The notes under the pieces were generated by a model. The model did no database searches, had not been told where the DNA came from, and worked only from the letters and a program-made list of their open reading frames with translations. DNA of 42,318 nucleotides from a virus: IMG/VR virus record IMGVR_UViG_2937098957_000001, positions 1 to 42,318 of that record. One strand, written 5' to 3'. This document shows positions 1 through 42,318 of this stretch, one piece after another; positions within the stretch are counted from its first letter, which is position 1, and every line of letters begins with the position of its first letter. Both the position numbers and the translations under genes were made by a program.

Positions 1-99
1 TTACAGGCGAGATTACGCCAGTCGCTTGTTTTTGCTTTAGATCATCTGAGACTCTTAATCAGCGGGTCCACGGTTCGAGCCCGTGATCACCCACCAAAA
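1..99. repeat. Terminal direct repeat copy 1 (att site or circular-genome overlap)
   Basis: Read directly: bases 1-99 are identical base for base to 42220-42318. Confidence 0.95.
46..96 (+). tRNA. Partial tRNA: tRNA-Lys(CTT)-like 3' fragment (anticodon loop to CCA), no 5' half
   Basis: Loop CTCTTAA (52-58). T arm CACGG-TTCGAGC-CCGTG (69-85). Acceptor 3' strand ATCACCC, discriminator A, CCA (86-96). The expected 5' acceptor GGGTGAT and a D arm are absent from 1-45. Confidence 0.6.
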
Positions 100-180
100 T
101 CAAGCACTTAGCACCATTCCCACCAAAGCCATTTTACAGAAAACCAATCTTTTACGAATTCGTTCGCATTTCATTCACTC

Positions 181-573
181 TCACCCATGCTTGCTGAGCC
201 ATCGTTCAAGCAGAGCATCAGGGTAAGAGCAGCCTCGCTTCCTGTCCTGCGCAAAACTGAAATTCTCACCGTGCGTGCAGATTTGCATGTTCGATCGGCG
301 ATTGTTCAGGCCGTCCCCATCGATGTGGTCAACAACCAGATCCGGCGGAGGCTGCATCAGTACGCGGTGCAGAAACTTAAAGCCGCCCTTAGAGTTGACC
401 GCATAAAAGAGGCCGGCAGTCTTTTTGACTGTCCACTTCAGATGCTTGATCGCGTCCCAATCCTCCGCGTCAACAACCGCCCACCGCTCCCCGTACTTTC
501 TGGTGCCGAGTTGAAACCTGACGATCTCGTCGTCTGTGAAGGCGACACCGTATTTCCAAGCTATTTCTCTCAC
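181..573 (-). CDS. HNH homing-type endonuclease
   Basis: Motif VVDHIDGDGLNNRRSNMQICTHGEN (HNH_3-like). GTG start with AAGGA SD 6 nt upstream. Lies between the repeat and int. Confidence 0.8.
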   Translation of the reverse strand: MREIAWKYGVAFTDDEIVRFQLGTRKYGERWAVVDAEDWDAIKHLKWTVKKTAGLFYAVNSKGGFKFLHRVLMQPPPDLVVDHIDGDGLNNRRSNMQICTHGENFSFAQDRKRGCSYPDALLERWLSKHG

Positions 574-575
574 TT

Positions 576-1613
576 TCAGTCCTTTTTTGTTCCGCGACCG
601 ATAGCGTCAATTACCTCCTGTCCGGCGAGGTAGTGCTTGCGGATTATTGATTCGGCGTCTGCGCTCGAGTGGCCGGAAATCTCCGAAATGAGCTTGATCT
701 TCTCGTCGTGCGATCTGTCAAGATTAGCATAGGCGTATGTAATCGCTGTTCCGCGCAAGTCGTGGAAGGTGACACCCTTTACCCCGATCCTCGTCATCTC
801 CTTGCGCCATGAGGCTCGGAACCCGCTTGACGTCCAGTTCTGGCCGAACGAATTCACAAGCACTCTCTGGCGCCCTCCCTCCTTCGCCTCTCTCAGCAAC
901 GGCAGAATATCAGGCGCGGCGACGACACGCACCCGCGCGCCAGTCTTCCCCTGCTTGATCGACACGCGCTCGCCGTCAAAGGCCAGCGTCGGCATGGTGA
1001 GGATATCCGCCTGCCTCTGCATCGTCCAAAGGGCGATCCGCGCCACCTTTTGAATATGGGGTGCGGCCTTGGTCAACAGCGCTTCCAACTGCTCATCCGA
1101 CCAGATGATATCGCGCCGTGTTCCCTCGTGCAGCCGAGTTACCTCCTCGAGCGGATTGCGCAGGATGATTTCGTTTCCCTTCGCCCAAGAGAACACGCGC
1201 GCCAATAGCGCAATGTGCATGTCTGCGGTCCTCGGGGAATCCTTCATCGTGTCGCGCCAGTTCAGGAACAGGAGGCGGCTGCCGCGGGCCTCGATAGCCT
1301 TGATCGGGAATGTCTCGAATTTCAGACGGATCGTGGCGAACTGGCGCTCATAGTCGCGTCTGGTCGACGGCGCGAGCTTCAAATATTCTGCGGTCTTCCG
1401 GAAATCATCGATCAGGGATCCGATCGTGCCGGTCTGGGCGTCCTTTTCCCGGCCGCGCGTCAGGCGCACGAATTCCTGGGTGAACGCCTTCGTTCCTGGC
1501 TTGGCCTTGATCTGCGGAGCTCCCTTGCCGCGCCAGGCATAGTAGTAGGTTTTTACGGTGCCATCGGCCAACTTGACGTTGACCTTATGCACGCCCACCA
1601 GTTTTCCCTCCAT
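576..1613 (-). CDS. int: Tyrosine recombinase / phage integrase
   Basis: C-terminal catalytic motifs FHDLRGTAITYAY and GHSSADAESIIRKHY. Adjacent to the tRNA-like att fragment. ORF track 576..1616; ATG at 1613. Confidence 0.9.
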   Translation of the reverse strand: MEGKLVGVHKVNVKLADGTVKTYYYAWRGKGAPQIKAKPGTKAFTQEFVRLTRGREKDAQTGTIGSLIDDFRKTAEYLKLAPSTRRDYERQFATIRLKFETFPIKAIEARGSRLLFLNWRDTMKDSPRTADMHIALLARVFSWAKGNEIILRNPLEEVTRLHEGTRRDIIWSDEQLEALLTKAAPHIQKVARIALWTMQRQADILTMPTLAFDGERVSIKQGKTGARVRVVAAPDILPLLREAKEGGRQRVLVNSFGQNWTSSGFRASWRKEMTRIGVKGVTFHDLRGTAITYAYANLDRSHDEKIKLISEISGHSSADAESIIRKHYLAGQEVIDAIGRGTKKD

Positions 1614-1791
1614 CAAGCCACCTCTGCAACGCCGCTTCCGGGCTGTTGTCTTCTTCTTGCTTCACGGCAAACCGACGAGGCGCGAATTCTATCTCGCCTG
1701 TTGGATGCATAATAACCCGAACATCGTGCATTGCTGCAGCTGCCGCAGCATCCGCTATTTCCGACTTGGTGTATGTGCGGGCTCGGCTCAT
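1585..1791 (-). CDS. Hypothetical small protein upstream of int (possible excision/recombination-directionality factor, unproven)
   Basis: 68-aa ORF overlapping the int start by about 30 nt. Same strand, operon-like position. No recognisable motif. Confidence 0.45.
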   Translation of the reverse strand: MSRARTYTKSEIADAAAAAAMHDVRVIMHPTGEIEFAPRRFAVKQEEDNSPEAALQRWLDGGKTGGRA

Positions 1792-2114
1792 TCCATCGCC
1801 TCCCTCTCGGTCTCTGGAGCGGCGGGGAGGGGGCGTCTGATTGCGGAGGCTATGCTTGCCGCCTCGGACGCAGCGCTTTCGAAAACGGCCAAGTCGTGAT
1901 CGCTACGCCTCTTGTGGAGCTTCGACCGGCATTGTGAGGCGTGGTCGTCTGCGATCCCCGCGCACCTCTCCCGTTCCCCGGCAATCGCCGTCCCGACCAA
2001 CAGCAGCAGTTCGGGCCATGTCACCGGCCTATTATTTCCGGCAATCTCCTCTGCTCTGGCCCGGATGTCGGGGGAGAGGTCGAGATACGCGGCGGTGATG
2101 GGGGAGGCGGTCAT
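1788..2114 (-). CDS. Hypothetical protein
   Basis: ORF track 1788..2225. The internal ATG at 2114 forms an ATGA overlap with the stop of the upstream gene (2111). Confidence 0.6.
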   Translation of the reverse strand: MTASPITAAYLDLSPDIRARAEEIAGNNRPVTWPELLLLVGTAIAGERERCAGIADDHASQCRSKLHKRRSDHDLAVFESAASEAASIASAIRRPLPAAPETEREAME

Positions 2115-2380
2115 GGCTTTGCCTTTCTCCGAATGTGCTGCGCCGTCCGGATCACGTCTACCAGATGGTGGTTGATGTAGCTCGGGAAGGTGAAGCCGAC
2201 AGCCGCGATGCGGTCTAAGACGCACTCAGCCCACCCGGTCTCGTCGGTGATGAGCAGCTTCGCCGTCTCCTCCAGGCTCATTGGCAAGGCTTCGAGGCGC
2301 TTCTCGTATCCCTTCATGTTCTGGTACGGTCGCCACACTTGCTCCAAGGCGAACTTCTCTAGGTCGGTGATCCGCTTCAT
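2111..2380 (-). CDS. Hypothetical protein
   Basis: ORF track 2111..2398. ATG at 2380 is preceded by AGGAGG. Confidence 0.6.
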   Translation of the reverse strand: MKRITDLEKFALEQVWRPYQNMKGYEKRLEALPMSLEETAKLLITDETGWAECVLDRIAAVGFTFPSYINHHLVDVIRTAQHIRRKAKP

Positions 2381-2415
2381 CTTGCCTCCTGCGCACACCG
2401 CGCCAAATATTCCGT

Positions 2416-2628
2416 ATGGCTCGAAAAGTCGAAAAAGGTTCCCGCGTTCTTCTTGCAGGCACCGTCACGCGAATAGGCGAGGACGGCATGATCTCCGTCA
2501 GGCTTCGCGGTATTGCCACGCCGGTCACGCTTTATGTCGATGACATCGAGGAAGTTGGACCGGCAGAGAAGGATAAGCCGCAGAGACGGCCGAGAAACTT
2601 CTATGACAACCCGGAGAGGGAGGAGTGA
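2416..2628 (+). CDS. Hypothetical small protein (strand assignment ambiguous)
   Basis: The 70-aa ORF has about 70% purine and 43% G at codon position 1 and an E/K/G/V-rich sequence. There is no obvious SD. It competes with minus ORF 2377..2634. Confidence 0.45.
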   Translation: MARKVEKGSRVLLAGTVTRIGEDGMISVRLRGIATPVTLYVDDIEEVGPAEKDKPQRRPRNFYDNPEREE

Positions 2629-2630
2629 GG

Positions 2631-2864
2631 TCATGGGGCCACCTTGAATAGGTGCCTCGGCTCAAACCCATCCGTCACGTATCCGTCGTGCAGAAGCGTG
2701 ATGTCGGGCTTGAACTGGCCGTGTTCGCGGCGAAGCTCGATCCCGATAATAACGGCCTCGGTTCGCTCCCAATCTGGATAATCGATACGCACCTTGTCGC
2801 CGATGCGGAAGCGGTTGAGATCGGGTATCTCGATCAGATAATGCCTTTGGTCTAGCGTCTTCAT
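2631..2864 (-). CDS. Hypothetical protein
   Basis: ORF track 2631..3086. ATG at 2864 (MKTLDQRHY...) forms an ATGA overlap with the stop of 2861..3205. The N-terminal extension is R/G/P-rich junk. Confidence 0.6.
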   Translation of the reverse strand: MKTLDQRHYLIEIPDLNRFRIGDKVRIDYPDWERTEAVIIGIELRREHGQFKPDITLLHDGYVTDGFEPRHLFKVAP

Positions 2865-3205
2865 CGCCCTTCCTCCTCGGCGCGCTGGCGGATGGCGGCG
2901 GCGAGAAGAAGACACGTTTCCGCGCTGATCTCCTTCTTGGTGGAGTTCAGCCACCACTCGATGTCCTTCATGAAGTGGAATTCTTCCGCAATCGCCGCCG
3001 CTTCCTCGAAAGCCTTGCGGCGTGCCTCTTCCAGTTCTCGGCGGAGGCGGGTGATCTCGGAGGCTGCCTCCTCTGCCGTCTTCCACGACGTTTCGTCATA
3101 GTCGCAAGAGCAGACGTATTCACGGCCTTGGCAGCCGCGCTCATGGTCTCCACGGCTGATGTTCCGCAACCGCTCTACCAAGTCCTTCCGGTCTTCTTTA
3201 TTCAT
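2861..3205 (-). CDS. Hypothetical protein (Cys-containing, coiled-coil)
   Basis: 114-aa ORF, coupled to its neighbours. Confidence 0.6.
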   Translation of the reverse strand: MNKEDRKDLVERLRNISRGDHERGCQGREYVCSCDYDETSWKTAEEAASEITRLRRELEEARRKAFEEAAAIAEEFHFMKDIEWWLNSTKKEISAETCLLLAAAIRQRAEEEGR

Positions 3206-3785
3206 TTATGGGCTCCTGGGTGAGGGCGGCGCGGCGGGCGATTTCAGCGTTCATCTTGGCCGCCGCAGTATCTTCCGTTGCTTCGTCAACCGTGAACTCG
3301 TCGTCGCTGTCCGCATCATCAGCGGCCGGCAGGAACCCGTACCAGCGAGTTTCCACGACGCCGCCGCGAGAATAAGCAAACACCTCTCCAGGCCGAACGT
3401 CGCAATTTTCAGCGATCTCCCACGGTCCATCGCTGCACATCTCGGACGATGTGTCGTCTGCCGGCCAGTGCCATTGACACGACGCAATGATCTTTTTCAG
3501 TTTTGCATTCTCGGCCCGCAGCTGTTCCACCTCTACCGCCTCCGGCTTATCGAGAAGGCAGGAGCGGAGACGAGCCGCAGCCGGAGCGACATGGCCAATA
3601 AACTCCCGCTCGTCGTCTATGTCATCGATCCTGGCTTCGAAGTCTGAAAGCTGCGCCAAGAGTTCCAACGCGGCGGCCTGTAGGCGCTCGATCTCTTCCG
3701 CCGCACCCAGCATAAGGTTGAACGGCTTAGCGCGATCTCTGCTGTCGTTGGCCCGTTCCCTCAATCTCTCGACAATCCCGCTCAC
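3198..3785 (-). CDS. Hypothetical protein (acidic, coiled-coil)
   Basis: 195-aa ORF. GTG start forms a GTGA overlap with the upstream stop. Confidence 0.6.
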   Translation of the reverse strand: MSGIVERLRERANDSRDRAKPFNLMLGAAEEIERLQAAALELLAQLSDFEARIDDIDDEREFIGHVAPAAARLRSCLLDKPEAVEVEQLRAENAKLKKIIASCQWHWPADDTSSEMCSDGPWEIAENCDVRPGEVFAYSRGGVVETRWYGFLPAADDADSDDEFTVDEATEDTAAAKMNAEIARRAALTQEPINE

Positions 3786-4102
3786 GTGTCAGCCCTCGTT
3801 CTGTCGAAGCCGCGGCTTCTGATCTTCGCTTTCGACTGAGGCCATGCCCCAAGGTGCTTGGCCCTGATCCTGTCTGCTTTGCGGATTGCGTCTATGTCGT
3901 CAGCCGTCTTTTCCTTGTGGCAGGACTTGTGCGCCGGCTTCACGTTGTCGTCGGAGTCGTCGCGAGTGAGTTCCCACGGAACTAGGTGCTCTAGGTCCCA
4001 CGCATCGCCGACCTTGATCTTCTCGCCGCACAGATGGCATTTGCCGCCGTGGAGGTCGAAGAGGCGCACGCGCTCTGTTCTGGAGAAGGACTTGCGAGCC
4101 AT
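3782..4102 (-). CDS. HNH endonuclease (small, single-domain)
   Basis: CHLCGEKI ... DLEHLVPW ... NVKPAHKSCHKEK, a His-Me finger pattern. ATG at 4102 overlaps the upstream TGA. Confidence 0.8.
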   Translation of the reverse strand: MARKSFSRTERVRLFDLHGGKCHLCGEKIKVGDAWDLEHLVPWELTRDDSDDNVKPAHKSCHKEKTADDIDAIRKADRIRAKHLGAWPQSKAKIRSRGFDRTRADT

Positions 4103-4299
4103 CACGCGCGCCTCAACTTCCGGATCAGCCTTGCAAGGACCGTCTCGCGCTCGGAGTCGGCCAGCATGCGTGACCGGCGATCCGATGCGGCGTCTAGCTC
4201 AGACCGAAGCTGCTCGGTCTTCTCTGCTCTGCGCTCAAGGTATAGGAGCGTCGAGGGACGGGCGTTCGGGTAGCGCTTGAGATGTTCGTGGACGTTCAT
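4102..4299 (-). CDS. Hypothetical protein
   Basis: ORF track 4102..4359. ATG at 4299 forms an ATGA overlap with the stop of 4296..4724. Confidence 0.55.
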   Translation of the reverse strand: MNVHEHLKRYPNARPSTLLYLERRAEKTEQLRSELDAASDRRSRMLADSERETVLARLIRKLRRA

Positions 4300-4724
4300 G
4301 CGGCCAATCCTCCGTTCATGATCTCTTCGGGCGTCACTGAATAATTCTCGGCGATCCACTTAATGGCGCGATCGAGGAAGCCGCCGAACTCTTCTTCGGT
4401 CATGCGGTCGAAGGCGATGGAACCAGGAACAAGGACCGTCATGCCGTTCTTGAGGCGGACGGGCGTTGCGTAGCCCAAATCTAATTTGATCACAGAGTGA
4501 AGTGCCTCGGCGTTCGGTGAGCAGTCGGTCGCGGCAACCAGCTTCCCGAGCATCTGCCAGTAGAAGCGCAGACGAGACGGGGAGCGCCCGGTATGCAGCG
4601 TGACCTTAATCCGGTCTCCTGCGTTGAACCGCGCGATAGCCTCGCGGTCCATCTCCATTTCGCCTGCTAGCTTGTCGCCTTGGCGCTGGACGTAGATTGG
4701 AGCGGCTTCTGTGGATTTCGCCAT
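4296..4724 (-). CDS. NinB/Orf-like (or DUF1367-like) recombination mediator, pattern-level call
   Basis: IKVTLHTGRSPSRLRFYWQMLGKLV and SIAFDRMTEEEFGGFLDRAIKWI parallel the lambda NinB layout. Sits next to ssb and the annealase. Confidence 0.5.
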   Translation of the reverse strand: MAKSTEAAPIYVQRQGDKLAGEMEMDREAIARFNAGDRIKVTLHTGRSPSRLRFYWQMLGKLVAATDCSPNAEALHSVIKLDLGYATPVRLKNGMTVLVPGSIAFDRMTEEEFGGFLDRAIKWIAENYSVTPEEIMNGGLAA

Positions 4725-4733
4725 GACTAGCCC

Positions 4734-5150
4734 CTAGAACTCCAAGTCGTCGTTAAGTTCTTCACGGAGGCTGGGACGATCCCCTTGGCGCTCGCCGTTG
4801 GGGCCATCCAGCATTGTTAGCGTGGCGTTGAATCCCTGCAGAACGACTTCCGTCGAATAGCGGTCGGCCCCTTTTTGGTCCTGCCACTTACGAGTTTGAA
4901 GCTGGCCCTCGATATAGACCTTCGCTCCCTTCTTGACGTGTTGCTCCACGACCTTGCAGAGGCCCTCAGAGAACACCACGACCGTGTGCCATTCCGTCTT
5001 TTCCTTGCGCTCACCGCTGTTGCGGTCGCGCCATGTTTCGGAGGTGGCGATGCGAAGGTTGGCAATGGGGGCTCCTACCTGGGTCCGCCTGATTTCAGGA
5101 TCGGCGCCGACATTGCCAACGAGGATTACTTTGTTAACTGAACCGGACAT
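4734..5150 (-). CDS. ssb: Single-stranded DNA-binding protein
   Basis: [21 protein letters not shown] ... WHTVVVF ... [11 protein letters not shown], with an acidic C-terminal tail DDLEF. Confidence 0.9.
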
Positions 5151-5159
5151 GTTCTTTCC

Positions 5160-5891
5160 TTACGCGTTCATGGGATGGCGCATTGCCTTGGCGTCGGTCA
5201 CGCGCTCGTTGACGACAGAGGAGCCGGGGAATGTGTCTTCGATCGCCGAGACTGCATCGTTGGCGAACTTCGCCTTCAGTTCATCCTTCTTGGCGATGAA
5301 CCGCTGCTTGCTCTGCTCATCCATGCCGTTGATGACCTTCACGTTGTCTTTCCAGAAGGAGAGCAGCGCGCGCTCCGATCTAAGGGCCACGATTTCAGCC
5401 CAAAGGCTGTCAATTGCGGCCTTGTGCTTATCGACATAGTCCGGCTCTGGCGGCAGATTACGAACGAAATTCCAGGGGTCTCCTGTCCATTTCTTCCACT
5501 GCTTTTTGCCGTTGTATTCTGAGCACTCGCACGGAACCCACGGGGACGCGATGTGATACAGGTAGCGGCCAATGCCCCACTTGACGGCAGCTCGCTTAAG
5601 GGCGTCGGAAATAGCGCCCTTCTCGGCTTCAACGTCGCTGTCGCCAGCTCCATCGGCCTTTGTGATCCATTCTCCGTTTACGCGGATCGACAGGTAGCAA
5701 ACCGTTCTACTGCCATGGAATTCGTAGCGGTCGGACCAGCTCTCCGGGCCGCAGACCTCATCTAACCTGTCCATGACATCACGAGCATCGATGTAGGCGA
5801 GGGCGAGGGCCTTTGTGCCGTCCTTGGTTACGGACTGAGCGCGCCAGCTAATTGCCTCACGCGGAAATTCTGCTGCCAACCGATCGAACAT
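5160..5891 (-). CDS. Rad52/Sak-family single-strand annealing protein
   Basis: GAISDALKRAAVKWGIGRYLY signature. The start ATG overlaps the upstream TGA. Confidence 0.75.
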   Translation of the reverse strand: MFDRLAAEFPREAISWRAQSVTKDGTKALALAYIDARDVMDRLDEVCGPESWSDRYEFHGSRTVCYLSIRVNGEWITKADGAGDSDVEAEKGAISDALKRAAVKWGIGRYLYHIASPWVPCECSEYNGKKQWKKWTGDPWNFVRNLPPEPDYVDKHKAAIDSLWAEIVALRSERALLSFWKDNVKVINGMDEQSKQRFIAKKDELKAKFANDAVSAIEDTFPGSSVVNERVTDAKAMRHPMNA

Positions 5892-6613
5892 CACAACACC
5901 TTTTCCTCGATGACGTTGAAGCCACGAATTGAGCGTTTGCCGGCGCGCACAGCCTTGTCAGCGAGAGACTGTACGAATTCCATAAGGTCGCCGTTGTGCT
6001 CGACCCAAACCCAGGCGGCTGCTTCCTTGTTGTCGACCATGACCGCTCGGTGAACGGTACGAAGCGCGGTAGTGCGTCCTTCGCCCTTGGCGTGAGCCTT
6101 GGCGTTCTCAGCCTTGCGAGCTGCAGCGTCGGCAGCTTTGGCTTCCTGAACGAGGCGTTCCGCTTCTTCCCGGCTTTGGAGATTGGCCGCGTCACGCTGG
6201 CGCATTGCCTCCATAGCCTCTTGCTGGAGGCGCATGGCTTCCTCTCGCGCCTTCCTCGCCTCTTCCTCTTGCTTCCTTGCAAGGGCGATCAGATACGGCT
6301 TCAGCGCGGCCTTGACGGTCTCGTCGGCCGCGTCGGCCTTCGTGATGATCGGCTTATAGCGAGCCTGGACCTCTGCCTTTCCGTCATCGAACGGTTTGGC
6401 CTCAGCCTTCCGGTTCTTCTCGGCTTCTTTCGCTGCATCCTTGATGCGGGCTTGGAGGGTGTTCAGCGCGTCGGCCTGGGCCTGCGTGCTGACGGGGTCG
6501 CCATCCAGCCATTGGCGGGCTTCTTCGTACAGATCTTCGATAGCCTGTTTCGAGAGTTCAAACGGTGTCGGCTCTGGCGGATTGTTCCCGCCGATAACGG
6601 CCCTATCGTTCAT
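5891..6613 (-). CDS. Hypothetical coiled-coil protein (N-terminal IGGNNPPEP motif)
   Basis: 240-aa ORF with an A/E/K-rich central coil. Confidence 0.65.
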   Translation of the reverse strand: MNDRAVIGGNNPPEPTPFELSKQAIEDLYEEARQWLDGDPVSTQAQADALNTLQARIKDAAKEAEKNRKAEAKPFDDGKAEVQARYKPIITKADAADETVKAALKPYLIALARKQEEEARKAREEAMRLQQEAMEAMRQRDAANLQSREEAERLVQEAKAADAAARKAENAKAHAKGEGRTTALRTVHRAVMVDNKEAAAWVWVEHNGDLMEFVQSLADKAVRAGKRSIRGFNVIEEKVL

Positions 6614-6614
6614 G

Positions 6615-6812
6615 TTATGCAGCCTCCTGGTGTTTTTCTGCGCGTTCGCATTCGATGCGCCACTCTTCCCGGGCGCAGAGGATTTCGTACCAGTCGGCGT
6701 CTTCGTCGCGCCGGTCGGCCATCTTGTTATTACCCTCGGCTCGGTATTCGTCCGCCATCTGACGGGCGTGCTTTGCGTGGGCTCTGAGTGCTTCTGGTGT
6801 CGGGTAGCTCAT
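6615..6812 (-). CDS. Hypothetical protein
   Basis: 65-aa ORF in the operon chain. Confidence 0.55.
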   Translation of the reverse strand: MSYPTPEALRAHAKHARQMADEYRAEGNNKMADRRDEDADWYEILCAREEWRIECERAEKHQEAA

Positions 6813-6994
6813 CTTGCGACAGCCCTATCCAATGCGATCAAAATTGCCTTCTTGGCGTTTAGGTAAATCGCCTCCGTCAAAACCTTGTCCTCTTCGGGGT
6901 CTCCTCGGAGCAACGCTCTGTTCTGCGTGGCTGTCGCGACAGCATCGACCAACCAATCAGCGCGGTCGCATGCAATATGTTCGTTGGTGTTCAT
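6809..6994 (-). CDS. Hypothetical protein
   Basis: 61-aa ORF with a 4-nt overlap with the downstream gene. Confidence 0.55.
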   Translation of the reverse strand: MNTNEHIACDRADWLVDAVATATQNRALLRGDPEEDKVLTEAIYLNAKKAILIALDRAVAR

Positions 6995-7047
6995 CTACTT
7001 CGCTCCTGCGAAGGCAAGTTCAGCGGTTCTGGTGCGGAGAAAGGCAA

Positions 7048-7359
7048 TCATGACCGGCCCTCGGCTTTGGCGATGGCGGCACGCAGCTTTGCAACAGCCT
7101 TGCTCACTTTTCGTGAGCCCGTGGGGTTAATGACGCCAACCGCGTCAAGCTCTTTCAGGGCCTCAAGTAGGTCGGGTGCGGCGGCGAAAACATAAGGTCC
7201 GTAATTACCGAAATGCCCAGAGACGCAGAAATACCGGTCTTCGAAATGGCGTCCCTCGGACATGCCCTCAATCCAGAAATGTCGAGGGTCATCGGTATCT
7301 GCTAGGCGGACAGTCAACGGCTCCGCCTCTTTCACCGGGAAAAGATCAACCTTACTCAT
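7048..7359 (-). CDS. Hypothetical protein
   Basis: 103-aa ORF with a 4-nt overlap with the upstream gene. Confidence 0.6.
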   Translation of the reverse strand: MSKVDLFPVKEAEPLTVRLADTDDPRHFWIEGMSEGRHFEDRYFCVSGHFGNYGPYVFAAAPDLLEALKELDAVGVINPTGSRKVSKAVAKLRAAIAKAEGRS

Positions 7360-7580
7360 GCCGCGTCCTCCAGACTGCGAGTGCGGGACAGGGCTCGTCG
7401 CGCGAAGAAGTCGTGCTCTGCCGTCGCCTTCAGCGCTTCATCGAGTTCGTCAGTCGCGTCCAGGAAAGAGTCCATGCTGGTTGCGAGGTTGCAGCGCTTG
7501 TCTTCTATCCATCCGCGGATACGCGCCTTCTGCATGCGCAGCTCGTTCCGGAGGCGTTCAATTGCTTCTGCTTCGGTCAT
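7356..7580 (-). CDS. Hypothetical protein
   Basis: 74-aa ORF in the operon chain. Confidence 0.55.
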   Translation of the reverse strand: MTEAEAIERLRNELRMQKARIRGWIEDKRCNLATSMDSFLDATDELDEALKATAEHDFFARRALSRTRSLEDAA

Positions 7581-7582
7581 TT

Positions 7583-7957
7583 CTATTCCTCCCGGGATGC
7601 ACTGAGGGCGGCTTCGATTATGTCGCGACTGACGCCGTGTAATCCGCTCCCTTCGGCAAGGCGCTTGTTCAGGACGCGTGCCGCCGCGTCGATCATCGTC
7701 TCCGTGACTTCAATCTCTCCCCGACTCCGTTCGGAGCCCTTATCGGCGACGGCTGCAGGGTGATCGTGCTCGGTTGGCTGTATCTCCGCCAGCTTATAGC
7801 GGGCCTGCTGCGGGTGCTTAGGCCAGCGCCCGAACGTCACAACCGGAACTCCGGACGTGCTTTCGCAATACCAGATCCATTCGGGACGGTTCTCGACCAT
7901 TGATGGCTTTTCGTAGCGTCCAAGGTCTGCCTTGAGGGTTTCGTTCTCAGCGCGCAT
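7583..7957 (-). CDS. Hypothetical protein
   Basis: 124-aa ORF. Confidence 0.6.
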   Translation of the reverse strand: MRAENETLKADLGRYEKPSMVENRPEWIWYCESTSGVPVVTFGRWPKHPQQARYKLAEIQPTEHDHPAAVADKGSERSRGEIEVTETMIDAAARVLNKRLAEGSGLHGVSRDIIEAALSASREE

Positions 7958-8298
7958 TAGAGGCTCGCTCCTTCGATAACGGGACCGAACTGCTGGCGAG
8001 CGTTGTAGGTGCCGTGGTCATGCTGGGAGTAGCCGGCGCTGGGGCGGCCTTCGAATTCGCGTTCTAGTAGCTGCTTGATGAATGCGCTGTCGATCACGTC
8101 GCACGCGTCGACAGCTTTGTTCTGGATGCTGTCGTTCTCGGCGCCGCAGTGGAAAGCGTACGTCTGGAGTTCCGAATAGACGGACTGGAGAAACGCCTTC
8201 ATCACAGCGATGTCGGTCGACAAGGGCGAGAACCGGACCTCATCCGGGAGGGCGTCAACCGCTTCGTGCATGCGGGCTTTGATGCTTCGAATTGACAT
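7957..8298 (-). CDS. Hypothetical protein
   Basis: 113-aa ORF with GGAGG SD 5 nt upstream of the ATG. Confidence 0.6.
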   Translation of the reverse strand: MSIRSIKARMHEAVDALPDEVRFSPLSTDIAVMKAFLQSVYSELQTYAFHCGAENDSIQNKAVDACDVIDSAFIKQLLEREFEGRPSAGYSQHDHGTYNARQQFGPVIEGASL

Positions 8299-8309
8299 GT
8301 CAGCCTCCG

Positions 8310-8462
8310 TTAGGCGTTCTTAATCTGCTCTGCGGCGATCTGGCGGGCGTAGCGAGCGCGTTGGCGCGTCGAGCTGTGCGGGTAGGTCTTGCCGGTACGG
8401 GCGGAACGCTGACGAAGCATGTAGTTCGGCTTGTTGTCGGCGCCTGTGCTGTATTTCCGCAT
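8310..8462 (-). CDS. Small basic protein (50 aa), not in the ORF track
   Basis: Hand-translated: MRKYSTGADNKPNYMLRQRSARTGKTYPHSSTRQRARYARQIAAEQIKNA. GGAGGAATGAGAG precedes the ATG. Fills the gap between two operon genes. Confidence 0.45.
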   Translation of the reverse strand: MRKYSTGADNKPNYMLRQRSARTGKTYPHSSTRQRARYARQIAAEQIKNA

Positions 8463-8465
8463 CTC

Positions 8466-8990
8466 TCATTCCTCCGTTTGAGTGAGGCAACCAGATCTGC
8501 CTGTTTCTGGTCTGCCGTGGTTCTTGTGAAATCCGAATTTGGCTTCTGCAGCCTTCCGGGCCATGGCCGCTTCGATAAGCGTCGAGTAGCTCCCGAGAGC
8601 AAAATCCCTGCCTTTGTCGGCTATTTGCGCACGCCAAGGCTTATTGGGGTTGTTGCTCCGATAGACGCCGGTAACCCCGGAAGTGTTGTCTTTCCTGCGC
8701 CGCGTATTCCTATTGTTGTCCGCGACGGAAGCCTCTCGGAGATTGAAAAGTCGGTTGTCAGCCCGATCACCGTTAAGGTGGTCTATCACCTCGGGGTGGG
8801 TGCCGTAGGTCAGGATCCAGATGATGCGATGAACCCTGTGCCTCTTCCCACCAATCATGACGGCCAGATATCCTTCTTCGTTCTTCCAGCCCGCCCGGCG
8901 CAATGACCCGTCACGCTTCAGCCAAAACAGGCCACCCGTCTCCGGATCGTACTTGAAGTGCTTCTTCAGATTTTCCTGCGTCAGTCTCAT
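8466..8990 (-). CDS. HNH endonuclease with AP2-type DNA-binding domain
   Basis: YDPETGGLFW ... HRIIW ... VIDHLNGDRADNRLFNLREAS, then TSGVTGVY ... WRAQI (AP2-like). ORF track 8466..9053; ATG at 8990. Confidence 0.8.
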   Translation of the reverse strand: MRLTQENLKKHFKYDPETGGLFWLKRDGSLRRAGWKNEEGYLAVMIGGKRHRVHRIIWILTYGTHPEVIDHLNGDRADNRLFNLREASVADNNRNTRRRKDNTSGVTGVYRSNNPNKPWRAQIADKGRDFALGSYSTLIEAAMARKAAEAKFGFHKNHGRPETGRSGCLTQTEE

Positions 8991-9275
8991 GGGGGCGTCT
9001 TCGTGGTTGCTTTCGATGAAATGTAAGTTGCCATACAGCCAACAAAAGAGCAAGGGGTGGCGCGGAAGAAAATAAAAAAAAGTTGCTCTCTTGCCAACCG
9101 GGTTGGCGCCGTGGTATTCATCGCTGCAGATGATTGGGCGACCGGGTGCAATTCCCGAGCTGGTGAAGCCCGAGGCGCGGGAAGCGAAAGTCCTGCTGTG
9201 CTGCCAGAAAATGAGGACGGATCAGCCGGAAGGCGTCCTGCCATAAGCGACCGACCGACCGACGGTTCAGAAGCT

Positions 9276-9335
9276 AGGCAAATGCTTCCCCTGCCTCTTG
9301 GACTTTGGTCCTAGGGGTAGGGGGAAGCTTTGCCT
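9276..9335. other. Long imperfect hairpin (15 bp stem with one bulge) in the non-coding region
   Basis: AGGCAAATGCTTCCCC (9276-9291) pairs with GGGGAAGCTTTGCCT (9321-9335). The inner GGAC/GTCC hairpin is followed by the pyrimidine tract TTCTCTCCCTCCCTCTCTC. Confidence 0.6.
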
Positions 9336-9728
9336 TCTCTCCCTCCCTCTCTCAAGTTCAGAACCTTTAATGATAAGACTGTAGTAACACTAGATAGCCT
9401 CTGTAACGAAAAGTGATCAGAAAACGGACGCGCCGCGAATGTGCCATATTTGGGCGTATGCGGGCGTTTCGCGTGCGTCTTATTAACCGAGTTTCCGTAA
9501 AACCCCTAAAAACATAGTGGAAAATTGGTCTGCCCCTTCACAATCCGTTCACCATCGGTTGCGCGGCTCGACAGAAATTCGCGGTAGGTTGCGTAAAGTA
9601 TTACAGTTTTGTGGCAGCCCACAGAAAAACTCGACCAAAAATTTTCCTAGTCCGAAAGGGTTATCTCTGTTTAGGTTGCATTAGCACCTACAGTATTGGT
9701 GGCCGGGTGCGCTGGGAGAAAACTTGAA

Positions 9729-9941
9729 TTGCGTAGACGTGAGTTCTTTTCGTTCGCGGCTGTTGGAGCCGCCGTTGCTCCACAAATTTCAGTAGCAAAG
9801 CAACACAGTGACCTGGGATCCCTACTCGGGGATCTCGAAGACGCCATCAAAGGCGAAATGCCAGGCGTCAGCAGAATTGAAATCCGCTGTCGGCCGGAAG
9901 ACCCGAAAATGCCTCTGATGATTTTTGCTTATCGCGATTAG
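9729..9941 (+). CDS. Small exported protein with twin-arginine (Tat) signal peptide
   Basis: LRRREFFSFAAVGAAVAPQISVA|KQ. GGGAGA SD lies 9 nt before TTG 9729 (ORF track start 9696). Convergent with the repressor gene, with overlapping stops. Confidence 0.5.
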   Translation: MRRREFFSFAAVGAAVAPQISVAKQHSDLGSLLGDLEDAIKGEMPGVSRIEIRCRPEDPKMPLMIFAYRD

Positions 9942-10288
9942 CCGTCCGTGCCTGTCCTGAGCATCGCCTCAACGACAACGAAGATGTCGCGGCGGCGCTC
10001 TGGCGGGGCGGATCTTAGTAGGTCGTCTATGCTCGGCTGTTCTGGATCATGGAACAGTTTCCCGGGGTCTTCTCCAAAGCCAAGAGCTTCAGCCAGGGCG
10101 GCCTGAACGCTCATGGTCATGTCGCGCTTCCCGCTCTCCCAGCGACTGATCTGGTCCTTGCCGGTCTGTTTGCCGTCTTCCCCTACAGGAAGGAGATCGG
10201 CTAGCTGTTGCTGGGTTAAACCCCTCGCAACGCGCCATTCCCGCAAAAAGTGCCTGAACGGTTTCTTTGGGCCAATTCTAGTTACCAT
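9938..10288 (-). CDS. XRE-family HTH repressor (CI-like)
   Basis: FLREWRVARGLTQQQLADLL ... ISRWESGKR HTH motif. Divergent from the Cro-like gene. Confidence 0.85.
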   Translation of the reverse strand: MVTRIGPKKPFRHFLREWRVARGLTQQQLADLLPVGEDGKQTGKDQISRWESGKRDMTMSVQAALAEALGFGEDPGKLFHDPEQPSIDDLLRSAPPERRRDIFVVVEAMLRTGTDG

Positions 10289-10300
10289 GGCGGAAGTTTA

Positions 10301-10384
10301 GTTGCCTTCTCGTCAACTGTAGACGGCCACGTTGCCAACATTTTTTTGCGAGACCCCTTGCAAATGAGTTGGCTATGTGGCAAC
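10301..10384. promoter_or_regulatory. Divergent immunity control region with putative operators
   Basis: GTTG-N9-CAAC at 10301-10317 and 10368-10384, plus GTTGcCAAC at 10331-10339. TTGCAA (10358-10363) is a possible -35 for the rightward promoter. Confidence 0.5.
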
Positions 10385-10393
10385 AATAGAAAC

Positions 10394-10618
10394 ATGGAAA
10401 ACGAACACGCACTCACACTCTGGCGGAAAAGCCATAAACCGAAAGCGGTCACCCAGGCGGCACTTGGGAAGGCTCTTGGAATTTCTCGCTGGTATGTAAA
10501 CCGGCTTGAGACTGGGAACAGGACGCCTTCGTTTGATCTGGCAATGAAGATAGAGCGCGTAACAGGCGGCGAGGTTAAGGCTAGGGACTTTGCTAAAAGC
10601 GAGGAGGCGGAGCAATGA
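10394..10618 (+). CDS. Cro-like HTH regulator
   Basis: VTQAALGKALGISRWYVNRLETGNRTPS HTH motif. ORF track 10250..10618; ATG 10394 avoids overlap with the repressor gene. There is no SD, so the transcript may be leaderless. Confidence 0.7.
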   Translation: MENEHALTLWRKSHKPKAVTQAALGKALGISRWYVNRLETGNRTPSFDLAMKIERVTGGEVKARDFAKSEEAEQ

Positions 10619-10620
10619 CA

Positions 10621-10872
10621 TCACCAGTGCTCCATCTTCCCCAGGTCGCGGCAGAGCTTCTTGGCAACCTCGGTCACCATTCTAATGCGGACCGAAACGA
10701 CGGCCTTAGTTTGACCGTCTCCGTTGACGGATTGAGCGGCGAAGGACAGGCGCACGATGTCGTGTTCGTCAACTTCAAGCTCTGTGACCAGATCGACGTA
10801 AAAAGCGGGCGCTCCCTCATCGAAGATGAAAACGGGATTGCTCGGAGTTCCAGATTTCCCGACGACGGGCAT
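10621..10872 (-). CDS. Hypothetical protein antisense to the early-right operon
   Basis: 83 aa. Codon position 1 is 45% G and 68% purine, with C/G-rich third positions. AGGAA SD lies 8 nt before the ATG. Competing plus ORF 10615..10959 rejected. Confidence 0.6.
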   Translation of the reverse strand: MPVVGKSGTPSNPVFIFDEGAPAFYVDLVTELEVDEHDIVRLSFAAQSVNGDGQTKAVVSVRIRMVTEVAKKLCRDLGKMEHW

Positions 10873-10952
10873 GATCAAGGTTCCTCTAAAGCAGCATCAA
10901 TGAAATCCAACGGGTTCCGGTTCCTACCGGCCCAAGAATGGAGGGTAGTTCC

Positions 10953-11090
10953 ATGCTGAGCTTCACATTTCGTCTTCTGCCATCGTTTCGCTGGGAGGTT
11001 CTGCGCGGCGAAATGGTTATGGCCGTCTTTGGAACCCGCGCCGAGGCTTTGGCCTACTGCGATCGGAAGAACTCGGGGTCGATGCAATGA
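10953..11090 (+). CDS. Small hypothetical protein (45 aa), not in the ORF track
   Basis: Hand-translated: MLSFTFRLLPSFRWEVLRGEMVMAVFGTRAEALAYCDRKNSGSMQ. GGAGGG SD lies 7 nt upstream. ATGA overlap with the next gene. Confidence 0.5.
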   Translation: MLSFTFRLLPSFRWEVLRGEMVMAVFGTRAEALAYCDRKNSGSMQ

Positions 11091-11431
11091 ATTCGCTCAA
11101 TCTCAGAAAGAATGAGGGCATCGCTATGGGATGGAATTTCGATATCTCCGCAGCCCATCGCGGCCGGACCATCACAGTCCTGGAAACCGACAAAGACGGG
11201 AAGCTCCGCGAGCGCCAGGAATTCCGCCACGATCACGTCATCCTCGCCAGCAAGTGCGGCAAGGTTTCCCGTTCCTACTGGATACCGGACGAACAGCGCT
11301 GGTGCATGTTCAGCAAGAACGAGCAGCCCAAGGCTTGGCAGCCGTGGCCAGAGTGGCCAGAGGACGCCGTTGCAACGCTCCACGCTGAATCCAGTGAATT
11401 CACCCGCCTGATGGAGGCGCAAAATGTCTGA
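11087..11431 (+). CDS. Hypothetical protein, DUF551-like C-terminus
   Basis: KAWQPWPEWPE resembles the WMPLPEPP motif of 13982..14176. Confidence 0.6.
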   Translation: MNSLNLRKNEGIAMGWNFDISAAHRGRTITVLETDKDGKLRERQEFRHDHVILASKCGKVSRSYWIPDEQRWCMFSKNEQPKAWQPWPEWPEDAVATLHAESSEFTRLMEAQNV

Positions 11432-11627
11432 GCAAATCATTCTCTACCTCACTGCATTTCTTGGCTGGTCATTCCTGGTTCTCGTAAACGGCATGTTCTT
11501 CGGCTGCGGCGTCTATGCGTTCTGCTGCGAGGTCGGGAACCAAGCCGGTTGGAAGCCGCGAAACTACGACAAGTCTCAGGCCGAAGCCGACGAGCTTTGG
11601 GCGGCCACTAAGGCGAGGTCTCGCTAA
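11424..11627 (+). CDS. Small membrane protein
   Basis: 67 aa with a hydrophobic N-terminal half (ILYLTAFLGWSFLVLVNGMFFGCGVYAFCC). Confidence 0.55.
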   Translation: MSEQIILYLTAFLGWSFLVLVNGMFFGCGVYAFCCEVGNQAGWKPRNYDKSQAEADELWAATKARSR

Positions 11628-11782
11628 TGACGGGGAAATATAAAGTTGTCTGGCTTTTCGTTGTCGCATGGTCGGGAGCGTTCGCCGCGTCTGAATTGAG
11701 CGATGCTGGATTTTGGCCGCTGGCGCTCCTGATAGCGATTTTGTGCCCTATAGCACACAACGCTCTTTACTACCGAGATTGA
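11627..11782 (+). CDS. Small membrane protein (51 aa), not in the ORF track
   Basis: TAATG overlap with the upstream stop. Sequence MTGKYKVVWLFVVAWSGAFAAS...LALLIAILCPIAH has two hydrophobic segments. Confidence 0.45.
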   Translation: MTGKYKVVWLFVVAWSGAFAASELSDAGFWPLALLIAILCPIAHNALYYRD

Positions 11783-11820
11783 TCGCCGCGACCTCCTCCC
11801 CCTCGGGTGTGGCGATCAAC

Positions 11821-11855
11821 GCGGACGGCTCGGCTCCTCCCCTTGAGCCGTCCGC
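11821..11855 (+). other. Perfect 11-bp-stem hairpin after the small membrane genes
   Basis: GCGGACGGCTC (11821-31) pairs with GAGCCGTCCGC (11845-55). There is no clear U-tract, so it is not called a terminator. Confidence 0.4.
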
Positions 11856-12110
11856 ACCTTAATTCTCGGGAGCTTCACCTGCAGGCGCATCACTACAGCC
11901 TGGGAAGCTTCACCGAGCGAAATGAACGGAACCGCGGCGTCTTCCTGGTTGGCGCCTGAAACGCCCGCCGGTTCCTCAGTGTGAAGTGTGTACGTCCTGT
12001 GCATGTGCATCTCCTTCAACAAGGAGACAATCGCACAGGAGACTCACAAGGTGCTGGAAATCAGAGACACGCGCTTGTCGAAGTGTGACAAGCCGAAAAG
12101 GAAGAAGGCA

Positions 12111-12458
12111 ATGTCTGATGTCGCGTACGCCCAAGGCCTTTTCCGGGAAGCATTCCCGGAGCGCCGCTATGGCAGCGTCAAGAGCCTGTTGCTTGAGGCT
12201 CAACGTTTCATCTCCCGGCATGTACAGAAAGATTTCACCCATCGTCGTGCGCGTTCGATCTGGGAAGGATCAGCACGACGTATCGACAGCGAAGAGATGG
12301 ATGCGCTGCGTGTGGCCGTCCTTGAGGAGAGCAAGCGTGAACAAAGAGAACTCCGTGCCCGTCTGGCTGCTCTGGATGCGAAGCTTGCCGATGCCGATGC
12401 GCATCTGGCTCGCACGTCGCTGGCAGCGGATCGCCGGCAAGCGTCTCGACTGGGCTGA
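12111..12458 (+). CDS. Hypothetical protein
   Basis: ORF track 11988..12458. ATG 12111 is preceded by GGAAGAAGG. The upstream part looks non-coding. Confidence 0.6.
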   Translation: MSDVAYAQGLFREAFPERRYGSVKSLLLEAQRFISRHVQKDFTHRRARSIWEGSARRIDSEEMDALRVAVLEESKREQRELRARLAALDAKLADADAHLARTSLAADRRQASRLG

Positions 12459-12496
12459 ATATATCGCGCCTGAACTTAAGGATGAGGATAGCGCTG

Positions 12497-12799
12497 ATGG
12501 CTAGCAAAAGGAAAAAGCTTCACAGGAACGTCCAGGTTGCTTTCTCGCGCATCTATCAGAGTGGCGGCTACATTTGCCGCCAGTCGAGTGACGCGGAGGA
12601 GGCGATGAGAGGAGGGTGTTTTATCTATTTCGCAAGGGACAACAATGCCCCGATCTCCCCGGCCGCGGCGAAATTCATCATCGAGAACGGCCTCGCTGAG
12701 CCCGTCTCAGACGGACTTTTTGCTGACACATCCCAGTCTTTCAGAGCCGTCAGCCCGTCCGAGTTCCACAGTTTCAAAGAACGATATGAAACGATGTGA
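12497..12799 (+). CDS. Hypothetical protein
   Basis: ORF track 12482..12799. ATG 12497 has a GAGGA SD 8 nt upstream. Confidence 0.55.
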   Translation: MASKRKKLHRNVQVAFSRIYQSGGYICRQSSDAEEAMRGGCFIYFARDNNAPISPAAAKFIIENGLAEPVSDGLFADTSQSFRAVSPSEFHSFKERYETM

Positions 12800-12890
12800 T
12801 TGCGGCTCTGGTGAGTGGGCGATCTTCGGCTTCGGCGTGTGTTTACGTGAAGGGCGGCTAGGCGAATGGAAGTGCAAGAAGTGCAGGTGA
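12786..12890 (+). CDS. Possible 34-aa zinc-ribbon-like peptide
   Basis: MKRCDCGSGEWAIFGFGVCLREGRLGEWKCKKCR (CxC ... CxxC). Its stop forms a GTGA overlap with a GTG at 12887 in the next ORF's frame. Confidence 0.3.
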   Translation: MKRCDCGSGEWAIFGFGVCLREGRLGEWKCKKCR

Positions 12891-13102
12891 GCCCACCGGA
12901 GTTCACTTCGTATGCTGACATGGCGGCAGAGGCCGACAAGTACGTCCACGAACTCGAAACGTGGATGGAGGATCACGGCCCAAGTTCCAAGAGGCCTTGG
13001 CCCGACCACAACATTGCCAATAAACGCCGCCGTCTCGCCTGGGTTTTGAAGGCACTCGAGATATTCCAGCGCGGCGCCGAAAGAGAGGCGGGGGCCGTAT
13101 GA
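12866..13102 (+). CDS. Hypothetical protein
   Basis: 78-aa ORF (alternative GTG start at 12887). ATGA overlap with rusA. Confidence 0.55.
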   Translation: MEVQEVQVSPPEFTSYADMAAEADKYVHELETWMEDHGPSSKRPWPDHNIANKRRRLAWVLKALEIFQRGAEREAGAV

Positions 13103-13461
13103 CCACTGCTGAAATCTTCCTCCCATGGCCCGATCGCAAGCTCAGCCCGAACGCTCGCGTTCATTGGGCAGCCCTCGCCAGCGCGAAGAAGAAAGCAAAG
13201 CGGGATGCTCGTTACGCCACACAGGCGGCAGGGATCGGGAAGATCGAAGCAGAACGTCTCTCGGTCCGCTACGTGATCTTTCCGCCGAACCGGCACGCCA
13301 GAGATACCGACAACATCGTTTCGAGCCTCAAAGCAGCACAAGACGGAATAGCCGAGGCGATAGGCATAGACGACAGCAAGTGGACGACATCTTACCGGAT
13401 GGCTGGTGCCATCGAGAAGGGCGGCATGATCAAGGTCGAACTGGATTGGAGCGGAGCATGA
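13099..13461 (+). CDS. rusA: RusA-family Holliday junction resolvase
   Basis: LPWPDRKLSPNARVHW ... RDTDNIVSSLKAAQDGIAEA pattern typical of RusA. Confidence 0.75.
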   Translation: MTTAEIFLPWPDRKLSPNARVHWAALASAKKKAKRDARYATQAAGIGKIEAERLSVRYVIFPPNRHARDTDNIVSSLKAAQDGIAEAIGIDDSKWTTSYRMAGAIEKGGMIKVELDWSGA

Positions 13462-13985
13462 GCGATATAGAAGACCTCCTGAGCGGTCTCAAAGCCATTG
13501 TTGAGGAAGCCGCGGCGAAGAAGCGTAAATCTCCGAAGAAGAAGATTTACTCGGAAAAGGACGAGACACCGGAGTTCGTCCAGTTCTGGGAGACGTGGCG
13601 CCCTCATGCGCGCCAGAACGACGGGCGTGGCCTTGCTCGGGAATGCTTCTTGAAGCAAGTCAGCAACGGCGCCGATCCGCAGGCGATTGCCGATGGGGCC
13701 CGATACTTCTTCCGCACAATGAAAGAGCGCGACCGGGAATACATCCCGCTGGCAGCAACATGGCTGAACCGCGGCGCTTACGAGGATTTGGCCGTTCAGG
13801 AGCGCGCTTATCAGAAGCGTATTTCCTCTGGAAACGTCGTCTCCATGGCCGCGAAACCCGCCAATTACGGGCCTGCCGAGATCGTATCCCCTCCAGAGCC
13901 CATCTCCCCAGAGGAAGCAGAACGCCGCCGCCAGATGGTAGCGAGGCTGAGGGCTGAGGGCGTGATCGGGAGAACGATGCAGTGA
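13458..13985 (+). CDS. Conserved phage protein, FW-x2-W/YP ... ATWLN family (paralog A)
   Basis: ATG 13458 forms an ATGA overlap with the rusA stop. FVQFWETWRPH ... AATWLNRGAYED. The last ~37 aa are near-identical to those of 14363..14758. Confidence 0.65.
   Translation: MSDIEDLLSGLKAIVEEAAAKKRKSPKKKIYSEKDETPEFVQFWETWRPHARQNDGRGLARECFLKQVSNGADPQAIADGARYFFRTMKERDREYIPLAATWLNRGAYEDLAVQERAYQKRISSGNVVSMAAKPANYGPAEIVSPPEPISPEEAERRRQMVARLRAEGVIGRTMQ
13875..13985 (+). repeat. Internal direct repeat B, copy 1 (65 bp perfect, then near-identical)
   Basis: 13875-13939 is identical to 14648-14712. The first mismatch is at 13940 (a vs g). Similarity continues to both stop codons. Confidence 0.9.
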
Positions 13986-14176
13986 GTGGATGGCAGCCCA
14001 TCGAAACGTACAATGGATATTTGGCGGTTCTCATCCGTACAGAGCGTGGTTTCGTCGTCAGCGCGTTCAAGGATGTAACGGGATGCTGGCACATGACCTC
14101 ACGCGACTTCCGCGGGGCTCAGAAGCTTAAGGCTGTTCCGCGTCACTGGATGCCCCTTCCGGAGCCTCCGAAATGA
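13982..14176 (+). CDS. DUF551-like phage protein
   Basis: C-terminal HWMPLPEPPK motif. GTG start forms a GTGA overlap. Confidence 0.65.
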   Translation: MSGWQPIETYNGYLAVLIRTERGFVVSAFKDVTGCWHMTSRDFRGAQKLKAVPRHWMPLPEPPK

Positions 14177-14379
14177 AGGACTGGCGCGAGATCCAACGCG
14201 AGACCGCCCGCAGAGAACGCCGTTCACTCCTCGCAGAAGCAGTGACATTCGAGCGGTTCGCCGAGATGGCAAAGCAGAAGAGGCTCCCTGTTGGCTCTGT
14301 CTGGCATTGGAGCACTGGAGAGATTTACGGGCCTATCGGAAGTGCAGAAAAGGAGAACGGACATGCAAGCGCAGCCTGA
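14173..14379 (+). CDS. Hypothetical protein (paralog R1)
   Basis: 68 aa, 64/68 identical to the product of 15257..15463. Confidence 0.6.
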   Translation: MKDWREIQRETARRERRSLLAEAVTFERFAEMAKQKRLPVGSVWHWSTGEIYGPIGSAEKENGHASAA

Positions 14380-14395
14380 ACTAATGAGACAGCAA
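14197..14395 (+). repeat. Internal direct repeat A, copy 1 (199 bp, perfect)
   Basis: 14197-14395 reads identically to 15281-15479, an offset of 1084 bp. Confidence 0.9.
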
Positions 14396-14758
14396 TTCGA
14401 ATCCTTTTGGAAATCGTACCCGCGCCGCGTAGCCAAGGGCGCAGCTCGTAAAGCCTTCGACAAGGCAATCAAGAAAACCACGCTCGAAACCATGCTCAAG
14501 GCGATCACCGAATACGTCGCCAAGAAGCCCGAGAAGATCGACTTCAAGCACCCGGCTACCTGGCTGAACGGAGAATGCTGGGATGACGAGTGGGAGCCCG
14601 CACAGGCTCGCGTGCAGCGTCCGACGTATGGCGCGAACTATGGCAGGGCCGAGATCGTATCCCCTCCAGAGCCCATCTCCCCAGAGGAAGCAGAACGCCG
14701 CCGCCAGATGGTGGCGAAGCTTAGGGCTGAGGGCGTGATCGGGAGGACGATGCAATGA
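14363..14758 (+). CDS. Conserved phage protein, FW-x2-YP ... ATWLN family (paralog A')
   Basis: ATG 14363 follows AAGGAG. MQAQPELMRQQFESFWKSYPRRVAKGAARKAF ... PATWLNGECWDD. Confidence 0.65.
   Translation: MQAQPELMRQQFESFWKSYPRRVAKGAARKAFDKAIKKTTLETMLKAITEYVAKKPEKIDFKHPATWLNGECWDDEWEPAQARVQRPTYGANYGRAEIVSPPEPISPEEAERRRQMVAKLRAEGVIGRTMQ
14648..14758 (+). repeat. Internal direct repeat B, copy 2
   Basis: See 13875..13985. Confidence 0.9.
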
Positions 14759-15045
14759 AGATAACCGCCGAGATGGTCCAAGCAGCAAAGAATGCCTATT
14801 GGGCCGAAGTACATAACGGTTCCGGTTACGGTGATAAGTGCTACGAAGCCGCGATAGCCAGCGCGCTCGAAGTCGCCAGCAAGAATTCAAATGAAGATCC
14901 CCACGAAGATATACGCCTCTATCCCGGGGATGGCGCGCTTGTCATGCGCGAAAATGGAGACATGACAATTGTTGGCTCTCATATTCCGGACTTGGTGTTG
15001 GCGTTCAATGTCTTCAATGGCGCGGATACAGAGGAGGATGAATAA
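14755..15045 (+). CDS. Hypothetical protein
   Basis: 96-aa ORF with an ATGA overlap. Confidence 0.6.
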   Translation: MKITAEMVQAAKNAYWAEVHNGSGYGDKCYEAAIASALEVASKNSNEDPHEDIRLYPGDGALVMRENGDMTIVGSHIPDLVLAFNVFNGADTEEDE

Positions 15046-15047
15046 CA

Positions 15048-15260
15048 ATGAGCGATATTGTAGATCGATTGCTCAGTTTGTCTAATTGCGACGCTAGAGC
15101 CGGAGAGCCTCTTGGGAAATGCATGAGGGAAGCTGCTATCGATATCAAGATCCTTCGTGACGCACTGGAGGACTGCATAGACGCTCTAAAATACGGCTCT
15201 GATTATCCCGAGGCAAACTGGGTCATTCTTAAAGCTCAGCAAGCTCTGGGTAAAAAATGA
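15048..15260 (+). CDS. Hypothetical protein
   Basis: 70-aa ORF with visibly AT-richer codons than its neighbours. Confidence 0.55.
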   Translation: MSDIVDRLLSLSNCDARAGEPLGKCMREAAIDIKILRDALEDCIDALKYGSDYPEANWVILKAQQALGKK

Positions 15261-15463
15261 AGGACTACCGCGAAATGAAGCGCGAGACCGCCCGCAGAGA
15301 ACGCCGTTCACTCCTCGCAGAAGCAGTGACATTCGAGCGGTTCGCCGAGATGGCAAAGCAGAAGAGGCTCCCTGTTGGCTCTGTCTGGCATTGGAGCACT
15401 GGAGAGATTTACGGGCCTATCGGAAGTGCAGAAAAGGAGAACGGACATGCAAGCGCAGCCTGA
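15257..15463 (+). CDS. Hypothetical protein (paralog R2)
   Basis: ATGA overlap. Near-identical to the product of 14173..14379. Confidence 0.6.
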   Translation: MKDYREMKRETARRERRSLLAEAVTFERFAEMAKQKRLPVGSVWHWSTGEIYGPIGSAEKENGHASAA

Positions 15464-15479
15464 ACTAATGAGACAGCAA
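15281..15479 (+). repeat. Internal direct repeat A, copy 2
   Basis: See 14197..14395. Confidence 0.9.
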
Positions 15480-15959
15480 CGCGAATGGAGGGAGGCCCGC
15501 GCTCGTCTTACCCGGCCAGCGAAGGTTGTCGTCCAAGAGAAAAGCGTAATAGATACGCTCAAGGCGGAACTTGCTGATGCCGCCGCCAGGATCCGCGAGC
15601 GAGATCGAAAGATTGCCATTCTCGAATTGGACGTAGCCGATCGGGATGCGCGCATTCTCTCTCAGGCGGAAATGATCAGCCATCTGCAGGACGACGCTCC
15701 GGAAATAACCGAGGAGAAGCGCCCGGTCTCGGCGATCATCGGTGAAGTTCTCGACCTATTCCCCGATGTTACATGGTCTGAGGTTGCCGGCGTTCGCCGT
15801 GAGAAGCGCCTCATTCGCCCGCGGCAGCTCTGCATGTATGAGCTTTCGAGGCAGCGACCCGACCTTTCCCTTCCTCGCCTCGGCCGCATCTTCAACCGCG
15901 ATCATACGACCGTGCTTTATTCCGTACAGAAGATCAGGGCAGAGAAGGAGCAAGCATGA
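15447..15959 (+). CDS. DnaA C-terminal (domain IV) HTH protein, putative replication/regulatory factor
   Basis: LIRPRQLCMYELSRQRPDLSLPRLGRIFNRDHTTVLYSVQKI matches the DnaA DNA-binding domain pattern. No AAA+ domain is present. ATG 15447 follows AAGGAG. Confidence 0.7.
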   Translation: MQAQPELMRQQREWREARARLTRPAKVVVQEKSVIDTLKAELADAAARIRERDRKIAILELDVADRDARILSQAEMISHLQDDAPEITEEKRPVSAIIGEVLDLFPDVTWSEVAGVRREKRLIRPRQLCMYELSRQRPDLSLPRLGRIFNRDHTTVLYSVQKIRAEKEQA

Positions 15960-16576
15960 CATCCAAGGCTTCCAGGCTTCGCATTAAAAGAACGCAGCGG
16001 GCAGGGAGGCCCCGAAAGGAAAACGTCGATCGCTATCCCGGAGGGCAGATCAAGCATTCCGAACGCGAGAACGAGGTTAGAGCAACAGTCATGGAAGCAC
16101 GCACCCGCGTTCACTATCTCCACAAGACACCAGAGAAGGACGTTGCCGAATACGGCGGCTACACGGCTGGTCGCCTTTATCTGGATGGGAAGATCACCGA
16201 AGAGCAATTAAAGGCCGGTAATGAATATGCCATCGTAATTATGCGCTATTGCCAATCAGTCGGCATCCCATTCCCAACGGCTCGCGCTCAAGACCTAGGC
16301 CGAGTGAAGGGATTCGCTGGAGAGGAGAGCCAATCGGCGCAGGAGAGGGCAACCAAGGCCACGGCGGCGATGACACGGCTCCTCACCATCCTCCAGAGCT
16401 GCAAGGACGGACCTCAGGTCAAGCAGACAATCCATAACCTGTTCGTTATGGATGAGGAGGCTCTTAGGCTGATGCCAGAACGCCAGCTTTTGTGGCTAAG
16501 GTGTGGACTTAATGAGCTTATCTACCAGGAGGGCTTGCGGAAATACGGCAAATCGATTAATAACGAAATTGCATGA
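15956..16576 (+). CDS. Hypothetical protein
   Basis: 206-aa ORF with an ATGA overlap. Last gene before the terminator. Confidence 0.65.
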   Translation: MTSKASRLRIKRTQRAGRPRKENVDRYPGGQIKHSERENEVRATVMEARTRVHYLHKTPEKDVAEYGGYTAGRLYLDGKITEEQLKAGNEYAIVIMRYCQSVGIPFPTARAQDLGRVKGFAGEESQSAQERATKATAAMTRLLTILQSCKDGPQVKQTIHNLFVMDEEALRLMPERQLLWLRCGLNELIYQEGLRKYGKSINNEIA

Positions 16577-16743
16577 TCAGACTTGTGTCTGACGTGGAGC
16601 TAAGCCGCTGAAGCGTCATGAGGCATTTGTGCTCCGAGAGTGCGGAAACTGCGGCGTCGGGGCAGCAATTCGAGATCGGGAAGGCGGACAGTAGTTCGTG
16701 AAGATCGGGGTTCGTGCCTGGTCGTCCCTTCCTGACATTCACA

Positions 16744-16775
16744 GCCCGTCTCTGTTCTCAGGGGCGGGCATTTTC
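16744..16775 (+). terminator. Intrinsic terminator
   Basis: GCCCGTCTCT / AGGGGCGGGC 10-bp stem (two G-U pairs), 6-nt loop, then ATTTTC. Confidence 0.6.
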
Positions 16776-16785
16776 ATAACCAGCG

Positions 16786-17071
16786 ATGGACACCCTTATG
16801 GCTACTGCGAAGGAGCTCGCGTCTGGATTGACGCGAGAGGATCTGCTGCGTCTCTTGAGCTATGACAGGGAAACCGGCGATCTTGTCTGGCGCGTAACTG
16901 GCCATGCCGGTAACCCGACAGCCGGCGCTCGCGCTGGTAGCCTACACAAAGACGGCTACACCTACATCAAAATTGGTCGTGAGCGCTTTGCGGCGCACCG
17001 GCGCTTGGCGGCTTGAGCAAGAGCGTATCCACTACGGAGAGTTCGCCCCAAACAGGGGTATCGCGGCATGA
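16786..17071 (+). pseudogene. Remnant of an HNH-AP2 endonuclease gene (internal deletion plus frameshift)
   Basis: The N-terminus LSYDRETGDLVW ... GYTYIKIGRERFAAHR parallels 8466..8990 and stops at 17016. A shifted frame continues as LEQERIHYGEFAPN, which resembles an AP2-domain C-terminus. The HNH core is missing. Confidence 0.5.
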
Positions 17072-17235
17072 CGCCCTACCTCGTCCTCCCCTACGACTCC
17101 GGCCCCACTGGCCTCCCCGGTATGCAAGCCCTCATCAACGAGAAGGCAGCAGAAGGGTATGCGCTCCACCAGGCGATTTCCCGCACGACATATCACTGGG
17201 TTCTGATCTTCAAACGCGATCGCCGCAGCAAATGA
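17068..17235 (+). CDS. Small hypothetical protein (55 aa), not in the ORF track
   Basis: MTPYLVLPYDSGPTGLPGMQALINEKAAEGYALHQAISRTTYHWVLIFKRDRRSK. ATGA overlap with the next ORF. Confidence 0.45.
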   Translation: MTPYLVLPYDSGPTGLPGMQALINEKAAEGYALHQAISRTTYHWVLIFKRDRRSK

Positions 17236-17405
17236 CAGAAGCCGATCTAATCGCGGCCTGCATAGCATTCGAAGAAGAACACGGCGTGAATGAACTGCTC
17301 GTATTGCTGAATGACACGCTGCTCGCCCGGGCTCAGGCTGCTGGGATGAACATAGAATACCTCGATGGCGAAGACGACGATCTGGTCTTCCATACGGTTC
17401 AGTAG
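17232..17405 (+). CDS. Small acidic hypothetical protein
   Basis: Real part of ORF 17013..17405, starting at MTEADLIAACIAFEEEHG. Confidence 0.5.
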   Translation: MTEADLIAACIAFEEEHGVNELLVLLNDTLLARAQAAGMNIEYLDGEDDDLVFHTVQ

Positions 17406-17422
17406 ACAAGGAAAGCTGCCGA

Positions 17423-17659
17423 GTGAGCGTATTCACCGAACTAACCGAGAGCGGCATCAATTTCTCGGTGGCGTCCTTGCCGTCCCCATCCTCATTCGAC
17501 TTCGCAATCGAACTGCTTGACGCTGATGGCGCGGTAAAGGTCCGCGGCGCCGTCGTTTCGTGGCCTGCGGTTGAAGAGTGGCTGAAGAAGGCGGCGGTCG
17601 AGTATTTCCCCGATAGCAAGTTCGCCAGTGTTCATGGGGTAGTGGCAAGGTTTGGTTAG
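17423..17659 (+). CDS. Hypothetical protein
   Basis: 78-aa ORF with a GTG start. Confidence 0.5.
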   Translation: MSVFTELTESGINFSVASLPSPSSFDFAIELLDADGAVKVRGAVVSWPAVEEWLKKAAVEYFPDSKFASVHGVVARFG

Positions 17660-17733
17660 AAAACTATTCCTCAAAATGGCGATCCGTCACCCGGGCGGAT
17701 AAAAAATAATTCCAACAGGATACGGATTTTAAA

Positions 17734-18009
17734 ATGGCTGGTAACTCGAATAGCGGCCGGAAGCAGGAAAAGCCGTTCAAAGACGCATTGAGAATGGAGC
17801 TTCTCGCAGCTGGCGAAGATCACAAGGCGCTGCGCATGATCGCGGCGAAGCTGATTGAGAAGGCTACCGAAGGCGACATGCAGGCCATTAAGGAATTGGC
17901 TGATCGCACGGACGGCAAGGTTCCACAGGGTATCGTTGGTGAAGACGGGCAGGGGCCGGCAGAGATCATCTTCCGCACGATATATGAGCAGCTGCCTGTC
18001 AAGGAATGA
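17734..18009 (+). CDS. terS: Putative terminase small subunit
   Basis: GNSNSGRKQEKPF ... ATEGDMQAIKELADRTDGKV. Lies immediately upstream of terL and overlaps it. Confidence 0.6.
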   Translation: MAGNSNSGRKQEKPFKDALRMELLAAGEDHKALRMIAAKLIEKATEGDMQAIKELADRTDGKVPQGIVGEDGQGPAEIIFRTIYEQLPVKE

Positions 18010-19385
18010 CCTACGATTTCCGGGTTCGTTGGTATCAGCGGGCATTTCATGAAGCACTCGTCAATCAGAAGAAGAAGCGGCTCATCGAGATCGCGCACCG
18101 CCGATGGGGAAAGGATGAAATCGTCCTCAATGGGTTTCGTGAGCTTTCTCAAAAGCGCATTGGAACGTATTGGCATTGCTTCCCTGAATATGCCCAGGCG
18201 CGTAAGGCCATTTGGAATGGCATCAACGGGCACACCGGCAAGCGTCGTATCGATGAAGCGTTCCCGCCTGAGGTACGCAAACGCGTCAATGACAACGATA
18301 TGTTCATTGAGACCGTATGGGGCTCGACGTGGCAGCTTCTCGGTTCGGATCGTTATGACGCGACGGTAGGTTCGGGCCCAGTCGGGATAGCCTATTCGGA
18401 ATGGGCGCTCTGCAATCCTGCAGCGTGGGCCTATCACAAGCCGATGATCGAGGAGTCGGGCGGGACCGTGGCATTCATCACCACGCCGCGCGGCAATAAT
18501 CACGCTAAGACGATGTACGAGCGCGCCAAGGGCAACGAGCACTGGTTCGCCGAGCTGTCCAGCGTCATAGACACGGGAGCGCTTTCGGAAGCCCAGTTAG
18601 CGGAGAGCCTGGCGGAATACCAGGATCTCTACGGCATCGATCTAGGCCGCGCGATGTTCGAGCAGGAGTATTATTGCTCCTTTGCTGGCGCGATGGTTGG
18701 CGCTTACTGGGGCGCTGAAATGGCGCAGGCTGAAGTTCAGGGCCGGATTACAGATGTCCCGGTAGAAGAGGATCATCCGGTCCACACGGCTTGGGATTTG
18801 GGCAAGGCTGTCAATAACCCGATCTGGTGCTTCCAGGTCATAGACGGCAAACCCCGCATCGTTGATTTCTACCGGCCCGAGTCTGACGACCTTGAAGACT
18901 GGGTGAAGTGGCTCAACGATAAGGGCTACAAGGGGAACGATTACGTTCCTCACGACGCCCTGACAACGGAATGGGGCACGAAGCGTACGCGCATTGAGAC
19001 GCTGTCGCTGCTCGGTCGAAAGCCGAAGCGTGTTGCCAAGGTCAGCGTGGGCGACGGCATCAACGCCGGCCGCGAGACGATCAAGCTCGCCGTGTTCGAC
19101 AAGAACAGGTGTGAACTCGGCATTGAAGGCCTGAAGAACTATCGCCGTGAATGGGACGACGATCTGAAGACCTTCCGGGAAAACCCGGTGAAGGACTGGG
19201 CGGAGCACATCGGCTCGGCCTTCCGTTATCTCGGCTTGGCTTGGCGTGAGGCCATCGTTCACCAGCCGAAGGAAAAGCCCAAGGGCGAGATTGCATTCGA
19301 AGCGGACGGCAAGGGCCAGATCCGCTCCAACCTCACATTCGCAGAACTGTTGAAACGCCAGGAAAGAAGGAGGCGCGCGCAATGA
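18006..19385 (+). CDS. terL: Terminase large subunit
   Basis: 459 aa. The RRWGKDE ATPase-like N-terminus, its size and its position before the portal gene support the call. Confidence 0.8.
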   Translation: MTYDFRVRWYQRAFHEALVNQKKKRLIEIAHRRWGKDEIVLNGFRELSQKRIGTYWHCFPEYAQARKAIWNGINGHTGKRRIDEAFPPEVRKRVNDNDMFIETVWGSTWQLLGSDRYDATVGSGPVGIAYSEWALCNPAAWAYHKPMIEESGGTVAFITTPRGNNHAKTMYERAKGNEHWFAELSSVIDTGALSEAQLAESLAEYQDLYGIDLGRAMFEQEYYCSFAGAMVGAYWGAEMAQAEVQGRITDVPVEEDHPVHTAWDLGKAVNNPIWCFQVIDGKPRIVDFYRPESDDLEDWVKWLNDKGYKGNDYVPHDALTTEWGTKRTRIETLSLLGRKPKRVAKVSVGDGINAGRETIKLAVFDKNRCELGIEGLKNYRREWDDDLKTFRENPVKDWAEHIGSAFRYLGLAWREAIVHQPKEKPKGEIAFEADGKGQIRSNLTFAELLKRQERRRRAQ

Positions 19386-19618
19386 GTGACACCTTTAGCG
19401 ACAGTGCAAAACGTGCTTCCGCCGTCACGGCGAGCGATGTCACCGTTGTGGACTGCCAGGCCGTCTACGTTGGCGGCGCAGGCAACCTCGCTGTGCAGCA
19501 TTATGACGGTGGCCCGACGATCACCTACACGGCCATCGCGGTCGGCGTTGTGCACCGCATAAGCGCGTATCGCATCATGGCCGCCACCACCGCAACAGCA
19601 ATCGTGGCGCTTTACTGA
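19382..19618 (+). CDS. Hypothetical protein between terL and portal
   Basis: 78-aa ORF with an ATGA overlap. Confidence 0.55.
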   Translation: MSDTFSDSAKRASAVTASDVTVVDCQAVYVGGAGNLAVQHYDGGPTITYTAIAVGVVHRISAYRIMAATTATAIVALY

Positions 19619-21783
19619 TGACTGAAGCTGTCGACACTGCCGAGTTCGAGACAGAGAAAGACGCTGGCTCGGGCGATGCAGGTCTGGTGAAGCTGTGGCT
19701 CGCTGCGATCGATCTTGCCTCGAAAGAGGAAGAGGAGTGGCGCAAGGAAGCCGAAGGCGTTGTCAAGACCTATCGCAATGGCGATGCGCGTCATTTCGGT
19801 TCTGTAGAACGGCAGCACAATTTCAACATCCTCTATTCGAACATCGAGACGATCTGCCCGGCCGTCTATAACTCGACGCCCATTCCTGACGTTCGCACGC
19901 GCTTTGCAAAGGTCGACCCAGTAGCGAAAGAGGCCGGCGACTTCCTTGAGCGCTGCCTGTCCTACGATTTGGATGTTGACGACTTCGACACGACTATGGA
20001 CCTCGCCGTCAAGGACAACGAGATTGTCGGCCGCGGCGTCACGCGCGTTCGATATGTCCCGTACATCACGCAGGACCAGGAGAACGGAGAGCAGATCGCG
20101 TGGGAAGACGTACCGACAGAGCATGTACCGTGGGCGAACTTCCGCCGCGGCCCTGCTCGTGTATGGAAGGATGTTCCGTGGATCGCGTTTGAGTTGTTCC
20201 TGACGCGCGAACAGCTTCTGGAGATTTCCAAGGAGTTAGGCGGCAAGGTCAACCTCGATTTCGCTGTCTCCAAGCAGGAGAACGACAAGACGGACTCCCC
20301 GCCTGCCGAGATATTCAAGCGCGCCCGCGTTTGGGAAATCTGGGACAAGGAGAAGAAGCAGGTCATCTTCATCGCGACCGGCTACTGTGATGCACCGTTG
20401 CAGGTGATTGACGACCCGCTGGGCCTGACTGACTTCTTCCCGATCCCGCGCCCGCTGATGGCTGTCGAGACCAGCGATACGCTCGACCCGATCCCGCCAT
20501 TCCGCATGTACAAGGACCAGGCCGAGGAGTTGAGCCGCGTCACACGGCGCATTACCTCGCTGATCCAGATGCTGAAGGTTCGCGGCGTCCGTGATGCGCA
20601 GATCCCCGAGTTCGAGGACATTGCAAACGCGGAAGACGGCGATTTCGTCGCCATGCAGGACGCAACGGCGCTCTATGCGCAGGGCGCGAGCTTCGACAAA
20701 GCCCTCTGGATGATGCCGATCGACGTTATCCAGACCGTCATTCAAGGTCTGTACATCCAGCGCGAGCAGATCAAGCAGGTCATTTACGAGATCACCGGCA
20801 TTGCCGACATTCTCCGCGGCGCGTCTGACCCGAACGAAACGCTCGGCGCTCAACAGATCAAGGCGCAATTCGGCTCTCAGCGCGTCCAGAAGAAGCAGAA
20901 GGAGGCAGCGCGCTACGCTCGTGACCTGCTGCGCCTCAAGGCCGAGTTGATCGCCAACAAGTTCCAGCCGCAAACCTTGCTGATGATGAGCGGCATTCAG
21001 TTGCCCTCTGAGCAGGACAAGCAGGCTGCGCAAATGCAGATCCAGCAAATCCAGGCGCAGGCAGAGCAGACAGGCCAAGAGCCGCAGATCCCGGAAGAAC
21101 TCTCCGAGGTCTTGGGTAAGCCGACGTTCGAGGAGGTGTTGCAGCTCCTTCGCTCGGATATCCAGCGGAAATACCGCGTTGACGTTGAAAGCGACTCCAC
21201 TATCCGGGCAGACCTGGCGCGCTCGCAAGAAAACATGAGCATGTTCCTCCAGGGCACGGCTCAATTCCTCCAGGCGGCCGGCCCCGCGGTTCAGGCAGGC
21301 ATGCTTCCCGGTGCTGTCGCTGTCGAAATCTTCTCGTCCTTCGCCCGGAACTTCAAGCTCGGCAAGTCTGCAGAGGATGCGCTTTCGACCCTCACGGAGC
21401 AGGCGAGGGAGAAGGAAGACCAGCCAGACCCGGCACAGCAGGCCCAAGAGCAGGCCATGCAGATGGAGCAGCAGAAAATGCAGTTCGAGCTTCAATCGAA
21501 GCAAATGGACATGCAGATGAAGCAACAGGAGCACGAATTCAAAATCGCCGAGATGCAGCTTTCCATGCAGATCAAGCAGGAAGAAATGGAGCTCAAGCGG
21601 CAGGAGATGGAAATGAAGCGCGAGGAAATGGGCATCGAAGCCCAGCTCACGCAGATGCGCGCCGATGCCGAGGTCCGGTCGGCCACGCTCAAAGCCCAGT
21701 CGCAGGAGCACAGTACGAGGCTTGGCATGGAGTCGGCAGAGCACAAGGCCCGTATGGCGAAGCAGCCGAAGGAAGACGCATGA
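19618..21783 (+). CDS. Portal protein with long C-terminal Q/M/E-rich coiled coil
   Basis: 721 aa directly after the terminase. The C-terminal ~140 aa are a low-complexity coil (QMEQQKMQFELQSKQMDMQMKQQ...). Confidence 0.75.
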   Translation: MTEAVDTAEFETEKDAGSGDAGLVKLWLAAIDLASKEEEEWRKEAEGVVKTYRNGDARHFGSVERQHNFNILYSNIETICPAVYNSTPIPDVRTRFAKVDPVAKEAGDFLERCLSYDLDVDDFDTTMDLAVKDNEIVGRGVTRVRYVPYITQDQENGEQIAWEDVPTEHVPWANFRRGPARVWKDVPWIAFELFLTREQLLEISKELGGKVNLDFAVSKQENDKTDSPPAEIFKRARVWEIWDKEKKQVIFIATGYCDAPLQVIDDPLGLTDFFPIPRPLMAVETSDTLDPIPPFRMYKDQAEELSRVTRRITSLIQMLKVRGVRDAQIPEFEDIANAEDGDFVAMQDATALYAQGASFDKALWMMPIDVIQTVIQGLYIQREQIKQVIYEITGIADILRGASDPNETLGAQQIKAQFGSQRVQKKQKEAARYARDLLRLKAELIANKFQPQTLLMMSGIQLPSEQDKQAAQMQIQQIQAQAEQTGQEPQIPEELSEVLGKPTFEEVLQLLRSDIQRKYRVDVESDSTIRADLARSQENMSMFLQGTAQFLQAAGPAVQAGMLPGAVAVEIFSSFARNFKLGKSAEDALSTLTEQAREKEDQPDPAQQAQEQAMQMEQQKMQFELQSKQMDMQMKQQEHEFKIAEMQLSMQIKQEEMELKRQEMEMKREEMGIEAQLTQMRADAEVRSATLKAQSQEHSTRLGMESAEHKARMAKQPKEDA

Positions 21784-22100
21784 GCGGGCGCTGGGTTGAA
21801 GTAGAGCCTGGGCGCCAGCGTTTCATCCGCGACCGCCAGCCGGAGCCAGAACTGGCGCGCTCGGATCTGCCTATCCCCTACATCGTTAGCGACCTGCCGG
21901 CCTACGCTTCCCCGCTCGGCGATGGGATGATTGATGGCCGCGCGGCTCGCCGGGAGCATTTTCGGAGGACCAACACCCGGGAGGTTGACCCTTCGGAGTG
22001 GAGGGAGCGTTCGGCCAAATTCAAGGCTGAGAAGGCCGAGAAGCAGGCCATTGCCGACGCCTGGAGGGCCGGCAAAAACATCAATCGTGGAACCGCTTAA
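21780..22100 (+). CDS. Hypothetical head-module protein
   Basis: 106-aa ORF with an ATGA overlap. Confidence 0.55.
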   Translation: MSGRWVEVEPGRQRFIRDRQPEPELARSDLPIPYIVSDLPAYASPLGDGMIDGRAARREHFRRTNTREVDPSEWRERSAKFKAEKAEKQAIADAWRAGKNINRGTA

Positions 22101-22130
22101 CCGCCTCTGGCGACAGCAAAGGACACCGAC

Positions 22131-23183
22131 ATGGAAGACCTGAACACCGGGGCGGTGGAAACCGTCACCGAAAGCACATCTGCGCCTGTTGTTGAGCAGG
22201 CTCCCGCCTCATTCGAAGATACGATGTCGGCGGTATACGACAAGCTGAACCCGGCACGCGATGAGGCCGGTAAGTTCGCAGGAAACGAGACCGAGACCAC
22301 GGAAGGCGCCGAAACGGCAGCCACCGAGGAGACGGTTGACGAAAATACAGACCAGCCCTCGGAGAAGGAGCAGGAAACGGCCTCGCCGTCCATCACTGCC
22401 CCGAATTCGTGGTCTGCTGAGATGAAAGCCAAGTGGGGCTCTCTTCCACCTGAAGCGCAACAGTACATTGCGCAGAGGGAAAGCGAGATGCACGCGGCCA
22501 TCACTCAGAAAGGGGAGCAGGTCCGAGAATACGAGCCGATCAAACAGGTGCTTGACCAGCATCGCGACGTTTTTGTCAAGAATGGCGTATCGAACGCAGA
22601 GGGCATCTCTAAGCTCATTGCGGCCGATCGGTATCTTGAGCAGAACCCGACCGAGGCAATCAAGTGGCTGGCTGACAGCTACGGCGTCGACCTGCGACAG
22701 TTCGTGAGCGGCGATCAGCAAAGCGGCGACCAATCACAGGCCCAGACGCCTCGTGAAGTCCTAGAGCTTCGGCAGGAGATCAACCAGCTCAAGAGCTATC
22801 TCACGGCCCAACAGCGTCAATCGCATGAAGTTGAACAGGCCACCGTCGTCAAGACGGTCGAAGACTTCGCCAAGGACAAGCCTCACTTCGAAAAGGTCCG
22901 GAAGATCATGGGCTCGCTTATGCAAGCCGGTGAAGCAGCCGACCTGGACGAAGCCTATGAAAAGGCCACCTACGCACACCCCGAAGTTCGCCAACTCATC
23001 CTAGAGGACCAGAGGAAGGCGGCAGAGGCAAAGCGGAAGGCCGAACAGGAAAAGGCTGTCACGCAGGCGAAGAAAGCAGGCTCGGTCAACCTCAAGAGCA
23101 CCCAGGGCACGACCCCGGCAAAGGGCGCGTCCTTCGAGGAAACCATGTCTGCCGTCTATGACCGACTCACCGGCGCCGGCTGA
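22131..23183 (+). CDS. Scaffolding protein
   Basis: 350 aa, acidic and helical, located between the portal and capsid genes. Confidence 0.65.
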   Translation: MEDLNTGAVETVTESTSAPVVEQAPASFEDTMSAVYDKLNPARDEAGKFAGNETETTEGAETAATEETVDENTDQPSEKEQETASPSITAPNSWSAEMKAKWGSLPPEAQQYIAQRESEMHAAITQKGEQVREYEPIKQVLDQHRDVFVKNGVSNAEGISKLIAADRYLEQNPTEAIKWLADSYGVDLRQFVSGDQQSGDQSQAQTPREVLELRQEINQLKSYLTAQQRQSHEVEQATVVKTVEDFAKDKPHFEKVRKIMGSLMQAGEAADLDEAYEKATYAHPEVRQLILEDQRKAAEAKRKAEQEKAVTQAKKAGSVNLKSTQGTTPAKGASFEETMSAVYDRLTGAG

Positions 23184-23217
23184 TCCACTTTCTCCCAACA
23201 ATCCAAGGTGATGGAAA

Positions 23218-24183
23218 ATGGCTAGTCCAAATACTGTGTTCACCGAAATGGTGACGACCACGCTCCGCAACCATCCGTCCGAAGTGGCGGATAACGTGAG
23301 CAAGAACAACGCACTCTATTCCCGCCTGAAGCAGCGCGGGAAGATCAAGAAGCTGTCTGGCGGCTACGAAATCGTACGCCCGCTCGACTATGCGGAAAAC
23401 AGCACCTACCAGCGCTATGCTGGCTATGACACCCTGAACGTGCAGGCCTCCGACGTTCTGTCGGCTGCCAAATACGACTGGGTGCAGGCTGCGGTTCACA
23501 TCACGGCTTCCGGCCGCGAACTCCGCATGAATAACGGCAAAGAGCAGATCATCGATCTGGCATCGGCCCGTACCCGCAACGCCATGCGCACCGCCTCGAA
23601 CAACATGTCCCTGGACCTGTATTCGGACGGCTCGCTGACGAACCAGATGGGCGGTCTCGCTCACATCATCCAGAACGCAGGCACTGGCACCGTAGGCGGC
23701 ATCAATTCGTCCACCTACACCTTCTGGAAGAACAAGTTCTACGAAGCACCTGGCTCCAACGCTGTCACGAAGTCCAACATCAAGGGCTACATGAACGCGC
23801 TTTGGCTCCAGCTCGTCCGCGGCGCCGACAAGCCTGACCTTCTGGTTTCGACGCACGACTTCTTCTCGGCCTACTGGGAAAGCCTTCAGGATCTGCAGCG
23901 TTATGCGTCCGCAGAGTCCGCGACGGCCGGCTTCCAGTCGCTGAAATTCGTCACCGCAGACGTGATCTTCGATGACAACGCCAACTTCGCCACGACCGGC
24001 GAGAAGATGTACTTCCTCAACACCGAGTACCTGGAGATGATCGTCCACCGTGACGCGAACTGGCAGACGCTCGATGAGAAGATGTCCGTCAACCAGGACG
24101 CCGTGGTCATCCCGATAATCTGGCAGGGTCAGCTCACCTGCTCGAACCGCTCGCTTCAGGGCGTTCTGATCGACGCGGCTTAA
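23218..24183 (+). CDS. Major capsid protein
   Basis: 321 aa. Position after the scaffold gene, a strong SD, and a terminator after the following gene support the call. Confidence 0.75.
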   Translation: MASPNTVFTEMVTTTLRNHPSEVADNVSKNNALYSRLKQRGKIKKLSGGYEIVRPLDYAENSTYQRYAGYDTLNVQASDVLSAAKYDWVQAAVHITASGRELRMNNGKEQIIDLASARTRNAMRTASNNMSLDLYSDGSLTNQMGGLAHIIQNAGTGTVGGINSSTYTFWKNKFYEAPGSNAVTKSNIKGYMNALWLQLVRGADKPDLLVSTHDFFSAYWESLQDLQRYASAESATAGFQSLKFVTADVIFDDNANFATTGEKMYFLNTEYLEMIVHRDANWQTLDEKMSVNQDAVVIPIIWQGQLTCSNRSLQGVLIDAA

Positions 24184-24195
24184 GGAGAAACGACC

Positions 24196-24684
24196 ATGAC
24201 GAATATCATCGGTGTAAACCTCACAAAGACCTATACGGCGGCGATGCTCACCGGCTCCGAAGCCGGAACTGCATTCGCCGTTGGCGATCGCTACGTTGAC
24301 CAGAGCGGCAAGGAATACCGCTTTGTTCAGTATGACACTGGCGCCGGCTCCGTCGCGGCTGTAGCGGGCAACTTCGCCTACTACTACGCACCGTCCGGTG
24401 CCTCTGCCGGTGCAACGGGCGTCGTCACGTCGGACCTGTCGGACTCGGCAGGCGTTGGCGCTGGCGTGCTCCTGTCGGCCCCGGCTGACGGCGAATACTG
24501 CTGGATCCAGACCCGCGGCGAAGCAACGCTCACCACGGCTCTGACGGCAGGCGCAGACGGTAATGCCCTGACCCCGGTAGGTGCAACTGACGGCACGCTC
24601 AATGTGTCGGCCCTCGTGACCGATCACATCTGCGCAATCGCGGTCGATGCCTCGGCAAAGATCGTCTTTGTTACCTGCCCGTAA
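24196..24684 (+). CDS. Putative head decoration/cement protein
   Basis: 162 aa, G/A/T-rich, immediately after the capsid gene. AAGGAGA SD. Confidence 0.5.
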   Translation: MTNIIGVNLTKTYTAAMLTGSEAGTAFAVGDRYVDQSGKEYRFVQYDTGAGSVAAVAGNFAYYYAPSGASAGATGVVTSDLSDSAGVGAGVLLSAPADGEYCWIQTRGEATLTTALTAGADGNALTPVGATDGTLNVSALVTDHICAIAVDASAKIVFVTCP

Positions 24685-24693
24685 TCACGAATG

Positions 24694-24723
24694 AGGGGCG
24701 GTCTTCGGGCCGCCTCTTCCTTT
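24694..24723 (+). terminator. Intrinsic terminator after the capsid genes
   Basis: AGGGGCGGTC-TTCG-GGCCGCCTCT hairpin, then TCCTTT. Confidence 0.65.
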
Positions 24724-24765
24724 GACGGCAACGCCAGTCTGGCGCCCACAATCGGAGAATGACAA

Positions 24766-25347
24766 ATGGACTCGGTTGATGAAACCGCGCGCCTTGCGCA
24801 CATCTATCCTCTGAAATTCTGGACAGACTACGAAGACGGCGAAGGCGACGAACTCCGCCCCGTCGATTGGGTTACGTGGGTAAAAAAGGGCACGCAGAAC
24901 GGCAACGAGACCACCGACAAGGTAGCTCGTGTCAAGCGTGACGATATGAAGTGGGGAGCGCTGAAGCCCTATTATGAGGCCTGGAAGTCGAAGACGGAAG
25001 CGCCGGTAAATGGCTACCCGCTCGATGCATGGCCGGGTGTTACCGCAGAACAAGCAAGGGTGCTGAAAGAGCGCCACGTTCGCAGCGTCGAGGATCTGGT
25101 TAATTCCTCCGATGCGGACCTGATCAAGATCGGGCTTCCCGGCATCCGACAGATCCACGGTCGGGCAAAGGCCTTCCTGGAAGCCCGAGTGAGCACGGCG
25201 CCCGTCGCAAAGGAAGTCGCCCAGCTCCGCGAGGAAAACCGTGTGATGCGGGAAGAACTTGAGGCGGCGATGGCCCTCCTGAAGGAAGCGACCAACAAGC
25301 CGGATGCGCCTCGCCGCGGTCGCCCGCCAAAGGATGACGCTGAATGA
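24766..25347 (+). CDS. Virion-module protein (HhH-like segment)
   Basis: 193-aa ORF. TAEQARVLKERHVRSVEDLV ... LPGIRQIHGRAKAFL. Confidence 0.55.
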   Translation: MDSVDETARLAHIYPLKFWTDYEDGEGDELRPVDWVTWVKKGTQNGNETTDKVARVKRDDMKWGALKPYYEAWKSKTEAPVNGYPLDAWPGVTAEQARVLKERHVRSVEDLVNSSDADLIKIGLPGIRQIHGRAKAFLEARVSTAPVAKEVAQLREENRVMREELEAAMALLKEATNKPDAPRRGRPPKDDAE

Positions 25348-26048
25348 CAATAGCCACTATCGTCTCCAACGCCACGGACCGGATAGCTGTCTCTCTCGGG
25401 AGCGCAGCCGTATTCTCCAACCCCGGAGAAACCGCCCGTCAGATGCGCGCCCTTGCCAATCAGGAAGGCAAGGAATTGATGCGCCGTGGCACGTGGGAAG
25501 TTCTCACGAAGGAAACGACGTTCACGGCTATCGCACAGGAAACGCAAACCGACGTTATCCCTGACGACTTCGACCACATGCTGAACGAGACGTTCTATAA
25601 CAGGACGCGCAAAAGGCAGGTGGTCGGCCCTCTCACTCCCAAGGAGTGGCAGGAACAGAAATCAATCGTCGCGACGGTGCTTTACGACAGCTACCGTATT
25701 CGCGGCGGTTCAATTCTCATGATCCCGGTTCCCTCTGCCGGCGACGAATACGCCTTTGAGTACGTTTCCAATCAGTGGGTGCTGTCGACCGACGAAGAGG
25801 CCAAGACGGCATTCACAACGGACTCTGACACGCCGGTCCTGGATGAGGAACTTATCACTCTCGGCGTGATCTGGCGCTTCCTCAAGGCCAAGGGCTTCGA
25901 CTACGCGGAAGCCTTCAGGACATACGAGCTGCAGGTTTCGCAGGCTCTCGGTCGGGACGGCTCCAAGCGCACGGTGAACTTTGCCCAGCGCATCGACTAC
26001 GGCCGCCCGCGTTATCCAGGCATTCAAGACGGTAACTGGAACCTCTGA
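25344..26048 (+). CDS. Virion structural protein (head-tail/tail-hub candidate)
   Basis: 234-aa ORF with an ATGA overlap. Confidence 0.55.
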   Translation: MTIATIVSNATDRIAVSLGSAAVFSNPGETARQMRALANQEGKELMRRGTWEVLTKETTFTAIAQETQTDVIPDDFDHMLNETFYNRTRKRQVVGPLTPKEWQEQKSIVATVLYDSYRIRGGSILMIPVPSAGDEYAFEYVSNQWVLSTDEEAKTAFTTDSDTPVLDEELITLGVIWRFLKAKGFDYAEAFRTYELQVSQALGRDGSKRTVNFAQRIDYGRPRYPGIQDGNWNL

Positions 26049-27679
26049 TGCTTCAGCCGCTGCGCAGAAATCCTCAGCGCCAACGGGTGTCTCGGGGTGT
26101 GTCACTCCCCGCGCCCGTCGAGGGCTGGGACACATCCTCGCCGCTTGCGGAGATGTCGCCCAAGCGCGCGATCACGCTCGACAACTGGTTCCCGCAGGCT
26201 GAATACGTGGAAGTCCGAAAGGGCCACAGGCTCCACCGCCCGACCGCAGAAAGTACGCCTGTAGAAACGCTGATCGTCTACAATGGGGTGATATCGAGCA
26301 AGCTTTTTGCCGTGGCGAATGGCGACCTTTTCGACGTGTCGGGCGCCGATACGCACGCGCAGACGGCCGAAGTCGGGATTACCAATCTCGCCAACAGCCG
26401 AATTCAGTACGTGAACTTCACTACGACGGGCGGACACTTCGCCTGGTGCTGCAACGGGGCGGACAATCCGTTTACCTACGACGGCGCCACGTGGGCGGCA
26501 ACTCCTGCCATCACAGGAGTTTCTCCCGGCGATATCGTCAATGTGAACGTTCACAAGAACCGACTCTGGTTCGTCCTCTCGGATAGCACGAAGGCGGCCT
26601 ATCTCGCCCCCGACAGCATTGGGGGCGCTGCAACCGAGTTTGAGCTTGGCGGCCTGATGTCGATGGGCGGCTATCTCGTGGCGATGGGCACCTGGTCGCG
26701 CGATGCCGGCGATGGGCCCGACGATTACGCGGTGTTCGTCACGTCACGAGGGCAGATCATCGTTTACGCGGGGACAGACCCGAACAGCGCGGACACATGG
26801 TCTCTGATCGGCGTGTTCAACCTCGGCGCCCCTCTCGGGCGGCGTTGCTTTACGAAAGTGGGCTCGGATCTCGCTGTCATCACGATCGATGGCGTTTACC
26901 CGCTTTCGAATGCCATCTCCTTCGACCGCGGGGCGATCGAGCGCATAGCGATTACCGGCCGCATCCAGCGCGCCATGAACGACGCTGCAAGGCAGGCGCA
27001 GAACTCTTTCGGTTGGGAACTGGTCGGCTACCCCAAGGGGACGATGGCAATCCTCAACGTTCCCATTGTGGAAAACGTCAGCCAGCAGCAATTCGTCATG
27101 AATACGCTGACGGGCGCATGGTGCCGGTTTACGAACCAGAACGCCAACACCTTCGCGGTCTTCAACGACCGGCTGTTTTTCGGGGGGAATGACGGGACCG
27201 TTTATGAGGCCGATGTCGCCGGGTCGGACTATCTGTCCAACTTCACGGCGCTCATGAAGACCTCGTTTCAGTATTACGGACAAAGGGGCGTCAAGAAGCG
27301 TTGGACGATGATCCAGCCGCTCATCACCACAGATGGCGCCGTTATCCCCTCGATCGGCTTGGATACGGATTTCCGGAACGGTGGCGCGCTTAGTCTCGCG
27401 ACGACCGTTCCGGTATCCTCAGGCCTTTGGAACCAGATGATCTGGAACCTCGATCCGTGGGGCCAGCAGGAAAACACGCTGATCGATTGGCTTTCCGTGA
27501 GCGGTCTCGGACAGAACGCGGCGATCAACCTCCGGGTCGATATCCAGGGCGAGCAGAGCGGCAGTCTCTTTGACGTGGCTCTGTTCGATGAGGCCGTTTT
27601 TGAGCCCGAGGGAACCAACCCGATCACGCTTCAGGTCAATGGCTTCAACCTCACAGTAGAAACCGGCGAATATCTATGA
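26048..27679 (+). CDS. Large virion structural protein (tail-hub candidate)
   Basis: 543-aa ORF with a TGATG overlap. Confidence 0.6.
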   Translation: MLQPLRRNPQRQRVSRGVSLPAPVEGWDTSSPLAEMSPKRAITLDNWFPQAEYVEVRKGHRLHRPTAESTPVETLIVYNGVISSKLFAVANGDLFDVSGADTHAQTAEVGITNLANSRIQYVNFTTTGGHFAWCCNGADNPFTYDGATWAATPAITGVSPGDIVNVNVHKNRLWFVLSDSTKAAYLAPDSIGGAATEFELGGLMSMGGYLVAMGTWSRDAGDGPDDYAVFVTSRGQIIVYAGTDPNSADTWSLIGVFNLGAPLGRRCFTKVGSDLAVITIDGVYPLSNAISFDRGAIERIAITGRIQRAMNDAARQAQNSFGWELVGYPKGTMAILNVPIVENVSQQQFVMNTLTGAWCRFTNQNANTFAVFNDRLFFGGNDGTVYEADVAGSDYLSNFTALMKTSFQYYGQRGVKKRWTMIQPLITTDGAVIPSIGLDTDFRNGGALSLATTVPVSSGLWNQMIWNLDPWGQQENTLIDWLSVSGLGQNAAINLRVDIQGEQSGSLFDVALFDEAVFEPEGTNPITLQVNGFNLTVETGEYL

Positions 27680-28092
27680 TCCTGCTGTCCAACGAGCCGG
27701 CTATCGTGAGCGCCTTTGTCTCGGGGCAGACGGGTGACCAGTACACCGATGTCATGCGCGCTCTTGGCATTTTGAGCCGGGAAGGGCGCATTATCGGCGG
27801 CGTGCTACTCACCAACTACACCGGCTTCGGCGTCGAACTGACGCTGGCGGGCAGGGGGTGCATTTCGCGCACAGCGTGGCAGGCCATCGGGGACTTGGCG
27901 TTCGGTGATCTCGGTTGCCAGCGCATCTCCGTCACGACGAGAAAATCCAACAAGAGGGTCTGCAAATTGGCCCCGCGTCTCAAGTTTAAATTCGAAGGAA
28001 TAGCCCGAAAATATTACGGGAAGGAAGACGGCGTGATGTTCAGTCTTCTCCGGGACGAGGCGATCCAGCACGGCTACTGGAAGGAAGCGTAA
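27676..28092 (+). CDS. GNAT-fold acetyltransferase (short, RimJ/RimL-like C-terminal pattern)
   Basis: RGCISRTAWQAIGDLAFGDLGCQRISVTTRKSNKRVCKLAPRLKFKFEGIARKYY ... DGVMFSLLRDE. Confidence 0.55.
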   Translation: MILLSNEPAIVSAFVSGQTGDQYTDVMRALGILSREGRIIGGVLLTNYTGFGVELTLAGRGCISRTAWQAIGDLAFGDLGCQRISVTTRKSNKRVCKLAPRLKFKFEGIARKYYGKEDGVMFSLLRDEAIQHGYWKEA

Positions 28093-29031
28093 ATGTCCGC
28101 ACCGAAGGCGCCAGATCCCGCCAAAACAGCAGCAGCGCAGGCGCAGTCCAACAAAGAGACCGCGATTGCCCAATATGGTCTGAATGCCACTAACCAGGTC
28201 ACGCCTTACGGCAACCTGACTTACACCCAGATTGGCAAGTGGGAAGATGGCACGCCGCGTTATCAGGCGTCAACCGTTCTCTCTCCCGAGCAGCAGAAGC
28301 TCTACCAGCAGCAGACGCAGCTCGGCGGGAAGCTGAACGACCTTGCCCTCGGACAGACCGACAGGCTTTCGGGTGTTCTCTCGCAGCCGGTCAACCTCTC
28401 CAACGAGGCAACCGAAGGGCGGTTGATGGAGCTTGGCCGCAAGCGGCTCGACCCGCTGATGGCGCAGCGCAAAGCATCCACAGAGGCCGATCTGATCAAC
28501 CGCGGCATTCGCCCCGGTACTGAAGCTTACAACCGCGCGATGACCTCTGTCGGACAGCAGGAAAACGACGCATACAACGAGCTGTTGCTGAAAGGCCGCG
28601 GCCAGTCGGTCCAGGAAACGCTTGCAGAGCGCAACCAGCCGATCAACGAGATTTCCGCCCTTCTCAGCGGCGGGCAGGTCACGTCTCCGCAGTTCGTCAA
28701 CACCCCGACGCCCGGAGTTAACGGGACAGACGTGGCTGGGATCACCAACAACGCATATCAGCAGCAGATGGCCGGTTATCAGTCGAAGATGTCGGGCCTT
28801 CTCGGTCTCGGCACGGCGATCGGGGGATGGGCGTTCTCGGATCGCAGGCTCAAGAGCGCCATCCAGCGCGTGGGCACGCATCGCCTCGGCATTGGCGTCT
28901 ATGAATACGACATCGCAGGGGGTCGCCAGCGCGGCGTCATGGCTGACGAGGTGGCTCACGTCATGCCGGGCGCCGTTCGTGAGCGTGGCGGCTATCTGCA
29001 GGTCAATTACGACATGATTGGGGGCGTCTGA
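28093..29031 (+). CDS. Virion protein with C-terminal peptidase-S74 intramolecular chaperone domain
   Basis: FSDRRLKSAIQRVG ... GVYEYD ... GVMADEVAHVMPGAV ... YLQVNYDMI matches the SDxRLK ... AQEV ... Y..V.Y autoproteolysis-domain pattern. Confidence 0.65.
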   Translation: MSAPKAPDPAKTAAAQAQSNKETAIAQYGLNATNQVTPYGNLTYTQIGKWEDGTPRYQASTVLSPEQQKLYQQQTQLGGKLNDLALGQTDRLSGVLSQPVNLSNEATEGRLMELGRKRLDPLMAQRKASTEADLINRGIRPGTEAYNRAMTSVGQQENDAYNELLLKGRGQSVQETLAERNQPINEISALLSGGQVTSPQFVNTPTPGVNGTDVAGITNNAYQQQMAGYQSKMSGLLGLGTAIGGWAFSDRRLKSAIQRVGTHRLGIGVYEYDIAGGRQRGVMADEVAHVMPGAVRERGGYLQVNYDMIGGV

Positions 29032-30887
29032 TGGCTATTCTCGAAGCCGTATTCGCTGACAAGCCGGGACAGACCCCGCAGGAAGTCGAACGTCGCCGCA
29101 GGATGGCACAGGCTCTCATCGAGTCTGGCGCAGGTGGTAAGGCTCCGTCTTCCGGGCTGGAGCTTGCCGGCCGCCTAGCTATGACGCTAACGGGGCAATA
29201 TCAGGCAGGGCAGGCAGAGAAGCAGGACGCCAGCAACCGGTCGTCCGCCAACAAGGCGCTGATTGATGCCGTGTTCGGCGGGTCGCAGTCGGCGCCCTCG
29301 TTCGCCTCGCAGGCTGCGGCTACGTCTCCGTCTCAGTCTGCTGCCCCTACCGGTTCGAACCCCTATCGAGACGCAATCGCCTCGATCGAGAGCAAGGGAA
29401 GCGGCGACTATAACGCCGTTGGGCCGACGAACGCGAAGATGGGCCGCGCGCTCGGCCGCTATCAGATTATGGAAGCCAACATTGCGCCGTGGTCTCGGGA
29501 AGCTCTTGGCCGCGAGGTATCGGCCGACGAATTCATGGCAAATCCGCAGATCCAGGACGCCGTCTTCGATCACCGATTTGGGCAGTACGTGGAGCGGTTC
29601 GGCCCGGAGGGCGCCGCACAGGCTTGGTTCGCTGGCCCTGGCGGCGTTGGCAAAACGAACCGCAAGGACGCTCTCGGGACCGACGTTGGTACCTACGGCA
29701 ACAAGTTCATGTCGGCTCTTGGCCCGCAGCAGGTGGCGAGCGCTGACCCGACTGCGGCTTTCAACGCCGTTATGCCGCAACAGGCACAGCCGGCGCCGCA
29801 GACGGTGGGCGCTCCTCCTGTACCTCCGAACTCCCAGCCGATCGCATCCTCCATCCCGCAGGAGTTCGCCGGCTCCCAGCAGCTTGCCAACGCTCAGGGC
29901 GGCATCATCCCGGCTCTCATGGGCGGCTCTCCTGCTTCCCCCGAGCAAGTTGCGCAGGCTCGCGCCCTCGGGGCCCAACAGCCCCAACCGCAGCCGCAGG
30001 GGCAGGACAACCGCGCCCTGATAGCAACGCTTCTCGGCAATCCCTACACCGCGGAAGCCGGCCAGCAGCTTCTCATGCAGGAGATGCAGCGCAGGCAGGA
30101 AGCGTCCGATCCGATGCGTCAGATGGAGATGGAGAAGCAGCGCCTGGAACTTGACGCCTTGCGTAATCCACAGGCTGACCCGCTGAAGGTTGGAGAGGGC
30201 GAAACGGTCATCGACCCGCGCACCGGCCAGGTTGTTTATCAGGGCCAGCCGAAGGCCCCTGCAAAGCCTTCCGCCGTCCAAGAGTACGAATACGCCAAGG
30301 AGCAGGGCTTCCCCGGCACGTTCCAGGACTGGGAAGCATCGAAGAAGGGCGGCATGTCACTGCAGGTCGACCCTGCAACCGGCGCCGTCAGCTTCCAGCA
30401 GGGCGGCAACATAAAGCCGATGACCGAAGCCCAGAGCAAGGATGCCGTATTCTCGACCAGAGCGGCCGGCGCGTTGCCGCTCATCGACCAGTTTGGCGAT
30501 GCTCTTACTGGGATGGAGGGCACCCTAGGCGGCACAGTCGGCCAGCTTCCCGTCGTCGGCAACTTCGCGAAGACCGAGGCTTTCCAGCAGGCCGAACAGG
30601 CGGGCAAGGAGTTCCTGCAGGCAATCCTGCGTAAGGATACCGGCGCGGCCATCACGAGCGAAGAAACGACAGAATACGGGTCGGTCTATCTGCCCCGCCC
30701 CGGAGACAGCCCGCAACTTCTGCAGCAGAAGAAGGCCTCTCGCCTTCGCGCCCTCGAAGCCATCAAGGCAGGTATGCCGCCGCAGGCTATCCTGGCCCAG
30801 GAAAAGGCGCTTGCGAAGACGCAGCAAGGGTCTGCTCCCCGCCCGCCTATCGTCATCGATGGGTACACGATTGAGGAAGTCGAATAA
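29031..30887 (+). CDS. Internal virion/ejection protein with lytic transglycosylase (SLT-like) domain
   Basis: RDAIASIESKGSGDYNAVGP ... ALGRYQIMEANIAPW. Long P/Q/A-rich linkers. Confidence 0.7.
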   Translation: MAILEAVFADKPGQTPQEVERRRRMAQALIESGAGGKAPSSGLELAGRLAMTLTGQYQAGQAEKQDASNRSSANKALIDAVFGGSQSAPSFASQAAATSPSQSAAPTGSNPYRDAIASIESKGSGDYNAVGPTNAKMGRALGRYQIMEANIAPWSREALGREVSADEFMANPQIQDAVFDHRFGQYVERFGPEGAAQAWFAGPGGVGKTNRKDALGTDVGTYGNKFMSALGPQQVASADPTAAFNAVMPQQAQPAPQTVGAPPVPPNSQPIASSIPQEFAGSQQLANAQGGIIPALMGGSPASPEQVAQARALGAQQPQPQPQGQDNRALIATLLGNPYTAEAGQQLLMQEMQRRQEASDPMRQMEMEKQRLELDALRNPQADPLKVGEGETVIDPRTGQVVYQGQPKAPAKPSAVQEYEYAKEQGFPGTFQDWEASKKGGMSLQVDPATGAVSFQQGGNIKPMTEAQSKDAVFSTRAAGALPLIDQFGDALTGMEGTLGGTVGQLPVVGNFAKTEAFQQAEQAGKEFLQAILRKDTGAAITSEETTEYGSVYLPRPGDSPQLLQQKKASRLRALEAIKAGMPPQAILAQEKALAKTQQGSAPRPPIVIDGYTIEEVE

Positions 30888-32500
30888 TGCCGACATTCCA
30901 GATTACCGGCCCGGACGGCAAGAAATACCGAGTGAAGGGCGAAAACGCTGAGGGGGCTTTCAAGGCCCTCCAGCAGCACATTGGGGCCCCGCCGCCCGTG
31001 CAGGAAAGCCAAGCCTCCGTTGACACGCGCAACGATCTTTCGGCAATGACGCAGGGCATGACGGGCGAGCTTCCAGGCGGCAATCTTGCTGCCGCTCGTT
31101 ATGAGGGAATGCCCTGGCGTCAGCAAGCCGCTCAGGCAGCAGATGACACCATGCGGCTCATGGCGAATGGGATCACGTTCGGGTATGCCGACAAGATCGC
31201 TGGTGCATTGGGTGGTGAAGGAACTGATGCGGAAAGGGCCAAATCAGACGAGGCGCGCAACCGCGCAGGGAGTGCAGGAACGGCTGCGGAGCTCGTCGGC
31301 GCGGTTACCGCCCCAGTCGGCCTAGCGCGCCAAGGCGTAACGCTTGCAGGGCGCCTGGGAACAGGTGCCATGACCGGGGCAAAAGGCTTGGCCGCCCGAT
31401 CGGCCCTCATGGGCGTCGAAGGCGCTGGCTATGGCGCTCTGACCGCAGCCGGCAACGATCAGGGCATCAGCGAAGGCGCTGGCTATGGCGCTGCGGGCGG
31501 CATCCTCGGCAATGTCGCGGGCGAAGCTATTTCTGCTGGTGTGGGCAAGCTTGCGGGCGCATTCAACAAAAAACCGGCCATTCCTCAACTCGATGAGATC
31601 GAGGAAGCCAAGAATGCGGCGTATCAGCGGGCAGAGCAGGCAGGAGTTGCTTATACGCCGGCTGCTATCGACAGGATCAATGGAAGCGTTGCCAATGGGC
31701 TATCCGAACTCGGCTATGATCCCGCGCTGATGCCAGGCGCGCGTGTTGCGATCGACAGACTGCAAGAATTGCAGGGGCAGAATGTTACTCTGAAAGGTCT
31801 AGACACAGTTCGGAAGATTGCCAACCAAGGTAATCTTCCGCCTAATGCGCCCAACGCCAAGGCGAACAACGCAGCGGTTGGCAAGATTGTAAGTGCCATT
31901 GATGATCTGATAGAGAATGCCGGCCAAGGGGAAATCCTGATGGGTGATGCCGTCGCCGGGGAGCAAGCCATACGGGAGGCGCGCTCTTTGGCTGCTCGGG
32001 GCATCAAAGCAAACAAAATCGAAGACGCAGTACGGAATGCCGAAATTGACGCCGCAGCCTCTGGTTCGGGCGGGAATGTCGACAATCGCACTCGTCAGAT
32101 GCTTAAGCCTCTTCTCAAGAACCCGCGCGGTTTCACGCCAGACGAACAATCCGCATTGAATACGGCAGTTCGCGGGACGCCAACGCAGAATGCCCTCCGC
32201 TTGGCTGGGAAGCTGTCTCCTTCCGGGAACGGCCTTATGGCCATTCTTCACCTTCTAGGTGGGTCGGCAACGGGCGGCGCCACGCTTCCCTTGGCAGCAG
32301 GGGGTATGGCCGCGAAAGCTCTATCCGACAGAACTACGAGCCAAAACACAAAAAAGCTAATCGAGGTCATTCTGGCCGGTGGCGATGCGTCAGCGACGAA
32401 AGCCGCGCCGAATGCCGTTCAAAGACTTGCCCAATCGAAACGCGAAGCTCTGGCGCGCATCCTCATGAGTATCGGCGCCCACGAGGCGGGAACTCCCTGA
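30887..32500 (+). CDS. Internal virion/ejection protein (Gly/Ala-rich)
   Basis: 537-aa ORF with a TAATG overlap. Confidence 0.6.
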   Translation: MPTFQITGPDGKKYRVKGENAEGAFKALQQHIGAPPPVQESQASVDTRNDLSAMTQGMTGELPGGNLAAARYEGMPWRQQAAQAADDTMRLMANGITFGYADKIAGALGGEGTDAERAKSDEARNRAGSAGTAAELVGAVTAPVGLARQGVTLAGRLGTGAMTGAKGLAARSALMGVEGAGYGALTAAGNDQGISEGAGYGAAGGILGNVAGEAISAGVGKLAGAFNKKPAIPQLDEIEEAKNAAYQRAEQAGVAYTPAAIDRINGSVANGLSELGYDPALMPGARVAIDRLQELQGQNVTLKGLDTVRKIANQGNLPPNAPNAKANNAAVGKIVSAIDDLIENAGQGEILMGDAVAGEQAIREARSLAARGIKANKIEDAVRNAEIDAAASGSGGNVDNRTRQMLKPLLKNPRGFTPDEQSALNTAVRGTPTQNALRLAGKLSPSGNGLMAILHLLGGSATGGATLPLAAGGMAAKALSDRTTSQNTKKLIEVILAGGDASATKAAPNAVQRLAQSKREALARILMSIGAHEAGTP

Positions 32501-32644
32501 CAGCAACCAGGCGAAGAAGAACAGGAACGCGACTAGCAGGGCGTTGTCTATAGGCCCGCGGCTATGAGCGAAAATCGAGCCGTGCGTGTAGCTATACGCC
32601 GCGACGGCAATGCCAATGTACGAGCATGCCAAAGCAAACGGCAT
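32390..32644 (-). CDS. Small membrane protein antisense to the late operon
   Basis: GGAAGGAG SD lies 5 nt before the ATG. MPFALACSYIGIAVAAYSY ... LLVAFLFFFAWLL has two hydrophobic segments. Third positions are GC-rich. The 3' 111 nt overlap the end of 30887..32500. Confidence 0.45.
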   Translation of the reverse strand: MPFALACSYIGIAVAAYSYTHGSIFAHSRGPIDNALLVAFLFFFAWLLSGSSRLVGADTHEDARQSFAFRLGKSLNGIRRGFRR

Positions 32645-32689
32645 CCGAACTCCTTCCTGAAAAACGAGAACCGTACACGACATCTCACA

Positions 32690-32714
32690 GCCTCGCAATC
32701 GCGGGGCTTTTTTT
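32690..32714 (+). terminator. Intrinsic terminator just upstream of the tail-fibre gene
   Basis: GCCTCGC-AATC-GCGGGGC, followed by seven T. Confidence 0.75.
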
Positions 32715-32726
32715 ATGAGGTAGATA

Positions 32727-33587
32727 ATGCCCCGTAACGGAAGCGGCACAGCCAGCATCGTCAACACGTTCACGCCGCTGACAACGGCTGACGCGAACGA
32801 TGTCAATGAGAATTTCACCGACATTGCCACGATGATCACGGACTCGCTGCCTCGCGACGGGCAGGCGGGAATGTCTGGGCAATTGTTGGCGATCTCGGGA
32901 ACGGCCACAGAGCCTGGTATCGCCTTCAACGCCGACACCAACACCGGCATTCGCCGGCCGTCTGGTGGCACACTCGCGCTGGTTTGCGGCGGCTCGGACA
33001 TTGCCACGCTCACAAGCACAGGCGTGGCGGTCAGCGTGGCCCCTACGACTGGGGATCACCTCACCAACAAAACCTACGTTGACGCGCAAATACCCGCCGC
33101 GACATCGCTTGTTCCGTCTGGCTCGGTGATGATGTTCGCAGCAAGCACTGCCCCGAACGGCTGGCTTGAATGCAACGGCGCCGCGGTCTCACGCACGACG
33201 TATGCGGATCTCTTCGCCGTTATCGGGACCACTTGGGGCGCGGGTGACGGGGCAACAACGTTCACCGTTCCAGACCTCCGCGGGGAGTTCGTTAGAGGTT
33301 GGGATCACGGCAAAGGCACAGATACCGGGCGCACTTTCGGGAGCTCCCAAGGGCAGGCAATCCAGCAACACAACCACTATCTCCCGACCAGTACCGGGGT
33401 CGCTGGCACAACCTGGAGCCTCGATGACACCCTGTGGCAACAGACGCAAGCAAATGCGAACCCATCTGGCGCTGGCACCCCAGCCCTCACCTTCAATGAC
33501 GCCAGCCAACAGAGCGGAACCCTAGGCACTTTCGCCACAGAGACCCGCCCGCGCAACGTCGCCCTCATGTACATCATCAAAACCTAA
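32727..33587 (+). CDS. Tail fibre protein with phage tail-collar domain
   Basis: APNGWLECNGAAVSRTTYADLFAVIGTTWGAGDGATTFTVPDLRGEFVRG collar-domain signature. The N-terminus MPRNGSG ... DSLPRDG is shared with the next gene. Confidence 0.8.
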   Translation: MPRNGSGTASIVNTFTPLTTADANDVNENFTDIATMITDSLPRDGQAGMSGQLLAISGTATEPGIAFNADTNTGIRRPSGGTLALVCGGSDIATLTSTGVAVSVAPTTGDHLTNKTYVDAQIPAATSLVPSGSVMMFAASTAPNGWLECNGAAVSRTTYADLFAVIGTTWGAGDGATTFTVPDLRGEFVRGWDHGKGTDTGRTFGSSQGQAIQQHNHYLPTSTGVAGTTWSLDDTLWQQTQANANPSGAGTPALTFNDASQQSGTLGTFATETRPRNVALMYIIKT

Positions 33588-33598
33588 AGGGTTCCCCT

Positions 33599-35755
33599 AT
33601 GCCCAGAAACGCTAGCGGCGATTTTACGCTGCCCACGAACGACTCGTCTCCCGCGGAACCCCGCAATGTCATCCGCTCGTCCGATTTCAACGAGCTGATG
33701 ACGGACATTTCGGCTGGTCTGACTGACAGCTTGTCGCGCTCGGGTGATGGCGCCATGCAGGCGAACCTGGCAATGGGTGGCTTTGATATTGCCAATGCAG
33801 GCAATGTAGGTGCTGTCTCTGTATTCGGCGTCACCCCCGGAGATGCCGGTAAGGAAATTCTCGCAGACGCCGTTCAGGCCGATGTGCGTGACTATCTGGA
33901 TGTACCCACCTACGTTTCAACGCGCACCGACCTGAAGGCGCTCGACACAGCTAAAGACACGGTTGCCTACCTCAAAGAGGACGGGCGCCAGGGGATCTTC
34001 CAATGGACGGCCGGCGACTTCTCCGCGCAGGTGGCCGCCGATACGCAGGAGGGCGTTTACGTCAAAGCTGACGCCATCGCCTCGACTTCTGGCGCGTGGG
34101 TGCGTGTCGGTGACCCAACCGTGTACCATTTCGGCGGGTCCGCGAGCGCAAATAGCGCTACCGCAATCTCTGCTATGGCGACAGTCCTGGGATACGTCCG
34201 CTTCCCAGCTGGCGCTACCAAGCTTGGCGCAAATCTGACGATCGATGTTCCCGTCTCATTTCAAGACGCGGCATATGTTACGGTGGACGCTACGTTCACA
34301 CTGACTATCACCGAAGTAATCGACAGCCCGAAGCAGCACATTTTCCGCGGCGACGGGCTAGTTGTCCTTAATCATGACGCGGATACGGGAGAGCCCTCCA
34401 GGCAAATTCATATTTCTTGGTTTGGGGCATTCCCCGGAGAGGATGACGTAGACCAGGCACCTGCGATACAAAAGGCATTTACCGCATTGGGCAATGCCCG
34501 TGAGAGTAAAGTACAATTCGACATCGGTAATTATACCATGATGACGGGCGTTACTGTTACTCGTGGTGCGTGGGTTCTTGGCAGTGGAAACCGACGAACT
34601 GTATTCCTAGTCAAGGGTGATGGCTTCGATGTATTCAATACCGGACACACAGCCTGCCGCTTCTCAGACATCCAGTTTGAAAACCACTCTGACAATGTCT
34701 CTGCTAGAATAAGTCCGTTTATTCGGATTAGCCATGACTTCTGTTTGATCGAGAATGTCTACGCTCAAGAGGCATTCAACCAGATCATCGTTGAGACGGC
34801 GGGAAGTAACTGCACCATCCGTGAATTTAACATGGTGTGGAGAACGTACCCGTTTACTGCCGGTTCTGCGGGGATCCTTGTCCGTGGCTCTGGCTGTAAC
34901 ATCAGTGGGATATTCTCAAACTTCTCGTCTGGTGGCGGCCCAGAGGCTCTTATTGCCGTTGGGACAGGTGCGGGTGCAAACGTCTCCGCTACTTATATCA
35001 ATAACGTCAGCTATATCTCTGCCTCCATCGGCGTCCTGATCCATGGAGATAGCGTTATTATTTCCAGGGGACAGATCACGGGGATAAACTATCGTGGTGG
35101 CTCGGGCAGCGCTCCGCAGGCCGTCAAGTTCCTCACCTCGGGGACTGGGGGTATTTTCGGGTTCACGGTTGACGTTGTTACGGTAAACGGGACTGCAACG
35201 GCGGACCTTACATTCCAGTGCAACGGGAGTGGCGACCTGAAGCAGATCACGGTAGATAACCTCTATAGCTCCGGTTCTTCCGGTAATGGCATAGAGTTTA
35301 TCAGAACGGCTGGAATACTAACCGACATCGTTATTGGAGCCACCGTCAACGTCAGGAATAGAACAAATCCAGTATTTTTCTCTGGGGTTAATTCCGGAAT
35401 TCGAATTGACCCTAGGATCATGGTCGGAGGGGATGTCGCTGGCGTATTCTTCCGGGGCAGCGTTGCCGATGATACGGCCTTCTCGATTGCTCTTGGCCGC
35501 GCGGTATTCTCGGGTACAGCTATCATCACGGGCGGCGTTGTGGAAATGGGGATATTCGGGATACGGGCCGCGCCGACGCCAGCAGTCGGGGAGAATAGGA
35601 TAACTGACGCCAATGTGGTGGCAGTTCCCACGGCTCTCACCGGCACGACGGGAGCAGACGGGAACCTAACACTGGGCGTTCAAGACGGGGTCCTGTATGT
35701 CGAGAACCGAACTGGGAGTGCCCAGAATATCAGCCTCACCGTGATGGGGGCTTAG
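33599..35755 (+). CDS. Tailspike with predicted right-handed beta-helix (pectate-lyase-like depolymerase) domain
   Basis: 718 aa. The N-terminus MPRNASG ... DSLSRSGDGAM is homologous to the fibre. The repetitive G/N/S/V-rich C-terminal two-thirds are typical of beta-helix spikes (inference). Confidence 0.65.
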   Translation: MPRNASGDFTLPTNDSSPAEPRNVIRSSDFNELMTDISAGLTDSLSRSGDGAMQANLAMGGFDIANAGNVGAVSVFGVTPGDAGKEILADAVQADVRDYLDVPTYVSTRTDLKALDTAKDTVAYLKEDGRQGIFQWTAGDFSAQVAADTQEGVYVKADAIASTSGAWVRVGDPTVYHFGGSASANSATAISAMATVLGYVRFPAGATKLGANLTIDVPVSFQDAAYVTVDATFTLTITEVIDSPKQHIFRGDGLVVLNHDADTGEPSRQIHISWFGAFPGEDDVDQAPAIQKAFTALGNARESKVQFDIGNYTMMTGVTVTRGAWVLGSGNRRTVFLVKGDGFDVFNTGHTACRFSDIQFENHSDNVSARISPFIRISHDFCLIENVYAQEAFNQIIVETAGSNCTIREFNMVWRTYPFTAGSAGILVRGSGCNISGIFSNFSSGGGPEALIAVGTGAGANVSATYINNVSYISASIGVLIHGDSVIISRGQITGINYRGGSGSAPQAVKFLTSGTGGIFGFTVDVVTVNGTATADLTFQCNGSGDLKQITVDNLYSSGSSGNGIEFIRTAGILTDIVIGATVNVRNRTNPVFFSGVNSGIRIDPRIMVGGDVAGVFFRGSVADDTAFSIALGRAVFSGTAIITGGVVEMGIFGIRAAPTPAVGENRITDANVVAVPTALTGTTGADGNLTLGVQDGVLYVENRTGSAQNISLTVMGA

Positions 35756-36075
35756 TGTCGGGAGAAGGGGTGGTCCGTCCGTCGATGTTCCGTGTAGATG
35801 TACCCGGCGTCTTCGACTTCTTTTTCCGGATCTTCGGGGCCTTCTTCTGGCTCTTTCATGACGAAGAAAACACCAGCCGCACAAGCGATAAATAGCGCCG
35901 CCCTGTATCCGTCGCTAGGCAGCAGAAACGAAATGCCAGCGGCGGCGAGCGCCAAACTCAAAACAACTCGCATGTTTGCAATCCCATATGAACGGGGGAG
36001 GGGCCGGCTCTCTCCCGACGCATCTCTCTCGGAGTTGCCGAATTCGCCAATCTCTAGGTCCATAACTTTAGCCAT
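35752..36075 (-). CDS. Small membrane protein co-transcribed with the glycosyltransferase
   Basis: ATG 36075 follows AGGAGA. MRVVLSLALAAAGISFLL ... AALFIACAAGVFFV has two TM segments. Acidic C-terminus. Confidence 0.55.
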   Translation of the reverse strand: MAKVMDLEIGEFGNSERDASGESRPLPRSYGIANMRVVLSLALAAAGISFLLPSDGYRAALFIACAAGVFFVMKEPEEGPEDPEKEVEDAGYIYTEHRRTDHPFSRH

Positions 36076-36085
36076 TGGTCTCTCC

Positions 36086-38395
36086 TCAAAGCTGCACAGG
36101 GAATTCATTCTCACCAATCACGCGCTTTAGGAAGGGGTATTTTACCACAAGGAGGCGTTTTCTCACTCTCCGGTTGCCTGGAAGCTGTCGCGCTGCGGTC
36201 TTCAGGTGCAAAATCGCCTTGTCCCTGTTCCCGGCGCGGATGTGCATTTCGGCGGCCGAGCGCAGAAGGTTGGGCTTGGAATTGTTCTTCCGATACTCGG
36301 TCTCGAAATGGGCCGCTGCTTCGGTGAATTTCCCGCTGGTGACGAAATTAGCGATCGAGGCAGCGGCGGCTTTTGCGGCACTTTTTGCCACGGGCTTTAC
36401 TGCTGCACCGTTACCATTCAGGTTTGCATGGTAGCGGTACGGATCGAAAAGAACCGACCGGCGAAGATCGAAGGCCGGATACTGATAAATAGCCGGCGCG
36501 TATCCTGGAATACGGACCTCGGTGAACCTGATGTCCTTGACCTTGGTCCGGTTCGAAAGATTGCTGAAAGTCGCTACTTCCGCCTTCCAGTCAGCGAAGC
36601 TGTAAAGCTCGTTCAACAGGTAGTGGAAGAACTGAACGACCTTGTTTTTGTCAACTGGGGCGACGTGCCGAAGGGTCTCGGCCATCTGCTCGGCATCAAC
36701 AAACGGTTCATTTACCCCGTCGATCGAATAGAAGCAGGGGCCGTAGTAAAACACACGCTTGTTGAATGCCATCGAGATTACGCCAACGCCGGAGTTAAAC
36801 AGGGCAACGGCTCCGGCCGCTTCGAGCAGATCATGCACATGGTAGGCGTCCGCGCAGACAGCAGAGGACAGTTCGAACTTCTGAACCGCCAGAGGATGGT
36901 TCTTGTAGACCATCACCCAATCGCTCGGCAGAGACAGCGACAGGCGTTTCAGTTCTAGGAGGTAGGCATCATATTCCCGGCGCTTCTCCGAAAAGAGCGT
37001 CGTTACCGTGTCGTCCGCGAGCTGTAGCGGGACGAATAGGATCTTCGCCCCATCGGGGATATTCAGACGGTGGCGCAACAGGGCCGCGCCAACGCGACCG
37101 GACTGCTTTTCAAGGGAGTGCTCGCCGAACCGTATGTCGGCAATATAGGCCTTTACGGATTGCTCCTGCTCCTCCGTCAGCGGCTTGGCCCAATGTTCTT
37201 CGCGGTAGCTGGGGCTTTCAACGCAGAGGCCGCCTTTGTCGAAGTAGAGGGACCGGGGCAGGGCGCCGCGCTCGCCGACGATCGGTTCTATCCCGAGATT
37301 GCGGAGCGCGTCATAGACCTTCTTTCGCCAAGGGAGGCCATAGGGGTTCCACATGAGAACAGACCGGGGGTTCTGCTCGGCGATGTCTGCGGCGTAACGC
37401 TCGGGGTCTGCTCGGCCGTTCTCGTCAATGATCGTGGGGTTTGCCAGCGCATGGAGAACCGCTTCGTTGGCAATGTGGGGATTGAATCCCATGATGATGT
37501 CGGGCGGCTGGTTTGGATCACGGCGCGCCGGCACCTTTCTGGTCGCTTGATACCGTTCGGCCTTCTCTGAGGCCAGCTTGATGTTCGATTGGCCGCTCCG
37601 CCATGACAGGGGCTCATGAAAGAGGTGGAACGCATACATGCCCTTGCGGGCGAGATAATCGCCGTGCATCCGGTAGAGCGCACGCCAGCCATCAAATTGC
37701 GTCGTGTCGTTCAGGTTCCACGTCTTGGTGACCTGAAAGTCCCGCGGCTTTTCGATCCGGTCGTTGACCAGCAGGAGCCGGAACACAAAGTCCCGGTCTT
37801 CGCCGCCCCATCCTGCAAAATTCTCATCGAAGGCGCCGACGTAAAGGGCGGTTTTGCGTCTGACGGCGATGACGGAACTTGCGGGAGCGTAGTGTTGCAT
37901 TGACGAATTGGCATCGTGGCCTCGCGGATCTTCCAGCAGCGCGCCGGTAAGAGCCCGCTCGTACTCGGCATCCATGCCGTTGTTGAAGACGCGCTCGGAC
38001 TGCGAGGCGGAAAGATAAACGGCCGGGACAGTCAGGAAATTGAAGGGGGTTTCGTCTAGCAGCCCCAGTTCTCGGATCATGCACTGGTAGAAATCGGACT
38101 TATAGGCAAGGTCGATATCTTCGAAGCAAACCCACTCGGTTTTCGAGGCGTCGATGCCTACGTTCCGAGCGCGGGAAAGGGAGAAAGGCTCCTCCGCTGT
38201 ATCCAGGCGGATGAACTCATAGCCGCGAGGCTCGCAAAACGCGCGGATATCCTCGGCGACCGTGACCGGGCTTCCGTCGTCAACGATGATCGTGTGAACG
38301 CTCTGCAGATCGAGGGCATCCCTCAGTTCAAGACGCCTTCTGTAATCGGAAAAGTCATCCGTTCTGATGGAAATGATCAGCGTAATCGCGTTCAT
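36086..38395 (-). CDS. Multidomain glycosyltransferase: GT2 + KpsC/KpsS-type capsule-synthesis-like domain + TPR-like tail
   Basis: N-terminus: ITLIISIRT ... IIVDDGSP ... FEDIDL ... GWGGEDRDF (GT2). Middle: VGERGALPRSLYFDKGGL ... ILFVPLQLADDTV (Capsule_synth-like). C-terminus: GKFTEAAAHFE ... AGNRDKAILHLKTAA (TPR-like). Confidence 0.75.
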   Translation of the reverse strand: MNAITLIISIRTDDFSDYRRRLELRDALDLQSVHTIIVDDGSPVTVAEDIRAFCEPRGYEFIRLDTAEEPFSLSRARNVGIDASKTEWVCFEDIDLAYKSDFYQCMIRELGLLDETPFNFLTVPAVYLSASQSERVFNNGMDAEYERALTGALLEDPRGHDANSSMQHYAPASSVIAVRRKTALYVGAFDENFAGWGGEDRDFVFRLLLVNDRIEKPRDFQVTKTWNLNDTTQFDGWRALYRMHGDYLARKGMYAFHLFHEPLSWRSGQSNIKLASEKAERYQATRKVPARRDPNQPPDIIMGFNPHIANEAVLHALANPTIIDENGRADPERYAADIAEQNPRSVLMWNPYGLPWRKKVYDALRNLGIEPIVGERGALPRSLYFDKGGLCVESPSYREEHWAKPLTEEQEQSVKAYIADIRFGEHSLEKQSGRVGAALLRHRLNIPDGAKILFVPLQLADDTVTTLFSEKRREYDAYLLELKRLSLSLPSDWVMVYKNHPLAVQKFELSSAVCADAYHVHDLLEAAGAVALFNSGVGVISMAFNKRVFYYGPCFYSIDGVNEPFVDAEQMAETLRHVAPVDKNKVVQFFHYLLNELYSFADWKAEVATFSNLSNRTKVKDIRFTEVRIPGYAPAIYQYPAFDLRRSVLFDPYRYHANLNGNGAAVKPVAKSAAKAAAASIANFVTSGKFTEAAAHFETEYRKNNSKPNLLRSAAEMHIRAGNRDKAILHLKTAARQLPGNRRVRKRLLVVKYPFLKRVIGENEFPVQL

Positions 38396-38427
38396 TTGCG
38401 GAGCGGCCCTCGTTGTGGAAGGCGTCC

Positions 38428-38456
38428 CCGATATCAGCGCTGGCAGGAGGTTTCAA
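38428..38456 (-). promoter_or_regulatory. Candidate sigma70-type promoter for the glycosyltransferase operon
   Basis: Minus strand reads TTGAAA-N17-TATCGG, about 35 nt upstream of the ATG at 38395. Confidence 0.25.
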
Positions 38457-38494
38457 CCTTCAGTTTCGACTGGCTGCCATGATTTGAATTCGCG

Positions 38495-38517
38495 CCCCGC
38501 CATCGAGCGGGGTTTTT
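38495..38517 (+). terminator. Intrinsic terminator in the divergent intergenic region
   Basis: CCCCGC-CATCGA-GCGGGG, followed by TTTTTCTTT. Confidence 0.6.
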
Positions 38518-38549
38518 CTTTGCCCAATCTCCAAACATTCGAGGTGACC

Positions 38550-39779
38550 ATGGCCCTTGCGCCCGTCCCAGACGACGCGTTGCAGGAAACAGTTTCGCTG
38601 TATCTGGCAAACGGCAACAACCAACAGAAAACGGCGGACGCGCTAGGACTGGCGCGTTCTACAGTGCAAAACAGGCTCACACAGGCGGCAAGAAAGGGGC
38701 TTCTCCCGCCAGCAGTGCCGGCTATGCCGGGATTTGAGGTCACCCGCCTCCAGACTGGCCCACGCGGCACGACGATTGAGCAGCGCCCGGAGAAGGGCGA
38801 AGTCTTCGAAATGCCGGAAGGCCACCGCATCAAGGGCGTCTCCGCCTTCATCGATCCTGACGGCCGGTTGCGTGGCCAGTGGGTGAAAACGAAGGAGAAC
38901 GAGCTAGACCCGCAAACCATCGCAGATTTCTTCAAGGGCGCCTTTCAAGATTACGAGGCCCCGAGCCGTCCGACCATCGCAGCCCCCGACAGCTTCGACG
39001 GGGATCTGCTGACGCTCATTCCCTGCAATGACTGGCACATCAATCTCCAGGTATGGGGCAAGGAGGCAAGCGAGAACTGGGATCTGAAGATTGCCGAGGA
39101 CACGATCGGAACAGGCATTGAGGACGCCATCGAGCGCTCGCCATCCGCAGGGGTCGCCATTGTTCTCGGAGGAGGCGACCTTCTCCATGCCGACAACAAC
39201 GAGAACCGGACAGCCAAATCAGGCAACGTCCTGCAGGCAGACCAGCGGCACCAGAAGGGGCTCGAAGTCGCCATACGGCTGAAGGTCCGCACGGTTGATG
39301 CGGCGCTGAAGAAGAATGCCCGGGTTATCGTCCGGATCCTCCCGGGCAACCACGATGAATATTCGGCCATCGCGGTCGCTTATTTCCTGCTCGCCTATTA
39401 CCGCAACGAGCCGCGGGTGACCGTCGATGTCGATCCGTCACTCTTCTTCTGGTACGTGCACGGCAAGGTGATGCTGGGCGGAACGCACGGCCACACCGTC
39501 AAGCTGCAGGATATGGCCTCGATCATGGCCCACCGCCGCGCGGAAGACTGGGGCAAGACGAAGTTCCGGTACATCCACGGCTTCCACGTTCATCACAAGC
39601 AGAAGTTCGTCACGGAAGGCGAGGGTGTCGTGATGGAGAGCCATCAAGCGCCGATCCCGATGGATGCCTGGCACTATGGCGCCGGCTTCAACTCCGGGCG
39701 CTCCCTCCAGACAATCACTTATCATGCGGAGTTTGGCGAAATCAGCCGAGTACGCCGCGCAATCCTTGAGGCCGCGTAA
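38550..39779 (+). CDS. HTH domain fused to a calcineurin-like metallophosphoesterase
   Basis: HTH: NQQKTADALGLARSTVQNRLTQAARKG. MPE motifs in order: NDWH, GGGDLLH, PGNHDE, GGTHGH, HGFHVHH. ATG 38550 follows GAGGTG. Confidence 0.7.
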   Translation: MALAPVPDDALQETVSLYLANGNNQQKTADALGLARSTVQNRLTQAARKGLLPPAVPAMPGFEVTRLQTGPRGTTIEQRPEKGEVFEMPEGHRIKGVSAFIDPDGRLRGQWVKTKENELDPQTIADFFKGAFQDYEAPSRPTIAAPDSFDGDLLTLIPCNDWHINLQVWGKEASENWDLKIAEDTIGTGIEDAIERSPSAGVAIVLGGGDLLHADNNENRTAKSGNVLQADQRHQKGLEVAIRLKVRTVDAALKKNARVIVRILPGNHDEYSAIAVAYFLLAYYRNEPRVTVDVDPSLFFWYVHGKVMLGGTHGHTVKLQDMASIMAHRRAEDWGKTKFRYIHGFHVHHKQKFVTEGEGVVMESHQAPIPMDAWHYGAGFNSGRSLQTITYHAEFGEISRVRRAILEAA

Positions 39780-39943
39780 TGGAACAAGCCAAGCAATTGA
39801 ACACCCGTCTTCATATTCGCGTGAGCAAGGACGGGGCGAATACATTCTATGAGCTGATGGATGGCCCCATGAAGCTCAAAGACGTTTCCAAGGCCGACAT
39901 CGTAGAGATGCTGATGCAGTTCGCATCGAGCCTCCGCCACTAA
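39779..39943 (+). CDS. Small hypothetical protein (54 aa), not in the ORF track
   Basis: TAATG overlap with the phosphoesterase stop. MEQAKQLNTRLHIRVSKDGANTFYELMDGPMKLKDVSKADIVEMLMQFASSLRH. Confidence 0.5.
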   Translation: MEQAKQLNTRLHIRVSKDGANTFYELMDGPMKLKDVSKADIVEMLMQFASSLRH

Positions 39944-39966
39944 CCTCCTCAAAATCAGGAAATTCC

Positions 39967-40758
39967 ATGAAACGCTCCGAGTTTTTCTCGGCGGCGCGCT
40001 CTGGCGTGTTCGCCGGCAAGCTGTCTCAGCCTCAGGTGGACGGCCTCGATGCCATCCTGGACGAGGCAGAGAAGCGCGGCACCCCCATTCAGCACCTCGC
40101 CTATATCCTCGCCTCTGCGCACCATGAGACGGGCGGACGGTTTCAGCCGATCGAGGAATACATGTTCTACTCGGCCAAGCGCCTGACGCAGGTATGGCCG
40201 AAGCGTTTTCCGACAATCGCCGCAGCTCAGCCCTACGCGAACAATTCCAAGGGCCTCGCGAACAAGGTCTACGGCGGCCGGATGGGGAATGCCTTAAACG
40301 AGGGCTGGACCTACCGCGGGCGCGGACTGATCCAGATCACCGGCAAGGACAATTACGCCAAGTTCGGCATTGCGACCGTTCCCGACAAGGCTCTGCAGAT
40401 GCCAACCTCCGTCATGATCCTGTTCAACGGGATGGAGAGGGGACTTTTCACCGGCAAAAAGCTCTCCGACTACCTCAACGACAAGAAGACCGATTATACC
40501 GCCGCCCGCGCCATCGTGAACGGCGACACGAAGACGAACGGCGCCAAGATAGCCGCGACTGCCAAAGCGTTTGAGAAGGCGCTCAGGCTGTCCGGATACA
40601 ACGGCACGCCATTCCTAGACCATGTCCCCGTCACGCCAGAACCAGGGCCCGCATCCAAGGCTCGCGGCATTGCCGCCTTGATAGCTGCTGCTCTGCTCGC
40701 TGCAGGTGCATGGCTCGCGTCTATCCCCTGCAACCTCTTCGGAGTGTTCTGCCAATGA
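39967..40758 (+). CDS. Glycoside hydrolase family 19 (chitinase-like) endolysin with C-terminal hydrophobic segment
   Basis: AHHETGGRFQPIEE ... VYGGRMGN ... GWTYRGRGLIQITGKDNY. C-terminus GIAALIAAALLAAGAWLASIP. Confidence 0.8.
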   Translation: MKRSEFFSAARSGVFAGKLSQPQVDGLDAILDEAEKRGTPIQHLAYILASAHHETGGRFQPIEEYMFYSAKRLTQVWPKRFPTIAAAQPYANNSKGLANKVYGGRMGNALNEGWTYRGRGLIQITGKDNYAKFGIATVPDKALQMPTSVMILFNGMERGLFTGKKLSDYLNDKKTDYTAARAIVNGDTKTNGAKIAATAKAFEKALRLSGYNGTPFLDHVPVTPEPGPASKARGIAALIAAALLAAGAWLASIPCNLFGVFCQ

Positions 40759-40949
40759 CCGTCGCTGTCCTCTCTCGTATCGCGCTGCGATACATCTCCG
40801 GATACCTCGTCTTCAAAGGCCTCGTTCCGCAAGAGATTGCTGACATGATCGCGAATGATCCCGAGTTGGCCGCTAGTCTCGGCGTTGCGATCATGGTCGT
40901 AGCCGAGGGCGCTTACGCGCTGGCGAAACGCCTCGGCTGGAGCACCTGA
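40755..40949 (+). CDS. Holin-like small membrane protein
   Basis: ATGA overlap with the endolysin. 64 aa with two hydrophobic segments. Confidence 0.45.
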   Translation: MTVAVLSRIALRYISGYLVFKGLVPQEIADMIANDPELAASLGVAIMVVAEGAYALAKRLGWST

Positions 40950-40950
40950 C

Positions 40951-41190
40951 ATGCTCCTCGCCCTCTTCGCCCGCATCAAGGGGTATGCCGCCGCTGCGAT
41001 CGGCGCCGCGATATTCCTGACCTTCGCCTATTTCCGTGCCCGCCAGGACGGGAAGAACGCCGCCATGCTGGAGCAAGCCAAAAAGCGCGCCGAGGCAATC
41101 AAGCAGAAAAAGGAAACCGACGATGAAGTGGATCGCATGGGCACTGATCGCCGTCGCGATGAGCTTGGCCGCTGGATGCGCGACAAGTAG
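40951..41190 (+). CDS. i-spanin (Rz-like)
   Basis: N-terminal TM (AAAIGAAIFLTFAYF) plus a charged coiled coil. The lipoprotein ORF overlaps its 3' end. Confidence 0.65.
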   Translation: MLLALFARIKGYAAAAIGAAIFLTFAYFRARQDGKNAAMLEQAKKRAEAIKQKKETDDEVDRMGTDRRRDELGRWMRDK

Positions 41191-41317
41191 CGGCGACTTC
41201 TGCCAAATCGCCAGCCCAATTCGCCCGTCTGTCAAGGACAATCTGACGGACGGAACTCAATCGCAAATTCTCAAGCTGAACCGCTACGGCGAAAAGGTTT
41301 GCAAGTGGAAACCGTGA
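41123..41317 (+). CDS. o-spanin lipoprotein (Rz1-like), overlapped arrangement
   Basis: MKWIAWALIAVAMSLAAGC lipobox. Starts inside the i-spanin gene in another frame. Confidence 0.65.
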   Translation: MKWIAWALIAVAMSLAAGCATSSGDFCQIASPIRPSVKDNLTDGTQSQILKLNRYGEKVCKWKP

Positions 41318-41330
41318 AAGGACCGTGCAC

Positions 41331-41648
41331 ATGAACCGTGAATTCCTCGCCTGGCTTTCCGTCTTCGCCGGCCTGTTCCTCGCCGCCATCTGCTGGCTGA
41401 TCGCGTATCCGTCCTATGCGCAGGAACAACAGGTCTGCGGCCCGCGGCGCCAAGTCATCGACAGCCTCAAAAAGCATTACGGCGAGGAGGAACGCTGGTA
41501 CGGTATCGCGACGAATAAGAAGGCAACCGTCTACCTCCTGCTCGTCAGCAAAAATGGCTCATGGACGATGTTGAGGGTCCATCCCGACGTTGCGTGCGGC
41601 GTTGCCTCCGGGACGGACTCCACGCTGATGTTTGGAGAGCCGGCATGA
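41331..41648 (+). CDS. Exported/membrane hypothetical protein
   Basis: Signal-like N-terminus LAWLSVFAGLFLAAICWLIAYPSYAQE. ORF track start 41325. Confidence 0.55.
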   Translation: MNREFLAWLSVFAGLFLAAICWLIAYPSYAQEQQVCGPRRQVIDSLKKHYGEEERWYGIATNKKATVYLLLVSKNGSWTMLRVHPDVACGVASGTDSTLMFGEPA

Positions 41649-41878
41649 ACGTAGAGATAGATACGCGAGACAGGGTTGTGAGAATGGAAGTCGAGCTGAA
41701 GGCGCTGAAAGAAGACGTAGACAAAATGGGCGCCAAGGTTGACGAGATACACACTCTGTTGACCGAGGCGAGGGGCGCACAGAAGGCGGTGAGGTTCCTC
41801 ATCTGGCTTTCCGGAACGTCGGTGTTCGTCTGGGTGATGACCTACTACAAGGCGCTCGTGGCGCTCTTTAAGGGCTAG
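41645..41878 (+). CDS. Coiled-coil protein with C-terminal TM anchor
   Basis: ATGA overlap. VRFLIWLSGTSVFVWVMTYY. Confidence 0.55.
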   Translation: MNVEIDTRDRVVRMEVELKALKEDVDKMGAKVDEIHTLLTEARGAQKAVRFLIWLSGTSVFVWVMTYYKALVALFKG

Positions 41879-42159
41879 CCCCGCTCGTCCGAATACCCAT
41901 CCTTCCCAGGCAGCGGCGAGAACATATAGATCAAATCATTGCAGCCCAGCCCGCAGCTCTCCCACTTGCTCGGCCGTACCCATCGCGGGCACGTCTGGCC
42001 GATCAGATCGATGAAGTCCCGTATCGGCATATCGGCGCCGTGCTTCTCTATCAGCCGGGCAACGTTGTACCGCCCCTTGCGGCCGCATGCCGAGCAGTTC
42101 AGCACCATGTGCGGGAGAGTGAAGTCGGCGAGGGTTTTCAGCGGCTCGTGCGTGGGCAT
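41875..42159 (-). CDS. Cys-rich hypothetical protein adjacent to the right repeat
   Basis: 94-aa ORF. NCSACGRKG ... QTCPRW ... CGLGC. Convergent with the lysis genes. Confidence 0.55.
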   Translation of the reverse strand: MPTHEPLKTLADFTLPHMVLNCSACGRKGRYNVARLIEKHGADMPIRDFIDLIGQTCPRWVRPSKWESCGLGCNDLIYMFSPLPGKDGYSDERG

Positions 42160-42219
42160 TTTCGTTTTACACTTGAGGTTCGGCGCATCTGATTCTATTG
42201 AGCATTTCTCGGCCTCATT

Positions 42220-42318
42220 TTACAGGCGAGATTACGCCAGTCGCTTGTTTTTGCTTTAGATCATCTGAGACTCTTAATCAGCGGGTCCACGGTTCGAGCC
42301 CGTGATCACCCACCAAAA
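42220..42318. repeat. Terminal direct repeat copy 2
   Basis: Identical to 1-99. Confidence 0.95.
42265..42315 (+). tRNA. Partial tRNA: second copy of the tRNA-Lys(CTT)-like 3' fragment
   Basis: Identical to 46-96. The upstream sequence is phage DNA, not a tRNA 5' half. Confidence 0.6.

Follow-up and report, generated by a model that had tools for sequence, protein, structure and literature searches.

The window, the entire 42,318-nt sequence of IMGVR_UViG_2937098957_000001, is a complete temperate phage of Sinorhizobium, as indicated by an integrase gene and a terminal repeat. The repeat is exact and 99 bp long (1-99 = 42220-42318), and the integrase match to phrog_1 bears out the temperate lifestyle proposed in the initial annotation. 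Besides the integrase, the phage gene content comprises terminase, portal, major capsid protein, Erf, and exonuclease genes. The same prophage region is contained in a 101-kb S. meliloti contig, and the element is integrated in bacterial contigs. The features examined are collected in Table 1. A glycosyltransferase (GT) gene and a small partner gene form a cassette that is antisense to the late genes, as had been noted, with the tailspike gene on one side and the lysis genes on the other. Phage carriage of the GT gene was also found in IMG/VR contigs and in a prophage of S. medicae USDA1037. A tblastn comparison of the GT protein with 50,697 GenBank phage records gave no match, a PADLOC search for defence systems likewise returned no match, and searches of Pfam, PHROG, and NCBIfam detected no homology to GtrABC, Oac, Wzy, or Iap.

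Table 1. Features of the phage and of the glycosyltransferase cassette (positions in the window)
Feature	Position	Strand	Evidence
Integrase	576..1616	-	phrog_1 match, 2e-36
Tailspike, 718 aa, convergent with the cassette	33599..35755	+	phrog_14558 on C-terminus; AF2 beta-helix
Shared mobile cassette: tailspike receptor-binding part, small-gene slot, and GT	34002..38383	.	DNA common to prophages L014-L016 and L021
Small membrane protein, 107 aa, two-helix hairpin and acidic tail	35752..36075	-	Start site, hydropathy, tail charge
Predicted K-antigen (hexose-Kdo) capsule polymerase gene, bifunctional glycosyltransferase, 769 aa	36086..38395	-	ORF, Pfam, AF2, Foldseek, dN/dS
C-terminal helical TPR-like tail, residues ~648-769	36089..36454	-	Sub-cutoff TPR matches; AF2 helices
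Module 2, residues ~295-645, retaining beta-Kdo-transferase-like	36461..37513	-	Capsule_synth, KpsC/WbbB alignments, Foldseek
Module 1, residues ~1-290, GT-A family-2-type hexosyltransferase	37526..38395	-	Pfam, profile match, invariant columns
Candidate promoter TTGAAA-N17-TATCGG, 5' of GT	38428..38456	-	Sequence present; -10 poor
Terminator-like GC hairpin and T-run	38494..38523	+	In the 154-bp gap from the GT start to the next gene

The GT open reading frame is intact, and an identical 769-aa protein is encoded on 16 contigs. The five motifs originally quoted for it (IIVDDGSP, FEDIDL, GWGGEDRDF, ERGALPRSLYFDKGGL, and ILFVPLQLADDTV) are all present in the translation. The AlphaFold (AF2) model of the protein has a pLDDT of 91.2. 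Two GT modules reside in one polypeptide, both are supported above the Pfam cutoffs, and the catalytic motifs of both are intact; in an alignment of 38 family members, the phage copy retains all of the invariant catalytic residues. Module 1 matches Glyco_tranf_2_2 (PF10111) at residues 31-261 (E 1.4e-24; 87.5 bits versus a cutoff of 27.3) and Glycos_transf_2 (PF00535; E 5e-8; 33.4 bits versus a cutoff of 23.3). D93 and D95, the DxD motif within FEDIDL, are invariant in the 38 family members, as are E199 and D200. When the family profile was compared with the PDB, the best match for module 1 was the chondroitin polymerase K4CP (4e-13), and beta4GalT was also matched. Foldseek likewise returned K4CP (1.4e-10), together with PmHS2, SpsA, and other GT-A enzymes, and the GT-A fold is modeled with pLDDT >90 across the module. 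The Pfam, profile, and Foldseek matches thus agree on the GT2 head described earlier.

Module 2 matches Capsule_synth (PF05159) at residues 442-563 (E 4e-6; 27.0 bits versus a cutoff of 20), and the match spans positions 137-273 of the 310-position model, which is its C-terminal half only. A precomputed PF05159 match exists for most family members. The profile comparison with the PDB gave KpsC (3e-7, and 1.6e-7 for 6mgd), WbbB (5e-4 and 4e-3), and E. coli KpsC-N (5e-3). In Foldseek, module 2 matched the modified GT-B-like fold of KpsC and WbbB, with E ~1e-9 and a TM score of 0.65 normalised to the target for KpsC 6mgb and 6mgd, and 8e-8 for WbbB 5fa1. The invariant residues of the module are E375-R376-G377, Q458...D462, K498/H500/P501, and N534-S535-G536. 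In the alignments, Q458 and D462 fall on 'GQVesD' in T. dismutans KpsC and on 'DQtfnD' in E. coli KpsC-N, and the invariant K498-N-H500-P501 aligns with 'yKpHP' of KpsC and 'RaHP' of WbbB. The Kps-type module proposed earlier therefore stands, with Capsule_synth above its cutoff and the QxxxD and HP motifs aligned with those of KpsC. The nucleophile of the double-displacement mechanism is D232 in WbbB. In KpsC it is D160, the aligned Asp of Q-x-x-x-D (PMC10148158, PMC9587256). D462 is the predicted nucleophile of the phage protein, with H500-P501 as its conserved HP motif. The aligned KpsC Asp is printed as 161 versus D160 in the literature, an offset that we ascribe to construct numbering.

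Because the identity of module 2 to KpsC is only 14-18%, its CAZy family is left as a candidate assignment. The donor could also be another CMP-ulosonic acid, such as pseudaminic acid, rather than Kdo, given this low identity and the half-covered Capsule_synth model. Pseudaminic acid is present in some Sinorhizobium K-antigens. A beta-Kdo linkage, formed with retention from CMP-beta-Kdo, is suggested indirectly by the KdsA-type and KpsF neighbours of homologues and by the beta-Kdo of K-antigens (PMC4881576).

The C-terminal tail gives matches to TPR_14, TPR_19, and TPR_16 at residues 685-749, all below the Pfam cutoffs, whereas AF2 models this part as six helices (648-760); the helices make the TPR-like tail of the initial annotation probable, though the profiles are sub-cutoff. 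Some family members carry a precomputed PF14559 match, and many distant homologues (85-89% query coverage) are missing the tail. In group-2 capsule polymerases, both priming and processivity depend on TPR domains (PMC11666461). Downstream of the GT gene, the ORF first given for the partner (35752..36117, minus strand) opens at TTG 36117, a start that had been taken to place it in overlap with the GT gene. The start is most likely ATG 36075 instead, judging from a GAGGAG at 36082-36087, which lies 6 nt 5' of this ATG and runs into the stop codon of the GT gene. On identical contigs, the 107-aa form was likewise the choice of the gene caller. With this start, the partner and GT genes are free of overlap; placement of GAGGAG over the GT stop suggests that the partner is translationally coupled to the GT. 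Hydropathy places hydrophobic segments at ~36-54 and ~57-74, and the tail contains 11 D/E versus 5 K/R, in keeping with the two-TM, acidic-tailed protein described before. Its ORF shares 4 bases (35752-35755) with that of the tailspike, as claimed, with the stop codons interlocked. The partner family is restricted to Sinorhizobium (37 clusters) and occurs in rkp-3-type loci as well as next to tailspikes.

Of the claim that the cassette has its own promoter, the sequence itself can be kept: TTGAAA-N17-TATCGG is present upstream of the GT gene (38456..38428, minus strand). However, its -10 element is weak, and a consensus promoter scan did not call it; the same scan found no excess of promoter-like sites in the region over shuffled sequence. 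The terminator-like hairpin at 38494..38523 could halt late-operon read-through antisense across the cassette.

The GT2 + Kps fusion belongs to a family of 458 representatives at E<=1e-30. The phage protein is 74-85% identical to rkp-3-region proteins of S. medicae, S. meliloti, and Sinorhizobium sp., and these homologues map to the rkp-3 K-antigen region of pSymB, which varies from strain to strain. The loci of S. medicae and Sinorhizobium sp. contain TylF-type methyltransferases, an ABC-2 permease and ATPase, and an RkpZ-like Capsule_synth gene. Neighbours of the S. meliloti pSymB homologue are KpsF/GutQ, GalE, a 'capsular polysaccharide biosynthesis protein', and ABC-transporter genes. Outside Sinorhizobium, the N. 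wadsworthii homologue is accompanied by CtrABCD-type export genes and a KdsA-type gene, and the copies in Acinetobacter, Achromobacter, and Brachymonas adjoin KpsM/T-like and tandem Capsule_synth genes. Every non-phage homologue with an examined context lies in an ABC-transporter capsule locus, and none lies with LPS genes. The target, first given as capsule or LPS, is narrowed by these contexts to K-antigen capsule of the rkp-3/kps type. Sinorhizobium K-antigens (KPS) are polymers of the form [Hex -> beta-Kdo]n and are often 2-O-methylated (PMC4881576, Table 1); their structure is strain-specific and matters in nodulation (PMC4881576). Variable methyltransferase and GT genes of rkp-3 alter KPS and confer phage resistance (PMC5429615).

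The adjoining gene encodes a depolymerase-type beta-helix tailspike, which agrees with the earlier reading: phrog_14558 and the AF2 fold support it, and its best Foldseek matches are capsule and O-antigen depolymerase tailspikes. Residues ~135-718 (nt 34002-35755) constitute an exchangeable receptor-binding beta-helix, and nucleotide identity with a second phage lineage is 70%, over 34002-35760 only. The segment 34002..38383 is the sole DNA common to this phage and the siphovirus-type prophages L014-L016 and L021, in which the small gene (35761-36095) is replaced. The receptor-binding part and the GT are also common to the IMG/VR contigs, and nothing else is. GC content is 0.545-0.573 in the cassette versus 0.607-0.611 in the flanks. 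In the equivalent slot of an S. fredii-type prophage, L108, an unrelated GT8 + Capsule_synth fusion and a methyltransferase lie beside a tailspike that is 54% identical, and the GT8 fusion retains the DxD, QxxxD, and HP motifs. Three backbones thus carry GT-type cargo beside the receptor-binding gene and antisense to the late operon. Tailspike and GT are not always linked: no GT adjoins the tailspike homologues of 88% and 70% identity, and prophage L105 has a 254-aa unknown protein between tailspike and endolysin.

The GT gene is under strong purifying selection, with dN/dS of 0.07-0.09 in all modules. The value is ~0.07 for the phage GT versus host K-antigen-locus enzymes, and purifying selection also holds between the two phage-borne GT lineages, which are separated by dS ~0.9. 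Domain identity, motif conservation, fold, capsule-locus context, phage carriage, cassette linkage, and this selection all come from direct analysis.

We consider it probable that the 769-aa protein is a single-chain K-antigen polymerase of the ABC-transporter-dependent type, drawn from the Sinorhizobium rkp-3 pool and serving lysogen conversion. Module 1 would catalyze DxD-dependent hexosyl transfer as a GT-A (GT2) enzyme, and module 2 a retaining beta-Kdo transfer of the KpsC/WbbB kind. By alternating, the two would produce [hexose -> beta-Kdo]n, the repeat typical of Sinorhizobium K-antigens. Growth of the chain would take place on the host lipid-linked poly-Kdo primer, and its export would rely on the host Rkp/Kps transporter. 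Both the TPR-like tail and the coupled two-TM protein probably hold the enzyme at the inner membrane or organise it there, and probably aid priming or processivity. UDP- and GDP-hexoses and CMP-Kdo are housekeeping metabolites; therefore, a lysogen could in principle acquire a new or additional K-antigen from this gene alone. The sugar specificity, the use of primer and exporter from the host, and, in lysogens, both expression and exclusion are inferred. Expression of the cassette from the prophage would alter the capsule receptor of the phage, which would lead to superinfection exclusion and to protection from other capsule-specific phages, with legume compatibility possibly altered as a side effect. 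K-antigen conversion in lysogens is most likely the function of the cassette, and the comparative evidence points toward the surface-polysaccharide conversion first suggested. Because an intact host-type enzyme that probably builds the hexose-Kdo capsule adjoins a capsule-cutting tailspike, the prophage probably rewrites the coat seen by phages and by legume hosts. A point against this reading is that a methyltransferase accompanies the GT both in the chromosome and in the second phage lineage, whereas this phage has none.

The K-antigen could also be made in lysogens for the benefit of the bacterium (symbiosis, plant-defence evasion, or stress protection), with the tailspike linkage arising as a by-product of a tail/lysis recombination hotspot. 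This would accord with the strain specificity of KPS and its relevance to nodulation (PMC4881576) and with the tailspikes that stand without a GT. The varied cargo of the tailspike-endolysin slot, including the L105 protein and the L108 GT8 fusion, suggests a general moron slot. However, DNA homology between the two otherwise unrelated backbones covers exactly the GT and the receptor-binding part of the tailspike, a pattern that points to their transfer together. Field phage resistance is tied to rkp-3 swaps, and the swap isolates are not symbiosis-defective (PMC5429615). We therefore regard a purely bacterial benefit as unlikely, although phage and bacterial benefits are not mutually exclusive. 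Modification of LPS, by a hexose-Kdo cap or a terminal beta-Kdo on O-antigen or core in the manner of WbbB (GT99), would amount to O-antigen seroconversion. Module 2 does match WbbB, and beta-Kdo transferases of that type act on O-antigen; moreover, titles cited in PMC4881576 suggest that rkp-3 mutations may also affect LPS. Still, KpsC outscores WbbB, two modules with a TPR tail have the architecture of a processive polymerase, and the examined chromosomal and megaplasmid homologues accompany ABC-2 transporter, KpsF, KdsA, or KpsC/S-like genes, all of which makes an LPS target improbable.

In some phages, such as mycobacteriophages, GT and methyltransferase genes near structural genes serve virion glycosylation. 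Such a role in lytic growth, or a remodelling or depletion of capsule precursors that aids release, would suit a gene located among structural and lysis genes. We think it very improbable here, as the cassette runs against the late operon and encodes an enzyme that is close in identity to those of host K-antigen loci, keeps every catalytic residue, and evolves under the constraint described above; the coupled inner-membrane hairpin protein, too, occurs in chromosomal polysaccharide loci. That the cassette is inert, hitch-hiking DNA without function in the phage could be argued from the promoter scan, which gave no confident promoter, but we give this explanation almost no credence against an intact ORF, an identical protein on 16 contigs, full retention of the invariant catalytic residues, and strong purifying selection that persists even between phage lineages.

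The fusion enzyme itself is already known, as a large bacterial family. What appears to be undescribed is that the gene is borne by a complete temperate phage, that the phage-borne gene is under strong purifying selection (dN/dS ~0.08), and that, in two different phage backbones, the GT moves as one cassette with the receptor-binding part of the tailspike. More tentatively, and with less than even confidence, we propose that K-antigen type in Sinorhizobium is partly phage-mobilised. Temperate phages would shuttle single-gene hexosyl-GT::beta-Kdo-GT polymerases of at least two unrelated kinds (GT2 and GT8), with or without O-methyltransferases, between pSymB rkp-3 and prophages, as a cassette with the matching depolymerase-tailspike domain. 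If so, a prophage could write a new capsule on the universal poly-Kdo primer, resetting phage susceptibility and legume compatibility, and in strains reported to make two K-antigens, such as S. fredii USDA205 (alpha-Gal-Kdo and 2-O-MeMan-Kdo), one of the two may be prophage-encoded.

A close bacterial counterpart is the Sinorhizobium rkp-3 region of pSymB, in which the same small two-TM protein and a TylF-type methyltransferase are neighbours of the GT; this region determines K-antigen structure and phage sensitivity (PMC5429615). In contrast, the phage copy has no methyltransferase, its small gene lies downstream rather than upstream, and its flanks are the tailspike and lysis genes. KpsC/KpsS (GT107) and the N-terminal module of WbbB (GT99) share with module 2 the fold, QxxxD, HP, an NSG-type nucleotide-binding loop, and Capsule_synth. 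KpsC/KpsS synthesise the poly-Kdo linker, which is conserved, and WbbB adds a cap to O-antigen, whereas module 2 is fused to a GT2 and belongs to the serotype-specific part of capsule loci. GT99/GT107-like modules of serotype-specific polymerases are already catalogued in E. coli (PMC13171606). The initial annotation did not recognise the GT2-Kps fusion as a described system; the family is in fact widespread in bacteria, includes Neisseriaceae proteins, and has a characterised analogue in K. kingae CsaA (811 aa). CsaA is the closest such analogue, a functional one, likened here by its published description: it is a single polypeptide of the same domain order and similar size. Its N-terminal part is a GalNAc transferase and its middle/C-terminal part a beta-Kdo transferase, and this single gene sets the type a capsule, [3)-beta-GalNAc-(1->5)-beta-Kdo-(2->]n on a poly-Kdo linker, in an ABC-transporter capsule system (PMC5070880, PMC9592894). 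CsaA is chromosomal, whereas the GT described here is phage-borne, and a TPR tail or two-TM partner is unreported for CsaA. E. coli K13 KrkA and K4CP are, as predicted for the phage protein, single-chain polymerases with two activities. Both are encoded in region 2 of group-2 capsule loci, and each makes a disaccharide repeat on its own (PMC12887879). KrkA differs in families and order, with an N-terminal GT140 Kdo-transferase and a C-terminal PRPP-dependent ribosyltransferase (ribofuranosyltransferase), and K4CP combines two GT-A modules, with no Kdo involved. To our knowledge, neither is known from phages.

Among seroconverting temperate phages are P22 (gtrABC), Sf6 (oac), D3, and E. coli CUS-3 (neuO). 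Epsilon15 is the cited paradigm of seroconversion (PMC5537653), and wzy genes on Acinetobacter prophages bring about capsule conversion in A. baumannii (PMC13228068, PMC9241936). Such phages place surface-glycan genes beside the tailspike or tail-fibre gene and outside the late operon, and they alter their own receptor; the position is shared by the cassette described here. In the P22, Sf6, epsilon15, D3, wzy, and neuO types, an existing repeat unit is modified or re-linked by glucosylation, acetylation, or an alternative Wzy linkage. The cargo of the Sinorhizobium phage, in contrast, is predicted to be an entire cytoplasmic polymerase, serving a capsule that contains Kdo and depends on an ABC transporter, and might specify the whole polymer by itself.

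Bases 1-99 of the window recur exactly at 42220-42318 as a 99-bp direct terminal repeat, which indicates that the record is a complete phage genome of ~42.2 kb, either circularly assembled or terminally redundant. The phage is complete and temperate, and its principal genes are listed in the table; no tRNA genes were found in the window. Its nearest portal relatives, Brucella Tb-type and Myxococcus Mx8 phages, reach just 30-35% identity, and the phage is therefore not a described one. Proteins identical to its tailspike and to the small two-TM protein beside it carry S. meliloti names at NCBI, and its late region recurs, 99.99-100% identical, in several assemblies of sequencing runs and inside an S. 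meliloti contig of 101.6 kb (L010). Comparison of the prophage copy in L010 with the window shows an identical late region and a different early region, which carries RecT and Sipho_Gp157 rather than Erf and exonuclease and has a junction without an integrase. This difference is mosaicism between otherwise identical phages.

Coordinates of features in the window and at the compared loci
Feature	Sequence	Coordinates	Strand	Remarks
Integrase	window	576-1616	-	
Erf and exonuclease genes	window		-	
Terminase, portal, major capsid protein, then tail genes	window		+	
Collar-domain fibre	window	32727-33587	+	after head and tail genes
Tailspike	window	33599-35755	+	718 aa; after collar-domain fibre
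Tailspike residues 105-172	window	33911-34114		
DNA shared with second lineage, tailspike part	window	34002-35760		
Partner (small two-TM protein)	window	35752-36075	-	107 aa
Glycosyltransferase (GT)	window	36086-38395	-	769 aa
DNA shared with second lineage, GT part	window	36096-38383		
Candidate promoter	window	38456-38428		
Terminator-like hairpin	window	38494-38523	+	
HTH/exonuclease gene	window	38550-39779	+	409 aa
Early region compared	L010	1-6078		compared with window 100-9000
Phyllobacterium family member	L102	9430-12229		
Rm41 chromosomal element	L103 (HE995405.1)	411377-427446		
Slot protein	L105	9347-10111	-	254 aa
Methyltransferase and GT8 fusion	L107/L108	9384-12285		fusion of 742 aa
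GT8 fusion, second copy	L113	2218-5155		
63-aa small-protein homologue	L109-L112	7001-7192		
Tandem fusion paralogues	L115	9839-14713		799 and 766 aa

The open reading frames claimed in the initial annotation are present as described, including that of the GT. The partner is indeed a co-oriented small gene with two hydrophobic segments and an acidic tail. A TTG start at 36117 was dropped in favor of the ATG at 36075, which most likely begins the gene and has a ribosome-binding site. The sequence GAGGAG lies six bases upstream of this ATG and overlaps the GT stop codon, which suggests that the pair is coupled in translation and does not overlap. At its other end, the partner does run into the tailspike gene, as had been stated: the two stop codons interlock in a 4-bp overlap (35752-35755). 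The candidate promoter TTGAAA-N17-TATCGG is present upstream of the GT, although it is a poor match and was not called by a promoter scan.

A gap of 154 bp separates the GT start from the next gene and contains a strong terminator-like GC hairpin, GCCCCGCCATCGAGCGGGGT, with a T-run; this hairpin faces late-operon transcription coming across the antisense cassette. The next gene encodes a protein with an N-terminal HTH (PucR-type HTH_30) and a body matching phrog_704 "DNA repair exonuclease"; its position between the conversion cassette and the lysis genes is unusual for such a gene. Of the GenBank phages, Sinorhizobium phage AP-16-3 alone has a DNA relative of this gene. This gene also accounts for the only blastn match of window positions 35000-39000, 113 bp in the same phage, and the GT gave zero tblastn matches against 50,697 GenBank phage records. 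The GT gene is thus in no described phage. PADLOC defence models matched neither the GT, its partner, nor the next gene.

The two catalytic assignments made for the GT are both supported by Pfam. Module 1, annotated as a GT2 head, matches Glyco_tranf_2_2 (1.4e-24), and module 2, annotated as KpsC/KpsS-like, matches Capsule_synth at 27 bits, the cutoff being 20. Residues invariant across 38 aligned family members include D93/D95 (DxD) and E199/D200 in module 1 and E375-R376-G377, Q458, D462, K498, H500, P501, and N534-S535-G536 in module 2. For module 1, a profile built from this alignment matches beta-1,4-galactosyltransferases and the chondroitin polymerase of E. coli K4 (4e-13). Profiles also match KpsC (3e-7 with the full-length profile, 1.6e-7 with the domain-only profile), the GT99 domain of WbbB (5e-4 and 4e-3), and E. 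coli KpsC-N (5e-3). In the profile alignments, the family's "vpLQlxdD" aligns with "vpGQVesD"/"vvDQtfnD" of KpsC, and its "yKnHP" aligns with "yKpHP" of KpsC and "RaHP" of WbbB. From these alignments, the module 2 motifs are predicted to be the nucleophile-Asp motif and HP motif of retaining beta-Kdo transferases, the mechanism of which has been described (PMC10148158, PMC9587256). An AlphaFold model built from the family alignment is confident (pLDDT 91.2, pTM 0.78), and its Foldseek matches are K4CP (1.4e-10), KpsC (~1e-9, TM 0.65 normalised to the target), WbbB, and heparosan synthase 2. In this model the C-terminal ~120 residues fold into helical repeats, in keeping with the TPR-like tail proposed initially, but TPR profiles match only below threshold.

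The view that a GT2-Kps fusion is undescribed was not sustained. The two-module fusion is common, with 85 clusters in a word-indexed search and 458 representatives at E<=1e-30 in an exhaustive profile search, most of the top 150 covering both modules; the class is known and barely characterised. A non-phage locus in Sinorhizobium holds GT copies at 74-85% identity, in the company of TylF-type O-methyltransferases, ABC-2 permease and ATPase genes, a 443-aa protein, an epimerase, and a 266-aa Capsule_synth protein. On annotated pSymB megaplasmids, the same site contains one or two family members together with KpsF/GutQ, GalE, a "capsular polysaccharide biosynthesis protein," methyltransferases, and an ABC permease; MocE, LacI, and AsmA genes lie on its flanks, as they do at L001, one of the chromosomal or megaplasmid loci. 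This site is the portion of the rkp-3 K-antigen region that varies among strains; exchange of its methyltransferase, hypothetical, and glycosyltransferase genes among isolates is reported to accompany changes in K-antigen (KPS) and phage resistance (PMC5429615). In N. wadsworthii, a family member lies opposite ctrABCD-type export genes, beside an epimerase and a KdsA-type gene, and in Acinetobacter, Achromobacter, and Brachymonas a member adjoins KpsM/T-like and tandem Capsule_synth genes. These locations indicate that the family supplies the serotype-specific enzyme in capsule loci that depend on an ABC transporter. Most Sinorhizobium K-antigens have the form [hexose -> beta-Kdo]n, in which the hexose is often 2-O-methylated (PMC4881576, Table 1), and a poly-Kdo glycolipid is general in the genus (PMC4881576); this chemistry fits the predicted hexosyl- and Kdo-transferase enzyme. 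Two further arrangements were observed. On pSymB of S. meliloti ml46 (L115), two paralogues of the fusion family stand in tandem within one rkp-3 region; they have 26-34% identity to the window protein and may make a more complex repeat unit or two polymers. In a Phyllobacterium MAG (L102), small HTH genes and a phage tail-assembly-chaperone gene (Phage_TAC_18) adjoin a 52% identical member, which may thus be phage-associated in a different genus as well.

At the DNA level, the window is homologous to the chromosomal loci only within the GT coding sequence (74-78%). A GT 87-88% identical to that of the window occurs in a second set of elements, consisting of three IMG/VR viral contigs, a prophage of S. 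medicae USDA1037, and a short assembly contig. This second lineage has a different backbone, which includes a J-like fibre, a distal tail protein, and a tape measure protein; the other proteins of the window phage that were queried all lacked a match in it. The only DNA that the two lineages share is the receptor-binding part of the tailspike (70%) and the GT (82%); at the protein level, the 829-aa fibre of the second lineage is 74-76% identical to window tailspike residues ~105-718. The slot between GT and tailspike is filled in the second lineage by a different small two-TM acidic-tail gene, again with a 4-bp convergent overlap, and its cassette retains a TylF methyltransferase 92% identical to the chromosomal one. 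The GC content of the cassette (0.545-0.573) is below that of the flanking tail genes (0.611) and of the next gene (0.607).

The tailspike is modeled as a right-handed beta-helix with pLDDT >85 from ~residue 180 on. Its top structural matches are Acinetobacter-phage capsule-depolymerase tailspikes, HK620, Sf6, CBA120 TSP2, and Klebsiella K2 depolymerases, and some of its homologues contain a pectate-lyase-type Pfam domain. Residues 105-172 share 60% identity with tail fibre p023 of Rhizobium phage 16-3 and 54% with a protein of phage RHph_X2_24; 16-3 is the classical phage of S. meliloti that depends on the K-antigen (references in PMC5429615). This segment, at which homology to other phage backbones starts, looks like a shared adaptor or junction module. 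A NosD/beta-helix gene at chromosomal locus L005 was also considered as a tailspike relative and gave no tblastn match.

The small-protein family is found only in Sinorhizobium (37 clusters), and an acidic tail behind a hairpin core (L-x-x-A-x-x-G...L-P-S...C-A) is common to its members. Members adjoin this GT, tailspike homologues (consecutive locus tags), and, within the same variable polysaccharide region, unrelated GT2 and methyltransferase genes. The most widespread homologue (63 aa, >100 contigs) neighbors a 715-aa GT2, two methyltransferases, and a HemolysinCabind/Peptidase_M10_C protein. The 715-aa GT2 was tested for membership in the window GT family and does not belong to it. The small protein therefore belongs to the variable polysaccharide region in general and is not bound to one GT. 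It presumably acts as a membrane tether or organiser for a cytoplasmic polymerase.

A parallel arrangement exists in a prophage named by NCBI from S. fredii USDA 205, the tailspike of which is 54% identical to that of the window. Here, the convergent slot before the endolysin holds a methyltransferase and a 742-aa fusion of Glyco_transf_8 (3e-36) and Capsule_synth (5e-29) domains that retains DxD, Q575xxxD579, and H612-P613. An 87% identical copy is present on an IMG/VR contig, where its convergent 723-aa neighbor has no PHROG match. Homology of the GT8 fusion to the window GT was rejected because BLASTP finds no significant similarity, making it an independent analogue. Two unrelated fusions of a hexosyl-GT to a beta-Kdo-GT thus hold the same place behind related tailspikes. 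S. fredii USDA205 is reported to make two K-antigens, alpha-Gal-Kdo and 2-O-MeMan-Kdo, and given the GT8 fusion in a USDA 205-type prophage, one of them might be prophage-encoded.

The linkage of tailspike and GT is not universal. S. meliloti Rm41 has an 88% identical tailspike without an adjoining GT, and another prophage (L105) has one of 70% identity, likewise without a GT. The Rm41 locus (L103) is a small element with integrase, Arc, and HTH genes, a gene of internal-virion-protein type (391 aa), and the 689-aa tailspike. The 16 kb examined contains neither head genes nor a GT, and the element may be what is left of a prophage or may resemble a satellite that has a receptor-binding protein of its own. 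In L105, the convergent slot between tailspike and GH108 endolysin contains a 254-aa protein with no Pfam or PHROG match, which is another moron in the tailspike-adjacent slot.

The window GT is best supported as a captured K-antigen polymerase. In a lysogen, the enzyme would extend the host poly-Kdo primer with a hexose-Kdo repeat, the polymer would leave via the host's exporter, and the altered capsule would present a changed receptor to this phage and to others. We infer both the donor sugars of the GT and its expression in the lysogen, and the tailspike may recognise the old polymer or the new one. There is precedent for such an enzyme: in K. kingae, the single gene csaA, of the same architecture, suffices for the type a capsule, and a locus swap switches capsule type (PMC5070880, PMC9592894). 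Group-2 capsule polymerases need TPR domains for priming and processivity (PMC11666461).

Four rival readings were considered. That the bacterium gains from the enzyme, rather than phage exclusion being served, is compatible with a captured K-antigen polymerase, and as an explanation in its own right it is rather unlikely. The relationship of module 2 extends to WbbB as well as KpsC, and LPS modification of the WbbB kind is an improbable role for a protein whose relatives reside in capsule loci. A function in lytic growth, such as virion glycosylation, has very little likelihood. The GT dN/dS is 0.05-0.11 in every comparison and every module, including between the two phage lineages, whose divergence has reached dS ~0.9; these ratios point to strong purifying selection, and the idea that the gene is inert cargo is scarcely credible.

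If the GT is a captured K-antigen polymerase, the consequences extend beyond this phage. The rhizobial K-antigen is both a phage receptor and a determinant of symbiotic compatibility, and cassette-bearing prophages could therefore explain why it, like phage resistance, is strain-specific and turns over rapidly in field populations. The tailspike receptor-binding domain and the polymerase would be paired modules for glycan recognition and glycan synthesis, usable to deduce depolymerase specificity, and the large enzyme family is a candidate source of one-enzyme systems for Kdo-containing polysaccharides.

Among known enzymes, CsaA is a probable relative of the GT family by architecture, and no other characterised member was found. 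An in silico catalogue for E. coli includes serotype-specific polymerases that have GT99/GT107-like Kdo-transferase modules (PMC13171606), and KrkA provided the first structure of a repeat-unit Kdo-transferase in 2026 (PMC12887879). No report of a phage-borne polymerase of the GT2-Kps type, or of a tailspike-polymerase cassette, was found in the literature searched, which was not exhaustive. Among phages, an Acinetobacter prophage wzy drives capsule conversion (PMC13228068, PMC9241936), and the window cassette shares with seroconversion phages the placing of conversion genes beside the tailspike. However, the GT has no homology with GtrABC, Oac, or Wzy proteins and differs from these systems in kind, being predicted to be a complete cytoplasmic polymerase for an ABC-transporter capsule. 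Whereas phage seroconversion as known alters or re-links existing glycan units, a self-sufficient phage-borne polymerase for a Kdo-containing capsule of this type would constitute a different and simpler capsule switch, for which one gene is enough.
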